From positions 96,001 to 160,000 of the forward strand of contig JAVJQW010000006.1 of NCBI GenBank assembly GCA_040218735.1: 64,000 bases of DNA. The letters run 5' to 3'. This document shows, one piece after another, positions 1-64,000 of this stretch; position 1 is the stretch's first letter, and each line of letters starts with the position of its first letter. Source of the stretch: Deltaproteobacteria bacterium (GTDB taxonomy: Bacteria > Myxococcota > Kuafuiibacteriia > Kuafuiibacteriales > Kuafuiibacteriaceae). The notes under the pieces are model-generated. The model had not been told where the DNA came from and made no database searches. It saw only the letters and a program-made list of their open reading frames with translations. A program made the translations under genes and the position numbers.

Positions 1-1067
1 ATCACCACGCCGAGGACGTCGGCGGAGCGATTCATGCGGTCGAGGAACGCGCGGAACATCCCGAACGAGCGCGACGCGATCGGCTCGGACTGGAGGACAC
101 CTACGACGTGCGTCGCGGCGCCGATGATCTGTGCGGCGGTCCCGTTCATCCCGGCGGGGGCGTCGATGAGGACGAGGTCGGCGTCCCGGGTGAGCGGGGC
201 GACGAGCTCGCGGAGCTCCTCGGAGGTCGGGGTGCGGAGCATCGCGTCCGCGTCGAGCTCGGCGCCGATCGCGGGGACGATGCGGAGGTTCGACATCCGC
301 GTCTTGATCGCGAGGGCGTTGGGATCGACGAGCTGCCCGACGACGTCGTAGACGCCGCGCTGCGCGCGCTCGCGCGAGGCGACGGCGGAGAGCACGTCAC
401 CGTTCACGTCGCAGTCGACGAGCACGACGCGTTTGCCGCGTTTCGCGAGGCCGATCGCGACGTGCAGCGCGATGGTGGTCTTGCCGCAGCCGCCCTTGGG
501 GCTGACGAACGCGATGACCGGGCACTTCAAAGAAGCGGTGGCCGAGGTCTTGGGGGCGCGCGCGGGTTCGGGCGGTGTCGGGATCGGCGTCGGCTCGAGC
601 GGCCCCGGGCTCGGTGCGGGGCGCGCGGTGGCCGGCGCGCGGAGGTCCGGCGCGCGGAGGTCGGGCATCGGGGTGGTGATTCGTGTCGGCGTGGTGATCG
701 GCGCCGGTGCGGCCTGGATCGGCGCGGCGGCGCCGGCGTTTTCGTACTGGGAAACGAGCTGAGCCGTCAGGCGCGCGATGGGGGTGAGCGGCTCATCGTG
801 AGACTCGAGCCGCTCCACGCGAAACGTCTGCAGGGGTAGGGCAAAGAGGCGCCGGAGGGCGGCGAAGCCCGAGGCGTCGCTGCCGATCAGCTGCACGCCG
901 AGGATCATGCCGGCTTTGAGTGTGACGCAGCCGGAGAGCCCGTTGGGGCCGAACAGCTCGACCGAGAGGAGCTGTCGACTGATCGAGAGCGCCTGGAGGA
1001 CGTCGGCGACCGAGAGGTCTCCGAACTCGCCGCGCACGACCGTCTTTTCAGAAGTCAAATCGACCAT
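1..1067 (-). CDS. DUF4388/PATAN-like domain + Pro-rich linker + ParA/MinD-family ATPase (3' end outside window)
   Basis: Not in the ORF track because it runs off the window. Manual translation from ATG 1067: MVDLTSEKTVVRGEFGDLSVADVLQALSISRQ... (DUF4388-like), then a P/A/T-rich linker, deviant Walker A VIAFVSPKGGCGKTT and Walker B LVLIDAPAG. Confidence 0.8.
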   Translation of the reverse strand, partial: MVDLTSEKTVVRGEFGDLSVADVLQALSISRQLLSVELFGPNGLSGCVTLKAGMILGVQLIGSDASGFAALRRLFALPLQTFRVERLESHDEPLTPIARLTAQLVSQYENAGAAAPIQAAPAPITTPTRITTPMPDLRAPDLRAPATARPAPSPGPLEPTPIPTPPEPARAPKTSATASLKCPVIAFVSPKGGCGKTTIALHVAIGLAKRGKRVVLVDCDVNGDVLSAVASRERAQRGVYDVVGQLVDPNALAIKTRMSNLRIVPAIGAELDADAMLRTPTSEELRELVAPLTRDADLVLIDAPAGMNGTAAQIIGAATHVVGVLQSEPIASRSFGMFRAFLDRMNRSADVLGVV

Positions 1068-1188
1068 TCCGTGGGGTGAGAGTCACCCAAAACCGACCCG
1101 ATGTCATGGTGAGACGTGCGCGTACTCCATTCGTATCCCGAGGCTCGCGAAATGCGGTGAACCCGAGCGCGAGCGCAAGGAGAGGCTT

Positions 1189-1977
1189 TCAGATGGCGGT
1201 GACGAGGCTGCGCTCGATGGCCCCGGCGACGCCGTCCCAGAGGACGAGGCGGGCTTCGAGGGCGCGGACGGCGGCGTCGCTCGCGGCGTTCCAGCGATCG
1301 TCGTCGTCGCCGCAGAGCTCTTCGACGAGCGACAGGGCCATGGGGCCGTGGTGGTCGCCGTCGAGCTCGATGTGGCGCTCGAGGTAGTAGCGCAGCCCGC
1401 CGAGGTGTCCGGGCGCGGCGTCGTCGAGGCGGTCGACGATCTTCTGGAACACGTCGGGCAGCAGGTCCTCGCGACCGAACGTGAACGCGGCGGCGGCTTC
1501 ATGGGGCCGGTCCGCGAGCGCGAACGTCTCACACACGAAGTGCCGCACCGGCAGCGGGGCGCGGGCGGCGTCGAGCGCCGAGCGGAGGGTGTCGCGGCCT
1601 TCGAGGTGTCCGAGGAAGTCGTCGACGGTCTCGGTCGACGCGCCCGCCTGCACCATGGCGCTCTTGTACAGCTCGAAGTGGCTCGCGTAGCCGCCGTCGC
1701 CGTCGGCGTCGCTCTCCTCGCCGAGGACGATCTCGTTGATGAACCGGCAGGCTTTGCGGCTGACCGACGGACGCCACGGTACTTCGGTACAGGTCACGTG
1801 CTGCTGGAGCACTTTGAGGAGGGTCATGAAGTCCCACACGGCGAACACGTGGTGGGCCATGAACAGGTGCATGGCCTCCATGGAGTCCATGCGTTCGTAC
1901 ATCGGGTGCCCGAGCAGGAGCCGACGTATCGGTTCACAACGTTTCTCGATCTGCCGAAGCCGCGCGTTGGTGAGCAT
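1189..1977 (-). CDS. DUF3050 family protein (heme-oxygenase/PqqC-like helical fold)
   Basis: Motifs HVFAVWDFMTLLK, INEIVLGEESD, SHFELY, FTFGREDLLP, YLERHIELDGDHHGP. Confidence 0.85.
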   Translation of the reverse strand: MLTNARLRQIEKRCEPIRRLLLGHPMYERMDSMEAMHLFMAHHVFAVWDFMTLLKVLQQHVTCTEVPWRPSVSRKACRFINEIVLGEESDADGDGGYASHFELYKSAMVQAGASTETVDDFLGHLEGRDTLRSALDAARAPLPVRHFVCETFALADRPHEAAAAFTFGREDLLPDVFQKIVDRLDDAAPGHLGGLRYYLERHIELDGDHHGPMALSLVEELCGDDDDRWNAASDAAVRALEARLVLWDGVAGAIERSLVTAI

Positions 1978-2211
1978 GTTTTTCAGTACAGACGTGTGGA
2001 ATACGAATCGTCGAGGGCCACCTTGACGCAGGCCCCCGTCTTGATCATGCGGCTAACCCACGCGAGCCCACCTGTCACCCGTAGCAGTCGTTGCATTCGT
2101 GACGAGGAGGTTGGCGATGGCGCGCAAGTCAACTTGCGAAAGCGTGTATCAGGCCGGGACGATTTTTTTCGCATTTTGTTGGCACGCGTAGCCGGCGTGC
2201 GGTGCGCGCGC

Positions 2212-3369
2212 TCACTGTGTGCAGGCTTCGAAGAGCGCGAGCGCGTGTTCGACCTCGTCGTCTTCTCCGGAGCTCGTCGTCAGCGCGAACGCCCCTCGGT
2301 GTCCGGCCAGTGACATGCCGAGGCGTGGGTTCTTGATGACGACGTTCGGCAGGAACGGGCTGCCGGCGAGTGGCGCGAGGTCTGCGTCGAAGACGAACAG
2401 CTCGACGTACGCCGCGCCCCGCGGCGCGTAGGCGACGGCGATCGCGCCGTCGACGGCTGCGAATTGGGTGAAGCCGCGATCCGGTGCGCGCGCGATGTCG
2501 GCGCCGAAGCGCAGCGCTCGGGTCGCGGGGTCGAACGCGGCGACGCGGAGTTGATCGTCTTGGCGGAAGAGGAGGGCGATCTCGCGCCCGAAGGCCGCGG
2601 CGTGGACGACCTGCGCTTCGTCGGGCCCTTGGACGAGGTATTGTGTCGCGCTGCCCGACGGGTCGAGCGCGGCGACGCCGAGCTGGCCAGTGACGTCGCC
2701 CTCGTCGTCGTAGGCGACGTAGTCGACGCCGTCCACCGTCACGACTTCGGTGGGGGTCGGCAGGTCGAGGTCGAAGGTGACGCCGCGCGGCGGATCTTCC
2801 ATCGAGTAGACGCGCCGTCGCAGCCGCCGCTCGTCGTGCGTGAAGATCGCGACCCCGTCGTCGTCCTGCACCGCGCCGCGGATGAGGTCGTTCGAGAACG
2901 TACCGGAGCTGCGCGCGCGGCCGATCGGAGACACGTAGTACGCCACGGCTCTGAAGTCGGGCCGCGTGCTGCTGAAGGCGATCGCGTAGCCGACGTCGCG
3001 CTCGAAGATCGCGTGCGCGAAGTTCACGGACTCCATCAACACGAAGAGCGGCGTCGGCTCCCCACCCTCCCGCGCGTACCGAAGCCCCGCGACGCCGCTC
3101 GCCGGCCTGCCGTCCGCCACGGTCTCGATCGGCAACGCGACATGGAACCCGCTCGGCTGCGCCGTCACGCTCGCGACCAACGCCACGGGCACGAGCCGCG
3201 CGGGGTGCTCGATCCGCCGCCCCTCGACGAACCCGACCTCACACGGCTCGACGAACCCGGCGTCGGACGCGACGCCCGCGTCGGGGAGGGCGTCGCTGGG
3301 CCCGAGGTCGAGGACCTCGGCGCTGCAACCGACGAGCAGGAAGCAAGCGAGGGGGCGGACGGATCGCAT
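2212..3369 (-). CDS. Hypothetical lipoprotein (beta-rich)
   Basis: Start moved to ATG 3369: MRSVRPLACFLLVGC lipobox followed by a DAG-rich linker; host-like codon usage. Confidence 0.6.
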   Translation of the reverse strand: MRSVRPLACFLLVGCSAEVLDLGPSDALPDAGVASDAGFVEPCEVGFVEGRRIEHPARLVPVALVASVTAQPSGFHVALPIETVADGRPASGVAGLRYAREGGEPTPLFVLMESVNFAHAIFERDVGYAIAFSSTRPDFRAVAYYVSPIGRARSSGTFSNDLIRGAVQDDDGVAIFTHDERRLRRRVYSMEDPPRGVTFDLDLPTPTEVVTVDGVDYVAYDDEGDVTGQLGVAALDPSGSATQYLVQGPDEAQVVHAAAFGREIALLFRQDDQLRVAAFDPATRALRFGADIARAPDRGFTQFAAVDGAIAVAYAPRGAAYVELFVFDADLAPLAGSPFLPNVVIKNPRLGMSLAGHRGAFALTTSSGEDDEVEHALALFEACTQ

Positions 3370-3522
3370 CAGCGTCGATGATGCGCGGGGACGACGCCCG
3401 CCCGAGTCCGAAAGATCGGGGGTGTGGAGCCAAAGACTACGGCGGAGATGTGCCCCACATAGGGCGCGAAGCGCCGGCAGTTCGGCGCCCGCAGCAAGGG
3501 GAATCGACCACGTACAAGACGA

Positions 3523-3557
3523 AGCCCCCATCGCGCCCGAAGGGCGCGGTGGGGGCT
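3523..3557 (-). terminator. Strong hairpin, probably the original ssrA terminator displaced by the island
   Basis: agcccccatcgcgccc-gaa-gggcgcggtgggggct; on the minus strand a cUUCGg tetraloop followed by UCGUCUUGU; lies just downstream of the duplicated tmRNA 3' end. Confidence 0.65.
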
Positions 3558-3607
3558 GAAGTCGAGTGGCCGACTTCACGGCGGCGCTCAGTGCCGGCGA
3601 AGCCGGG

Positions 3608-3631
3608 AATGGAGCCGGCGGGAATCGAACC
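3608..3631 (-). repeat. att site: displaced copy of the tmRNA 3' end
   Basis: aatggagccggcgggaatcgaacc, identical to 13614-13637. Confidence 0.92.
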
Positions 3632-4175
3632 GGCTCAGGCAAAACCATGAAACAGCTAGGTGGCGCGCGTGCTTGGGGCTCTTTCCGTAACCAAACCCAG
3701 CCGTTGTGTGGTCCCCCTTCCGCCGTCTGGTTCTGATCAATACCTCGAGGTTCCGCGGAGTCTGGGCACCATTTGGGCACACGATCAAAAGTTGGGGGGC
3801 CAACCGTGCCCGAGGGTCAACGGATGACGCGGCGGTCACTGCCGGAGATCCGCCGGGACGCCATCGCGAGGGCTGATCGTCTAGCGTCCATCGTCGCCAC
3901 ACCTCCCGCCCGCGGGCGCGGTGGATCGGAGACATCCCCTGGTCACGTCGTCCTCGCCTGCATCGCCGAATTGGACCAAGCAGGCCCAACCGGGTGTCAC
4001 CGCGGCGCCACAACGTGCACAGTCCGCGGCGCACTATTTCCGTAGCGCAAGTGCTACCGCTGCCGCTTGAGATCCGATAGGAGCGCCCGCCCCCGGCCAG
4101 CACGGAGGAAAGCGGCGACGACGGAGGTGCGCCGAGGCAGAACGCCGACATGCGAGCGGTACGACACAACACGCG

Positions 4176-6422
4176 ATGCTGTCAGTGATGCACAAGAGCG
4201 TCGTTCGCGCTGTTCGGGTAGCGCGCGGATGGTCTCGCGTAATAGATTCATTGAGTGTGAAGACGGTGTCGGCGGCAGCAGCAATGGCCATCTTGTTGGC
4301 CACACACAATGTCCACGGGGCGCCATCCGCGGGGGCGATCGCGGTGTTTCACATCCGCAGTGTCGACACAAGCCGGGTTCCGCGAGCGGCAGTCGAGAAG
4401 CTGTCGAGTGAGCTGTCGGAGAGGCTAGCCGCGGAGGGCGAGGAGGTAGTGCCCGACGCTTCTCTCGGTCGCCTCCTGGAGGACCTTCAACGTAATTCAA
4501 TGTCGGCGTGCTACGACGAGAGCTGCCAGATCGAAATAGGGAGGGGGGTGGCGGCTCAGCAGGTTCTCCAGACGCGGATAGTTCAGTACGGAACCAGCGA
4601 ATGCGTCCTGACATCAGTTCTATTCGACCTAAGAACTGAGACAAGTGACTGGAGCTATTCACGCGCCCTCCCGTGTCGTTGGTCGGCCATCAGAGAGGCG
4701 GTTCTGGATATACCCCATCAACTAGTCGCAGGACGCAAGCGTAGGAAGAAGCAAGCGACGACGATAGCGGTCCTACCTCCGAAAGTTGGCGATAAGTCGC
4801 TGGCGCCTCCAATCTTTGTCGAGAGTTTCGCCCACTACTTCGCGATTCTTCTTGCGGAGACTGAGCAGTTTCGCGTTGTCCCTCCTTCGGCAGTGCTCAA
4901 GGTACTTCGCGAAAGGAAACTCGATTCCTACAGCGCGAGATACGACGAGACGAGCCAGGTAGCGGTGGGGGGCGCCCTCCCAGCCGAGGCTGTCGTCTCA
5001 TCGTCGATCGTCAAGAACGGTGACGTCTGCTCCGTCTCGGCAACGTTCTTTGACACGAGCCGGATATCAAGTACACGTGCTGTATCGACAAGGTCCTCTT
5101 GCCGCCCCTATGCTATTGCGCGCTCTTTCACGAGAATCGCGGAGGAGGTTGCCGGTCGACCTCTCGGGTCGCACGTTGAGAAGAGACGTCCTATCCGCTT
5201 CAACTCCATCCCACCCGGCGCCAGGGTCGTTCTCGATGGGGAGCCTGCGTGTTCGTCGACACCTTGCGTGCGCGACCTCGAAGAACGAGTGTACACGGCC
5301 GAATTCCTGCTCGATGACCACGTCCCGCGGCGGCGGGAGTTCGCTGTCGACGACGTGCGAGAGGTAACCGTCGAACTGAACTCGCGTTACGGATACTTGA
5401 CCTTCCTCGGCGGTGGTGGAGCAGGAGTCGCGATAGATGGAACTACGGTCGGCACTTCCCCGATCAGTAATCATAAGGTGAGACCGGGCACGCATGAGTT
5501 CAAAATTGTTGGGGACTGCTTCGAAGATGCCGCCAGTTCCGTTCACGCTGAGGCCGGTGAACATGTCGTTGTTCGACTGGAAACCTTCCGCCGGACGGTC
5601 AAGGTAAATCTAGTGGTTACAGACTCGCGAACGAAGGTGCCATTGTCGGGGGCGAGCCTCACTGCCGATGGACGGCGTATTCGCTTTGTTGACGGTACAG
5701 CGCATCTCCCGGCTTGCACCAAACGGATAGATGTCGAGAGGCGAGGTTATCGATCGAGGCAGATCGAGTTCGGCTCCGCCCTCACGTTCAACGAACAGGT
5801 CGTAGCTCCGCTCGAGGCGAAAGACTGGGTTGAGGCTAACTCTAAGTGGCTTCTTCGAGAAGAGGAGATGAACCTTGTTGAGTCTCAAATTCATCGGTAC
5901 TACTCCAGAGATATCGAGGTCTATGGAGTCCGTTGCCGAGCCAGGGGGGCTGTCGAGTGTGCTGTGTTTAATGGCGAAGAGCTTTTTATGGGATGTGTCT
6001 TGGCGCGAGACGCCGCCATGGATAGCCCAATGGGCGTGACCCACTGCAGTGCTGGGGGTACAGTCTACTTTGGCGACAATGTTGGTAGTCGTCGCGGGTT
6101 CAGGGCATGTTTGCTGTCACGGAACCAAAGGTATACGCCAGCCGGGACCCGTCGCGTGTCGATTCCATGCGCAAAGGGCGGTCTCGTGAAAATATCCAAT
6201 GACGGGCACCTCGTCGGATGTCGGCTTGAACAGAATCTAACGATCGACCGGGTTCATGCGCGCGCGATGGACTGGGTCCGATTTCACGATGAGGGCCAGT
6301 TTTGGTTCCTGAAGATTCCCGAGGCGCGATTGATACAAGGTCGCTTCTGCGAGGCTAGAGCAACTGTCTATTTCGAGGAGGACGGGAGGATCCGCGACTG
6401 CCAGGTGGAGTACGTCGACTAG
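4176..6422 (+). CDS. PEGA-domain protein: 2 alpha/beta N-terminal repeats + PEGA repeats + Cys-containing beta repeats
   Basis: PEGA motifs (FNSIPPGARVVLDG, GVAIDGTTVGTSPI..VRPGTHEF); duplicated IAV..C/YDE.CQ.. domain; start uncertain (could be as late as ATG 4284). Confidence 0.7.
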   Translation: MLSVMHKSVVRAVRVARGWSRVIDSLSVKTVSAAAAMAILLATHNVHGAPSAGAIAVFHIRSVDTSRVPRAAVEKLSSELSERLAAEGEEVVPDASLGRLLEDLQRNSMSACYDESCQIEIGRGVAAQQVLQTRIVQYGTSECVLTSVLFDLRTETSDWSYSRALPCRWSAIREAVLDIPHQLVAGRKRRKKQATTIAVLPPKVGDKSLAPPIFVESFAHYFAILLAETEQFRVVPPSAVLKVLRERKLDSYSARYDETSQVAVGGALPAEAVVSSSIVKNGDVCSVSATFFDTSRISSTRAVSTRSSCRPYAIARSFTRIAEEVAGRPLGSHVEKRRPIRFNSIPPGARVVLDGEPACSSTPCVRDLEERVYTAEFLLDDHVPRRREFAVDDVREVTVELNSRYGYLTFLGGGGAGVAIDGTTVGTSPISNHKVRPGTHEFKIVGDCFEDAASSVHAEAGEHVVVRLETFRRTVKVNLVVTDSRTKVPLSGASLTADGRRIRFVDGTAHLPACTKRIDVERRGYRSRQIEFGSALTFNEQVVAPLEAKDWVEANSKWLLREEEMNLVESQIHRYYSRDIEVYGVRCRARGAVECAVFNGEELFMGCVLARDAAMDSPMGVTHCSAGGTVYFGDNVGSRRGFRACLLSRNQRYTPAGTRRVSIPCAKGGLVKISNDGHLVGCRLEQNLTIDRVHARAMDWVRFHDEGQFWFLKIPEARLIQGRFCEARATVYFEEDGRIRDCQVEYVD

Positions 6423-6565
6423 CCTAGCCTAGAAAACTAACCTAATCCTAGTCCGGCCGAGCCTCAATGCCGATCTCTTAGCGATAGAACCTCGAAATCG
6501 TTAGCTCCTCGGCGCCGTCACGCGGCGCGCTCGAAGCGATATCGAAGCGAAGGACGACCATCTAT

Positions 6566-9500
6566 TTATAGAACGTCGACGCGGAATACGAGTTCGCCTT
6601 TCGTCGTCCTATCGCTTGTCTCCTGACGACGTAGCGCTCGCCTTACCCATGTATAGACGATGATATTTAGTCCATACCGAACCCGCAGTTCATCCGCCAA
6701 GGTCCGATGAATCGATGTCCGAACGCCACTTCCGAGGCTCTGTTCCTCGTAGAGGCCGACGGCTCTACCGCCCTCCCAGTATCGCGTCCGAGTAAGTGGC
6801 GTGCCGTTTCGGACCATTGTGAAGGAACCGTCTGATCGCCATTCAAGTCCAAGTTGTCGCATCCAGAAACCAGGCACGACGGCAATGGCGTTCTCGTCGA
6901 GCAATGCGAGGCTCCCCCGGTGAAGCGCGAGCAGCGGGACCTCGGCGGCTCCTTTGAGTTCCACTGCCGGCGGAATCGCTTCAGCGATGACCCGAACTTC
7001 TTCGGCCGAGTAGCTTCCCTCTTCAAGGGTTCCGATGCGAAGCAGATTTCGATGAACGATACGCGCCAAATCGTCTTGACTAGCGTTCTCAACTCGATCC
7101 GACGCCGCCAATGCAGCGAACCTCCCAACGTCGTAGCCTGCTCCCTTCGTTGACGAGATGAAACATCGATCGAAGACAGGAGTCCACTCCGGCTTCCTCC
7201 GAACGATGAGGGCATCCGGAACGGCCCTGAGCTCGCACCAGGCCGCTTCCGACGCCCTCGATTCGGGCCCAGAAAGGTCAAGTGCGCGGAGATCCCCGGG
7301 CGGACGGGTGGCTGGACACCAGGATGTCCACCAGTCGCGCGAACGAAGCAACCGCATGACCTCCTGCCTTCGATTGTTCGGACACAGCTCTTCCGCAACG
7401 GCGTTGAGGCCCTCGCGAAATGCCGCCGAGGATGCCGGCTCAAACGGTATCCATGCATAGTTCATACCCTGCGGGTGAATGCTACTACGCCGAAGGGCCT
7501 CGTCTTCCTCGCGCAGGGTCCCCACACTAATCCCCTGGATCTCCAAGTACCGCTCCACTCGCCATAGAAGTTCATCTCCACCGATTGATAGGCAGGCGGC
7601 TAGATGCGGCACGATGTCGGTGACTCGTACAAGACTCTGATCACGAATATCACGCATGAACTCTCGAGACGGACGTATGCCAGGCGGGAGAGATACCCTT
7701 CCCGAAATCCTGTCGTTCCGCGGTATGGCGCGCTCAGGCAGCAGCTCATCGATCAGCTCCCGTCCCTCGAAGTGAGTCCAGCGGTCCATCAAAGCCCGAA
7801 GACACGGCGCAGACGACGCGTCAAATACTCCGCAAGTTCTCCAGGCCGTGAGTACGTATAAAGCCTCGGTCTTGACCCATTGCGGCGAGTCTCCACAGGC
7901 AACCGACACCACAAACGGCACCCAAGTCGCCGGATCGATCCCTCCGACAACTATCATGCGCCTCAGCAGCGACCGTCGCCGACGCAACTCGCGGATCTCA
8001 GTCCATCGCGTGCGAATCATGTCCAAGCCAACCGACCAGAATGATTCTTCAAAGTGGTCCCTGAACGCACTCTCGTACGATGGTAGGTCAAGTTCAAGAT
8101 GACTAAACCTCGCCAATACGTGCGTCCGCAGACCATCGTAGATCCGTTGCAGTACGGAGTGTCGGTCGGCCTCGAACCTATCGAGACAACGCATGAGAAG
8201 GAGATCCGCGCCGTGGGCCCGCCCGTACTGCGTAAGATGTCTCCGCACAGAAGCGAGTGCAACCAAGAGCGGTCGCGATCGATCACTTCGATGGGACGCG
8301 TCTAGGTATTGAATATTCTTATCCCAGATTCCCCAGCCATACGCCGTCTCGAAAGCCCTCTCGAAGTAGTTCAAGCAGAGCTCAGCCTCCCCGACGCTCT
8401 GATATGCGCTTGCAATCGCCGCGTAGCTCTCTGCCTCTCTCGCGACGCCAATGAACTCAACATCAACGATGCGGTCAACGTCGGCTCGGACCGTAGCCAT
8501 ACTAAGGAGATGCCGCGCAGCCGCACCAATTGACTCTTGGTAAGCGAAGTCAACGCCCGTACGCCGCGCCCTCGCTACGAATGCCCCGAATGCGTCAACG
8601 CTATCCCCAATCAAGCGCTCCACATCCTCCGGCCGAATCGGCTTGCCATCCGAACCCGTGAGCAGCCTATCGTCCCCGACCGAACGATCCGCCGTCCCCG
8701 GATTCACCACTGGGCTGACGCTAGCGGGTATGGCCGCAACGCCCAGCCGTCTCGCGATATCGTTGAAATCGGGCGCAAACTGGGCTGTCGTCTTGGGATC
8801 TACCTCGCAACGCAAGAATCGCTCAACATCAGCAGCGAGAGGTATCGAATGGGGCGAACCACCTTGGACCATAGAACCAAGGACTCGAAGAAGCGTACGC
8901 GCCTTCGGCTCAAAGCCGTCGATATCAGCGCAGTCGTCCATCAGATGAGTTAGCACGTAGGCTACGAGAGGATCCCACGCGTCCAGCTCATGAAGATAGA
9001 TAGAAATGCAATCGTCCACTTTCCACGCGCCTACCGTTCCCTCCAGCAAGCGGAGAAACGGAAGGGCGCGAGTAGGTCGCGATTCAACGACTCGACGAAA
9101 TAGGGCCTGCGCGAAGTGCTGCGTGCCTTTTCCGTCGGTCACAGCCTCCATAGCAGCTGCGCAAGACGCCATCTGGGCCCAGCCCTTCTCATCAAAGAAC
9201 GAATGCTTAGCCGCGAACTCGGAAGCATCAATCAATAGATCCAGCGTGCCGTCCTTCCTGTGACCATAACCACCACTGGAGAGAACTGCATCTCGGAGAC
9301 AATCACGTGCGACCTTCTTCCATCCGCAGCGCCCCGCTACAGTACCGAGTCTGAGGAAGTGGGATGTCCGAGTCGCAGTCTCTTGAGTCTCCTTGGCAAT
9401 CTTGTCCCTGAGTCTATCGAACGTCGGCTCCATTGCGGAGCGAAGGCCCGGGAAGCGACCCATCACCTCTAGCAGTAGGAGCTCAAGCCGGTAGTCAACT

Positions 9501-12500
9501 ACCACGTCACCAATCCCGTAGTGCGTATTGGCGATATCAGATCTGGAGAAGACTTCGAGGGCCACGCTGACGCGCTCTGCTGAGACTTGGTGGTGCAGCA
9601 GAAACTGCAGGAGCCCCGAAAGCCACGTCGCCAGGTCGGCGCGAATCTCGCTAAACTTCTCGAATATTCGCGCCTCGTCGCCACGGGGTTGCTCCGAAAG
9701 CCGGGCGAGAAGGGCAAGCCCAGAGCGCTCAGGGGTCTCGCAGGGCGCCGGATATCGAGTAGCCAGCAGCATCAGGTCCATGTTCAGTTTGTAATAGAAG
9801 CTCAACCAGCCAGGAGTGAGACTCAGTCGGCTCGCAACAGCCTTGAGTTCGTCACCCCTCTCCAAGTAGACCAGGATCCGAACGTAGTCCCGGAAATGAG
9901 CAAAGGCCTCGCGTGTCATTCCATAGAACACCTGCTCCTCAAGATTCGGGTAGACCAGATTTCCAAGGAGCGTAGCTGCCGCTGCACGCCCAAGGTCGAA
10001 GCGTGCTACAAGCGCGCCCACCATGAGCCGATCACAGGATTCACGCGCTGCTCCGACAGCCTCCCGTACCGCCCAGGTGGCGCCCGGGAGGTTGAGATCC
10101 GCCTGTACAGAGGCCATCTCTAGGGTCCAGTAGGCGCGAATCTCGCCGGCGGGATCCGTTCGCTCAAGCAATCTCCGAAGTACTCGAAGTGACGCCGAAT
10201 GCCCAAATGACGCCCAGCCTCGAATGGCGACTCGCAACAGCTCTCGACCAGGATCTCCGCGAGGCTGCGTGTTTCCGAGGTTCGCGTCAACGATGTTGAG
10301 GACCCAGATTGGGCTAACAACATCGTAGATGCAGCCAATCCGTACACACTCACTTAGATCGTCGCGAGAGGTGGATTGTGAACCACGAATGGCGGCCTGA
10401 ATCGTATTCAAGGCAACGGTACGACAGCTTTCCAGATGGCCAGAACGGGCTAACGTCGCCAACGTGCTCCACGACGCAAGGGGCACCTCACCGCGCGCTA
10501 CGGCAGCGAGCACGCGCTCAGCCTCTGTCTCGCCCTCACCGGCCGCTTCAATACAGGCATCGAGTTCCGCAACATCAATCTCGTATTCGAGTCGAACACT
10601 CGCATCAGTCATACAGCGCGCGCAGTCAGCTGCAAGCACGACGTCATTCACTATGACCGACCGATCAAATGCCAAGAGCAACGAAGCCTGGGTTTCCTCA
10701 AGCGGCCGGCCGGAAGTAATGGCCTGCTCGACATACTGACGCGCGACGTACTCACGAATGAGGTCGTCGCGATGGGCGCTCACCGCATACCCCATTGCAT
10801 GTGCGAACCAGTCCTTCGTCCATCGGTGTTTGTCGAGGTGTTGAAGAATTTGGTCGTCGACGGACCTAATCTGCTCCTCGCTGAGCCGGGCTTCCACAAA
10901 GAGTCGGAAGCTGTTGTGGAATATGCGCATCGCTGCATTACCCCCGGACAGGAGGTGGCGCACGCGTTGCAACACCGCTTCGGACGCGAACGCATCCGCG
11001 TTGAGGAGTGCGCAAAAGTCCGACTCGGGCAACGTAAAGCTCAGCCTCGCCAAGAGAGCGCAAGCTCGTTTGGTGATTTGGTCAGTGGAGCTATGCGACC
11101 ACAGCCATGAGTAGTAGCTGGTGATGTCGCCGCTATATGGCGGAAGCGCGTGCAGGAGCGTACGCAGCTCGCACGGTTCGTGATTTCGCACGTATTCCGC
11201 GGCATAGTGCACGTACAGCGGCAGTCCCTCGGTGATGCGTTGAAGGAGAGCGCGGTTCTCCGGCCCCCCTAACGCAACGCCCGACGCGCGCTCGAAGCAG
11301 CGTGACGATTCTTGCTCGGAGAACGGGGGAATTCGAACAATTCCGTCGCGGAGCTGCTCTTGGAGATATGGCGCGAGAAACGACGTGTCTTGAGTCCCCA
11401 GAACAGACACAGCGGTGAGCGGGAGAACGCGGGAAAGGAACGAGGTGAACTTATCTTGACCAGGAAGTTGCGCCCTCTCGGCGTGATCTAAGCCGTCGAC
11501 AATTATGAGCAGCTTTCTGCCTGCCGCGGTCAACGCATCGGAAAGTTCGCATAGGAGCTGCCCCAGTCGCTCCACAGAATAGTCGTAGCGCCGCCCGGTT
11601 TGAATAAGATCGCCGTACTTCGTCCAGACTTGCTCGCTCAGTCCCCGAACAAATGACTCGACACCTGCTCTTCTTGACTGCTCTGGGTCGAGCATTGACA
11701 CGTAGGCGTAGTACCTCAAGACGGTAAACCGACCATAGCCGTCAAGTTCGTCGCCGAGCCGCGAGAGCAAGGTCGACTTGCCAGAACCTGGAGGCCCGAC
11801 GACTGCCAGAAGACGGGCGCCTTCGGCTTCAATGCGGTCATGAAGGCTCTCTAGCAGCCCTCCTCGATTGATGTGCGTTCTTCGATCAACCGGGAAGACC
11901 TGGGGCAAGGTTGAACGATCCAACTGCAGCGCTCGAAGTAGTTCCTGTCGAGTGATGGGGGTCGACGCCCGCTCATGAAATCGTCGTTCTATGAATTGTA
12001 CGTAGCGGTTTACGACGGACGGATCAGAAATACCCAACTTCGAGTCGAGGTCCGCGACGAGCTGCCCGCGCAGGCCATCTGATGAGGGTCGCCGAAGGTT
12101 GAACCGAAGAGACTCAAGAAAGAGGGCAAACTCAGGATCGTCGGGGCTACCGCAAGCAGCGGCGAGCTTAGCACGACGGCGCTTGTGCCCCTTTTGGCCT
12201 TCGATGACGCCCAGCGCTACTCGGTCATTGTTGAGAATTCGGGCGAGGTCGGTATCCGCAGATCGGTTCGTATACACGTGGACAATGATGTCCGTCCTCC
12301 TCGACCTTAGGCGTCTCCATCCGTCGAACAGGTCCCTAATGGAGACTATGCTCTCTCGGGGCGACGGTGACGTACCGAGAAGCTGCTCGTACGTGTAGAC
12401 CCCATGGGGATCTGCGGAATGTTTGGCTTGGAACGCTTCGAGCAAGCTTCGTCGCTCGACAATAATATCGTCAACCGGGGCGGCTTCCCGATGCTCGTGA

Positions 12501-12619
12501 TAGACAGCGACGACATCTTCGTCGGTCAACAGCCGTAGCGCCTGCAGTTCGAGCAGCCGCTGTTCGTATGCGTCACCCCAGCGCCTTGCGGCGCTGAACT
12601 TCGTTGCTGGACCGAGCAT
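6566..12619 (-). CDS. PD-(D/E)xK-type nuclease + STAND/NACHT ATPase + long helical sensor; AVAST/Avs-like anti-phage protein
   Basis: N-terminal VDDIIV...FQAKHS motif, Walker A GPPGSGKST (~11771-11797), Walker B LIIVDGLDH (~11482-11509), EGLPLY motif, 2017 aa. Confidence 0.8.
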   Translation of the reverse strand: MLGPATKFSAARRWGDAYEQRLLELQALRLLTDEDVVAVYHEHREAAPVDDIIVERRSLLEAFQAKHSADPHGVYTYEQLLGTSPSPRESIVSIRDLFDGWRRLRSRRTDIIVHVYTNRSADTDLARILNNDRVALGVIEGQKGHKRRRAKLAAACGSPDDPEFALFLESLRFNLRRPSSDGLRGQLVADLDSKLGISDPSVVNRYVQFIERRFHERASTPITRQELLRALQLDRSTLPQVFPVDRRTHINRGGLLESLHDRIEAEGARLLAVVGPPGSGKSTLLSRLGDELDGYGRFTVLRYYAYVSMLDPEQSRRAGVESFVRGLSEQVWTKYGDLIQTGRRYDYSVERLGQLLCELSDALTAAGRKLLIIVDGLDHAERAQLPGQDKFTSFLSRVLPLTAVSVLGTQDTSFLAPYLQEQLRDGIVRIPPFSEQESSRCFERASGVALGGPENRALLQRITEGLPLYVHYAAEYVRNHEPCELRTLLHALPPYSGDITSYYSWLWSHSSTDQITKRACALLARLSFTLPESDFCALLNADAFASEAVLQRVRHLLSGGNAAMRIFHNSFRLFVEARLSEEQIRSVDDQILQHLDKHRWTKDWFAHAMGYAVSAHRDDLIREYVARQYVEQAITSGRPLEETQASLLLAFDRSVIVNDVVLAADCARCMTDASVRLEYEIDVAELDACIEAAGEGETEAERVLAAVARGEVPLASWSTLATLARSGHLESCRTVALNTIQAAIRGSQSTSRDDLSECVRIGCIYDVVSPIWVLNIVDANLGNTQPRGDPGRELLRVAIRGWASFGHSASLRVLRRLLERTDPAGEIRAYWTLEMASVQADLNLPGATWAVREAVGAARESCDRLMVGALVARFDLGRAAAATLLGNLVYPNLEEQVFYGMTREAFAHFRDYVRILVYLERGDELKAVASRLSLTPGWLSFYYKLNMDLMLLATRYPAPCETPERSGLALLARLSEQPRGDEARIFEKFSEIRADLATWLSGLLQFLLHHQVSAERVSVALEVFSRSDIANTHYGIGDVVVDYRLELLLLEVMGRFPGLRSAMEPTFDRLRDKIAKETQETATRTSHFLRLGTVAGRCGWKKVARDCLRDAVLSSGGYGHRKDGTLDLLIDASEFAAKHSFFDEKGWAQMASCAAAMEAVTDGKGTQHFAQALFRRVVESRPTRALPFLRLLEGTVGAWKVDDCISIYLHELDAWDPLVAYVLTHLMDDCADIDGFEPKARTLLRVLGSMVQGGSPHSIPLAADVERFLRCEVDPKTTAQFAPDFNDIARRLGVAAIPASVSPVVNPGTADRSVGDDRLLTGSDGKPIRPEDVERLIGDSVDAFGAFVARARRTGVDFAYQESIGAAARHLLSMATVRADVDRIVDVEFIGVAREAESYAAIASAYQSVGEAELCLNYFERAFETAYGWGIWDKNIQYLDASHRSDRSRPLLVALASVRRHLTQYGRAHGADLLLMRCLDRFEADRHSVLQRIYDGLRTHVLARFSHLELDLPSYESAFRDHFEESFWSVGLDMIRTRWTEIRELRRRRSLLRRMIVVGGIDPATWVPFVVSVACGDSPQWVKTEALYVLTAWRTCGVFDASSAPCLRALMDRWTHFEGRELIDELLPERAIPRNDRISGRVSLPPGIRPSREFMRDIRDQSLVRVTDIVPHLAACLSIGGDELLWRVERYLEIQGISVGTLREEDEALRRSSIHPQGMNYAWIPFEPASSAAFREGLNAVAEELCPNNRRQEVMRLLRSRDWWTSWCPATRPPGDLRALDLSGPESRASEAAWCELRAVPDALIVRRKPEWTPVFDRCFISSTKGAGYDVGRFAALAASDRVENASQDDLARIVHRNLLRIGTLEEGSYSAEEVRVIAEAIPPAVELKGAAEVPLLALHRGSLALLDENAIAVVPGFWMRQLGLEWRSDGSFTMVRNGTPLTRTRYWEGGRAVGLYEEQSLGSGVRTSIHRTLADELRVRYGLNIIVYTWVRRALRRQETSDRTTKGELVFRVDVL

Positions 12620-12742
12620 CGTCGTCGCGACGCCGGATTCGGGTGGCCGAACGAGAGTCTGGACCTCGGTCGACTTGTTCCAACGAGCCCGAGAAGCAAC
12701 GTCGAGAATAACGCCCGACGAGGAGGGGCCGCAACCTCAGGC

Positions 12743-13601
12743 TTGGTAGAATTTGTGCGCTCGCGCTCCTTCGTGGCCCTCGGCGGACGCTTGGCCGCGG
12801 GCCGCTTTGCTCGGTCCCACAAAGCCTCGAAGCTCCGCAGTCCGCGCAACCCGGACGGCCTGTCGCAGAAGACCGTGAACAATCGCCTGACCGTGCTCCG
12901 AAAGGCGCCCGATCTGGCGTGCGACTACGGGCTCATCGACCACGTGCCACGCCTCAAGTGGCTGCGCGTTCCGAAGCAGAAGTTCGACTTCCTCGACTTC
13001 GATGAAGCCGAACGTCTCCTCAAGGCAGCCGAGGAGGTCGAGCCGTTCTGGTTCGCGATGATCTTCACCGCGATTCGGACGGGGATGCGTCAGGGCGAAT
13101 TGCTGGCCTTGGAGTGGGATGACGTGGACTTGGTGGCCGGGCGGATCATGGTGCGGCAGTCGCATTGGCGGGGGCACACGGACACGCCGAAGAGTGGACG
13201 TGAACGTGAGATCCCGCTGGGCGACGATCTGCGCCAGGTGCTGCGCGACCATCGACACCTACGCCGCCGGCTGGTGTTCTGCGGCGAAGGTGGCGAGCAG
13301 CAGAACGAGAACCACTGTCGGCGACCGCTGTATCGGTCGGCGGCGAAAGCAGGCTTGCGCCGGATCGGCTGGCACGTTCTTCGGCACACCTTCGCCTCGC
13401 ACTTGGTGATGCGCGGCGTCGCGTTGAAGGCCGTGCAGGAACTCCTGGGACACAGCACGGATCGAGATGACGATGCGCTATGCGCATCTGTCGCCCGACG
13501 TGCGGCTCGATGCAGTCCGACGATTGGGCAAAGCGACCAAGCAGCCAGAGGGCAGAATTTGGGCACCAGGAAGTCCCACCGGTTCTAACCGGCCGAAATA
13601 G
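12743..13601 (+). pseudogene. Tyrosine recombinase/phage integrase, 5'-truncated and frameshifted
   Basis: Motifs RTGMRQGELLAL, PKSGRER, HVLRHTFAS, LLGHST; an extra G at 13459-13460 puts IEMTMRYAHL (catalytic Tyr codon 13479-13481) out of frame; restored stop TAG 13599-13601. Confidence 0.85.
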
Positions 13602-13613
13602 TTAGAAAAAGTA

Positions 13614-13637
13614 AATGGAGCCGGCGGGAATCGAACC
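13614..13637 (-). repeat. att site overlapping the intact tmRNA 3' end
   Basis: Identical to 3608-3631. Confidence 0.92.
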
Positions 13638-13991
13638 CGCGTCCGAGAGTGCTCCCCCATGGAGCCCTACGTGCGTAGCCTCGTGATTCTTTCTCGCAGC
13701 GTCGTAGGATCACGGACAGCCCTCGACGTCGCCAGCCTCGGTTTGTTTCGCCCCCTCGGCGCCGAGGCGCCACCGGGGAGCTAGCTCACTTTGTTTTCGC
13801 CACGATGGGAGCCATGAGCGGGGCTACCCACCGTAACGGCTTAGTCAGACCCTATCGGGTAGATTAAGCAACAGCAGCGGCGACGAAGTCGTCGTTGGCA
13901 GTTAAAGGTTCCGTACCGTTTTTACCGGCGAGCACGGTTGCCGGACACGCGTTCCATGGATCGACACCCCCGTCGAAACCAGGTCGGCCCC
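13616..13991 (-). ncRNA. ssrA: tmRNA, one-piece, tag (A)ANDDFVAAAVA
   Basis: 5' GGGGCCGACCTGGTTTCGAC; 3' GGTTCGATTCCCGCCGGCTCCA with a G3:U acceptor pair; tag reading frame 13899-13864 ending in TAA. Confidence 0.96.
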
Positions 13992-14051
13992 GATTGTCAC
14001 AGCGGCCGGCGCACCGAAGCACACCGCCGTCGAAACGAACGGTGGACTGTG

Positions 14052-14570
14052 TCACTTCCGACGGAACTGGTCCAGGCTCACGACGTCCGCCGTGGACGAT
14101 TCTTCCTCGGCGGCCTCCGGGGCCTCCTCGGGTCCCTCGGGCTCCTCGCTCACCTCCGGCTCGACCGCCTCGACCGGCGCGATCACGCGGATCGCCTCCG
14201 TCGTCTCCGCCGTCGGCGTCAGGCGCAGCTCGAAGTCCGCGTGCGGGTCGTGAAAGCGCGTGATGGCACCCAGCGGGATCCGCAGCGTCGCCGGCACCCC
14301 GCCGAACGACAGGCCGACCGAGAAGTAGTCGTCGCCCACCACCAGATCCCAGAACCGGTTGCGCAACACGATCGTCATCTCGTCCGGGTACTGCTCGCGC
14401 AGCGACTCCGGCATGTCGACGCCGAGCGCCTTCGTCTTGAACCCGATGTAGAAGTGGTTCTTCCCCGCGGCGAGGCCCGGGGCGCCGCCCGCGATGCGCA
14501 ACGCCTCGCGGATCACGACCTCGCGCAGCGCACGCTCGACCAAGCTCCCGTAAGGAATCTCGTCCGACAT
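14052..14570 (-). CDS. sspB: ClpXP adaptor SspB, alphaproteobacterial type
   Basis: HFYIGFKT..GV..P..LREQYPDEMTIVL..RFWDL..FSVGLSFGG motif, acidic linker, C-terminal VVSLDQFRRK ClpX-binding tail; start ATG 14570. Confidence 0.88.
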   Translation of the reverse strand: MSDEIPYGSLVERALREVVIREALRIAGGAPGLAAGKNHFYIGFKTKALGVDMPESLREQYPDEMTIVLRNRFWDLVVGDDYFSVGLSFGGVPATLRIPLGAITRFHDPHADFELRLTPTAETTEAIRVIAPVEAVEPEVSEEPEGPEEAPEAAEEESSTADVVSLDQFRRK

Positions 14571-14655
14571 CGGTCCTGAATTGCTCGCACTGTTCTGCAC
14601 GACCCCGCAACCGAAATCAGGCCAGGGACCCGCGAACCGCCCCCTTCGGAGCCTT

Positions 14656-15291
14656 TCAGCCGCCTCCGCGCGCCATCAGCACCGGCGCCACCTGCAGCGC
14701 GATCCCCCCGAGGACGTACCCCGCCGTCACCCCCATCGCGCGGATCGGCGTGAGGTCGAACAGCCCCATCGTCGCCCCGTACAGTACGTACGCGCCCCAC
14801 GGCAGCCCGACCACCGCCCCCATCAACGGGAAGACACCGAGCACGAACACCACCGCCGCGTGATACGACGCCGCGCGAACACACCGATTGAACGCCGGCT
14901 TCTCGACCCCCGCCAACGACAACAAGAAGTTCAGCAGCACCGCGAACATCAACAGCCCGAGCGGCACCGCCAACACCGACACCCCGAACGTCCGCGCCGC
15001 CGCCGACAGCAACCCGTACTTCTCGACGAGGTTCACCGTCGGCGCCTCCTGCCCCGCCAACATCGCAAACGAAAAGCGCCCGAAGACGTCCGGGAACAAC
15101 GACGTCGGCAACGCCGCGAGCGAAGTGATCATCACGAACACGAGCGACCGCGCCATGCCCACGTCCCGGTTCGCCGCCCCGAACGTCTGCACCGGATACA
15201 GCGCCACGTTGTAGAGCGTGCGCGCGAACGTCGCCGGCCCGACCCGCGACTCCCACGGGAGCCACCGATCCTCCGCCTGCTCCTCTGCCAT
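14656..15291 (-). CDS. YIP1-family membrane protein
   Basis: LPWE..FARTL..P..F start and about five hydrophobic segments. Confidence 0.6.
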   Translation of the reverse strand: MAEEQAEDRWLPWESRVGPATFARTLYNVALYPVQTFGAANRDVGMARSLVFVMITSLAALPTSLFPDVFGRFSFAMLAGQEAPTVNLVEKYGLLSAAARTFGVSVLAVPLGLLMFAVLLNFLLSLAGVEKPAFNRCVRAASYHAAVVFVLGVFPLMGAVVGLPWGAYVLYGATMGLFDLTPIRAMGVTAGYVLGGIALQVAPVLMARGGG

Positions 15292-15406
15292 CCGGCGAGT
15301 CTACGCCAAGTCGACCGGCCTGACCGCTGGTCCAGAGGACGAGCCACGGGACTACGCGGTCGACGGAGCGCGCCCCACGATACGCGCGTGCCAGCGTGGT
15401 CGGGCC

Positions 15407-16564
15407 ATGCCCACCGCCGCCGCCCGCGTTCGCCCCCGAGTCGTCGAGGCTACGCGCGCGCTCGCCGCGCAGGTCTGGCGCGGGGGCCGATCCCCCGTGC
15501 CGTACGGCGTCGCCGGCCTCAACTCCGAAGCCAACGTGCGCGCCCGTCTCGCCCGCATCTGCCGCGAGCTCCTCGCGCTGCCCAACCTCCCGATCGCCGT
15601 GGCCGAGGTCGTTCGCCTCCTCGAGGTCGAGCAGCGCCCGCCGCTCCACGTGCTCGAACGCACCGAAGACCTCCTCGAACACGTCGCCGGCCACATCGAC
15701 TCCGTCGACGCGCTCGTCGCCGAACCCGACCCCGTCGTCCGGCAGCTCGTCCGCCTCGCCGTCGTGCAGTCCGTCGGCGGTCGCCTCGGGTGGTGGGCGG
15801 TCCGCGGCGACGAGATCCCCGACGCACGCATCGCGCGCGCGCTCTACCGCGACGGCCCCGCCGTCGACTGGTCGCAGTACTCCGAGCTGGTCGATCGCGG
15901 CGCGGCGTGCTTCGCGGCGCGCGACTTCGCGCGAGCCGTGCAGATCCACGTCGAGCTCGATCGCCTCGTGCGCACGCCGACCGGGAAGATCCACATCGCC
16001 GTGAGCCTGTGCCACCTCGGCGACTTCATCGGCGCGCTGTGGGCGATCCGTTCGTGCCTCCTCGAACCGGACACGACCTTCGAGAGCGCGCGCTCCGCCG
16101 AACGCGCGCGCACGCTCCGCGATCGCCTCGCGGCGCTCGTCGCCGAACGTCAGCTCGAGCCCCTCGAAGCCGAAGAGGTCGAGCTCCTCGGCGGCGACAC
16201 GCACGAAGAGCTCCAGGTCGAGGACCTCCATCGCGCGCGCATGCAGCAGCGCAGGATCGTGCGGCGGGTGTACGTGCAGGATCGTTGGCGCCCCGCCGCG
16301 CGCGGTGCGCGTGAACGCCCCGCGCCGCGTGTCGTGATGGAGACGCGACCGCTCCCGATCGAAGTTCCGATCGTGCACCCCGCGACGGAGGTCGAGGCGC
16401 CCCGGCCGATCGACTTCTTCGCACCCGAGGATCGCGCGACGGAGGAGCTCGCCTTCGCGACCCTGGATGGCCCGCGTGGCGCGGTGCTGATCGCGGACAC
16501 CGCGGAGATCGTCGCGGAGCGCCGCGAGCGCTACGTCGCGACGGAGCGCATCCGCGTTCGTTGA
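15407..16564 (+). CDS. Hypothetical protein with a TPR-like helical hairpin
   Basis: ATG 15407 in the frame of ORF 15218-16564; GAACFAARDFARAV..HIAVSLCHLGDFIGAL is TPR-like; host codon usage. Confidence 0.55.
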   Translation: MPTAAARVRPRVVEATRALAAQVWRGGRSPVPYGVAGLNSEANVRARLARICRELLALPNLPIAVAEVVRLLEVEQRPPLHVLERTEDLLEHVAGHIDSVDALVAEPDPVVRQLVRLAVVQSVGGRLGWWAVRGDEIPDARIARALYRDGPAVDWSQYSELVDRGAACFAARDFARAVQIHVELDRLVRTPTGKIHIAVSLCHLGDFIGALWAIRSCLLEPDTTFESARSAERARTLRDRLAALVAERQLEPLEAEEVELLGGDTHEELQVEDLHRARMQQRRIVRRVYVQDRWRPAARGARERPAPRVVMETRPLPIEVPIVHPATEVEAPRPIDFFAPEDRATEELAFATLDGPRGAVLIADTAEIVAERRERYVATERIRVR

Positions 16565-16740
16565 GCGCAGCCGCGTCCGCCGAGCCCATCGGCGTTCGTG
16601 GAGCGGCTCCCGTTCGAAGAACCCATAGGCGTTCCCTGAGCGCGTCCGTGTTCGCAGAACCCGTCGTCAAGCGGCTCCCCGTTCGTCGAGCGCCTCCGTC
16701 CGCGACCTTCAGACGCGCGCAGCGCGACGCGCGCCGACGC

Positions 16741-18678
16741 CTAACGTCGCGCCTTCCGGACCTCGCCGATCCTCGCCGTCACGCCGCGTTTGTCGAGCGA
16801 CTCCAGGAACGGGATCAGATACTTCCGCGAGATCCCCAGCAGCGCCTTCGCCTGCGCCGTCGTGATCCCGTCCTCCGCCGCGATGTGCGCGAGCACCTTC
16901 TGCGTCGCGTCTTCGTAGACCGACGCCGCGAAGTACAACCCACCGCCCGCGTGCACGATCTTCTTCGTGCGGGTGAGCGCCGCGAGCAGCTCCTTGGTCT
17001 GTGCCGCGTCCAGCGACGCCGCCGCGCCGAGCGCGGAGGGCGCGGGCGGCTCGAGGCCCGCGGCCGCGAGGGTGTCGAGGACCTTCTCCTGCGCGGCGCC
17101 GCCGAGGTCCACCGCCGCGCGGTGCGACGGTAGCCGCACGCCCTCGCGATCCTCCGCGAGGCGCTTCGACTTCATCATCTGGCGCACCGTGTGGTCGACG
17201 ATGCTCGTGGGGATCGTGCGACCGAGCCGCGTCGACAGCTCCGCGACCGACACGCCGGAGCGAAACGGGAACTCCTTGTGGTACGCCGCGCAGACCGCTT
17301 CGATGCGCGTCGCCAGCTCGTCGACGGCCTCCCCGGAGACCAGACGATCCTGCACGCGCGCGATCGTCCCCTTCGCCGCCTTCTCACAGACCTTCGTGGA
17401 GTGTCCGAGGCGCCGCGACAGATCCGACAGCTCCGCGCCCGCCGGGCCGCGCTCCTTCACGAGGCCGTCGAGCGCATTCACGAGGCGCTCGTCCTTCGGC
17501 CCCTTCTCGACCAGCGCGTTCAACGCCTGCACCAGCGCGATCGACTCCGGCGCCTTGCGCCGACGACGCGCCGGGTTCGGATCGAGCACCACGCCGCCCG
17601 CGATCGTGCGGCCCGCGGAGCGCACCGCCTCGAACCCACGCGCGATGAACCGCATGCCCGGGAGCGTCGCGATCGGCTCGGCGAGGCGCAGCGTCGCGTA
17701 CCCCGTCGAGCCCGGCTCCAGTGCGTCCTGCGCGAACAGCGTGATGCCCGCTTCGACGAGCGACGTGCCCGTGTGCAGGAGGATCTTCGCGCCCGTCTTC
17801 AGCTTCTTCTTGCGGCTCCTCAGGTACGTGAGCCGCACCGTGAGTTTCTTGGTCGGCACCGCCGCGCCGCGCGACACGAGGTTCTGCCCGATGCGGAGCT
17901 GCTCGAGGTCGACGCCCTGCAGGTTAACCGCCGTGCGCTGCCCGCCGAACGCGCGCTCCTCCGCCGCGCCGAACACCTGGATGCCTCGCACGCGTGCGCC
18001 CTTGTCGATCGTGTGGCCGGGGATGGGCGGGAGCACGTCGACGGTGTCGCCGACCGCGAGCGCGCCGCGCAGCAGCGTCCCGGTGATCACACTCCCGAAC
18101 CCCTTCATCGAGAAGACACGATCCACCGGCAGCAACATCGGGCCCGAACGATCCGTGTCGACGACGCTCGACACCGCCTCGGTCAACGCCGCCTTCACCG
18201 CGTCGATGCCTTCGCCGGTCGTCGCGGAGCAGGGCACGATCGGCGCGTCCTCCAGGAACGTGCCCTCGACCTCGGTCTTCACGTCATCGATCGCCAGCTC
18301 GTACAGCTCGCCGGCGCGATCGATCTTCGTCAGCGCGACGACCCCGCGCTTCACGCCGAGGAGCTGACAGATCTCCAGGTGCTCGCGCGTCTGCGGCATC
18401 ACACCTTCGTCGGCGGCGACGACCAGGAGCACCACGTCGATGCCGCCGGCGCCCGCGACCATGTTCTTCACGAAGCGCTCGTGACCGGGCACGTCGATCA
18501 CTCCGACCCGACGACCGTCCGCGAGGGTGAGCGGCGCGAAGCCCAGCACGATCGTGATGCCGCGCTTCTTCTCTTCGGGGAGCCGGTCGGTGTCGACGCC
18601 GGTGAGCGCTTGGATCAGCGTGGTCTTGCCGTGGTCGATGTGCCCCGCGGTCCCGACGATCACGTGCGGATCACTCAC
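16741..18678 (-). CDS. selB: Selenocysteine-specific elongation factor
   Basis: [36 protein letters not shown]; C-terminal winged helix [15 protein letters not shown]. Confidence 0.95.
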
Positions 18679-18773
18679 GCGGGCGACGTATCACCGAACG
18701 TATACGAACCGAAAGCCGAGGTGAGGCCTCGCACGCCCTTGCGGCGCCCGTCGAGCGGACGGATCCTGCGTTC

Positions 18774-21614
18774 GTGCGCGTCCGCCCCGTCCTCGTCCTG
18801 CCGCTCCTCTTCGCCTGTTCGTCCGCCGAGGATCCGCCGAAGGGGCCGCCGCCGCCGGTGCAGGAGCTGGGGTCTCCCGCGCTCGCCTACGAGGGCGCCG
18901 CGCCGACCGAGATCGAGCTGGGGCCGCGGCCGTCCGGGAGCACCTTGGGCCTCGACGTCGTCGTGACGAACGTCGGCGCGGGGCCGCTGACGATCGCCGG
19001 CGTCGATCCGTCCGCCGACTTCGATGCCCGCATCGACGCCGGCGGCCAACAGACCGTGACCGTCGAGCTCACGTTCGACGATCTGCAGACGCAAGAACGA
19101 CAGATCACGTTCACGTTCGAGGACAGCGACATCGAACGCCTCACCTTCACGGTGCGCTGGTCGATCCGGACCGAGACGATCTCGATCGCGCCGCCCTCGG
19201 AGCTGTCTTCCCTCGGGGGCCTCGCGTTCACGCCGAAGCCCGGGCTCGACAGCACGCTCTCGCGGCTCGTCGACGCGCGCCCGGAGGAGTTCCCGCCCGA
19301 CGTCACCGTCATCGACGGGCGCGTGCAGTTCTCGGTGCAGGTCGCGCCGTCCACCGTCGCGATCGCGGTGACCGCGCTCGAGGGCGCGGGCGCCGAGGTC
19401 ACCTCCAGCGACGACACCTTCGGGCTCATCCAAGCGTGGGCGCCGATCGATGACCTCGAGACGATCGCGGCGCTCGAAGTCGTCCCGCGCGTGACGAACC
19501 CACCGCGCGCGGTGCCGGCGCTCGCCTCCGCGCTCCTCGAGATGGACGTCGCGCCCTGGCACGGCGCGGGCTTCGACGGCCGCGACGTGCGCGTTGGCAT
19601 CATCGACGTGGGCTTCGCCGGCTTCGATGCGTTGGTCGGCGAGCAGCTCCCCTCGGGCGTCGAGTTCATGAACTTCGTCGACGAGGCACCGAACCCGAAC
19701 GTCCCGTTCAGCGCGTCGAACCACGGGACGGCGGTCGCCGAGATCGTCCACGGTGCGGCGCCGGGCGCCGAGCTCTACCTCGCGGAGATCAGCCGCCTCC
19801 CGGATCTCGTCGAGGCCGTGAACTGGTTCCTCGCGAACGACATCCACGTCATCAACACGTCGCTCGAGTTCTTCAACGTCGGCCCGGGCGACGGCAGCGG
19901 GATCGTGAACGACATCGTCGCGGTCGTCGCGGACGCCGGCGTCGTGTGGGTCACCGCCGCCGGCAACCAACGCCGCACGCACTGGTTCGGCGCCGCCACG
20001 TTCGACGCGATGGACCGGATGATCTTCCCCGGCTCCGCGAACCAACCGGTGAACTACCTGCCGTACTGCCTACCGATGAACTACCCGATCACCGGTTACC
20101 TGCGGTGGAGCGACTGGGGGAACGTCGACCAGGACCTCGACCTGCACGTGGTGAAGGTCGAGCAGAACGGGACGCTGACGTTCGTCGCGTCGTCGTCGGA
20201 TCCGCAGAACGGTGGCGCCGGGCAGACGCCGACCGAAACCTTGAGCTGGGCCGTCGACGATCCGTGCGTCGGGAGCTGGCCGCTCTACGGGTTCGCGGTG
20301 ACTCGCGGCGGGGCGACCGGCGCCCTCGACGTGGAGCTGTTCTCGCTCGGGCTCGAGGTCGCGACGCAGGTGTTCACCCAGTCGATCACCACGCCCGGCG
20401 ACAGCCCGCGCGCGATCTCCGTCGCGGCCGTCGAGCCGTTCCCGCCGTACACCGTCGCGTTCTACTCCGCCGAGGGACCGACGCACGGCCCGGGCGGCGT
20501 GATGGGCGGCGGCTTCGGAAAACCGGACATCTCGGCGTACACCGACATCAACCTCGTCTCGACGGGCGCGACGCTCTTCAACGGCACCTCCGCCGCGGCG
20601 CCGTTCGTTGCGGGTGCGGCCGCGGACGTGTTGAGCGCCGACGGTGACCTGTCGCCGGCCGAGGTCCGCGGGCTCCTCGTCGAGTGGGCGCCCACGCTCG
20701 GCCAGCCCGCGCGCCACGGCGCGGGGCGTGTCGTCATGGGGCCGCTGCTCGTCCCGCTCGGCGCGCCGTCGATCGTCGGCCCGGCCGACGCGACCGCGTG
20801 GGCGACGAACGAGCTCCGCGCGCAGGTCGGTCCGATGAACGCGACCGCGCCCATCACCTACCTGTGGTCCGCGACCGGTAACCCGGACGTGATGCCCGGC
20901 GCGACGCCAGACATCGTTCACTACCGCTGGACCGAGGCCGGCACACACACCGTCACGTTGCGCGTGAACAACCCGGGGAGCGCCGAACAGATCACCACCT
21001 CGCAGGTCGTGGTGACCGGCCTGAGCGCGGGGATCGGCGTGGGCTCCTGCGCCGACGGCATCTTCGGCCTCGACGTCACGCTGGACGGCACCACCGCCGG
21101 CACGAACTACGGCGTCTACCACTCCACCGATCTGCAGACGTGGGCGGTGTCCTCCGTCGGCGTTACCGGCGCGGGCAGCAGCACCGTGTTCACCGACTGC
21201 GGCGGTCCGGGCTGGGACCCCGACGCGGGCGGACAGGCGTTCTACCGCGGCGCGGTCGAGGACGATCCGGACGGCGACGGGCTCGGCACCGGCTACGAGA
21301 TCACGATCCTCGGCACCGACCCGCTGCTCGCGGACACCGACGGCAACGGCACCGACGACGGGGACGAGGACTTCGACCTCGACGGCCTCGGCAACGGCGC
21401 CGAGCTCAACATGCCGGGCACGGTCTACTTCGACCCGTGCCGCGCGGGCACGTCGGACCCGAACGCGATGGACTCCGACGGCGACGGCACGAACGACGAC
21501 GCCGACGCGTTCCCGCTCGACCCCGCGGCGTTCGCCGACGCGGACTGCAACGGGCAGTCGGACGTCCCGCTCATGGGGGCGTCGACCAGCCGGCCGCCCG
21601 TCACTGCGCAGTGA
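18774..21614 (+). CDS. S8 subtilase lipoprotein with PKD domain and Asp-rich Ca-binding repeats
   Basis: Lipobox LLFAC; catalytic IIDVGF, NHGTAVA, AAGN, GTSAAAP; DTDGNG/DSDGDG..DAFPLDP repeats. Confidence 0.85.
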   Translation: MRVRPVLVLPLLFACSSAEDPPKGPPPPVQELGSPALAYEGAAPTEIELGPRPSGSTLGLDVVVTNVGAGPLTIAGVDPSADFDARIDAGGQQTVTVELTFDDLQTQERQITFTFEDSDIERLTFTVRWSIRTETISIAPPSELSSLGGLAFTPKPGLDSTLSRLVDARPEEFPPDVTVIDGRVQFSVQVAPSTVAIAVTALEGAGAEVTSSDDTFGLIQAWAPIDDLETIAALEVVPRVTNPPRAVPALASALLEMDVAPWHGAGFDGRDVRVGIIDVGFAGFDALVGEQLPSGVEFMNFVDEAPNPNVPFSASNHGTAVAEIVHGAAPGAELYLAEISRLPDLVEAVNWFLANDIHVINTSLEFFNVGPGDGSGIVNDIVAVVADAGVVWVTAAGNQRRTHWFGAATFDAMDRMIFPGSANQPVNYLPYCLPMNYPITGYLRWSDWGNVDQDLDLHVVKVEQNGTLTFVASSSDPQNGGAGQTPTETLSWAVDDPCVGSWPLYGFAVTRGGATGALDVELFSLGLEVATQVFTQSITTPGDSPRAISVAAVEPFPPYTVAFYSAEGPTHGPGGVMGGGFGKPDISAYTDINLVSTGATLFNGTSAAAPFVAGAAADVLSADGDLSPAEVRGLLVEWAPTLGQPARHGAGRVVMGPLLVPLGAPSIVGPADATAWATNELRAQVGPMNATAPITYLWSATGNPDVMPGATPDIVHYRWTEAGTHTVTLRVNNPGSAEQITTSQVVVTGLSAGIGVGSCADGIFGLDVTLDGTTAGTNYGVYHSTDLQTWAVSSVGVTGAGSSTVFTDCGGPGWDPDAGGQAFYRGAVEDDPDGDGLGTGYEITILGTDPLLADTDGNGTDDGDEDFDLDGLGNGAELNMPGTVYFDPCRAGTSDPNAMDSDGDGTNDDADAFPLDPAAFADADCNGQSDVPLMGASTSRPPVTAQ

Positions 21615-22548
21615 GGCGGACCTTCGTCATCTTCGTCTCGTCGAGCTGCGAGTACATCCGAACCAGCTTGCCCGTCGCGTCGACGTCGAAGCTCATCGCG
21701 ATGTAGGTCGCGTGGCCTTCGCGCTCCGCGAAGCGCGCGACGAACCCCGCGGCGCCGTTGAGCACCCGCGGCTCGAACCAGACCGGCGCGCCGCGCTTCG
21801 CGGTGATGCCGACGAGGTACTTCGCGACGCGCTCGGCGCCGATCACCGGACGGTGCGCCGCGCGGTACCGTCCGCCGCCGTCGGAGCGCGCGACGACGTC
21901 CGCGGCGAGGAGCGCCTCGACGCCTTCGATGTCCCCCGCGACGAGGTGTGAGAACAGCGCCATCATCGCGTGCTGGGCGTCCTCCATCGGGCCGCTCTTG
22001 GGCGCGTCGTCGTACGTCGCCATCTGGCGGCGCGCGCGGTGCAGCGTCGTCTTGACGTTGGCTTCGCTCATGTCGAGCGCCGTCGCGGTCTCCTTCACCG
22101 AGTAGTCGAAGACGTCACGCAGCAGCAGCACCGCCCGCGCCGTGGGGCGCAGCGCCTCGAGCGCGACGAGGAACGCGATCGACACACTCTCCAGCAGGTC
22201 GTAGCGCGCTTCGGTGTCGGCGCGCTCGACGTGCTCGGCGGGGGGCTCGTGCTCCAGCGCTTCGATCGGCTCCGGGAGCCAGTCACCGCCGTACTTCTTG
22301 CGGCGTCGTCGGCGGAGCCGGTCGCGCGAGAGGTTCATCGCCACGCGCACGAGCCACGGCCGCAACGTACGTTGCACGTCCTTCGGCGGGTTCGTGACGA
22401 GGCGCTCGAAGGTGTCCTGCATCAGATCGTCGGCGTCCGCGGACGAGCCGGTCATGCGGTAACACAGGCCCCACACGTGGCGGTGGTGGCGGGCGTACGC
22501 GGTGTCGAACGCTCCGTCCACGCGGTATCGATTCGCACTGGTCTGCAT
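21601..22548 (-). CDS. ECF41 (SigJ-like) sigma factor with SnoaL-like C-terminal domain
   Basis: CYRMTGS.ADADDLMQD, WLPEP linker, DGGG motif, VLNG; start ATG 22548 or 22575. Confidence 0.88.
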   Translation of the reverse strand: MQTSANRYRVDGAFDTAYARHHRHVWGLCYRMTGSSADADDLMQDTFERLVTNPPKDVQRTLRPWLVRVAMNLSRDRLRRRRRKKYGGDWLPEPIEALEHEPPAEHVERADTEARYDLLESVSIAFLVALEALRPTARAVLLLRDVFDYSVKETATALDMSEANVKTTLHRARRQMATYDDAPKSGPMEDAQHAMMALFSHLVAGDIEGVEALLAADVVARSDGGGRYRAAHRPVIGAERVAKYLVGITAKRGAPVWFEPRVLNGAAGFVARFAEREGHATYIAMSFDVDATGKLVRMYSQLDETKMTKVRLTAQ

Positions 22549-22561
22549 CGCGTTCAACCCC

Positions 22562-23872
22562 TCATGCGACCGCACGCGTTCGTCGTGTCACCGCGTGCGC
22601 CGCGGCGGCGCGTCCGCTCGCGGCGGCGGCGTCGGCGAGCATCCCGGTCGGGCCGACCCAGTCTCCTGCGATCAGGAGCCCGTCGACCCCCGCGGCGTCG
22701 ACGTCCGGGCGACCGGCGAGGCCGCCGCGGTCGGCGTCGGGGGAGTCGGGGGTGACGACGAGGTTCGGCAGGAAGCGCTCGTGCACGACGACCTCGCGCC
22801 AGCCCGGCTGCATGCGGTCGAGCGTGCGCTCCAGCATCGCGCGGGTGCCCTCTGGCGTGTGGGTGTCGTCTGGTCCGAGGTACGCCGCGGCGTGCACCGT
22901 CGCGGCGCCGTGGGGCGCGACGTCGGCCCACACCGAGTGCACCGAGAAGTACGTGGGTTCGTCGAGGCCCAGCGCGAAGATCGCGCGCGGGTCGGGGAGG
23001 CGGGACAGCGCGACGTCGAGGCTCGCGGCGCGCACCGGCCGCGCGCGCGCGGCGATCGCGTCGAGGGCGGGGCAGGGGAACAGGCGCGCGCAGGTCGCCG
23101 GGTCGAGCGCGAGGATCACGCGGTCGGCGTGGGCGAGCTCTGCGTCGTCGTCGCGGTTCGGCGTCCGCACGCCCACGACGAACCCGTCCGCGCCGCGCTC
23201 GACGCGCTCCACGCGTGCGCCCGTCACCAGCTCGGCGCCGGCTTCGCGGGCGGCTTCGGCGAGGCCGTCGACGATCGCCGTCCACCCTCCGTCTACATAG
23301 TCGACCCCCGCATACGTGCCCGAGACGAGCTGGCCGAGGAGCGCGCCGGCGGAGAGGTGCGCGGGGTCGTCGGCGTAGGTCGTGAGGCGTGCGAGGGCGA
23401 GGGCGACACGGCGCGCGGAGTCGTCGGCGAACGTTTCGTCGAAGAAGCGCTGCACGGTGGTGCGGGCGAGGGCGTCGGCGTCGAACGACTTCATGCGCGC
23501 CATGAAGCGCGCGAGCTCGACCTTGCCGGCGAGCGTGAGCGCGCCGGTGGTGAGGAGCGAGGCGAAGCCGGTCACGGCGGTGTGGCGTGTGTCGGCGTCG
23601 AGGAAGAATCCGGTCGGAGCGACGCGGTGGGACCCGATCGCCACGTCGAGATCCTTCAGCGCTTCGGCGAGCGCGCCCGCGCGGTAGAGCGCGTGCGGTC
23701 CGAGGTTGAGCGCGTGCCCGGCGGCGTAGGTGGTGCGGGCGCGACCGCCCAGCGCGGTGCTCCGCTCCAGGAGGCGGACCTTCTGTCCCTCCCGGGCGAG
23801 CTGCGTGGCGGCGACGAGGCCGGCGAGGCCGCCGCCGACGATCAGGGTGTCGAAGCTGGTGTGGTCAGGCAT
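22562..23872 (-). CDS. FAD-dependent oxidoreductase (phytoene dehydrogenase/amine oxidase-like)
   Basis: IVGGGLAGL..ERSTALGGRA, LNLGPHALY, AGDWVG; RBS GAAAGGA upstream of ATG 23872. Confidence 0.85.
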   Translation of the reverse strand: MPDHTSFDTLIVGGGLAGLVAATQLAREGQKVRLLERSTALGGRARTTYAAGHALNLGPHALYRAGALAEALKDLDVAIGSHRVAPTGFFLDADTRHTAVTGFASLLTTGALTLAGKVELARFMARMKSFDADALARTTVQRFFDETFADDSARRVALALARLTTYADDPAHLSAGALLGQLVSGTYAGVDYVDGGWTAIVDGLAEAAREAGAELVTGARVERVERGADGFVVGVRTPNRDDDAELAHADRVILALDPATCARLFPCPALDAIAARARPVRAASLDVALSRLPDPRAIFALGLDEPTYFSVHSVWADVAPHGAATVHAAAYLGPDDTHTPEGTRAMLERTLDRMQPGWREVVVHERFLPNLVVTPDSPDADRGGLAGRPDVDAAGVDGLLIAGDWVGPTGMLADAAAASGRAAAAHAVTRRTRAVA

Positions 23873-23896
23873 GGTTTGGTTCCTTTCACCCGAGCC

Positions 23897-23923
23897 CACG
23901 CTGTTTCTTCGCCGGGGGTTACA
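23897..23923 (-). promoter_or_regulatory. Candidate ECF41-type promoter
   Basis: Minus strand TGTAACC-N16-CGTG upstream of the oxidoreductase-sigma pair; similar to the TGTCACA-N16-CGTC ECF41 consensus. Confidence 0.35.
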
Positions 23924-23994
23924 GCCTGACGCACCACGTCGTTCGGATTTCACTCCGCCCGATAAACGGCGAGGCCTGCTATGCTCCCGCCGCG

Positions 23995-24945
23995 ATGCCT
24001 CGGTGCCCCCACTGCACGCACGAGTTCGCCATCAGCGAAGGCTTCAAGTGTCCGTCGTGTGGCGAGGACTACCGGAGCGCCGGCTCCAGCAAACCCGCGC
24101 ACCTCGCGGTGCTCGAAGGCGACGCAGCGCCGGAGGCGAAGCCGCGGCTGGTCTCTTCGGCGGGCCCGTCCGTCCCGGTCCGCGCGCGGCAGAACGACAG
24201 CGTCCCGAACGGCTGGATGGCGCGCTTGGAGGCGGCGCGGGTGACGGCGTCGAACGCGCCGCAGCCCACGTCGGGGGCGCCGGCCCCTGCGCCGGCCGCG
24301 CCGGCCAAGCCTCCGCCCCCGGCGGCCGCGCCGCCGCCGTTGCGCAAGTCGAAGAAGAACGGCCTGGAGGGCAAGCCGGCGCACCTGCTGGTGGCCCAGC
24401 TCGAGCAGGAGGAGACGAAGCGCCGCGCCGCGGAAGCGGAGCGGATTCAGGAGCTGTTCACGACGGAGAGCACCGACGAGATCTCCAGCGTTCAGGTCGA
24501 GGTGCCCGTCGAGGCGCGCACGAAGAAGAAGAAGATCCCCGATTGGCTGATCGGACTGATCGTCGTCGCGGTCGTCGCGGTCGGCGGGCTCGTCGCCTAC
24601 AACACCGTCGAGGACGCGCCCGAGCCGACCGTCACCGTGGACCCCGAGCTCGCGGCGGCGGTCGAGAAGCGCCGTGAGGCGATGTCGGAGCTCGAGGAGG
24701 GGCACGTCCAGGTCCTGCAGGGCGAGAAGGGCGCGAAGAAGGCGATCGAGCACTACCAGCGGGCGCTGAAGCTGGAGCCGACGTTGGCGAAGGCGGAGCG
24801 TGGCCTCGCGAGCGCGCACGCGGCCTTGAACGACAAAGCCACCGCGGTGGAGCACTACCGGCGCTATCTCGAGATGGAGCCGGACGCGAAGGACGCGGCC
24901 GAAGTGCGCGAGATCATCGACCGGTACGAGAAGCGCAACAAGTAG
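23995..24945 (+). CDS. Zinc-ribbon + TM + TPR membrane protein
   Basis: CPHC..CPSC, Pro/Ala linker, one TM segment, C-terminal TPRs (AIEHYQRALKLEP, AVEHYRRYLEMEP). Confidence 0.75.
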   Translation: MPRCPHCTHEFAISEGFKCPSCGEDYRSAGSSKPAHLAVLEGDAAPEAKPRLVSSAGPSVPVRARQNDSVPNGWMARLEAARVTASNAPQPTSGAPAPAPAAPAKPPPPAAAPPPLRKSKKNGLEGKPAHLLVAQLEQEETKRRAAEAERIQELFTTESTDEISSVQVEVPVEARTKKKKIPDWLIGLIVVAVVAVGGLVAYNTVEDAPEPTVTVDPELAAAVEKRREAMSELEEGHVQVLQGEKGAKKAIEHYQRALKLEPTLAKAERGLASAHAALNDKATAVEHYRRYLEMEPDAKDAAEVREIIDRYEKRNK

Positions 24946-24997
24946 GGGCGGCGGGGTTCAATCGACTTCCAACGGGTGCTACGACAAGCGCCCGGCC

Positions 24998-26317
24998 ATG
25001 AGCATCACCGAACAAGTCCTCGAAAAGATCGAAAAGCGCGAAGCCACGATCGGCGTGTGCGGCCTCGGCTACGTGGGGCTCCCGCTGATCGGCGCCTTCC
25101 GGCGCGCGGGGTTCACGGTCTACGGATTCGACATCGACGACAAGAAGGTCGACGCCCTCGAGAAGGGTGAGTCGTATATCAAACACATCGACTTCGAGAA
25201 GCTGCGCGTCGCGATCGAGGAGAAGAAGTTCATCCCGACGACCGACTTCGGTCGCATCGGGGAGCCGGACGTCATCCTCATCGCGGTGCCGACGCCGCTG
25301 ACGAAGACCCGCGAGCCGGATCTGACGGCGGTCGAAGGGACGTGCCGGGCGATCGCTTCGGGGCTGCGCGAAGGGCAGCTCGTGGTGCTGGAGTCGACGA
25401 CCTATCCGCTGACGACGGTCGAGGTGTGCAAGCCGATCCTCGAGGAGAGCGGGCTGTCGGCGGGGAAGGACTTCTTCCTCGCGTACTCGCCGGAGCGCGA
25501 GGATCCGGGCAACCCGCACTTCGAGACGAGCACGATCCCGAAGGTGGTCGGCGGGCACGACCCCGATTCGATGCGGGTCGCGGAGGCGGTCTACGCGTCG
25601 ATCATCGAGCGGGTGGTGCCGGTGTCGTCGATGGCGGCGGCGGAGCTGACGAAGATCTTCGAGAACACGTTCCGCGCGGTGAACATCGCGTTGGTCAACG
25701 AGCTGAAGATGATGTGCCTCCGGATGGGTATCGACGTCTGGGAGGTCATCGACGCGGCGGCGACGAAGCCGTTCGGGTTCATGCCGTTCTATCCGGGCCC
25801 GGGGCTCGGCGGGCACTGCATTCCGATCGACCCGTTCTACCTGACGTGGAAGGCGCGTGAGTACGACTTCTCGACGCGCTTCATCGAGCTCGCGGGTGAG
25901 ATCAACACGCGGATGCCGTACCACGTGGTCGACGGGGTGATGACGCACCTCAACGAGATCGGCATCGCGCTGAACGGCGCGCACGTGTTGGTGCTCGGCA
26001 TCGCGTACAAGAAGAACGTCGACGACCTGCGTGAGTCGCCGTCGTTGAAGATCATCGATCTGTTGAAGGACTCGGGCGCGAAGGTCCTCTACAACGACCC
26101 GCACTGCCCGGTGATGAAGCGGACGCGCCACTTCGACCTCGGGATGCAGTCGGTGGAGCTGACGCCCGAGCTGCTCGCGTCGCAGGACGCGGTGTTGGTG
26201 CTGACGGCGCACGACGCGTACGACTGGGACTTCATCACCGAGTACGCGACGCTCCTGATCGACACGCGGAACGCGACGAAGTTCGCGAAGAAGCGCGAGA
26301 ACATTCGGAAGCTGTAG
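24998..26317 (+). CDS. UDP-N-acetylhexosamine 6-dehydrogenase (WbpA/WecC family)
   Basis: GLGYVGLP, VPTPL, LESTTYP, SPEREDPGN, GGHCIPIDP, DDLRESP. Confidence 0.92.
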   Translation: MSITEQVLEKIEKREATIGVCGLGYVGLPLIGAFRRAGFTVYGFDIDDKKVDALEKGESYIKHIDFEKLRVAIEEKKFIPTTDFGRIGEPDVILIAVPTPLTKTREPDLTAVEGTCRAIASGLREGQLVVLESTTYPLTTVEVCKPILEESGLSAGKDFFLAYSPEREDPGNPHFETSTIPKVVGGHDPDSMRVAEAVYASIIERVVPVSSMAAAELTKIFENTFRAVNIALVNELKMMCLRMGIDVWEVIDAAATKPFGFMPFYPGPGLGGHCIPIDPFYLTWKAREYDFSTRFIELAGEINTRMPYHVVDGVMTHLNEIGIALNGAHVLVLGIAYKKNVDDLRESPSLKIIDLLKDSGAKVLYNDPHCPVMKRTRHFDLGMQSVELTPELLASQDAVLVLTAHDAYDWDFITEYATLLIDTRNATKFAKKRENIRKL

Positions 26318-26346
26318 CTCCCGGTTCCCGCCGGGTGCGAGCAGGG

Positions 26347-26646
26347 ATGAAAGCCAAGACCCCACCCGCAAAACACGCGACGGTCTTCGTGTGCCACGAG
26401 TGCGACGGCAAGAAGCCCCGCCCCAAGACGGTGCGCGCGTTCCTCAAGGCCGGCGTCAAAGCCGGCGGCGCGAAGCGCTCCCTGCGCGTAGTGGAGTCCG
26501 AGTGCCTCGACCTGTGCCCGAAGCGCGCGGTCGCGGTGTGCATCGCGCGCACGGCGTCGGGAGCGACGTTTCACGAGCTGGAGGACGACGACGCGATGAA
26601 GACGTTGTTGTCGAGCTTGCTGGAAGAGGTCCGGCGGCCGGGTTGA
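26347..26646 (+). CDS. Small thioredoxin-like (2Fe-2S) ferredoxin-type protein
   Basis: VFVCHEC...CLDLCP four-Cys pattern; ATG 26347. Confidence 0.6.
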   Translation: MKAKTPPAKHATVFVCHECDGKKPRPKTVRAFLKAGVKAGGAKRSLRVVESECLDLCPKRAVAVCIARTASGATFHELEDDDAMKTLLSSLLEEVRRPG

Positions 26647-26673
26647 GGCCGAACCTCACCGCGTGTCACCCGT
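26597..26673 (+). repeat. Direct repeat copy 1 (~77 bp; 36-bp identical core 26638-26673)
   Basis: tgaagacgttgttgtc...ccgggttgaggccgaacctcaccgcgtgtcacccgt recurs at 27455-27532. Confidence 0.9.
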
Positions 26674-26770
26674 TTGGGACGTTGGCCGGCGGCCGCCGAC
26701 CCGGATGTCTGTGGCGTGCGGGACTGAGTCGACCCGAGCCCGACGGCATGCGACGGTCCGCCGCACGGAC

Positions 26771-27427
26771 ATGAACACCCGCATCCTACCGTTGACGTTC
26801 ATGCTGCTCGCTGCGGGTTGTGGCTCGTCGAACGAACCCAGTCCCTCGCCCACGTCGGCGCGCGACGCGGGCGAGGCGGCTGTCAACGACTTCTCGTGCA
26901 CGGGAGTGGCTGAACGGTGCGACCAGGGCGCGCTGTTGTTCCGCGGCGATTGCGAAGCGCTCGACCAGTGCGACCCGTACCACGCCTGCCGGACCCGGAC
27001 GCTCCTGTGTTTCGACTACGCATCCCAGCCAGAGTGCGTGCGTGTCGGCTGCTCGTGGGAGGGAGAGTGTTCGGGGTCCGCTCGAAGCTGCTCGAGCTAC
27101 CTCACGCCGGCGCAGTGCAACATGCAGCCGGGTTGCAGTTGGTCGGCTGCGCTCGATGACTGTCGTGGGGCTCGCAGCTGCCTGTTGCAGGAAAACGGGA
27201 TCGAGTGTGGCGCGATCGAAGGATGCCGCTGGAGTGAGGACTGCCGGGGTACGGCGGACGCCAATGCTTGCAACGAGGCTGGAGACACGTCGAGCGAGTG
27301 CGAGACCACGTCGGTATGCGGGTGGCAGTACATCGACTGCCGCGGAAACGAGTTCGCCTGCGCCCGACACACGGACGAGACGACGTGCGTCGCCGAGGCG
27401 GGGTGCTCGTGGACACGTAGCGGCTGA
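26771..27427 (+). CDS. Cys-rich repeat lipoprotein
   Basis: MNTRILPLTFMLLAAGC lipobox; five C-x7/8-C-x3/4-C-x-W repeats. Confidence 0.75.
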   Translation: MNTRILPLTFMLLAAGCGSSNEPSPSPTSARDAGEAAVNDFSCTGVAERCDQGALLFRGDCEALDQCDPYHACRTRTLLCFDYASQPECVRVGCSWEGECSGSARSCSSYLTPAQCNMQPGCSWSAALDDCRGARSCLLQENGIECGAIEGCRWSEDCRGTADANACNEAGDTSSECETTSVCGWQYIDCRGNEFACARHTDETTCVAEAGCSWTRSG

Positions 27428-27454
27428 GCTCAGCGGACGCAGCCGATACCCGGG

Positions 27455-27532
27455 TGAAGACGTTGTTGTCTTCGCTGCTCGACGAGGTCATCCACACCGG
27501 GTTGAGGCCGAACCTCACCGCGTGTCACCCGT
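27455..27532 (+). repeat. Direct repeat copy 2 (core 27497-27532)
   Basis: Matches 26597-26673; contains the TGAGG-ccgaa-CCTCA hairpin and the stop codon of the convergent gene. Confidence 0.9.
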
Positions 27533-29375
27533 CGAAGAACGGCTCGGTCACGTAGAGCGGGAGCCGGAGCACGTGTTGGTCGGCCGGGGCGAACAGCACC
27601 GTGTGTGACGCCCGAGGGAACACGAGCACGGCGGCGTCGGAGTCCTCGAATTCGTAGGCCTCGACCATGAGTTGCGCGGGTGGGCCCCAGCGCGCCTGGA
27701 GTGTCTGCCACGTTCGCTCCGCTTCGTCGGGCGTGCGTGTGTAGAGGACGACCTCGATGCTCTCGACGCGGTCGCCATCGAGTCGGACTCGGGCGTAACA
27801 CTTCGAGTGAAGGTGTCCGCAGTAGCCGAGGTCGATCTGCATCGGATCGCCGGGCTTCACCACGAACGATGCGCGCAGGTCTTCGAGCTTCGTGCCGATG
27901 AGCTCGGGACGGCCGAGCGGGAACTCGGACGGGCTGTCGCCGAGGAGCACGGACAGCGGGATGTTCTCCTCGAACGACACGTTTGTCTCGTGCCGGGTCG
28001 GGCGGACGATCGCGCGTCGTGTGTCGCCGTCGAAGAACCACACGTGTTCGGCACGACCCGTGACCTCCGCCGGAGGCCCCCACGCGTCGATGAGGCGGGC
28101 CAGCCAGCCCACGCCGGGGAGCACCAGTCGGATCGCGTCGAGGCGTCCGGGCCGCCGTTGGCCGAAGTCGAGGTCGAGGGTCACGTCGAGCTCCGTTCGG
28201 GAGCTCCAGCCGACTCGAGCTTCCAAGCTCGCGTAGGCGCTGATGTCGAACGCCAGCGTCGTCCCGTAGATCTCGATCGTCTCGAGCTTCTCGTCGCTCG
28301 GCCACAGGGCGCTCAGCGTGCGTCGCACGTCGGCGCGCCGCGAGCCGAGCGCGACGTCCTTCAAGCGCTGCGGAGGTCCCGGGGAATGTGGAAACGGTCC
28401 GAGCCATCGCATGACGTCGGCCAGGTACTCCTCGGACTCCGCGCGGGTTCGCGCGTCCGGCGGGGTGGGCTCCGAGCGGAGCCTGATCTCCAACAGGTGC
28501 TTCGGCGGGTCGTCGATGACGTGGCCGTAGACGCCTTCGCCGTGCCACGACCACAGCGTCCCGTCGGGGCGAGCCTCGGTGGGCGGCCCCCAACGCGCGC
28601 GGAGGACGTCGAGCAGTTGATCTCGGTAGCCTTCGTAGGGCCCGTACCGGATCCAGGTGTAGACGTATTCGAGGCGCCCGTCGCCGTCACCTCTCCCGTA
28701 CACCCGAAGCCGATCGACGCAGCCTGGGCCCAGGGTGATTTCGACGTCGCCATCGGGCTTCGTGTGGAGCTCTGCGGTCGACATCCCGGGACGCAGCCCG
28801 GCGAGGCCGCCTTCGAGTGCGTCGCCCAAGAGGCGCTCGAACGGCGTGAAGCGCTGCACGACCTTCGAGTTCTCGAAGCGGTAGAACCGGACCGTCCGCG
28901 ACGCGTCCAGCCAGATCGGACCGTCGGCGGCGCCCGGGACCGCGGAGGCGATCGTCGGGGGGCCCCACGACTTCGGGAACGCGGCCGTGCTCGTGACGAC
29001 CGTGACCTCGGCGAGCTGTCGCTCGGGCCCGTCGAACGTCGCGCGAACGCTCCGCCCCGGGAAGGGCGTGGAGAGGAGGACGACGGTCGCGCCGTTCGCG
29101 CGCCGAACGTTGCGCCCGACATCGACGCCGGCGAGCGCGACGCCGTCTCGGTACGGCAACTTCGCGTCGGCCGGCCAGGCGAAGAGCTCGGGGCGACGGC
29201 GCGCGGCTTCGTCGAGCGGCGTTCCGATGCGGACGCCATCGAGGACCCGCGGGAGGCCGGGCTCCTCCGGCCACGGGCCGACCCAGTCCGCGTCGAGCGC
29301 CTGGTACGCGCGGACGCCGAGCCAGATGCCGATCCCCAGCGCGACCGCAGCCCCGACCGCTACGACCGCGAGCAC
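27525..29375 (-). CDS. Membrane-anchored hypothetical protein with four WGPP-containing repeats
   Basis: N-terminal TM segment; SWGPP/RWGPP/AWGPP/RWGPP; the two halves resemble each other. Confidence 0.6.
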   Translation of the reverse strand: MLAVVAVGAAVALGIGIWLGVRAYQALDADWVGPWPEEPGLPRVLDGVRIGTPLDEAARRRPELFAWPADAKLPYRDGVALAGVDVGRNVRRANGATVVLLSTPFPGRSVRATFDGPERQLAEVTVVTSTAAFPKSWGPPTIASAVPGAADGPIWLDASRTVRFYRFENSKVVQRFTPFERLLGDALEGGLAGLRPGMSTAELHTKPDGDVEITLGPGCVDRLRVYGRGDGDGRLEYVYTWIRYGPYEGYRDQLLDVLRARWGPPTEARPDGTLWSWHGEGVYGHVIDDPPKHLLEIRLRSEPTPPDARTRAESEEYLADVMRWLGPFPHSPGPPQRLKDVALGSRRADVRRTLSALWPSDEKLETIEIYGTTLAFDISAYASLEARVGWSSRTELDVTLDLDFGQRRPGRLDAIRLVLPGVGWLARLIDAWGPPAEVTGRAEHVWFFDGDTRRAIVRPTRHETNVSFEENIPLSVLLGDSPSEFPLGRPELIGTKLEDLRASFVVKPGDPMQIDLGYCGHLHSKCYARVRLDGDRVESIEVVLYTRTPDEAERTWQTLQARWGPPAQLMVEAYEFEDSDAAVLVFPRASHTVLFAPADQHVLRLPLYVTEPFFDG

Positions 29376-29562
29376 CGAGACGACGCGCTTCTGTTTGTGG
29401 CTCGGGCTCGCGATGGCGCACGCTGGCTACGGACCGGTGGCTGGGTCAAGCCTGTGATGGCGCAACGCGGGGCGCGCGAACGGCTGACGAGCTCAGCCCC
29501 TCTCGCCAACCGCGATCCGAGTCGCTATCCTGATCTTCGGTCACCCAACACCAGGAGGTCCC

Positions 29563-29778
29563 ATGGGTCCCACAGTCACGGCCGCGCTGGCGGCAGGCCG
29601 AGCACTCCTCACGAAGGTCGCGTCGAGCTCCACCGTCTCGACGGCGGGCGCGTGGTTGAAGAAGAACGTCACGATGAAGTTCCTCGCGGGCGAGGTCGCG
29701 AGCACCGCGGCCATCGAGGGCGTGCGCTCCACGGCGCTCCGGTCGAAGGCCGCGAAGGTTTTGGTCAAGAAGGACTGA
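29563..29778 (+). CDS. Small Ala/Lys-rich hypothetical protein
   Basis: AGGAGG RBS a few nt upstream of ATG; GC3-rich codons; 71 aa. Confidence 0.55.
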   Translation: MGPTVTAALAAGRALLTKVASSSTVSTAGAWLKKNVTMKFLAGEVASTAAIEGVRSTALRSKAAKVLVKKD

Positions 29779-29950
29779 CGCGCTGGGCGCGTCGCTGCAG
29801 CGCGCGACCCTGGCGCCCGAGCTTCAGCGCGAGCTCGATCCTCTGACGGGCCGTCAGAGCCCGGACTCGACGGAGCTCGACCGCGCGGGCGTCGCGCGTG
29901 CTGGCGCTGGGGCGCCGGACGTTGGTCTCGGGCTCCGTCACGTGTGTCAT
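29765..29950 (-). CDS. Small basic hypothetical protein
   Basis: ATG 29950, just downstream of truD; LTARQRIELALKLG helix. Confidence 0.45.
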   Translation of the reverse strand: MTHVTEPETNVRRPSASTRDARAVELRRVRALTARQRIELALKLGRQGRALQRRAQRVSPS

Positions 29951-29973
29951 CGTGATTTGTCGCGTTGGGCCGG

Positions 29974-31005
29974 TCAAGCCGGCTCGGGGGCCTCGCGGGT
30001 GAACGTCCCCGCGTCCGGCTTCACGACCTCGTCCAACACCACCGTCGCGTAGGCGCCGCTCGGGAGCGTGAAGCGCAGGCGCAGCGTGGCCTCGTCCTCG
30101 GCTTCGACCGTCGCGTCCGGATCGAACGGGATGCGGATCAGCCGCCGCGTCCCTGGGCCGACGCGGGCGAGCATCGCCTCGTCCAGGCCCGAGGCTTCGA
30201 GGACCTCGTCCTCCAGCGCGCGCGCGGCGCGTTCGGCGCGCATCGTCTTCTTCCCGAACAGGGGGCCCGTCGGGGAGATCTGCATCGCGTCGACGCGCGG
30301 TTGCTCCGCCGTCGGGTCGTCGACGGTGAACAGGCCGCCGGTCTCGTGTTTCTTCATGACGTCGCCGTCGAGCGCGACGTCGAAGAGGGCGCGCTCCAGG
30401 CGAAGCGTCACGTAGGCGTTGAACAGCTCGGACTGGAGCGCCGACATCAAGATGCTCTTCTCGTCGCGCCGGCGCGGGGCCCGCGCTTCGCCGCGCAGGA
30501 TTCGAAGCGCGCGCTCGGCGTTGTCGCCGTCGCGGCCGAAGCGCTGCGGGCCGAAGACGTTCGGCAGGCCGGTCGCCTTCAGCGCGTCGACGATCGGCGC
30601 GGCGTTCGCCACCGCCGAGACCTCACGCAGCCGGATCGTGAACGTGTTGCTCGCGACGTGGCCGCGCTTGAGCTTGTTCTTGTGGCGCGTCGTCTCGAGC
30701 ACGCGGACGCCGTCGACGTCCGCGACCGTCAGTTCCCCGCGCGGATCGTCGATCGAGATCCACTGCCGCGCGATGGCGTGCCGGTCCTTGAGGCCCGCCC
30801 AGCCGATCCGCCGCCGGTCGATCCCCGGGAGCAACCGGCCCACGGCCTGCGGCGTGGTCAGCGCGGTCTTCTCGATGCGGACGAACAGGTGGGTGCCCTC
30901 GCCCGAGAGGGCGTAGGGGATCGTCTCTTCGACGACGAAGTCTTCGGGCCTGGCCAGGAGTCGGCCGCCGCACCCTGCGAGGTGCGCCGTGCGGCGCGGG
31001 GGCAA
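29974..31005 (-). CDS. truD: tRNA pseudouridine(13) synthase
   Basis: PEDFVVEE, AGLKDRHA, N.FGPQRFG, SALQSELFN, FTLPSGAYAT. Confidence 0.93.
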   Translation of the reverse strand: MPPRRTAHLAGCGGRLLARPEDFVVEETIPYALSGEGTHLFVRIEKTALTTPQAVGRLLPGIDRRRIGWAGLKDRHAIARQWISIDDPRGELTVADVDGVRVLETTRHKNKLKRGHVASNTFTIRLREVSAVANAAPIVDALKATGLPNVFGPQRFGRDGDNAERALRILRGEARAPRRRDEKSILMSALQSELFNAYVTLRLERALFDVALDGDVMKKHETGGLFTVDDPTAEQPRVDAMQISPTGPLFGKKTMRAERAARALEDEVLEASGLDEAMLARVGPGTRRLIRIPFDPDATVEAEDEATLRLRFTLPSGAYATVVLDEVVKPDAGTFTREAPEPA

Positions 31006-31009
31006 GCGG

Positions 31010-31456
31010 TCAGCCGCGCCCGAAGGCGAGCACCTTGCCGCCCTCGGGGAACGCGACGTGGGCCTTCTTCCCCTCCTTCAGGTCGGTGACGATCCCGATC
31101 CCGAACTTCGGGTGCTCGAGGATGTCGTCCCGCTGAAGCTCCATCTGGATGGAGTAGGTGAGGGGGCTCGAGAGGTCCTTGCCCTTGGCGATGCCGTCGT
31201 ATTCTTCGGCGGTCGGAAGGGCGCCCACCTTCTCGGCGGCGTTCGCCTTACGCTCCGCGCGGCGCCGCTTCGCGGTCGCCTCGGAGGCCGTGGGGGGTGG
31301 GCGATAGGCGTGCTCGCCCCCACACGTGTTGCACTTCACGCGCGCGATCTGGTCGCCGACCATCGCCACGATCGTGTGCGCGAGCACCATCTTGCACTTG
31401 GTGCACTTGGAGTCGACCTCGTCACCGGCCTTGTATCCGGTCCTACGGAGCGCCAT
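31010..31456 (-). CDS. Zn-finger + UvrD/PcrA-C-terminal-like Tudor domain protein
   Basis: CTKC..H..CNTC..H; C-terminal DILEHPKFGIGIV..V.F..GGKVL; start ATG 31456. Confidence 0.6.
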   Translation of the reverse strand: MALRRTGYKAGDEVDSKCTKCKMVLAHTIVAMVGDQIARVKCNTCGGEHAYRPPPTASEATAKRRRAERKANAAEKVGALPTAEEYDGIAKGKDLSSPLTYSIQMELQRDDILEHPKFGIGIVTDLKEGKKAHVAFPEGGKVLAFGRG

Positions 31457-31575
31457 GAGGCCGATGGAGTTAGTTTGGATCCGGCGCCGGATCAAGCTAA
31501 AGATTTGTCCTCGGGTTCGGTGCGGGAACAACCGCCTGCTTCCGCCCGGTTGGTTAGACGAAAGCGAACTGCTCC

Positions 31576-32340
31576 ATGGGTATCCTCAGTCGAATCTCGA
31601 AGGTCCTAGAATCCAACCTCAACAGCATCGTCGAGCGCGCGGAGGACCCCGCCAAGATGCTCGAACAGGCGATCGAGGACATGAAGCGGGGCCGCCAGGA
31701 GGCCCGCGACGCCATCATCGAGGCCAAGACGCAAAAGCGCCTCCTCGAGAAGAAGCGGGACAAGGCGCTGGTCGACGCCGAGGGCTACGAGGCCCGGGCG
31801 ATGCAGGCCCTGCAGAACGGCGACGAGGACCGCGCTCGCAAGGCGCTGGAGCTGAAGATCGCCGCCGAGCAGCGCGCCGCCGCGGAGACCTCGGCCATCG
31901 AGGAGCAGGCCAACCAGATCACGCAGCTGGAGGGGGCCGAGCGGGAGCTCGAGCGGCGCCTCTCCGAGATGCCGGCCCGCCGCGCGGCGCTGATCGCCCG
32001 GCAGGCGGCGGCGCAGGCCAAGGGCGCCAAGATGGGCGCGACGACCAAGGCCAAGAACAGCGTGGCGAACGCGCTGGACGCCTTCGACCGGATGGAGGAG
32101 CGGATCATCCGCGCCGAGGTCGAGGCGGAGGTCATCAGCGAGGGCGATCCGGCCCTCCTGGAGGCCGGCCCGCCGATCAACGTCGAGGCCGAGCGCGCCC
32201 TGCAGGCGCTCAAGGCCAAGATGAAGGCGCTCCCGTCGGGCGCCGAGGCCGAGCCCGAGCCCCCCGAGGCCCCCGATCCGGCCGCCGCGTCGGCGGTCGA
32301 CGACCACCTGGCCGAGCTGAAGCAGAAGCTGGGGCAGTAG
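31576..32340 (+). CDS. pspA: PspA/IM30 family protein
   Basis: MGILSRI..N..AEDPAKMLEQAIEDM, coiled coil, FDRMEERI, terminal LAELKQKL. Confidence 0.9.
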   Translation: MGILSRISKVLESNLNSIVERAEDPAKMLEQAIEDMKRGRQEARDAIIEAKTQKRLLEKKRDKALVDAEGYEARAMQALQNGDEDRARKALELKIAAEQRAAAETSAIEEQANQITQLEGAERELERRLSEMPARRAALIARQAAAQAKGAKMGATTKAKNSVANALDAFDRMEERIIRAEVEAEVISEGDPALLEAGPPINVEAERALQALKAKMKALPSGAEAEPEPPEAPDPAAASAVDDHLAELKQKLGQ

Positions 32341-32372
32341 CCGTAGCGAAAATTGGGTAACATCCCCGCACG

Positions 32373-34169
32373 TTGACGACCGACGCCCTGCATGGAGGAG
32401 CCCCCGGCGACGCGGGCCTGGACGAAGAGGAACAGGCGGCGCGCCAGGCGGCCGACGTGTTCTTCCTGCTCCTCAAGGGCATCAAGAACATCAACATCTA
32501 CCGGCACGCGGAGACGCGGTTCGCCGAGTACCTCGAGCCGGCGCACCAGGCGCTCGAGACGTTCCTCGCCGCCCACGACATCCTGCCGCTCAAGCTCACG
32601 CCGTACACGCTCGAGTTCAAGAAACACGTCATCTACCAGGACGAGGATCGCGAGAACCTCACCTACCGCTTCTACAAGGACGGGATGCGGTACCTCATGT
32701 TCCGCAAGGGCATGCCGCCCGAGGAGCTGCTCAGGTTCGTGATGCTCGCCACGGAGCGGCGCAGCGACGCCGCGCTCTTCCAAGAGGACATGATCACGCG
32801 CCTCTGGAAGGAGCAGTTCGAGTTCATCGAGTACGTCGTCGTCGAGGGCTTCGGGTTCGGCGACCTTTCCGAGGAAGAGGTCGAGATCGAGGTCGAGAAG
32901 ATCGTCGCGTACCTGAGAAAGCAGCTCTCCGCGAACTCCGACGACATCACGCGCTTCGCTCGCCTGTCCGCGGAGGACCTCGAGCTGGAGCTGACCGACG
33001 TCGACCAGATGCGCGGCGGCATCATCTCGGGGCGCACCGCGACCGACGGCGACCGCGCGCAGGTGCAGGAGGAGCTCTTCCAGGAGGCCAAGAAGCGCCT
33101 CTTCGCGAAGATGGTGCTGATCCTGTTCCAGATCCTGGAGCTCGAGTGCGACGTCGACGACTACGAGATGATGCTCGAGGCCTTTACGCAGGTCCTCGAC
33201 ACGCTCCTCGTCTCCGAGGACGTGAAGGGCGCCGTCGCGTTGCTCCAGCGCTTCGACAAGATCGCGGAGCGGCCGCTCCCGAAGGGCCGGATCCAGCTCG
33301 TCACCAAGATGGCGGGGGTGTTCCGGCGGCGCATGGCGGAGCCGCACCGCCTCGACTCCGTCGGCCAGTACCTGATGCTCAACCGCGACCTCGACGAGGG
33401 CGCGGTGCACGCCTACCTGTCGGTGTGCGGCGAAGAGGAGCTGTTGCACCTCGTCGAGATGCTCGCGGGGATGGAGCGCCAGGACGCGCGCGCCATCATG
33501 ATCAACGTGCTCGCGGAGCTTGGCCGTAGTCACGTCGACGTGTTCGCACGACGGCTCGACCACAACTCGTCGAACGTCGTGAAGGACATGCTGGCGATCA
33601 TCCACAAGATCAACCCGGACAACAAAATCCAGCTGATCAGCCGCTGCCTCGATCACCCGAACATCATGATCCGCCTGGAGGGGCTCAAGACCCTCGCGAA
33701 GTCCAAGGAGGACATCTCGCTGAGGTACATCGAGAAGGCGATGCGGGACGAGGACATCCAGATGCGCGTCGGTGCCTACCGTGCGCTCGCGACGCGCGCG
33801 CCGAAGCGCGCGGCGCCGCTGTTCGTGAAGGCGATGCAGGCGGACGACTTCCTCCAGCGCGACAACCGCGAGCGCATCGCGATCGCGACGGCGCTCGGCG
33901 AGACCCGGTCGGAGGTGGCGCTCGACTACCTCAAGTCGCTCTTCACGCAGAAGGGTGGGCTGTTCTCCCGCGGCAAGGCGAACGACATGAAGACCATGGC
34001 CGTCATCGGCCTCGCGGCGATGAAGAACGTCTCGGCGTTCAAGGTGCTCGCCGCGCAAGTGCAGAACCGCGACAACCCCAAGGAGGTCATGGAGTCGGCG
34101 CACAAGGCGGCGTTGCGTCTGAAGCAGGAGATCAAGGCGAAGCGCGCGGAGGCGAAGAAACATGGCTGA
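32373..34169 (+). CDS. HEAT-repeat protein
   Basis: C-terminal HEAT-like repeats (LDHPNIMIRLEGLKTL, DEDIQMRVGAYRAL); overlaps the next start codon. Confidence 0.75.
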   Translation: MTTDALHGGAPGDAGLDEEEQAARQAADVFFLLLKGIKNINIYRHAETRFAEYLEPAHQALETFLAAHDILPLKLTPYTLEFKKHVIYQDEDRENLTYRFYKDGMRYLMFRKGMPPEELLRFVMLATERRSDAALFQEDMITRLWKEQFEFIEYVVVEGFGFGDLSEEEVEIEVEKIVAYLRKQLSANSDDITRFARLSAEDLELELTDVDQMRGGIISGRTATDGDRAQVQEELFQEAKKRLFAKMVLILFQILELECDVDDYEMMLEAFTQVLDTLLVSEDVKGAVALLQRFDKIAERPLPKGRIQLVTKMAGVFRRRMAEPHRLDSVGQYLMLNRDLDEGAVHAYLSVCGEEELLHLVEMLAGMERQDARAIMINVLAELGRSHVDVFARRLDHNSSNVVKDMLAIIHKINPDNKIQLISRCLDHPNIMIRLEGLKTLAKSKEDISLRYIEKAMRDEDIQMRVGAYRALATRAPKRAAPLFVKAMQADDFLQRDNRERIAIATALGETRSEVALDYLKSLFTQKGGLFSRGKANDMKTMAVIGLAAMKNVSAFKVLAAQVQNRDNPKEVMESAHKAALRLKQEIKAKRAEAKKHG

Positions 34170-35538
34170 CAAGGAGTCGATGCGGCTTCGCGACGACTGG
34201 GATCCCAGTCAGAGCGCGTTCCAGCAGGACGACGGCAAGTACGACGGGCTGTCGAAGCCGTCGGGCATCGACGACGGCACCTCCGCGAAGCGCGATCAGA
34301 AGCTGCAGCAGCTCGGCAAGCAGATCGCGTCGACGCTCTACATGCTCGTGCGCAACGTGAAGATCCACGCGCCCGACAACAAGATCTTCCTCAAGCCGAT
34401 CGACACCCTGCGTGAAGCGATGAACCGCGTCATCGCGACGGAGCGTCAACTCAACTTGCACGCCTCCGAGACGATCATCTACCTCAACAACACGCAGCTG
34501 AAGTTCGACTTCGGCGCGCTCGAGAGCGTGAAGTTCCTGACCGCGGAGTTCGAGCGTCGCGACATCGGCGGCTTCTCGACGAACCGCCCGGTGACGTCGC
34601 AGGAGATCCGCGACTTCCTCTACATCTTCAGCGCGGAGTACGCCGGCTCCGCGAAGGAGGACGGCGCGGAGGGGCGTGAGCTCCCATCGATGCGCCTCGC
34701 GCGTTACGCGCAGGTGAAGGAGCTGCTCGACAAGCTCCAAGCGGAGCCAGACCTCGACCAGCAGATCGACCGCAAGAAGTACCTGATGACGGTGTACTCG
34801 CGCGCGATCTTCTTCATGCGCGTCTACTTCGACAAGGTCGAGCGCGGGGACTACTCGCTGCCGATCGCGAAGGCCGGCCGCCTCGTGCAGGACCTCGTGG
34901 ACCTGTCGCACGATCAGCGGACGCACTTCCTGGGCGTCACCACCACGCGCAGCGACACCGACTACCTGCCGTACCACTCGGTGAACACGATGCTCTTGTG
35001 CGTGGTGTTCGGGGCGGAGCTCGGGCTCGACAAACGTCAGCTGCACGAGCTGGGGATGGCGGCGATGTTTTCGCAGGTCGGGCTCGTCGGCATCTCGGAG
35101 GACATCCTCGCGCGCAAGGGCGGGCTCACGGACGAGGAGCGCAAGGAGATCGACCTGTTCCCGCTGCGGTCCGCGAAGAAGATCCTGTTCTCCCGCGGCC
35201 TGGACAAGTCGACGATGGCGCGCATCGTGGCGGCCTACGAGAGCAAGGTCGACTACGCGATCCCGCGCCGGACGGCGGACGGGGAGATCGAGCTGGTGAT
35301 GCCGAAGATGGGCCTGGGCATCTACGGCAAGATCATCGCGATCTGCGAGACCTACGACGCGCTGACCTCCAAGCGGCCGTTCCGGGAGGCCTATGGCCCG
35401 GAGATCGCGCTGGCGCTGATGTCGAGCGAGATCAAGTACAAGTTCGATCCGGTGCTGCTCCGGGTGTTCATGAAGGTCATGGCGATTCAGCCGATCAAGA
35501 TCATGAGCGACGGCGAGCGAAACCTGCGCATCGGATGA
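34162..35538 (+). CDS. Degenerate HD-GYP domain protein
   Basis: HSVNT..GAELGL, IIAICETYDALTSKRPFR, KFDP retained; HD replaced by SQ and no GYP. Confidence 0.8.
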   Translation: MADKESMRLRDDWDPSQSAFQQDDGKYDGLSKPSGIDDGTSAKRDQKLQQLGKQIASTLYMLVRNVKIHAPDNKIFLKPIDTLREAMNRVIATERQLNLHASETIIYLNNTQLKFDFGALESVKFLTAEFERRDIGGFSTNRPVTSQEIRDFLYIFSAEYAGSAKEDGAEGRELPSMRLARYAQVKELLDKLQAEPDLDQQIDRKKYLMTVYSRAIFFMRVYFDKVERGDYSLPIAKAGRLVQDLVDLSHDQRTHFLGVTTTRSDTDYLPYHSVNTMLLCVVFGAELGLDKRQLHELGMAAMFSQVGLVGISEDILARKGGLTDEERKEIDLFPLRSAKKILFSRGLDKSTMARIVAAYESKVDYAIPRRTADGEIELVMPKMGLGIYGKIIAICETYDALTSKRPFREAYGPEIALALMSSEIKYKFDPVLLRVFMKVMAIQPIKIMSDGERNLRIG

Positions 35539-35596
35539 GGCCGCACCCAATGTCATTGCCTCGGTGCGTCATGAGGCGCTAGACCCACCCCGTCGC

Positions 35597-37273
35597 ATGA
35601 GCGCGCAGCACCAACGACTCTTCGATGCCCGTCAGCGCAACGCCGTCCTCGACGAGGTCGACGGCGGCGACTTCGATCTCGTCGTCGTCGGCGGCGGAAT
35701 CAACGGCGCGGGGGTCGCGCACGACGCGGCCCTCCGCGGGTTGCGGGTGCTCCTCGTCGAGCAGCGCGACTTCGCGTTCGGGACGTCGAGCCGATCCAGC
35801 AAACTGATCCACGGCGGCTTGAGGTACCTCGAGCACTACCAGTTCAAGCTGGTGTTCGAGGGGACCAACGAACGCGCGGCGCTGCGCAGGATCGCGCCGC
35901 ACCTCGTGCGCCCGCTGATGTTCGCGCTTCCGGTGTACGAAGGCGACCGGCACCCGCTGTGGCTGATGGACGTCGGCCTGTGGATGTACGACAGCCTGTC
36001 GCTGTTCAAGGTCGAGAAGCGCCACATCACGCTGCGCTCGTCGAAGCGGATGCTCGAGCGCGAGCCGCTGCTCAACCCCGACGGGCTCACCGGCGGCATC
36101 ATCTACTACGACTGCATGACCGACGACGCGCGGATGACGCTCGAGAACGCGATCGCCGCGACGGAGCTCGGGTCGCCGGTGCTCACGCGCGCGAAGGTCG
36201 TGGGGGTGAGCGGCCTGGAAGGGGACGCCACACCGCGCGTCGCGATCCGCGACGGCATCACGGACCGCCTGATCGAGGTGTCCGCGCGGGGCGTCGTGAA
36301 CTGCACGGGGGCGTGGACCGACAAGACGCGCAGCCTCGCGCAGGTCGAGGATCAGATCGTTCGGCCGACGAAGGGCGTGCACATCGTCGTCGAGCACGAC
36401 CGTCTGCCGTGCTCGCAGGCGAGCGCGCTCCTCGCGCCGCAGGACGGACGGGTCTTCTTCGCGATCCCCTGGCACGGGCGCACGGTGCTCGGGACGACCG
36501 ACACGGACTTCGAGGGCGACCCCGGCGAGATCGGCGTGACGCTCGACGACGTGCAGTATCTGCTCGCCGCCGCCAACCACCACTTCCCCGGCCAGAACCT
36601 CACGCCGGACGACGTGTTCGCGACATGGGCCGGCCTGAGGCCGCTGATCAAACCGGACGACGCCGCTTCGGAGTCGGACGTGCCGCGTGAGCACAAGCTC
36701 TACCGCGACGGGCGCATGGTCACGATCGCCGGCGGCAAGCTCACGACCTACCGGCGCATGGCCGCGGAGACGGTCGACGTCGCGGCGCAGGTCGCCGACC
36801 TCAAGGTGCCGGGCTCGAAGTCCGCGAAGGCGAAGCTCCCCGGGGCGCGCGGGCTCACGAAGGACTTCGACGCGCTGGCCGAGGAGCTTCAGAAGCAGGC
36901 CGACCTCCCCGAGGACGTCGCGCAGCGGCTCGCCAACGTCTACGGGTCACGCGCGAAGGACGTCGCGGCCTACGTCTCGACCGACAAGGCGATGCGGGAT
37001 CGCATCACCCCGGACCGCGACGCGATCTTCGCGGAGGTCGCCTTCGCGGTGGAGCGCGAGCTCGCGTTGTCGGTGGACGACGTCATGGTGCGTCGGACCT
37101 CGCTGACGCTCACCGCGAAGGACCAGGGGATGAGCGCGGTGGAGCGCGTCGCCGACGTGATGGGTGAGCGCCTCGGTTGGACCGACGCCGAGCGACAGGC
37201 GAGCCTCGACGAGTACGCGCACTCGGTTGCGTTGTCGCGCGGCTTCCGAACGGAGCTGGAAAAGAGCGCGTGA
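35597..37273 (+). CDS. glpD: FAD-dependent glycerol-3-phosphate dehydrogenase
   Basis: GGGINGAG, GTSSRSSKLIHGGLRYL, DDAR, GLRPL, GGKLTTYR. Confidence 0.93.
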   Translation: MSAQHQRLFDARQRNAVLDEVDGGDFDLVVVGGGINGAGVAHDAALRGLRVLLVEQRDFAFGTSSRSSKLIHGGLRYLEHYQFKLVFEGTNERAALRRIAPHLVRPLMFALPVYEGDRHPLWLMDVGLWMYDSLSLFKVEKRHITLRSSKRMLEREPLLNPDGLTGGIIYYDCMTDDARMTLENAIAATELGSPVLTRAKVVGVSGLEGDATPRVAIRDGITDRLIEVSARGVVNCTGAWTDKTRSLAQVEDQIVRPTKGVHIVVEHDRLPCSQASALLAPQDGRVFFAIPWHGRTVLGTTDTDFEGDPGEIGVTLDDVQYLLAAANHHFPGQNLTPDDVFATWAGLRPLIKPDDAASESDVPREHKLYRDGRMVTIAGGKLTTYRRMAAETVDVAAQVADLKVPGSKSAKAKLPGARGLTKDFDALAEELQKQADLPEDVAQRLANVYGSRAKDVAAYVSTDKAMRDRITPDRDAIFAEVAFAVERELALSVDDVMVRRTSLTLTAKDQGMSAVERVADVMGERLGWTDAERQASLDEYAHSVALSRGFRTELEKSA

Positions 37274-37274
37274 C

Positions 37275-37733
37275 GTGGAGGCGTTGCACCCGGTCGCGAT
37301 TCACCTCCCCATCGCACTGATCCTGCTCGCGCCGATCGTCGACGCGCTCGGACTCTTCACGAACAGCACGCACCTGTCGCGGTTGGCGGTGGGGTTCTAC
37401 GTTGCGATCGTCGTCACAGCGCTGTTCGCCACGGCGACCGGCCAGGCGGCGTTCGACGTCGCGGTCGAGGGGGGCGTCACCGGTGAGCTCCTCAACACCC
37501 ACGCGGACGACGCGAACCTCGTCCCGTGGCTGTCGATCGTGGTGGTGGTGGTGCGTTTCGTCGCACCGCAGAAGCTCGGCCGAGCGGGGCGCTTCGTCGC
37601 CCTCGCGCTGGGCGTGGCGCTGTGGCCGTTCATCTACCTGGTCGGCGACAGTGGGGGAGACCTGGTGTACCAGCACGGCATCGGCGTCCGCCCGGCGGCG
37701 GAACGCACGACGGAAGGTGCGCCCGAACGTTGA
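37275..37733 (+). CDS. DUF2231-like membrane protein
   Basis: LHPVAIHLPIAL...GGDLVYQHG; GTG 37275. Confidence 0.75.
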   Translation: MEALHPVAIHLPIALILLAPIVDALGLFTNSTHLSRLAVGFYVAIVVTALFATATGQAAFDVAVEGGVTGELLNTHADDANLVPWLSIVVVVVRFVAPQKLGRAGRFVALALGVALWPFIYLVGDSGGDLVYQHGIGVRPAAERTTEGAPER

Positions 37734-37766
37734 AGTACCGGGCGTTTATCGGCTAAGCGTACCGTC

Positions 37767-38981
37767 GTGCCCGGGCGGCCCTTCATCCTCGTCGTCGGCC
37801 TGGTGCTGACCGCCGCGCTCTGGGCGCGGACCGCGACGGCGAACGTGGTCGTCTTCCCGCTCGACCCGCGCGGCGTCGCCTACGACACCGCCGACCGCGG
37901 CACGAAGAACATCCTCTCCACGATGCGCGACCTGAAGGGGCTCCGCGTCATCGATCCGAAGACGGTCGCGCGGAAGATCGGCGTCGACCTCACCGAGCAG
38001 GCGAAGAAGTGTGAGTACGACGTCTTCTGCCTGGTCGAGATCGGCGAGATCCTGGAGGGCGACTTCGTCCTCATCGGCCACCTTCGCCAGCAGGGGGAGG
38101 GGGCCGAGCGAAAGCTCGAGCTGAAGCTCATCGTCCTCGACGTCGCGCGCGCGAGCATCACCGAGGTGTTGATCTGGAACGTCTCCGCCAACGAGGAGCG
38201 CGCGCTGGACGACGCGACGAGGACCGCGCCCCGACGTCTGTTCGGGGCGTCCGACGTCAAAGTGGTCTGGAACGTCGAACCCGACGACGCGGAGATCTTC
38301 GTCTACGGCGATCCACTCAAACGACCCAAGCCTGGTGCGCCGGTGCCGTACTGGTCGGGGGTCTATCACGTGCGCCTGGAGCGGGCCGGCTACCACCCGC
38401 TCGATCAGCGCATCCGCATCCCGCAGAAGAAGGCGGGCGTGGTCTCGATCGACATCGAGATGGAGCAGGACCCCCTCTACGTCGCGAAGCGCGAGGCGGG
38501 TGGCGATGTGACGCCGTTCGACAAGTCGTCGCGCCGAGAGGGGAGCGGTGTCTCGGCGCAGGTCGTCGGCGCGCTCCCGGACGACGACCAGGCATCCTCG
38601 GCGCTGGCCAACCCCTTTGCGTGGGCGGCCGTCGGCGTGGGCGTCGCGACCATCGTGGTCGGCTCCGTCGTCATGTCGGGCGCGCAGTCGAAGTACAACG
38701 CGCTCGCGCAGGAGGGGCGGTTCATGATGGGCACCGCCGCGACCGCTTCGATCGCGTCGCGGATGCGCGACGACCACCGCTCGACCTACACGACGGGGAG
38801 TGTGGTGGTCGGCGTCGGTGCCGCGGCGATCGTTGGAGGCATCGTGTGGATGCTCGTCGACGCCGCGCTCGCGGAGGACCCCGAGGAGCAGAGCAGTCGC
38901 ATGACCTCGCTCGACCCGGCGTCGGTGGACCGCGTCGCCGCGGCGTGGGCGCAGTCGCTCTACGGGCGAGGTGGTCCGTGA
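37767..38981 (+). CDS. PEGA-domain protein
   Basis: Signal peptide, C..D..CLVEIG domain, PEGA (VEPDDAEIFVYG..G.YHVRLERAGY), C-terminal hydrophobic hairpin. Confidence 0.7.
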   Translation: MPGRPFILVVGLVLTAALWARTATANVVVFPLDPRGVAYDTADRGTKNILSTMRDLKGLRVIDPKTVARKIGVDLTEQAKKCEYDVFCLVEIGEILEGDFVLIGHLRQQGEGAERKLELKLIVLDVARASITEVLIWNVSANEERALDDATRTAPRRLFGASDVKVVWNVEPDDAEIFVYGDPLKRPKPGAPVPYWSGVYHVRLERAGYHPLDQRIRIPQKKAGVVSIDIEMEQDPLYVAKREAGGDVTPFDKSSRREGSGVSAQVVGALPDDDQASSALANPFAWAAVGVGVATIVVGSVVMSGAQSKYNALAQEGRFMMGTAATASIASRMRDDHRSTYTTGSVVVGVGAAAIVGGIVWMLVDAALAEDPEEQSSRMTSLDPASVDRVAAAWAQSLYGRGGP

Positions 38982-39361
38982 GAAGGCTGTTCCCGATCCT
39001 GTTCCTGCTGCTCGCATCGTGCGGGCTCGGCGAGCGCGACGACTTCATGATCGGTCGTGCGTGCGTCGAGAGCGCGCCGGACCCGTGCGACGAGGGGCAG
39101 GTCTGCCTCCCGCACAGCTTCGACAACAACAACTACGGCGACTTCAGGTGCCGCGACTTCGCGAGCTTCACGAGCATCGCCGGACTCGCCGAGCCACCGC
39201 TCGCCTACTGCGATGGCTCGCGGCACGTGTGCCCGGACGGGCTGGTGTGCCGGCCGGATCGCATCCGCGTCGACGGGGGGCCGCGCCCCAGCGTTTGTAA
39301 GTCGCCGGACGACGTCTTCACGCCCCCGAACTTCGACGCGGGTGTGAGCGGGGGCGACTGA
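38978..39361 (+). CDS. Small Cys-rich lipoprotein
   Basis: GTGA overlap with the upstream stop; MRRLFPILFLLLASC lipobox; 8 further Cys. Confidence 0.7.
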   Translation: MRRLFPILFLLLASCGLGERDDFMIGRACVESAPDPCDEGQVCLPHSFDNNNYGDFRCRDFASFTSIAGLAEPPLAYCDGSRHVCPDGLVCRPDRIRVDGGPRPSVCKSPDDVFTPPNFDAGVSGGD

Positions 39362-39362
39362 C

Positions 39363-40532
39363 TTGTCCGCCTCCGCGCTCCTCCTGGGAGCGGTCCTGAC
39401 CTTCGGCGCGAGCGACGGGACGAAGCTTTCGCTCACGGTCACGCTCACCGAATCGTCGACGCTCGCCTTGGACTGGGGCGGCCTGACCGTGACCTCTACG
39501 GCGCCCGCGCGACGGCACTACTTCCGCGACCTGCCGACGCCGCGCCTGTCGCCGCTCGTCTATCACCTCGACGCACGCGGCGGTCGCATGCTCGAGGAGA
39601 CGGTCAAACCCATTCCCCCCGACGGTCCGCTGCTGGTGGCGCTCTACGGTGACAGCCGCGACGGGGACGGTCCGCACCGTCGCATCGCGCGGACGATCGC
39701 CGACGTGGGGCCGGACGTCGTCGTGCACACCGGCGACGTCATTCACAAGGCGGGGGACGCGGCCGGGTGGGTCAACCACCTCTCCGCGACGCTCCCGATG
39801 ACCTCGGCGTCGCCGCTCGTCTATGCGCTCGGCAACCACGAGCTGTGGCAGTACTGGCGCATCCCCAAGGAGGAGCGGATCGACGCGTACGCGGCGGTGA
39901 TGGCGGAGCTCCCGGCGCCCGAGGATCCGCTCGCGGAGAAACACGGTGCGCCGCCCGGCGTGTACCACGTGCGCGTCGGACCGGCGTTGTTCATCGCGCT
40001 CGACAGCAACCAACCGATCGCGGCGGGGGCGCCGCAGGGCAAGTTCCTCGAAGAGGTCCTCGAGAACGAGCCGGCGCAGTATCGGTTCATCGCGTTGCAC
40101 CACGGTCCGCTCTCGTCAGGACGTCACGGCGGGAGCGAAGCCGGGCCCTACCTCATGGACGTCGCCGATCGGCACGACGTCACCGCGATCCTCGCGGGGC
40201 ACGATCACCTCTACGAGCGCATCGTGCAGCGCGACGTCACGGTGCTCGTGTCGGGCGGCGGTGGGGCGCCGCTGTACCGCCGCTGGCGAACCGTCGACGG
40301 ATCCAAGGCGTTCGTCTCGACCTACCACTGGGTGCGCATGATGCTCGGCGCGGAAGACGCGACGGTCGAAGCCTACGGACTGGAGGGGACGCTGCTCGAT
40401 CGCGCCGCGCTCCCCGCGGCGAAGGAAGGACACGACGGGCGCGCGCCGCTCGGCGTCCTGATCGCCGGGCTCGCGGTTCTGTTCGCGGGGCTCTTGTTCG
40501 CGCTCTACCGGATCGTGTTCAGCGCTCGCTGA
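39363..40532 (+). CDS. Metallophosphoesterase (purple acid phosphatase-like) with C-terminal TM
   Basis: YGDSR, HTGDV, LGNHE, LHHG, AGHDHLYER. Confidence 0.88.
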   Translation: MSASALLLGAVLTFGASDGTKLSLTVTLTESSTLALDWGGLTVTSTAPARRHYFRDLPTPRLSPLVYHLDARGGRMLEETVKPIPPDGPLLVALYGDSRDGDGPHRRIARTIADVGPDVVVHTGDVIHKAGDAAGWVNHLSATLPMTSASPLVYALGNHELWQYWRIPKEERIDAYAAVMAELPAPEDPLAEKHGAPPGVYHVRVGPALFIALDSNQPIAAGAPQGKFLEEVLENEPAQYRFIALHHGPLSSGRHGGSEAGPYLMDVADRHDVTAILAGHDHLYERIVQRDVTVLVSGGGGAPLYRRWRTVDGSKAFVSTYHWVRMMLGAEDATVEAYGLEGTLLDRAALPAAKEGHDGRAPLGVLIAGLAVLFAGLLFALYRIVFSAR

Positions 40533-41661
40533 TCACGAACGGCATGTCGACGATGCGGGACTTCTCGTCGGTGCGCACGCGGATCCGCCGCGACGCGTGG
40601 CCATCCAGCTGAAGCTCGAGCTCGACGAACGGGAGATCGGCGGACACCACGAGGTCGTAGGGGGCGGTGGCGATGACACCACTGACGCCGACGCGACGAA
40701 TCGCCGCGCCCGCCGGGCGGGAGATGATCTTGATGACCGACCACTGCCCCGACGGCTCGTGGTGCACCCCCGAGAAGCTCGCTTCGCCGAACTCGTCTTC
40801 CTCCTCGAAGCTCGTGCAGTCCTGTTCGGGCACGAGCGGGGACAGCGCGAGGCGGACGTCGTCGAGGGTGGGGCGCTGCTCGGGGTCGGTCGAGACACAC
40901 CGGTTGATGAGGTCCGTGAGCGTCTGCGCGTAGGGCACCGCCGGGAGCCCGACGGCCACCGCCCGCCCGCGGTCCGAGGTCTCCGCGTAGAGCTGCCGGC
41001 CGGTGAGTATCTCGTAGAGGATCTCACCCACGGCGTAGACGTCGGCGGCGGTGGACGCGTTCGGCCGCCCGAACTGCTCCGGGGCCAGGTACGCGAGGTC
41101 GCCGTGGGGGCGCGTCGAGTCCGGGGCGATGCGCCCCGCGATGTGGGAGAAGCCGAACCCGGTGATCAGCGTGCGCGGCGCGGTCGAAGCGTCCGGGTCG
41201 ATCGGTTCCGCGGCGAAGACGTTCGATGGCGTGAGGTTTCCGTGGACCACGCCGGATTGGTGGCAGGCGCGCAGGCCGTGCACGAGCTGACAGACGAGGG
41301 CCAGCGCGGTCTCGGGGGTCACGCCTTCGCGTGCGATCTGATGGAACGACGGCCCCTCCACGAAGGGGGTCACGAGCGCGACCTGGCGGGGCTCGCCCTC
41401 GTCGACGACCTCGACGAGGTCCACCACGTTCGGGTGCCGAAGGTCGTTGGCGAAGCGCGCCTCGTGGATCGACCGCTCCAGCAGCGCCGGGGTATCGACG
41501 ACGTGCCGGGCGAGGACCCGAACACAGCAGGAGTTCCCTCCTTCCGCGTGCGTACCGAGGTAGACCTGACCGAGGCGGTCGACGTCCAGGATGGCCTGCA
41601 GGCGGTAGGCCCCTACGGCTTCGAGCCGAAGCGCGGGGTCCAGGGAGTCAGAGTGCGCCAC
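40519..41661 (-). CDS. Ser/Thr kinase-fold protein with degenerate catalytic motifs (pseudokinase)
   Basis: HPNVV, VHGNLTPSN, ITGFG, YLAPEQ, ADVYAVG, DPEQRP; start GTG 41661. Confidence 0.75.
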   Translation of the reverse strand: MAHSDSLDPALRLEAVGAYRLQAILDVDRLGQVYLGTHAEGGNSCCVRVLARHVVDTPALLERSIHEARFANDLRHPNVVDLVEVVDEGEPRQVALVTPFVEGPSFHQIAREGVTPETALALVCQLVHGLRACHQSGVVHGNLTPSNVFAAEPIDPDASTAPRTLITGFGFSHIAGRIAPDSTRPHGDLAYLAPEQFGRPNASTAADVYAVGEILYEILTGRQLYAETSDRGRAVAVGLPAVPYAQTLTDLINRCVSTDPEQRPTLDDVRLALSPLVPEQDCTSFEEEDEFGEASFSGVHHEPSGQWSVIKIISRPAGAAIRRVGVSGVIATAPYDLVVSADLPFVELELQLDGHASRRIRVRTDEKSRIVDMPFVISER

Positions 41662-41817
41662 CAGGTGACTGTAGCCCAAACGGATGGGGGGCGCCGCAGC
41701 CGCGCGGCGCGTGTCTCGACTCGATCCGTCCACGCCGAGTACGCGTTCGAGGACGAGACACGGCGGGGGTCGGAAGGTGGGTTGCAGGCCGACCTCGTTC
41801 GGCGTTACGTCAGCCCC

Positions 41818-42372
41818 GTGCTTCGCGTTGGGGTGATAGGGCTGATGCTCACGCTCTGCTCGTGTGTGTCGGGCGCCGGCACCGCGGCGAAGCCGACGGC
41901 GCTCGAACGACAACTCCTCGGCGCGTACGAAGAGCTCGACGACTCCCTCGCATCGGTCGCGTCCGTACGTGCAGAGAATGCACCTGCAGGTCGCTCCTTC
42001 ACGCAGATGGAAGCGCTCGCGATCGACGCTCGGGCCACCCAGCGTTTCAACGCGGACGACCTCGCCGAGCTGAAGGACGCGGGCTGTATCGCGGAGACGC
42101 GCGCCGCGAAGGTGATCGTTCGCGACTGCTCCATCGCGAGCGAGGGGGCCGTGCAGCGGAGGTTGGGGCGCGTCGTCGAGGAGGAGAACCGAGCCCGCCG
42201 CGACATCGTGACGTGGGCGGCGTACGCGTTCGCGCGGCGCGACGGACGCCCGAGCCCGTCCGCCGAAGAGGTCGAAGCGCTGCGTCAGGCCTACCGACGC
42301 CTCCAGTACGAATCCGCGCGCGCGGGGCACGTCATCGAGGACGAGGCCGGTGCGTTCGTCCGAGTGAAATAA
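41818..42372 (+). CDS. DUF1318/YdbL-like lipoprotein
   Basis: LTLCSC lipobox, TALERQLLG, LKDAGCIAE, VEEENRAR, ARAGHVIE..G; GTG 41818. Confidence 0.7.
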   Translation: MLRVGVIGLMLTLCSCVSGAGTAAKPTALERQLLGAYEELDDSLASVASVRAENAPAGRSFTQMEALAIDARATQRFNADDLAELKDAGCIAETRAAKVIVRDCSIASEGAVQRRLGRVVEEENRARRDIVTWAAYAFARRDGRPSPSAEEVEALRQAYRRLQYESARAGHVIEDEAGAFVRVK

Positions 42373-45300
42373 GTGCGAGTCGCGGCCGGAACGCTCGCGC
42401 TGGTGCTGCTGTCGTGCGGCGGCGTCGACATCCCGCGCCCGACCATCCCGGAGGCGGAGCTCGAAGGGCTGCGTACCGGCACCCTCGTCGCGTTCACGCC
42501 GGAAGACGATCTGCTGCCGAGTGTCTCGTCCGACGGGCGCTACGTCCTGTTCGCGAGTGAGCAGAACGGAAACCTCGACGTCTGGGTGCGCGACTTCGGA
42601 CGCCACTCGACGTACCCCATCACCAAGGAGAGCTCCGCGGACGACTTCGATCCGAAGATCTCCCCCGACGGTCGCCGCATGGCGTTCGTGACGCGACGCC
42701 TCGACGCGAAGGGCGACATCTTCATCTCCGACTCCAACGACGAGAGCGACCTCGAGCGCATCACCGACGAACGCACGCACGACCGTCAGCCCGCGTGGGC
42801 GCCGAACGGCGAGACGATTTACTTCACGGCCGCGCTCGGTATCGCGCGGGAACACATCGCGAAGGTCGACATCGATTCGAAGAAGGTCGACCGTGTGTCA
42901 CCGGGGCCCGGCTTCGATCCCGCCGTGTCGCCGGACGGGCGCTACCTCGTCTACACCCAGCCCGAGCGTCATCCGCGGTTGGTCGCGCTCGAGCTGGCGT
43001 CGGGGTCGACCGTCGCGCTCACGATCGGGGAGGCGCCGGAGGGGTTCGCGGCGTTCGTTCCGCCGTCGGCGCTCGAGGAGGGGGTGAAGGCCGGGTTGCT
43101 CTACGTTCGGTTCCCGGACGACGACAACGGTGACGGCATCCTCGACGCCGCGGACCACGGGAGCATCTGGCGCATCGACGTGGACCTGCCCGCGTTGTTC
43201 GCGGGTGGGTCGGACGCGGTGTCGCGCCCGCGTCCTCTGACGGACGGGAGCGACGACGAGCTGTTCCCCAACGCGGGTGACGGGTGGCTCTACGTTACGC
43301 GCGGCTCGGTGCAGCAGGACATCGTGCGCTTCCCGATCGACGGGATGTTCCCGCCGTACGAGGACCCGGCCCAGTACCTCGCGCTCGCGAAGACGGTCGA
43401 GGACCCGCGCACACGTTGGTTCGTGTACCGGCTCGCGGAGGCGCGCACGGACGACACCCTCCTCGGCGCGCAGATCGCGCTGAACATCGCGAACCTCCAC
43501 CTCGCGGCTTCGCGCGACGACCTCGCGCGGCCCGCGTTCGAACGGGTCTTCGTGTACACGCGCCGCGCGACGGCCGACACCCCGCGCGCACAGCTCGCGG
43601 GGCTCGCGCGGACGGAGCTCGCGGCGATCGAACACCGGCGCCGGGTCGCGGCGGGAGACGATCTCACGAACGTCATCGAGCGCACCGAGAAGACGCTGCT
43701 GAAGATCCGCGCGGACTGCGCGTGGTCCGAGCGCGTCGTCGCGCGTGTGAACCTCGAGCTCGCGGAGCTCCTCGTGGCGCGCGGTCATCGGGTGCTCGCG
43801 ATCGAGGCGTTCGATCGTGTGATCGCGGAGCACCCCGAGCAGACCTACTCGGCGGCGCGGGCGGCGCTGCGGCGCATCGAGCTGCTGCAGATCGCCCACG
43901 ACCCACCGGCGATCGGCGAGGCCTACCGGCGGGTGTTGGAGCAGTGGCCGGACCAGGTGGAGATCGTGAACGAGGCGTCGAGGCGCATCGTCGCTGCGCA
44001 CCTGGAGGACCTCGTGGTCGGCGACGACTGGAAGGATCAAGTCGACGCGCTGAGGCGAATCATCCCGAGGTTCGGCGCTTCGCCGGTACGTCGCGAAGCG
44101 CGCTGGCAGTTGGCCCGTCTCCTCGAGGAGCACGGCGCGCTCGACTCGGCCGCGCTCGAGTATCGCCAGATCGTCGCCGCCGCGAAGAAGGACCGACTCT
44201 CGGGCGCGCGGGGGATGGTGCGGCTCCACACGATCAACGAGCGCCGCGGCGCGCGAGACGAGGCGTCGCGCGGGTGGCGCGAGCTGCGGAGTCGGTTCAG
44301 CGATCTCCCCGGGTACGGCGCGCTCGCGCGCGAGGCGATCACCCGCGTGGATCTGGAGCGCGCGCAGGCGGAGGAAGAAGACGACAACCTCACGGCCGCG
44401 CTCGCCGCTTACAAGAACGTGATCGACAACGACCTCACGCAGGTGAAGGCGCACCGGCGTTACCTCGCGCTGTCGGCGCAGGTCGGTCGGATCGACGAGG
44501 CGCTCGCGGAGGCCAAGGCGCGCGCGGAGGCGTCCGCCGGGACCCCGATCGCGAGGTACGCCTACGGGCTCGCGCTGACGTGGGCGGACCCGCCGAAGCT
44601 CGACGACGCGTGGGACGAGATCGCGGAGGCGATTCGCCTGAACCCGCAGCTCCCGAACGCGTACGTCACGCGCGGGTGGATCCGCGAGCGGCGGGAGCGG
44701 TCGCCCTCGACGATCAAGGTGATCATCCGCGAGGTCACGCAGCGGATCGGACAGATGGTCGGCGGGTTCCTCGACGTGGAGATCGGTCAGCAGGGGGAGC
44801 TCGAGCTCGCGCTGGAGGACTACAAGACGGCGCTCCGCCTCAACCCGGAGTCGACGGCGCCGGAGGCGGAGGCGGAGATCCTCCTCAACCTCGGCAACGC
44901 ACACTACCTGCTCGCGGAGACGACACAGGACGTCGCGAACATGCGGCTCGCGTTCGACCGGTACGTCGAGATGTGGCGCCTCGGGTACGCGTTCTACGAG
45001 CCGATCGTCGAGGCGATCTTCTGGGAGCGCTTCGGGCGCAGCGCGATCTGGGCGGACGAGCCGGCGCTCTCCGCGATGGCCACGCGGCGGGCGATCCAGT
45101 TCGCGAAGAAACACGATCTCGATTCGCGGCTCGCGCAGCTGTACGGCAACCTCGCGCTGGCCTACGCGAACGCCGGCGAAGACGCCTACGCCGAGGCGGC
45201 GCTCGCCGAGTTCGACAGCGCGCTGACCAAGCGCAAGATCGAGGAGCGCGTCATCATCGCCGTGCGCAACCGGGCGCGGTCGCGGCTCGCTACGATCGAG

Positions 45301-48300
45301 GCGCGCTCGACCGAGTCCCTCGACGAGGTGCTGCGCGCGCTGCGGAAGTCGCGGCACCTCCTCGCGAAGGAGAAGAGCACTGGGCGACAGACGCCGGATC
45401 TGTGGCGCGGCGCGATCGCGAACTACACGAGCGCGCAGTACGGGTTCCGAGCGGAGGGGGAGCTCGACCTCAACCTCGCCCTCGCCGAGATCACCCACCA
45501 GGCGCACGGGGAGACCTCGCGCGTGCGTGCGCTGCGTGAGGCGCGCCTCGACGTCACGTCGCACATCCTCGAGACGATCCCCACGAAGCTGATGATCGAT
45601 ACGGAGCCCGTCGCGCTCACGCAGGCGCGGGAGCGCATCGGTCTGGTGGCGAGTCGAGCGCGCGCCCTCTTGGAGCGCGGGGACCCGGAGGCGATCACGG
45701 CCTACGACGCGGCGCTCGCGGAGGTGGATCGGTGGTACGAGGACGGTCGCCTCGCGCTGGACCGCCCGGCGCTCGCAGTGGATCGCGGGCGGGTGCTCGC
45801 GGCGCGGGTCGAGGCGAAGCTTCGGTTGGGGTTGCCGATCGCGGACGAGGCCGCGGGGCTCGAGGCGGCGCGGACGAAGATCCTGGAGGACCTCTCGGGC
45901 ACGGCGAGCGCGACGACCGGCGCGTTGCTCCTGACGAGCGAGCTGCTCGAAACACTCCCGAGCGCGCTGACCTCGACGGGCGCGTTGGCGCAGACCTCTT
46001 CGATCGCGATGCACGCGCCGCTCCTCGGCCGCGCGTTCCTCGACGCGCGCGCCGTGCGCGCGCGGTTGTCGCACGCGCTCGGGCTGGTGCAGGTCGACGC
46101 CGTTCACCGCGGGCTCCGCGGCGCGGCGGATCTCGACGGCGCGCTCGCGAGCCTCGACGCGGCGTCGCGCGAGGGGATGCGGGCGGCGCACGAACGCTTC
46201 GACCTCGCGGCGCGGGAAGCCGCCGGAGCGGGGCCCGGGCTCGGCGGGACGGTCGTCGTCGCGGCCCTCACGGCGCTCGCCCGGACCGCGCGAGCTCAAC
46301 CCGACCAGCGGGTGATGTCGGCGGCGTTCGCCGCCGAGGCTCAGGCGATCGCAAAACGGATCGGGCGGCCGGATCTCGAGGCGGGGGTGTTGCTCACGGA
46401 CGCGTGGACGCGGACCGCGACGCACGCGCGCACGATCGATACGCAGCTTCGCGCGCGCGGACCGCACGTCTACCTGAACGCGCGCGACGCCTACGAGCGT
46501 CTGCTGGAGCGGGTCGTCGGGCTCGCGGTCGCGCAGTCCAAGACCAACGCGGCCTTCGCGGCGGTGGATCGGATGCTCCTCGTGCACACGGCCTCCGGCG
46601 TGGGCGTGCAGCTGTCGAACGCGACGTCGTCGAGCGATCGCGCCGCGTCGACGCGATACCGTCGGTTCCTAGACCGCCTCACCCAGCTCCGGGGGGAGCT
46701 CGCCTCGACGGATCTGACGACGTCGGTCGACGACCACGCAGCGCTCCTCTCGCGCATCAACGACACGATGGAGGCGCTCGCCGAATTCGAGGAGCTCGCG
46801 GTCGCGGACTACTCCGAGGCCGGTTACCTGCGCACGTTCCGGTTGCCGCAGGACCCGGACTTCGTCGCGGCGGACCTCACGCCGCGCCAGATCGTCATCG
46901 CGCCGTTTTCACTCGAAGGCCGCGTGCACCTCGCGCTCGTCGACGGGTCAACGACGGCGCCGCAGCTGGCGATCACGCCGACGGACGTCGCGTTCGAGGA
47001 CGCGAAGGCCGCGCTTGCTGCGCTGCGGGTGGGGCTGCAGAGCGGGTACGCCGACTCGGCTTCGGTCGAGGTGCTCCAGGCCGCGCTGGTCACGCCGATC
47101 GCGGCGCGCCTGAAGAACAAACGGCACGTCGTGTTTGCGTCGGCGCTCCTCGGCGGCCCGATCCCGGGCGTGGTGTTGCCGAAGGCGGCGCTGACGCACG
47201 TGAGCGCGCCCTCCGCGCTGGCGCAGGCGGCGTTGGCGCAGGTGGTCGGCGTCGAGGGGCAGATCGTCGTGGCGACGGACCCTGGGGCTCCGCTCGTCGA
47301 CGGGCGTGTCCTCGACCCGAGACAGACCGCCGCGTTCCGCGCGACGAAGAACAAGGAAGATCTTCAGCTCGGGGCGCAGCGCTCGCTCGACGAGCGCTCC
47401 GCCGTCGAGCGGCTCGCGGCGCGGGCGGTCGACGCGGTCGTCGTCGATGCACCGGTGATCCTCGAACCGAACGCGCCGGAGCGAGCGGCGCTCTCCGTCG
47501 GAACCGCGACCTCCGCCGATGGCGACTACGGGACCCCGATCGCGGACCGCTTCTCCGAGGAGGTCCCGCTCACGGAGCTGGATCTCCCGTCGCGGGTGCT
47601 GGTGCTCGGACGGGTGACGGAACGCGACCTCGGGGGCGCGGCGTACCCCGCGGATGCGTTGCTGAGCCTGGACCTGACGCTGGCCATGAACGGCCACGCG
47701 ACCACGCTGATCGTGCCGGAGCGTGTGCCCCGGCCGGTGGCGCGGCGGGTGGTGCAGCGGTTCCTCGATCGCGCGAAGACCCAGTCGTACGCGTACGCGC
47801 TCGCGGCGACGTTGCGTGAGGAGCGTGCGTCGGCGCCGCAGGTCGATCTGATCGCGCTGGTCGGTGCGCCGGGCCTCGATGCCCAGGGCCAGCGCGCCTA
47901 CGCGAAGAGGAACGTCACGAAGGCGCGCCGGTACGCGATCGATCGCCTGAAGAACAAACGCTACGAGGAGGTCGTCCCGGCGCTCGAACGCTGGATCCGG
48001 CTGCAGTTCTCCGCGCGCGCGCCCAAGTACGTGAAGTCGGCGTACCTCGCGTTGGTCGGTGTGTTGAGCGAGACCCTCGAAGAACACGCGCGCGCCGCGG
48101 ACGCGATGGAGCAGCTCGTCGAGTTCATGGCGAGCAAGAAGGGCGGCAAGAAGGAGCGCCGGCAGGTCGCGGACGCGCGCGTCGACCTCGCGTACCTCTA
48201 CTCGCGCGCGCACGACTACGTGAAGGCCGAGCAGACCTTCGCCGGTGCGATCGAAGAGCTGGAGGCGCTGGGGCAGCGGGACGGCGTCGCGCGTGCGTGG

Positions 48301-50745
48301 TTCAAGCTGGCGCGTCACTACAAGGAGAAGCTCGACTTCGAGGCCGCCGCGAAGTGGATGGAGAAGTCGGTCGACCTGTACGAGGACCTCGGGCAGTACG
48401 CGCCCGGTGCGAAGCGGACGGCGGAGGCGAACCTCGCGTTGGAGCAGGCCGGTCACATCTACCTCACGAGCCTGAGTGATCCCGTCCGCGCGGAGCGGGC
48501 GTACGAGCGTGCGATTCGTTTTGCGAAGGACGAGGAGGCGCGCATCGACGGTCTGATCGACCTCGCGCGCGTGGCGCGACGACGCGGTGACTTCACGCGT
48601 GCGACGGAGCTCGCGGAGGCGGCGAGGAAGGCCGCGGCCGACAAGAAACTCCCCACGCGCGAGCTGTCGGGCGTGATCGAGAGCGCCAACGTGGCGTGGT
48701 ACCGCGGGGACTACGCGCGGGGCCGTACGAAGTGCGAGGAGAGCCTCGCGCTCGCGTCGAAGTTGTACGGGATCGTTCGCGACGCGTCGGCCAAGAAGAA
48801 GGTCGAAGGCAAGGTGCCGTCGAAGCGCGAAGTGCAGCGGCTGGAGATCTTCGCGCGGAGCGTGTGCGGTCTGGTGGCGATGAGTCAGCGCGACTACGCC
48901 GGGGCGATCGATTACCTGTCGACCGCGCGGCGCATCGCGGACTCGACGAACAACCGGCGCGAGGTCGCGACGCAGTTCAACAACCTCGGCAACGTCTACC
49001 TGGAGCAGGGGCTCCCGGACGATGCCGCCGACGCGTTCCGCAAGGCGCTGTCGATCGACACCAAGCTCTCCGACAAATACGCGCTCGCCTACGATCTGAG
49101 GAACCTCGGTCGCGCGTTGACGCAGCAGCGCGACTTCGACGAAGCCGCGATCGCGCTGCGCCGCGGGCTCGAGTACGCCAAGGAGGCGCGCGACACGAAC
49201 AACGAGCTTCGCGCGCGGTTTGCCTTGGCGCTCCTCGCCGAGGCGCGCGGCGACGAGGGGGCGGCGCAGGCGGCCTACGCGGCGGCGCTCCCGCTCGCCG
49301 AGCGGCTCGACGTCCGGGACATCACTTGGCAGATCCACCGCGCGCAGGGGCAGGCTGCGGAGAAGGCGGGGGATCTGGAGCGGGCCGAGGCCTCCTATCG
49401 ATCGGCGGTCGCGGTCGCCGGGACGCTGACCGGGCGGGCGTCGGTGGGGGAGGTCGGGCCCAACCGCTTCGAGACGTTCGACGACCTGATGCGCCTGTAC
49501 CTCGATCAGGACCGAGACCGGGAGGCGTTCGACGTGGCGGTCCGTCGCCGGCAGCTCGAACAGCTCGCGTTGCTCGCGGACGCGCGTGTGCCGCTCGGCG
49601 GTGCGGAGGTGCTCGCGCTGCTGTCGACGATGCAGACCACAACGAGCGCGACGGTCGCGTCGGAGGCGCTCACCGCGTTGCGGAAGTCGGCGCCGCGGGT
49701 CGCGGACGTCTTCGAGCCGATCGACGTCGACGCGGTGGCTGCCCAGCTGCCGGGCGACGCGGCGATCCTGATGTACACGGTCACGCGTCAGGGCCTCGCG
49801 ACCTTCGCGCTCACGAAGGCTGGGCTGGTGGCGTCGCAGGTCAAGGAGTCGGGGCTCGTCGAGCGCGTGCAGCGGTACGCGCAGCTGCTCGCCGACCGCG
49901 CGGACCTCTCGACGGAGCACGCGTTCCTGGCCACGGCGATGTTCTCGGGCGTTCGCGAGGCGCTGAAGGACAAACGTCGCGCCGCGTTCGTGCTGGACGG
50001 TCCGCTCGCGTACGTCGCGGTGGCGGCGCTGCCGTACGAGCAGGACGTCGCGGTGGTGGATCGTTTTGTCCCGTCGCGCGCGCTACACGTGCGCGGCGCG
50101 CTGCGCGGGCTGACGAACCCGATGCCGGCGTTCGGTTCGCTGCCGATCCGTGCGCTCGGTGCGTCGTCGTTGCCGCCGGGCTCGGCGCGCCGTCCGCTCC
50201 CGTTTGCGCGGCGTGAGCTCGACGTGATCCAAGAGGAGTTCCCGAGCGCCGCGGTGACGAAGGGCGACGGCGTGACGCGGAGCATGCTCGCGTCGACGTT
50301 GGCGTCGTCCGAGGGGGTCTTCCACTTCGCCGGCCACAGCGTCCTCGCCGACAACCGGCGCGGGGTGCTCGACCCGCTCGGCGGTCAGCTCCTGACGAGC
50401 GACGGTCCGGTGTCGGTGCTCGAGGTGCTGCGGCAGCGGACGGCGTCGAAGCTCGTGGTGCTCTCCGCGTGTTTTTCGATGCTCGCGCCGTTCACCGACA
50501 GCGAACACCTCGGCGGCGAGGAGCTCGTCTCCTTCGTACGCGCGCTGCACCTCGCCGGCGCGGAGCACGTGCTCGCGACGTCGAGCTTCGTCGACGACCT
50601 CTCGGCGTCGGTGCTGATGAAGCGCTTCTACCGTGCGGCGAAGGGCGCCGACGCGCCGACCGCGCTCGCCGAAGCCCAACGCGCGGTGCGCGTGCATCAC
50701 CCGCACCCGGCTTGGTGGGCGACTTTTGCGGTGGTGGATCGGTAG
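42373..50745 (+). CDS. Giant lipoprotein: TolB-like PD40 propeller + TPR + inactive CHAT + TPR + active CHAT protease
   Basis: LVLLSC lipobox; PKISPDG/PAWAPNG/PAVSPDG repeats; many TPRs; FHFAGHS (His 50335) and VVLSAC (Cys 50470); HPAWWATF end. Confidence 0.85.
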   Translation: MRVAAGTLALVLLSCGGVDIPRPTIPEAELEGLRTGTLVAFTPEDDLLPSVSSDGRYVLFASEQNGNLDVWVRDFGRHSTYPITKESSADDFDPKISPDGRRMAFVTRRLDAKGDIFISDSNDESDLERITDERTHDRQPAWAPNGETIYFTAALGIAREHIAKVDIDSKKVDRVSPGPGFDPAVSPDGRYLVYTQPERHPRLVALELASGSTVALTIGEAPEGFAAFVPPSALEEGVKAGLLYVRFPDDDNGDGILDAADHGSIWRIDVDLPALFAGGSDAVSRPRPLTDGSDDELFPNAGDGWLYVTRGSVQQDIVRFPIDGMFPPYEDPAQYLALAKTVEDPRTRWFVYRLAEARTDDTLLGAQIALNIANLHLAASRDDLARPAFERVFVYTRRATADTPRAQLAGLARTELAAIEHRRRVAAGDDLTNVIERTEKTLLKIRADCAWSERVVARVNLELAELLVARGHRVLAIEAFDRVIAEHPEQTYSAARAALRRIELLQIAHDPPAIGEAYRRVLEQWPDQVEIVNEASRRIVAAHLEDLVVGDDWKDQVDALRRIIPRFGASPVRREARWQLARLLEEHGALDSAALEYRQIVAAAKKDRLSGARGMVRLHTINERRGARDEASRGWRELRSRFSDLPGYGALAREAITRVDLERAQAEEEDDNLTAALAAYKNVIDNDLTQVKAHRRYLALSAQVGRIDEALAEAKARAEASAGTPIARYAYGLALTWADPPKLDDAWDEIAEAIRLNPQLPNAYVTRGWIRERRERSPSTIKVIIREVTQRIGQMVGGFLDVEIGQQGELELALEDYKTALRLNPESTAPEAEAEILLNLGNAHYLLAETTQDVANMRLAFDRYVEMWRLGYAFYEPIVEAIFWERFGRSAIWADEPALSAMATRRAIQFAKKHDLDSRLAQLYGNLALAYANAGEDAYAEAALAEFDSALTKRKIEERVIIAVRNRARSRLATIEARSTESLDEVLRALRKSRHLLAKEKSTGRQTPDLWRGAIANYTSAQYGFRAEGELDLNLALAEITHQAHGETSRVRALREARLDVTSHILETIPTKLMIDTEPVALTQARERIGLVASRARALLERGDPEAITAYDAALAEVDRWYEDGRLALDRPALAVDRGRVLAARVEAKLRLGLPIADEAAGLEAARTKILEDLSGTASATTGALLLTSELLETLPSALTSTGALAQTSSIAMHAPLLGRAFLDARAVRARLSHALGLVQVDAVHRGLRGAADLDGALASLDAASREGMRAAHERFDLAAREAAGAGPGLGGTVVVAALTALARTARAQPDQRVMSAAFAAEAQAIAKRIGRPDLEAGVLLTDAWTRTATHARTIDTQLRARGPHVYLNARDAYERLLERVVGLAVAQSKTNAAFAAVDRMLLVHTASGVGVQLSNATSSSDRAASTRYRRFLDRLTQLRGELASTDLTTSVDDHAALLSRINDTMEALAEFEELAVADYSEAGYLRTFRLPQDPDFVAADLTPRQIVIAPFSLEGRVHLALVDGSTTAPQLAITPTDVAFEDAKAALAALRVGLQSGYADSASVEVLQAALVTPIAARLKNKRHVVFASALLGGPIPGVVLPKAALTHVSAPSALAQAALAQVVGVEGQIVVATDPGAPLVDGRVLDPRQTAAFRATKNKEDLQLGAQRSLDERSAVERLAARAVDAVVVDAPVILEPNAPERAALSVGTATSADGDYGTPIADRFSEEVPLTELDLPSRVLVLGRVTERDLGGAAYPADALLSLDLTLAMNGHATTLIVPERVPRPVARRVVQRFLDRAKTQSYAYALAATLREERASAPQVDLIALVGAPGLDAQGQRAYAKRNVTKARRYAIDRLKNKRYEEVVPALERWIRLQFSARAPKYVKSAYLALVGVLSETLEEHARAADAMEQLVEFMASKKGGKKERRQVADARVDLAYLYSRAHDYVKAEQTFAGAIEELEALGQRDGVARAWFKLARHYKEKLDFEAAAKWMEKSVDLYEDLGQYAPGAKRTAEANLALEQAGHIYLTSLSDPVRAERAYERAIRFAKDEEARIDGLIDLARVARRRGDFTRATELAEAARKAAADKKLPTRELSGVIESANVAWYRGDYARGRTKCEESLALASKLYGIVRDASAKKKVEGKVPSKREVQRLEIFARSVCGLVAMSQRDYAGAIDYLSTARRIADSTNNRREVATQFNNLGNVYLEQGLPDDAADAFRKALSIDTKLSDKYALAYDLRNLGRALTQQRDFDEAAIALRRGLEYAKEARDTNNELRARFALALLAEARGDEGAAQAAYAAALPLAERLDVRDITWQIHRAQGQAAEKAGDLERAEASYRSAVAVAGTLTGRASVGEVGPNRFETFDDLMRLYLDQDRDREAFDVAVRRRQLEQLALLADARVPLGGAEVLALLSTMQTTTSATVASEALTALRKSAPRVADVFEPIDVDAVAAQLPGDAAILMYTVTRQGLATFALTKAGLVASQVKESGLVERVQRYAQLLADRADLSTEHAFLATAMFSGVREALKDKRRAAFVLDGPLAYVAVAALPYEQDVAVVDRFVPSRALHVRGALRGLTNPMPAFGSLPIRALGASSLPPGSARRPLPFARRELDVIQEEFPSAAVTKGDGVTRSMLASTLASSEGVFHFAGHSVLADNRRGVLDPLGGQLLTSDGPVSVLEVLRQRTASKLVVLSACFSMLAPFTDSEHLGGEELVSFVRALHLAGAEHVLATSSFVDDLSASVLMKRFYRAAKGADAPTALAEAQRAVRVHHPHPAWWATFAVVDR

Positions 50746-50764
50746 CCCGTCTCCTGTGCCTTTT

Positions 50765-51718
50765 TCAGGGACGTGAGAGCGCCTGGGCGACGCTCGCGGT
50801 GACGACGGCGGCGCCGGCCTCGTTCGTGTGAACGGAGTCGGCGAGGAGCGTGGTCTTCAGCGGCGGCGGGCGCTCGAAGAGGAGGCGGACGCGCTCGGGA
50901 AGGACGGCGCGCACCGCCTCCGGGTCGAAGTCCACGCGGGTGCCCTCCGGGGTCGGGCCGAGGAGCCACCAACACGTCGTCGACGCGGGGAGGCGCGCGA
51001 GCATCCGGTCGAGCGCGCGCCGGTGCGGTGGGGTGAGGACGAATCGGTCGGCGATCACACTCGCGCGGAACGCGCCCGCGGCCGGGAAGTAGCCGAGGCG
51101 CGCGCGGTCCGCGACGAAGGTCGCGTTGGCGTCCAGGTTGGCTCGGCCCGCGGACAGGTCGAACAGCAGCCACGGGCGCGCCGCGCCGAACACGTACGCG
51201 CGGTGCCGGTAGGTCGGGGACGCGGAGCGGAGTACGGCGTCGACGCCCTGCACCCAGGTGAGCTCACCGACTCCGACGTGGCGCCACGCGGAGGCGGGGG
51301 ACGGGAAGAAGTCGAGGTAGAGCGCCGTCGGGAAGTCTTCGATCCCGCCGTCCGGGACGTGCCCGAGCACGACCGTGCTCGGGGGCGGGTGCGCCGAGAG
51401 GTACGCGTCGAGGAAGGCTTCGTCGGCGATGAGCCCGGCGTCGGAGACGAAGCCGAGGTTCGTCGCGCGTTGGTTCGTGAGCGCTTCGAAGCGCTGCGGG
51501 TCGATCGACGCGCGCACGCTGGAGTCGCCGAGGAAGAGCACGTCGGTTTCGTGGGTGACGCGCGCCTCGAGGTGCCGGTGCAAAAGGAACGTCTCGTTCG
51601 TGCTCGCGCGCCCCGCGAAGCGGTCCAGGCCGATCTCCGCCGCCGCCGCCACGACGACGAACCCCGCGAGCCCGAGCAGGAGCGCGCGTCGGTCAGAACT
51701 GGAAGTAGATGAACTCAC
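50765..51718 (-). CDS. SGNH-family protein (AlgJ/AlgX/DltD-like partner of MBOAT)
   Basis: N-terminal TM, LFLGDSS, DSVHTN; overlaps the MBOAT 3' end. Confidence 0.7.
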
Positions 51719-53063
51719 GGGAACCGAACTCGCCGAGGGTGAGGAAGAGGTACAGACCGAGCGCGTACGCCGCGCCGCGCACGGGGGCGGGGAGGTCGCG
51801 GCCCTTCGCGATGCGTCGTGCGATCGCGACGACGAGGAGCGGTGCGACGCAGACCAGCGTCCAGCGCAGGTAGAGCAGCTGCGGGTCGTAGGTGACGAAG
51901 AAGTCCGAGGTGAAGCGCTCGATTTTGTGCACGAGGTCGCCGAGGTCGTTCGCGCGGAAGATCAGCCACCCCATACAGGTGAGCTGGAAGAAGAGGGCGA
52001 CGCGGAGCTCGCGCGAGATCTTCGCCCACGCGTGGGCGAACGCTTCCACGCGGAACAGCGCGAGGAGCACGCCGTGGAACGCGCCCCACAGAACGAACTT
52101 CCAGGACGCGCCGTGCCACAGGCCGCCGAGGAGCATCGTCAGCATGAGGTTCCTCGCGGTGTGGCCGGTGCGGTTGCCGCCGAGCTCGATGTACAGGTAG
52201 TCGCGCAGCCAGGTGGAGAGGCTGATGTGCCAGCGTCACCAGAAGTCGCTGGGGTCGGTCGCGAGGTAGGGGCCGTCGAAGTTCTTGCGGAGGTCGAAGC
52301 CGAGGATCCGCGCGCAGCCGATCGCGATGTTCGAGTACCCCGCGAAGTCGCCGAGGATCTGGAACGCAAACGCGTAGACGCCGACGGCGATCACCCAGCC
52401 GCCGACGTCGGCGGCGGGATCGAAGATCGGGTCGACGACGTGCACCGCGAGGTTGTCCGCCACGACGCACTTCTGGATGAGACCCCACAGCACCAAACGA
52501 AGCCCGGACTCCAGCGCGCGTGGATCGAAGCGGCGAAGGGAGGTGATCTGCGGGAGCAGGTGCGTCGCGCGCTCGATGGGGCCGGCGACGAGCTGCGGGA
52601 AGAAGGCGACGTACAGCGCGAAGTCGAGGAGGCTTCGCGTGGGCGGGAGTCGACCGCGGTAGACGTCGATCGAGTAGCTCATCGTCTGGAACGTGTAGAA
52701 CGAGATCCCCACCGGCACGGCGATCTCGAGGAACGGTCCGCGGATCCCGAGAGGCGCGAGGCTGCCGAGGAAGAAGTCGTAGTACTTGAAGACGCCGAGG
52801 AGCCCGAGGTTGGTCGCGACGCTCACGGTGACGGCGAGGCGCGCGCGCGTCGTGCCGCGGTGGCGCTCGATCGTGAGCGCCGCGAAGTAGTCCACGAGCG
52901 TGGACCCGACGATCAGGGTGAGGAAGCGGACGTCCCACGCGCCGTAGAAGACGTAGCTCGCGGCGAGGAGCAGAGCGTTGCGCACCGGAACGCGGCGGAG
53001 CGCCCACGTCGCCGGGGCGACGAGGACGAAGAAGACGAAGAACTCGAGCGTATTGAACAGCAA
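51693..53063 (-). pseudogene. MBOAT O-acyltransferase (AlgI-like) with an internal TGA
   Basis: [66 protein letters not shown]; both halves are in one frame; TGA at 52236-52238. Confidence 0.88.
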
Positions 53064-53082
53064 GCGTTCAGCCGCCGAGCCT

Positions 53083-53379
53083 TCAGTCGTCGTAGGTGGT
53101 GCGTCGGCGTTTGTTCCGCTGAATGTGCGCCCAGGCGGCGGCCGTGTGCATCGCCGCGAACAGGCCGCAGATCCCGAGGAAGAGCCACTGCGGGAACGGG
53201 GTGCCGGGGAGCCCGACCGAGTGCCCCTGGTCGTAGCCATACGAGCCGACGATGGCGACGATGGTCCAGAAGACCACGGAGAGGACCGCGCCCGCCACGC
53301 GGTTGAACTGCGAGACACCGATGACGACGATGATGCCGACCATCATGGCGACGGGCAGGCTGACGAACATCTCGTCCAC
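53083..53379 (-). CDS. Small three-TM membrane protein
   Basis: GTG 53379 or ATG 53370; three hydrophobic segments and a basic tail. Confidence 0.55.
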   Translation of the reverse strand: MDEMFVSLPVAMMVGIIVVIGVSQFNRVAGAVLSVVFWTIVAIVGSYGYDQGHSVGLPGTPFPQWLFLGICGLFAAMHTAAAWAHIQRNKRRRTTYDD

Positions 53380-53437
53380 GTTCCCTCGACTATCACGGTC
53401 GACCCGGACCCCCAAGCTCCCGTAGACTCCCACCGCT

Positions 53438-54193
53438 TTGACGGAGCGACTGATCGGACACGCCCCACCGAAGGAGCCGCGCGAGCGGCTGATCTTCGCG
53501 CTGGATGTCGACCACATCGACGAAGCGGAGCGGCTGGTGAAGGCCCTCGCGCCCCACGTGGGGATGTTCAAGGTCGGGCCGCGGCTGTTCACCTCGGCGG
53601 GATCGCTGGTGATGGATCTCGTCCACGGGATGGGCTCCAGCGTGTTCTTGGACCTGAAGTTTCACGACATCCCGGCGTCGGTCGCGGGTGCGGCGCGCGA
53701 GGTTGCGCGGCTGCGGACGAAGATGTTCACGGTCCACGGGTTGGGCGGGACGAAGATGATCGAGGCGGTGCTGCGCGAGCTGTCGCAGATGACGCTGATC
53801 CCCGGGCTGCCGCCGCCGATCGTGCTCGGCGTGACGATCCTGACCAGCCACGACCAGGCGAGCGTCGAGGCGCTCGGCTTCGAGCGGCCGATCTCGGAGC
53901 TCGCGATGCGGCTCGCGAAGGTCAGCGTCGAGGGCGGCGCGGGCGGGATCGTGGCGAGCGGCCACGAGGTCGCGGCGCTGAAGGCGGCGCTGCCGGAGGG
54001 CACGGTGTTCGTCGTCCCGGGCATCCGCTCGGCGAGTGACGAGGTGCAGGATCAGTCGCGGGTGATGACCGCTCGGCAGGCGGTCGAGGCGGGCGCGACG
54101 TACGTCGTTGTGGGGCGGCCGATCCGCCTCGCGAAGGACCCGGCGGCGGCGGCCGACCGGATCGTCGAAGACATCGCGCAGGCGAACGTATGA
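53438..54193 (+). CDS. pyrF: Orotidine-5'-phosphate decarboxylase
   Basis: LIFALD, FKVG, FLDLKFHDIP, VTILTS, PGIR, VVGRPI. Confidence 0.95.
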   Translation: MTERLIGHAPPKEPRERLIFALDVDHIDEAERLVKALAPHVGMFKVGPRLFTSAGSLVMDLVHGMGSSVFLDLKFHDIPASVAGAAREVARLRTKMFTVHGLGGTKMIEAVLRELSQMTLIPGLPPPIVLGVTILTSHDQASVEALGFERPISELAMRLAKVSVEGGAGGIVASGHEVAALKAALPEGTVFVVPGIRSASDEVQDQSRVMTARQAVEAGATYVVVGRPIRLAKDPAAAADRIVEDIAQANV

Positions 54194-54927
54194 GCTCCCC
54201 GCGCGTCATCTTCGGCGTGAACCCGGTGCTCGAGGCGATCAAGTCCGGGCGGCGGGTCGACCGCGTGTGGCTCGCGCGTTCCGCGGGCGGGGCGACGAAC
54301 CGGATCAAGAGCGCCGCGAAGAAGGCGAACGTCCCGGTGTCGGTGGTGCCCAAGGAGGAGATCGATCGACGGGCGTCGGGTGGTGTGCACCAGGGCGTCG
54401 TGGCGTCGGTGGATCCGAGCGACATGGAGCCGGTGGACGTGGACGGGATCTGCGACCACGCGGAGTCGCTCGGGGAGGCGCCGCTGGTCGTGCTCCTGGA
54501 CGGGATCGAGGATCCGCAGAACCTCGGCGCGATCATCCGGAGCGCCTATGCGCTTGGCGCGCACGGCGTCGTGCTGCCGAAGAACCGCGCCGCCGGGATC
54601 ACCCCCGCGGTGGTGCGGGCGTCGGCGGGCGCGACGATGCACGTGCCGATCGCTCGGGTCACGAACCTCAAACACGCGCTCGAGGATCTGTCGCGTCGCA
54701 ACGTCTGGTCGGCGGCGGCGGTCCTCGGGGGGACGCCGGCGCACGAGGCCCGCCTGGACGGCGGGTTGGCGCTGGTGATCGGGAGTGAGTCGAAGGGGGT
54801 GAAGCCGAGCCTGGCGAAGGCTTGCGACATGCAGATCACCATCCCGCTCGGCGCCGATTTCGACAGTCTGAACGCGTCCGTGGCGGCCGGGATCCTTTTG
54901 TACGAGGCGCGGCGTCAGCGCGCTTGA
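54190..54927 (+). CDS. rlmB: 23S rRNA G2251 2'-O-methyltransferase
   Basis: HQGV, LDGIEDPQNLGAIIRS, IGSE..G, SLNASVA. Confidence 0.93.
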   Translation: MSSPRVIFGVNPVLEAIKSGRRVDRVWLARSAGGATNRIKSAAKKANVPVSVVPKEEIDRRASGGVHQGVVASVDPSDMEPVDVDGICDHAESLGEAPLVVLLDGIEDPQNLGAIIRSAYALGAHGVVLPKNRAAGITPAVVRASAGATMHVPIARVTNLKHALEDLSRRNVWSAAAVLGGTPAHEARLDGGLALVIGSESKGVKPSLAKACDMQITIPLGADFDSLNASVAAGILLYEARRQRA

Positions 54928-54950
54928 CAGTGCGCCTCAATCCCTCTAAT
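54924..54950 (+). promoter_or_regulatory. Candidate sigma70 promoter for the tRNA cluster
   Basis: TTGACA at 54924-54929 and TCTAAT at 54945-54950 (short 15-nt spacer). Confidence 0.4.
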
Positions 54951-55008
54951 GACCACAGTCCCTCATCCCGGGGGTCGTTTTCGGGCGTCGGGAGACTGGG
55001 GGGCTCGC

Positions 55009-55081
55009 GCTGGCGTAGCTCAATCGGTAGAGCAGCTGCTTTGTAAGCAGCGGGTTGTTGGTTCGAGTCCGATCGCCAGCT
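55009..55081 (+). tRNA. tRNA-Thr(TGT)
   Basis: Cloverleaf; anticodon arm GCTGC-TTTGTAA-GCAGC; GTTCGAG T-loop. Confidence 0.95.
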
Positions 55082-55118
55082 TTCCAAGAGATTGCTAGCG
55101 GTTACGAAAACTTAGCTC

Positions 55119-55200
55119 GGAGGGATGCCCGAGTGGCCAAAGGGACCAGGCTGTAAACCTGGCGGCTTCGCCTTCGAAGGTTCGAATCCTTCTCCCTCCA
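55119..55200 (+). tRNA. tRNA-Tyr(GTA)
   Basis: CCAGG-CTGTAAA-CCTGG; long variable arm. Confidence 0.95.
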
Positions 55201-55265
55201 TCGAACGTCGCCGTACCGACGGCGGCGCTCGGTTCTTTGAACACGATGGTTGTTACGTGCGGTAC

Positions 55266-55338
55266 GCGGGAGTAACTCAGTTGGTAGAGTGCCAGCCTTC
55301 CAAGCTGGATGTCGCGAGTTCGAACCTCGTCTCCCGCT
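55266..55338 (+). tRNA. tRNA-Gly(TCC)
   Basis: CCAGC-CTTCCAA-GCTGG. Confidence 0.95.
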
Positions 55339-55343
55339 CGTCC

Positions 55344-55416
<73 letters not shown>

Positions 55417-55517
55417 TGTTTTTCCTTGGCAGTCGCACCCTGGATCGACTAGACAACGCCGGTTTTGGGGATCGCCCGCTGGCGGCGACCCAGGGGGCGG
55501 CACGAGGGGTGAACAGT

Positions 55518-55591
55518 AGGGCAGTAGCTCCAATTGGTAGAGCGGCGGTTTCCAAAACCGCATGTTGGGGGTTCGAATCCCTCCTGCCCTG
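55518..55591 (+). tRNA. tRNA-Trp(CCA)
   Basis: GCGGT-TTCCAAA-ACCGC; canonical position before secE. Confidence 0.95.
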
Positions 55592-55638
55592 TACGGTGTC
55601 GCCCTCCAACCATCCTGCGAAGACGCTCGGAGACCACG

Positions 55639-56022
55639 GTGCAAGGTAACCAACGCTACGTCATCTTCTCGTTCCTCGCGGCCGGCGGCCTGCTGTGGGC
55701 GACGTTCGCCAAGATCTTCGGCGCGATCGCTTACGCGGCGGACCTCCCGGATGCGGCGATCCTCGGCAACCAGTTCACGGTCAGCACGCTGCTCGGCATG
55801 GTCGTCGGCGTGGGCGCCGTGATCTTCGGCCTCAAACATTCTCAAACGTTCTCGTTCTCGGAGCAGGTGGTCGCGGAGCTGCGCAAAGTGACGTGGCCCG
55901 ACCGTAAGGAGACGCAGACGGCGACGGTGGTCGTCATCGTCACCACCCTGATCATCGCGGCCATCCTCGGCGTGTTCGATCTCGTGTGGGCCAAGATCAC
56001 CGGCCTCATCTACTCCGCGTGA
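55639..56022 (+). CDS. secE: Preprotein translocase subunit SecE (three-TM type)
   Basis: [13 protein letters not shown] motif; GTG 55639 after a GGAG RBS. Confidence 0.92.
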
Positions 56023-56744
56023 AGGACGGCAAGCTCGTGATCGAAGAAGAGACCCAGGAAGAAACGGAAAGCCCCGCGGTCGAGGAGACCCCCGAGGAGG
56101 CGCCTGCAGAGGCGGCCGAAGCGGCGGCGTCCGAGCCCGAGGCGGCCGAAGCGCCCGCGGACGCGTCCGAAGCGCCGGCCGAGCCGGAGAAGCCGAAGAA
56201 CACCAACCCGAAGATGAAGTGGTACGTGGTGAACACGTACTCGGGTTTCGAGATGCGGGCCCAAAAGAGCCTGCAGGAGCGGGTGAAGCTCGAGGGGCTC
56301 GACGAGTTCTTCGGGGAGATCCTGGTCCCGGCGCAGAACGTCGTCGAGCTGATGGGCGGGACCAAGCGCACCAGCAAGCGGAAGTTCTTCCCGGGTTACA
56401 TGCTCGTGGAGATGGAGCTGACGGACCACACCTGGCACCTGGTGAAGTCCACGCCGAAGATCACCGGCTTCGTCGGCAACCAGCAAAAGCCCATGCCCTT
56501 GCGCAAGAAAGAGGTCGAGCGCCTCACGCAGCAGGTCAGCCAGGGTGAAGTCGCCGTGAAACCGAAGATCGTCTACGAGGAGGGCGAGACCGTCCGCGTG
56601 ATCGACGGGCCCTTCGCGAGCTTCAACGGCACGATCGAAGAGGTGAAGGAGGAGAAGCAGAAGCTTCGCGTCCTCGTCTCCATCTTCGGCCGCTCCACTC
56701 CGGTGGAGCTGGACTTCACGCAGGTCGAGAAGACGGCGGGCTGA
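56019..56744 (+). CDS. nusG: Transcription factor NusG with an acidic N-terminal extension
   Basis: [38 protein letters not shown]; start GTG 56019 or 56037. Confidence 0.95.
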
Positions 56745-56760
56745 GGCGTGCGGGGGCGTC

Positions 56761-57066
56761 GTGGTGGCTGGGGACAAGGTGGCGCCGCTGGCGCCCGGCT
56801 CCGATGTCGCGGCGCTGGCCGCTGACCTCCGGCAGACCCTCGACGCGCTGAAGGGGATCGACCAACGCCTGGGCCGCGTCGAGCGGAGCCTGGGCGAACA
56901 CACCGAGATGCTCTCGAAGCTGCGGACGGTCGTCGACCGCCTCGAAGGGGCGATGGCGACCAAGAAGCAGATGAAAAAACTGAAGAAAGTGCTCGATCAA
57001 CTCGACGTGATCGAGATACCCGACGACGCTCCGCTGCTCGAGGGGGCTTCGGAGAACAGAGACTAA
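56761..57066 (+). CDS. Hypothetical coiled-coil protein inserted between nusG and rplK
   Basis: Fills the gap almost exactly; GC3-rich codons; heptad pattern. Confidence 0.65.
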
Positions 57067-57069
57067 GCC

Positions 57070-57522
57070 ATGGCGAAGAAGATTCTTGCCCAGATCAAGC
57101 TGCAGGTGCCGGCCGGCAAGGCCAACCCGGCCCCGCCCGTAGGCCCCGCGCTCGGCCAGCACGGCGTCAACATCATGGACTTCTGCAAGAAGTTCAACGC
57201 GGTGACGCAGGAGCAGATGAAGGACAACCTGATCATCCCCGTGGTGATCACGGTCTACGCCGACCGCTCCTTCTCGTTCATCACCAAGTCGCCGCCGGCG
57301 TCGGTGCTGATCAAGAAGGCGATCGGGCTGCACCTGAACAAGAAGCCCGCGTCCGGCTCGCGTGAGCCCGGCAAGGTGAAGGTCGGCAAGATCACCGTGT
57401 CGCAGTGCGAAGCGATCGCCGAGATGAAGATGAACGACCTGAACGCCAACGACAAAGTGGCGGGCGGGCGCATCATCGCCGGCACCGCGCGCTCGATGGG
57501 CATCGACGTCATCCCCGGGTGA
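57070..57522 (+). CDS. rplK: 50S ribosomal protein L11
   Basis: [27 protein letters not shown]. Confidence 0.97.
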
Positions 57523-57605
57523 CGTTGTCGCGTCGCGTCTCGTCAGGGGCGCGCGTGTTCCATTGGGTGTAATCCACTCACGATAACGCTCTTCGGAGCA
57601 CACCG

Positions 57606-57647
57606 GCAGGAGGTGCGGGTCATCGGGGCTCGGCCGTTTGCACTGCG
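57606..57647 (+). promoter_or_regulatory. Possible L1-binding operator upstream of rplA
   Basis: GCAGGAG...CACTGC stem with an internal GAG bulge, next to the rplA RBS; position typical of L1 autoregulation. Confidence 0.35.
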
Positions 57648-57659
57648 GGAGGATTGAAG

Positions 57660-58355
57660 ATGAAGAAGTTCGGAAAGAAGTACCGAAAAGTCGCCGAGCT
57701 CGTGGAGCAGGGGAAGAAGTACTCCGTCGCGGAGGCGTGTGATCTGGTGAAGCAGACCGCAACCGCGAAGTTCGACGAGACCATCGAGGTCGCCGTGAAG
57801 CTCGGCGTCGACCCGCGTCACGCGGACCAGATGATCCGCGGCGCCGTGGTCCTCCCCGGAGGCACCGGCAAGACGCAGCGCGTGGCGGTGTTCTGCCGCG
57901 GCGAGAACCAGCAGGCGGCGAAGGACGCGGGCGCGGACTTCGTCGGTGCGGAGGATCTGGTCGAGCAGGTCCAGGGCGGCTTCATGGACTTCGACGTCGT
58001 CGTCGCCTCGCCGGACATGATGGCGCTCGTCGGCCGCCTCGGCCGAGTGCTTGGCCCGCGCGGCCTGATGCCGAACCCGAAGACGGGCACGGTGACGCCG
58101 GACGTCGCGAAGGCCGTCTCGGACGCGAAGGGTGGCAAGATCGAGTACCGCACGGAGCGCACCGGCATCGTGCACGCGCCGATCGGCAAGGCGTCGTTCG
58201 AGCCGACCGCGCTCGCGCAGAACCTGACGACGGTGATCGACGCGCTGAACCGCGCGAAGCCGTCCTCGGCGAAGGGTACGTACATGCAGTCGGTGACCAT
58301 CGCTTGCACGATGGGCCCCGGGATCCGCGTGGATCCGGGATCGACCGAGGCGTGA
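57660..58355 (+). CDS. rplA: 50S ribosomal protein L1
   Basis: [38 protein letters not shown]; start TTG 57654 or ATG 57660. Confidence 0.97.
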
Positions 58356-58364
58356 GGCGACCCG

Positions 58365-58490
58365 GCAGCTCGCAGTGAGCAGCTGGCAGCAGGAGGAGCG
58401 AGGCGAACGATCGAGATTCAGTGAGCGGCGATGGCAGTGAGGCCCCGATGGGGATCCGACTGCGAGCTGCAGACTGAGAGCTAAGAGCTC
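58365..58490. repeat. Heptamer-periodic inverted-repeat element
   Basis: gcagctcgcagt (58365-58376) pairs with actgcgagctgc (58459-58470); roughly 7-nt periodic AGCT units in both arms. Confidence 0.6.
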
Positions 58491-58543
58491 ATCCGAGACA
58501 GCGGGTGGTGCTTCGGCGCCTTAATGATGCCCGCCGAGATGGG
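58490..58543 (+). promoter_or_regulatory. L10 leader (rplJ autoregulatory RNA)
   Basis: AGACAGCGGG...TTAA...CCCGCCGAG kink-turn-type pattern upstream of rplJ. Confidence 0.7.
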
Positions 58544-58626
58544 GCGCGATGCTTCCGAGCCCGTCGGAGCGTTGGCGCCACTTGGATGGCGGAAACGACA
58601 ACCGACGGGAAGGAGGTGAATGACTC

Positions 58627-59160
58627 ATGCCCATGACTCGCCAGGCCAAAGAGGCCATGGTGGCGGACCTCGCGGACAAGTTCTCGCGAGCGAAGTCTGC
58701 GTTGGTCGCGAACTACACGGGGCTCGACGTCGCTTCGGTGACGGAGATCCGCGCCGCGTATCGCGAGGTCGACGTCGAATACAAGGTCGTGAAGAACACG
58801 CTGGTGAAGCGTGCGCTCGCGGGCACCGCGCTGGAGAAGCTCGGTGAAGCCTTCGTGGGACCGACCGCGGTCGCGTTCAAGTTCGACGACGAGGCAGGCA
58901 AGCTCGGCAAGGCGACCGAGGAGCTTCAGAAGAAGTTCAAGAAGCTCGAGGTCAAGGCCGGCTACATCGAGGAGGATCTCCTCGAAGGGGACATCGTTGG
59001 AACGATGGCCAAGGTGCCGACCCTCGACGAGGCCCGCGCTCAGCTGCTCGGCTTGCTGAACACCCCGGCGTCCAAGCTGCTCGCGCAGATCAATGCGCCG
59101 GCGCAGCAGGTCGCTGGTGTCATCCAGGCCAAGAAGCAGAAGGACGAGGAGAGCGCTTAG
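58627..59160 (+). CDS. rplJ: 50S ribosomal protein L10
   Basis: YTGLDV, VVKNTL, GPTA; RBS AGGAGG. Confidence 0.96.
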   Translation: MPMTRQAKEAMVADLADKFSRAKSALVANYTGLDVASVTEIRAAYREVDVEYKVVKNTLVKRALAGTALEKLGEAFVGPTAVAFKFDDEAGKLGKATEELQKKFKKLEVKAGYIEEDLLEGDIVGTMAKVPTLDEARAQLLGLLNTPASKLLAQINAPAQQVAGVIQAKKQKDEESA

Positions 59161-59226
59161 GCGCCTCTCCACATCAAACTTTCGAAACGATTTGCGGCGC
59201 GATGACGCCGCGCAAGGAGATTGAAA

Positions 59227-59616
59227 ATGGCTGATCTGGAGAAGATTGCTGAAGACCTCGGGTCGCTGACCGTCGTGCAGGCGGCCGACCTCGTGAAGAT
59301 GCTCGAAGAGAAGTGGGGCGTGAAGGCGGCGTCCGGTGGCGGCGCCATCGATCCCGCGATGCTCGCCGCGATGGCGGGTGGCGGCGCGGCCGCGGCCGAG
59401 GAGCAGACGGAGTTCAACGTCATCCTCGCCGAGGTCGGCTCCGAGAAGATCAAGGTCATCAAGGAGGTCCGTGCGATCACCGGCCTGGGTCTCAAGGAGG
59501 CCAAGGAGCTCGTCGACAACGCGCCCAAGCCCGTCAAGGAGGGCGTCGAGAAGGCCGAGGCCGACGAGCTCAAGAAGAAGCTCGAAGAGGCCGGCGCCAA
59601 GGTCGAGATCAAGTAA
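59227..59616 (+). CDS. rplL: 50S ribosomal protein L7/L12
   Basis: [36 protein letters not shown]. Confidence 0.97.
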
Positions 59617-59732
59617 GCTGGCAGCCCACAGCTCGCAGCTGGCGGCCGGACGCGCGTTCGAGACTCAGGGGATCCTCCGATCTCCTAGGAATGGATCGAC
59701 GAATCCGGCTGTTGGCTGCCCGCTGAAAGCTG
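59616..59732. repeat. Second heptamer-periodic inverted-repeat element
   Basis: agctggc-agcccac-agctcgc-agctggc ... ggctgtt-ggctgcc-cgctgaa-agctg; shares cagctcgcag and agctggcagc with 58365-58390. Confidence 0.55.
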
Positions 59733-59743
59733 TTCGTTGTCGC

Positions 59744-59782
59744 AAGGCGTCGAGGGGATTCCTCGACGCCTTTCGGCGTTTT
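59744..59782 (+). terminator. rplL-rpoB terminator/attenuator hairpin
   Basis: aaggcgtcgagg / cctcgacgcctt 12-bp stem followed by T-rich sequence. Confidence 0.7.
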
Positions 59783-59997
59783 ATATAGGGGTTTCGTCGC
59801 TAGGGTTATTTTGTAACCGATTTTTCCGCTTGACTTCAGAGGTGGGCCCGAACATGTCGGGCACACTTCCCTTCATCCCGGAGCTTGGTGTGTGCCGACC
59901 GAATGGACTTGGCATTGCATTGGCGCCGAGGTGACGGCGGAGCGACACAACGAATGCGCGCGTCGACGGGCGTGCGCGGTCGGGAGTAGAGAGTCCG

Positions 59998-64000
<4,003 letters not shown>

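Follow-up and report, generated by a model that had tools for sequence, protein, structure and literature searches.

Large terminase of phages is sensed by Avs1-3, and SeAvs3 of Salmonella enterica forms tetramers and degrades dsDNA, according to the accessible text of three sources (PMC13601566; bioRxiv 10.64898/2026.08.25.746987; PMC13581612). Avs1 and Avs3 resemble each other in structure, both being terminase sensors, and the C-terminal domain binds the terminase ATPase in Avs2 and Avs3 alike (available sections of PMC13601566). ATP is contacted in SeAvs3 by Y1714 and the H1770 loop, and in Avs2 an extra ATP stands where Avs3 has a loop (available sections of bioRxiv 10.64898/2026.08.25.746987). 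SeAvs7, a sensor of the major capsid protein together with EF-Tu, consists of Cap4, STAND, and a TPR-like sensor, and its Cap4 domains tetramerize on activation. Similar repeat scaffolds recognize many phage proteins (Avs7-21), and the capsid protein is read by three sensors that are unlike one another; the Cap4-type nuclease is classed as a defense-type effector, and defense and non-defense STAND clades are interspersed (section 5), all as given in the accessible parts of PMC13581612.

The gene designated as P0001 was found in a window of 64,000 nt, the whole stretch of DNA analyzed here, on contig JAVJQW010000006.1 of Deltaproteobacteria bacterium. Its product has the generic tripartite layout of Avs proteins, with N-terminal effector, central STAND NTPase, and large C-terminal sensor, and shares this layout with SeAvs7. 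It is very probably an Avs-type defense nuclease. We consider it probable that P0001 is a single-gene Avs receptor that belongs structurally to the Avs1/Avs3 class, is probably triggered by large terminase, oligomerizes, and cuts DNA. In the initial annotation the product had been read as a nuclease-STAND protein standing alone, possibly an Avs; both the domain matches and the comparisons of AF2 models support this.

Gene and genomic island

The predicted frame on the minus strand is intact, with no internal stop (Table 1). All motifs read in it earlier were found again: those of the nuclease (G15..Y18-E19, V49-D50-D51-I-I-V, and F63-Q64-A65-K66-H67), Walker A (G275-PPGSGKST, with K281), Walker B (LLIIVD375GLD378H), G465-LPLY, and, in the C-terminal half, G1117-YGHRKD and T1161-DGKGT. 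The helical C-terminus of about 1400 aa was correctly described as far as residue ~1811, where the helical repeats end, but it is not wholly helical, because the last ~200 residues (~1812-2017) fold as an alpha/beta domain in the AF2 model. When five full-length sequences with 25-28% identity were aligned, D51, E55, Q64-A65-K66-H67, the P-loop, D375/D378/H379, EGLPLY, G1117-Y-G-x-R-K-D, and T1161-D-G-K-G were invariant. D51, Q64, K281, D375, and D378 are invariant also in alignments of 31 and 37 rows, and K66, K1122, and D1123 nearly so. The gene is present in a single copy in the host genome, with GC3 of 0.63 vs about 0.9 in host genes. Sequencing runs listed for the host comprise four DNA holders from two studies and no RNA holder.

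Table 1. Location of P0001, its domains, and the surrounding island elements in the window
Feature	Position	Strand	Details
Whole gene P0001	6566..12619	-	2017 aa; Cap4-type nuclease, STAND NTPase, predicted Avs3-like sensor
Cap4/DUF4297-type PD-(D/E)xK nuclease	11915..12595	-	aa ~9-235; predicted catalytic D51, Q64-x-K66
STAND NTPase (NBD-HD-WHD)	10760..11908	-	aa ~238-620; Walker A K281, Walker B D375
Helical-repeat (TPR-like) sensor	7187..10759	-	aa ~620-1811
Most conserved sensor stretch	9110..9379	-	aa 1081-1170; GYGxRKD (1117-1123), TDGKG (1161-1165)
C-terminal alpha/beta domain	6569..7186	-	aa ~1812-2017; conserved W1948, G1951, G1965; DSSP of AF2 model
Genomic island of ~10 kb	3635..13614		inserted at 3' end of tmRNA gene
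Distal att-like repeat (family D4) of tmRNA 3' end	3608..3634		27 nt; 26/27 identical to 13614-13640
PEGA-domain protein, island cargo	4176..6422	+	748 aa, hydrophobic N-terminus; Pfam PEGA 2e-13; GC3 0.63
Tyrosine-recombinase (integrase) pseudogene	12743..13588	+	Pfam Phage_integrase 1.1e-27, profile 2-158 of 172
tmRNA (ssrA) gene, integration target	13616..13991	-	ARAGORN; 3' end holds proximal repeat 13614-13640

P0001 was acquired on a mobile island of about 10 kb at the tmRNA gene. The G+C content of the island is 0.57-0.61 vs about 0.70 around it, and the integration site is empty in a genome of the same genus (G001). Three-frame translation of the integrase pseudogene placed the segment with the catalytic Tyr in a different frame and revealed a short N-terminal part. 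A scan of the island for promoters and terminators gave counts no higher than the shuffled expectation. The frameshifted integrase, together with a terminal branch that is the longest of the P0001 clade except for that of relative P0014, would fit an inactive passenger gene decaying on a decaying island. This is extremely improbable, as the frame runs unbroken over 6 kb, the catalytic, nucleotide-binding, and family-invariant sensor positions are all kept, and the AF2 models are confident throughout.

No small partner gene is conserved at the locus, in agreement with the initial annotation; the neighbors are the PEGA-domain gene and the integrase pseudogene, and in all four relatives' loci examined the neighbors are different. 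The PEGA-domain protein was considered as a partner and rejected, since it had no PADLOC hit and none of the four relatives has a counterpart of it nearby.

Nuclease and NTPase domains

The nuclease proposed for the N-terminus was found to have a PD-(D/E)xK fold of Cap4 type. The PADLOC models for Cap4-type effectors and SAVED_PDDEXK match this part at 3e-8. The family profile aligned with Cap4 7yib_A at E 3.7e-6, with YQxKH placed on YQIKFH, and in VIA residues 13-234 of the AF2 model matched 7yib with Z 17.4 and rmsd 3.2 A over 208 aligned residues. Further fold matches included LmuA, HerA-associated DUF4297, and HamA. Both the Cap4/DUF4297 fold and a D...(E/Q)xK active site are present, with D51, Q64, and K66 conserved. 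Pfam PF14130 (Cap4/DUF4297) gave no match with P0001 at E<=1; its relative P0046 scores 27.2 vs the gathering score of 26.2, and several other relatives carry the precomputed PF14130 annotation. The fold is common to P0001, Cap4 (CD-NTase-associated protein 4, a CBASS effector; 7YIB, 6VM6), and the DUF4297 nucleases LmuA and HamA, and the D...QxK catalytic motif is common to Cap4 and P0001. Cap4, however, is activated via a SAVED domain binding a cyclic oligonucleotide, whereas in P0001 the nuclease shares its chain with a STAND NTPase and a sensor for proteins.

The NTPase is recognized by Pfam NACHT (PF05729) at aa 269-444 with 36.6 bits, above the gathering score of 26.7, and AAA_16 and NPHP3_N also match. 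In VIA, model residues 238-680 were similar to MalT, NRC1, and Apaf-1 at Z 18-19.

Sensor half and similarity to SeAvs3

Both halves of P0001 were modeled in AF2, the N-half with pLDDT 84.3 and pTM 0.71 and the C-half with pLDDT 83.1 and pTM 0.77. The top structural match of both is chain A of the SeAvs3 complex with the large terminase of phage PhiV-1 (PDB 8DGC), collinear end to end. For the N-half, Foldseek gave E 8.6e-19, and 612 residues were aligned in VIA, with model residues 4..681 on chain residues 2..699. The C-half matched the same chain in Foldseek at E 3.9e-13 and TMq 0.49, with the runner-up at E 1.7e-4 and TMq 0.11. The VIA comparison of the C-half (Z 15.1, rmsd 6.2, 878 aligned, model 6..1200 on chain 842..2072; next row Z 10.2 at rmsd 21) carries the tool's own caution that structural scores of helical-repeat proteins can be inflated. 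The C-terminal alpha/beta domain is covered by the collinear alignment, which extends to the C-terminus of SeAvs3, and 94 of 96 independent full-length relatives gave a match to the HMM of this domain. The best ESM Atlas score for the sensor half, 0.83, is within the noise range stated by the tool.

P0001 and SeAvs3 are both single-gene and alike in size (2017 aa vs a 2028-residue chain numbered to 2072). They have the same order of parts, namely Cap4-type nuclease, STAND NTPase, long helical sensor, and C-terminal domain; of the features of Avs3, P0001 has the Cap4-type nuclease effector and, in the predicted model, the SeAvs3-like TPR and C-terminal fold. Identity in the structural alignments is 11-17%, and no similarity was detected by phmmer or family profiles. 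The Avs3 link rests on predicted structure, since nothing at the sequence level ties P0001 to SeAvs3.

Because the predicted sensor runs collinear with that of SeAvs3, and Avs1 and Avs3 are similar terminase sensors, large terminase is the best guess for the trigger, and by this analogy we lean slightly toward it. A predicted complex of sensor residues 1318-2017 with the ATPase domain (residues 1-262) of TerL from the host's own prophage (P0168) and ATP scored 0.00 vs a mark of 0.32 in a run with no controls, a result that speaks neither for binding nor against it. It is unlikely that P0001 is an Avs-type defense nuclease whose sensor reads not large terminase but a different conserved protein of the phage, or a protein together with a nucleotide bound by the GYGxRKD/TDGKG loops. 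Such a trigger would suit the divergence of P0001, with sensor identity of at most 28% to any relative and a long branch of 1.5 changes per site, as well as the many phage proteins bound by repeat-scaffold sensors (accessible part of PMC13581612) and the extra ATP of Avs2 (accessible part of bioRxiv 10.64898/2026.08.25.746987). It would also suit the mid-sensor motifs, which are the best-conserved part of the sensor (K1122 with 3.9 bits and D1123 with 4.1 bits in the conservation profile; aa 1081-1170 covered by most hits of the representative search). However, the predicted sensor matches SeAvs3 over its full length, including the C-terminal domain that binds the terminase ATPase in Avs2 and Avs3 (PMC13601566, in the text accessible), and none of the other solved Avs sensors comes near this score: Avs4 (8dgf) matches the N-half only, with Foldseek E 2e-7. 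No Avs7 entry was among the structural matches in the fold library, which runs to April 2026 and may be without Avs7 structures.

For the superfamily motifs GYGxRKD and TDGKG, although strongly conserved, no role was traceable in SeAvs3, which counts against the favored reading. It is rather unlikely that the superfamily of ~2030-aa proteins to which P0001 belongs is an unnamed Avs family in which these loops (1117-1165) build a pocket that probes a ligand or an active site and is undescribed in SeAvs3, with a trigger or recognition mode unlike that of Avs3. The putative pocket could, for instance, accommodate a bridging nucleotide or reach into the catalytic site of a phage enzyme.

Type assignment by sequence models

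Comparison with the Avs types by PADLOC and HMMs, a check suggested in the initial annotation, gave no full-length high-scoring match. Avs1b (PADLOC PDLC02159; NCBIfam NF041810, 'AVAST type 1 anti-phage system protease Avs1b') is the sole Avs model in PADLOC and NCBIfam that matches P0001 by sequence, and only over the NTPase and proximal helices. The PADLOC model matched at 1.1e-27 (model 198-530 of 1924), and NF041810 with 74.4 bits vs a curated cut-off of 1500 (model 205-532 of 1931). The model also matches 23 of 24 relatives scanned, reaching model position ~730. A genome search with NF041810 gave 78 bits for P0001, and nothing was above the cut-off in 151 genomes of the phylum or 14 control genomes. 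Avs1b is of similar length (1924-1931 positions), but there is no match with P0001 over its N-terminal ~200 and C-terminal ~1200-1400 positions. Avs1b is a protease by its NCBIfam name, whereas the N-terminal effector of P0001 is a Cap4-type nuclease; the P0001 locus is also without neighbors of Avs1a or Avs1c type.

Avs3 models are included in PADLOC, and no PADLOC model named Avs3 or Avs4 matched P0001 at E<=1. 8dgc was absent from the results of phmmer with P0001 and of profile A1 against all PDB sequences, from the best 60 of 136 matches (E<=10) of the family profile search against PDB sequences, and from searches of PDB sequences with the distant relatives P0157 and P0161. Membership in Avs3 is therefore without support from an Avs3 model or a SeAvs3 sequence match. 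Among the same best 60 of 136 matches is 9n00_A, a chain of ~1520 residues labeled only 'AAA family ATPase' that may be SeAvs7, with a weak match (E 0.07) at the N-terminus only.

The earlier view that the sensor is not assignable to a type holds for the HMM libraries, as none of them types P0001 beyond the Avs1b NTPase, but not for predicted structure, in which the sensor is collinear with SeAvs3 to the C-terminus and nothing else is comparable. With this predicted collinearity, an untyped clade with an unknown phage trigger gives way to a divergent branch of the Avs1/Avs3 class, which is the best reading of the P0001 clade; it is not a new type.

Relatives and distribution

P0001 is part of a superfamily of ~2030-aa proteins that crosses phyla and is distributed patchily among them. 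The gene was present in none of 40 related genomes and was not found in 150 other genomes sampled from the phylum. Annotation pipelines label members of the superfamily only as 'AAA family ATPase' or 'NACHT domain protein'. Of eight relatives' loci returned, four were scanned; two of the four have recognized adjacent defense genes, and one adjoins a transposase and RadC. At locus L004, a full-length homologue (hhalign probability 100, E 3e-67, 1877 columns) is located directly after a type I R-M operon and overlaps its end, and at L007 another relative lies beside HNH and PD-Lambda-2_B-like genes. The association with defense genes or mobile islands that characterizes Avs is accordingly seen in P0001 at its own locus, which is an island, and in its relatives at two of four loci.

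A STAND-regulated nuclease could also have a role other than antiphage, such as defense against plasmids or mobile elements, island addiction, or programmed cell death. The interspersed defense and non-defense STAND clades (section 5 of PMC13581612, in its accessible text) would allow it; none of the 36 other ORFs in the window matches a defense protein, so that no further defense gene is recognized on the island, and no source was found that names a superfamily member as Avs. We regard such a role as very unlikely, given a Cap4-type nuclease of the class listed as defense-type effectors (same source, accessible text), the end-to-end likeness of the predicted models to the proven antiphage receptor SeAvs3, the two relatives linked to R-M, HNH, or PD-Lambda-2-like genes, and the patchy, island-borne distribution typical for defense genes.

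Proposed mode of action and significance

By analogy with SeAvs3, SeAvs7, and EcAvs2, P0001 would exist in the uninfected cell as an autoinhibited monomer. During infection, the sensor would clamp one of the conserved proteins of the phage, for which the ATP-bound large terminase subunit is the most probable candidate. The NTPase would then drive tetramerization. The tetramer would gather four Cap4 domains and switch on non-specific cleavage of dsDNA, and the infected cell would die or stall ahead of phage release.

P0001 represents a known kind of system, of which it is a divergent member, and reveals no new principle. It would provide a well-delimited natural NLR-like antiviral receptor, whose one gene sits on a 10-kb tmRNA island of a large, GC-rich host genome; in a sister genome the site is empty. 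The conserved mid-sensor motifs are a concrete target for mutagenesis of how such sensors read their trigger. The cross-phylum Cap4-STAND superfamily of ~2030-aa proteins is probably of Avs1/Avs3 class, which is useful for the annotation of defense systems.

Domain organization of P0001 and structural similarity to SeAvs3

The candidate Avs nuclease, designated P0001, is coded by an ORF without internal stop, and all motifs quoted for it in the initial annotation were found in its translation. In an alignment of five full-length sequences of the family (25–28% identity), no variation was seen in D51, E55, and Q64-A-K66-H67 of the nuclease, in the P-loop GxPGSGKST, Walker B VDGxDH, and EGLPLY, or in the sensor motifs GYGxRKD (residues 1117–1123) and TDGKG (1161–1165). 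Residues D51, Q64, K281, D375, and D378 are still invariant when the alignment is widened to 31 and to 37 rows, with K66, K1122, and D1123 nearly so.

The structure was predicted in two halves, residues 1–817 (pLDDT 84.3, pTM 0.71) and 818–2017 (pLDDT 83.1, pTM 0.77), each with a family alignment. Residues 13–234 can be superposed on the Cap4 nuclease domain of E. cloacae (7yib; Z 17.4, rmsd 3.2 Å, 208 residues aligned), and also on LmuA, the HerA-associated DUF4297 domain, and HamA. By sequence, Cap4-type CBASS effector models of PADLOC match this domain at 3e-8, and solved Cap4 matches the 37-row family profile with E 3.7e-6, the family motif YQxKH being aligned on YQIKFH of Cap4. The lack of a nuclease fold, which the initial annotation had set as a refuting condition, is therefore not observed. 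Residues 238–680 are a STAND NOD, with NACHT recognized at 36.6 bits (cut-off 26.7) and MalT, NRC1, and Apaf-1 as structural matches with Z of 18–19. The C-terminus of about 1400 aa had been described as helical, which holds to about residue 1811, but the last approximately 200 residues form an alpha/beta domain in the predicted model.

The best solved match of both halves is Avs3 of Salmonella enterica (SeAvs3) in complex with PhiV-1 terminase (8dgc_A), a protein of nearly equal length. The N-terminal half matches it in Foldseek with E 8.6e-19, and in VIA 612 residues are aligned (model 4–681 to chain 2–699). The C-terminal half was found with E 3.9e-13 and TMq 0.49, the runner-up having E 1.7e-4 and TMq 0.11. 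VIA, run for this half as an independent all-against-representatives search, gave 878 aligned residues (model 6–1200 to chain 842–2072) at rmsd 6.2 Å and Z 15.1, where helical repeats may reach about 14 by chance; the second-ranked row scores Z 10.2, its rmsd being 21 Å. The weight of the match lies in its lead over the remaining rows, in its extent of 878 residues, and in the fact that the C-terminal domain, which is not helical, is part of it. As judged from these alignments of predicted halves, P0001 is collinear with SeAvs3 from the nuclease through the C-terminal domain, and its sensor is Avs3-like.

Sequence classification and superfamily

None of the sequence-model libraries (PADLOC, NCBIfam) gives P0001 an Avs type. 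Their Avs1b match is confined to the NTPase (model 198–530 of 1924; 74.4 bits against a cut-off of 1500), and such a partial match is also present in 8 of 9, 4 of 4, and 11 of 11 scanned relatives. PADLOC includes Avs3 and Avs4 models; no model of either name matched P0001 at E ≤ 1. SeAvs3 was also absent from searches of PDB sequences with phmmer and two family profiles (for one profile, among the 60 matches listed of 136). This agrees with published work, where Avs1 and Avs3 are treated as terminase sensors of similar structure (PMC13601566). On the structural match and the outcome of the libraries together, P0001 is filed as Avs1/Avs3-class by structure and as belonging to neither of the families defined by HMMs.

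A word-indexed search with whole P0001 (8000 candidates scored) returned 10 matches, four of them full-length relatives. When residues 818–2017 were run with phmmer exhaustively against 1.84 billion representatives, 46 proteins passed E ≤ 0.001, of which 34 had E ≤ 1e-10 and 13 had E ≤ 1e-30; nearly all are of about 2000 aa or fragments. The NTPase alone recovered 800 proteins at E ≤ 1e-8 (8000 candidates scored), and nearly all of the 120 matches listed are 2017–2047 aa long. Three modules were represented by HMMs: nuclease, mid-sensor motif region, and C-terminal domain. Of the 96 full-length proteins (at least 1850 aa) that were new in the NTPase search and not used for HMM building, 93 were recognized by all three. 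With hhalign, homology to a second subfamily extends across 1877 columns (probability 100, E 3e-67); this subfamily includes the proteins of loci L002 and L004. The nuclease effector is nearly fixed, as 123 of 125 full-length superfamily proteins carry it; the exceptions are P0011, with an NNH5 domain instead, and P0014. Source annotations are only "AAA family ATPase", "NACHT domain-containing protein", and similar. In a Thermodesulfobacteriota MAG (L006), the homologous region is coded as two adjoining ORFs, and this relative may be split or frameshifted.

A quick tree was built from 130 NOD rows, which comprise only proteins of at least 1850 aa whose NOD segment exceeds 250 aa, together with four locus ORFs. 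P0001 falls into a clade of 17 rows (SH-aLRT 91), and its branch there is long (1.5 changes per site), which leaves its exact position unsure. A STAND survey from 2026 distinguishes 589 clades, with a defence association for 198, as well as 684 sensor clusters (PMC13581612). The superfamily may already be included in its supplementary tables, and P0001 is therefore rated as a divergent addition to an already known kind of system.

Integration site and genomic neighborhood

The G+C content of the window dips from about 0.70 to 0.57–0.61 between about 4 and 14 kb. GC3 is 0.63 in both P0001 and the PEGA-domain gene, against about 0.9 in host genes. The 3' end of the tmRNA gene (ssrA) is repeated with 26 of 27 nt identical. 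A tyrosine-recombinase gene abuts the tmRNA gene and is frameshifted, with the catalytic-Tyr segment in another frame. In a genome of the same genus (G001), the counterpart of the stretch ending in this repeat continues directly into the tmRNA gene; this is an empty site, and the region between is therefore an insertion. The tandem copies of this stretch beside the G001 tmRNA gene look like stacked att remnants of earlier integrations. A related integrase adjoins the tmRNA gene in another genus of the family (G006), which makes ssrA a target of repeated integration in the group.

Coordinates of features in the window and in related loci
Feature	Sequence	Position	Strand	Remarks
Stretch ending in repeat	window	3500–3634		copied in G001
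Repeat of tmRNA 3' end	window	3608–3634		
Insertion	window	3635–13614		
PEGA-domain gene	window	4176–6422	+	748 aa; hydrophobic N-terminus; foreign GC3; other cargo of the insertion
P0001 gene	window	6566–12619	−	2017 aa
Integrase-related region	window	12981–13517		70% DNA identity to G006 integrase
tmRNA gene	window	13616–13991		
Large ORF	window	42373–50745	+	2790 aa; GC3 0.92 (host-like); no PADLOC match
Tandem copies	G001, L012	1138–1525		three of about 120 bp, adjoining tmRNA gene
Integrase	G006, L013	2236–2768		
Split relative	L006	9869–14703		846 + 765 aa
Prophage-like block	host genome, contig C45 (L018)	69000–88900		repressor, replication initiator, RecT-like and RecE-like genes; then divergent large terminase (P0167/P0168) and co-directional gene run without PHROG match

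The P0001 gene was found in none of 40 related genomes, and in 150 further genomes of the phylum the Avs1b model had no match. Among the 36 other ORFs of the window, no defence-protein match was obtained, and one match was of desaturase type. Neighborhoods were scanned at the four loci with an ORF of about 2000 aa, of eight returned. The relative overlaps the end of hsdR in a complete type I R-M operon (L004), follows an HNH gene and a PD-Lambda-2_B-like HTH-peptidase gene (L007), or is flanked by RadC and an ISL3 transposase (L002); at L008, none of the scanned neighbors was recognized.

Proposed activation

When SeAvs3 binds terminase, it forms a tetramer, and dsDNA is subsequently degraded by its nuclease (PMC13601566); SeAvs7 passes from an autoinhibited monomer to a Cap4 tetramer (PMC13581612). 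The long TPR of SeAvs3 forms two cavities, one for the ATPase domain of terminase and the other for its nuclease domain, and Y1714 and the H1770 loop contact the terminase-bound ATP (bioRxiv 10.64898/2026.08.25.746987). By analogy, the predicted trigger of P0001 is a phage large terminase; the protein would then oligomerise via its NTPase, and its Cap4 domain would cut DNA and abort the infection. Conservation of the sensor is highest at residues 1081–1170, and the invariant charged loops there are a plausible candidate for a probe of an immutable trigger feature. A large terminase is encoded in a prophage-like block of the host genome, so natural triggers of that kind exist for the host of P0001.
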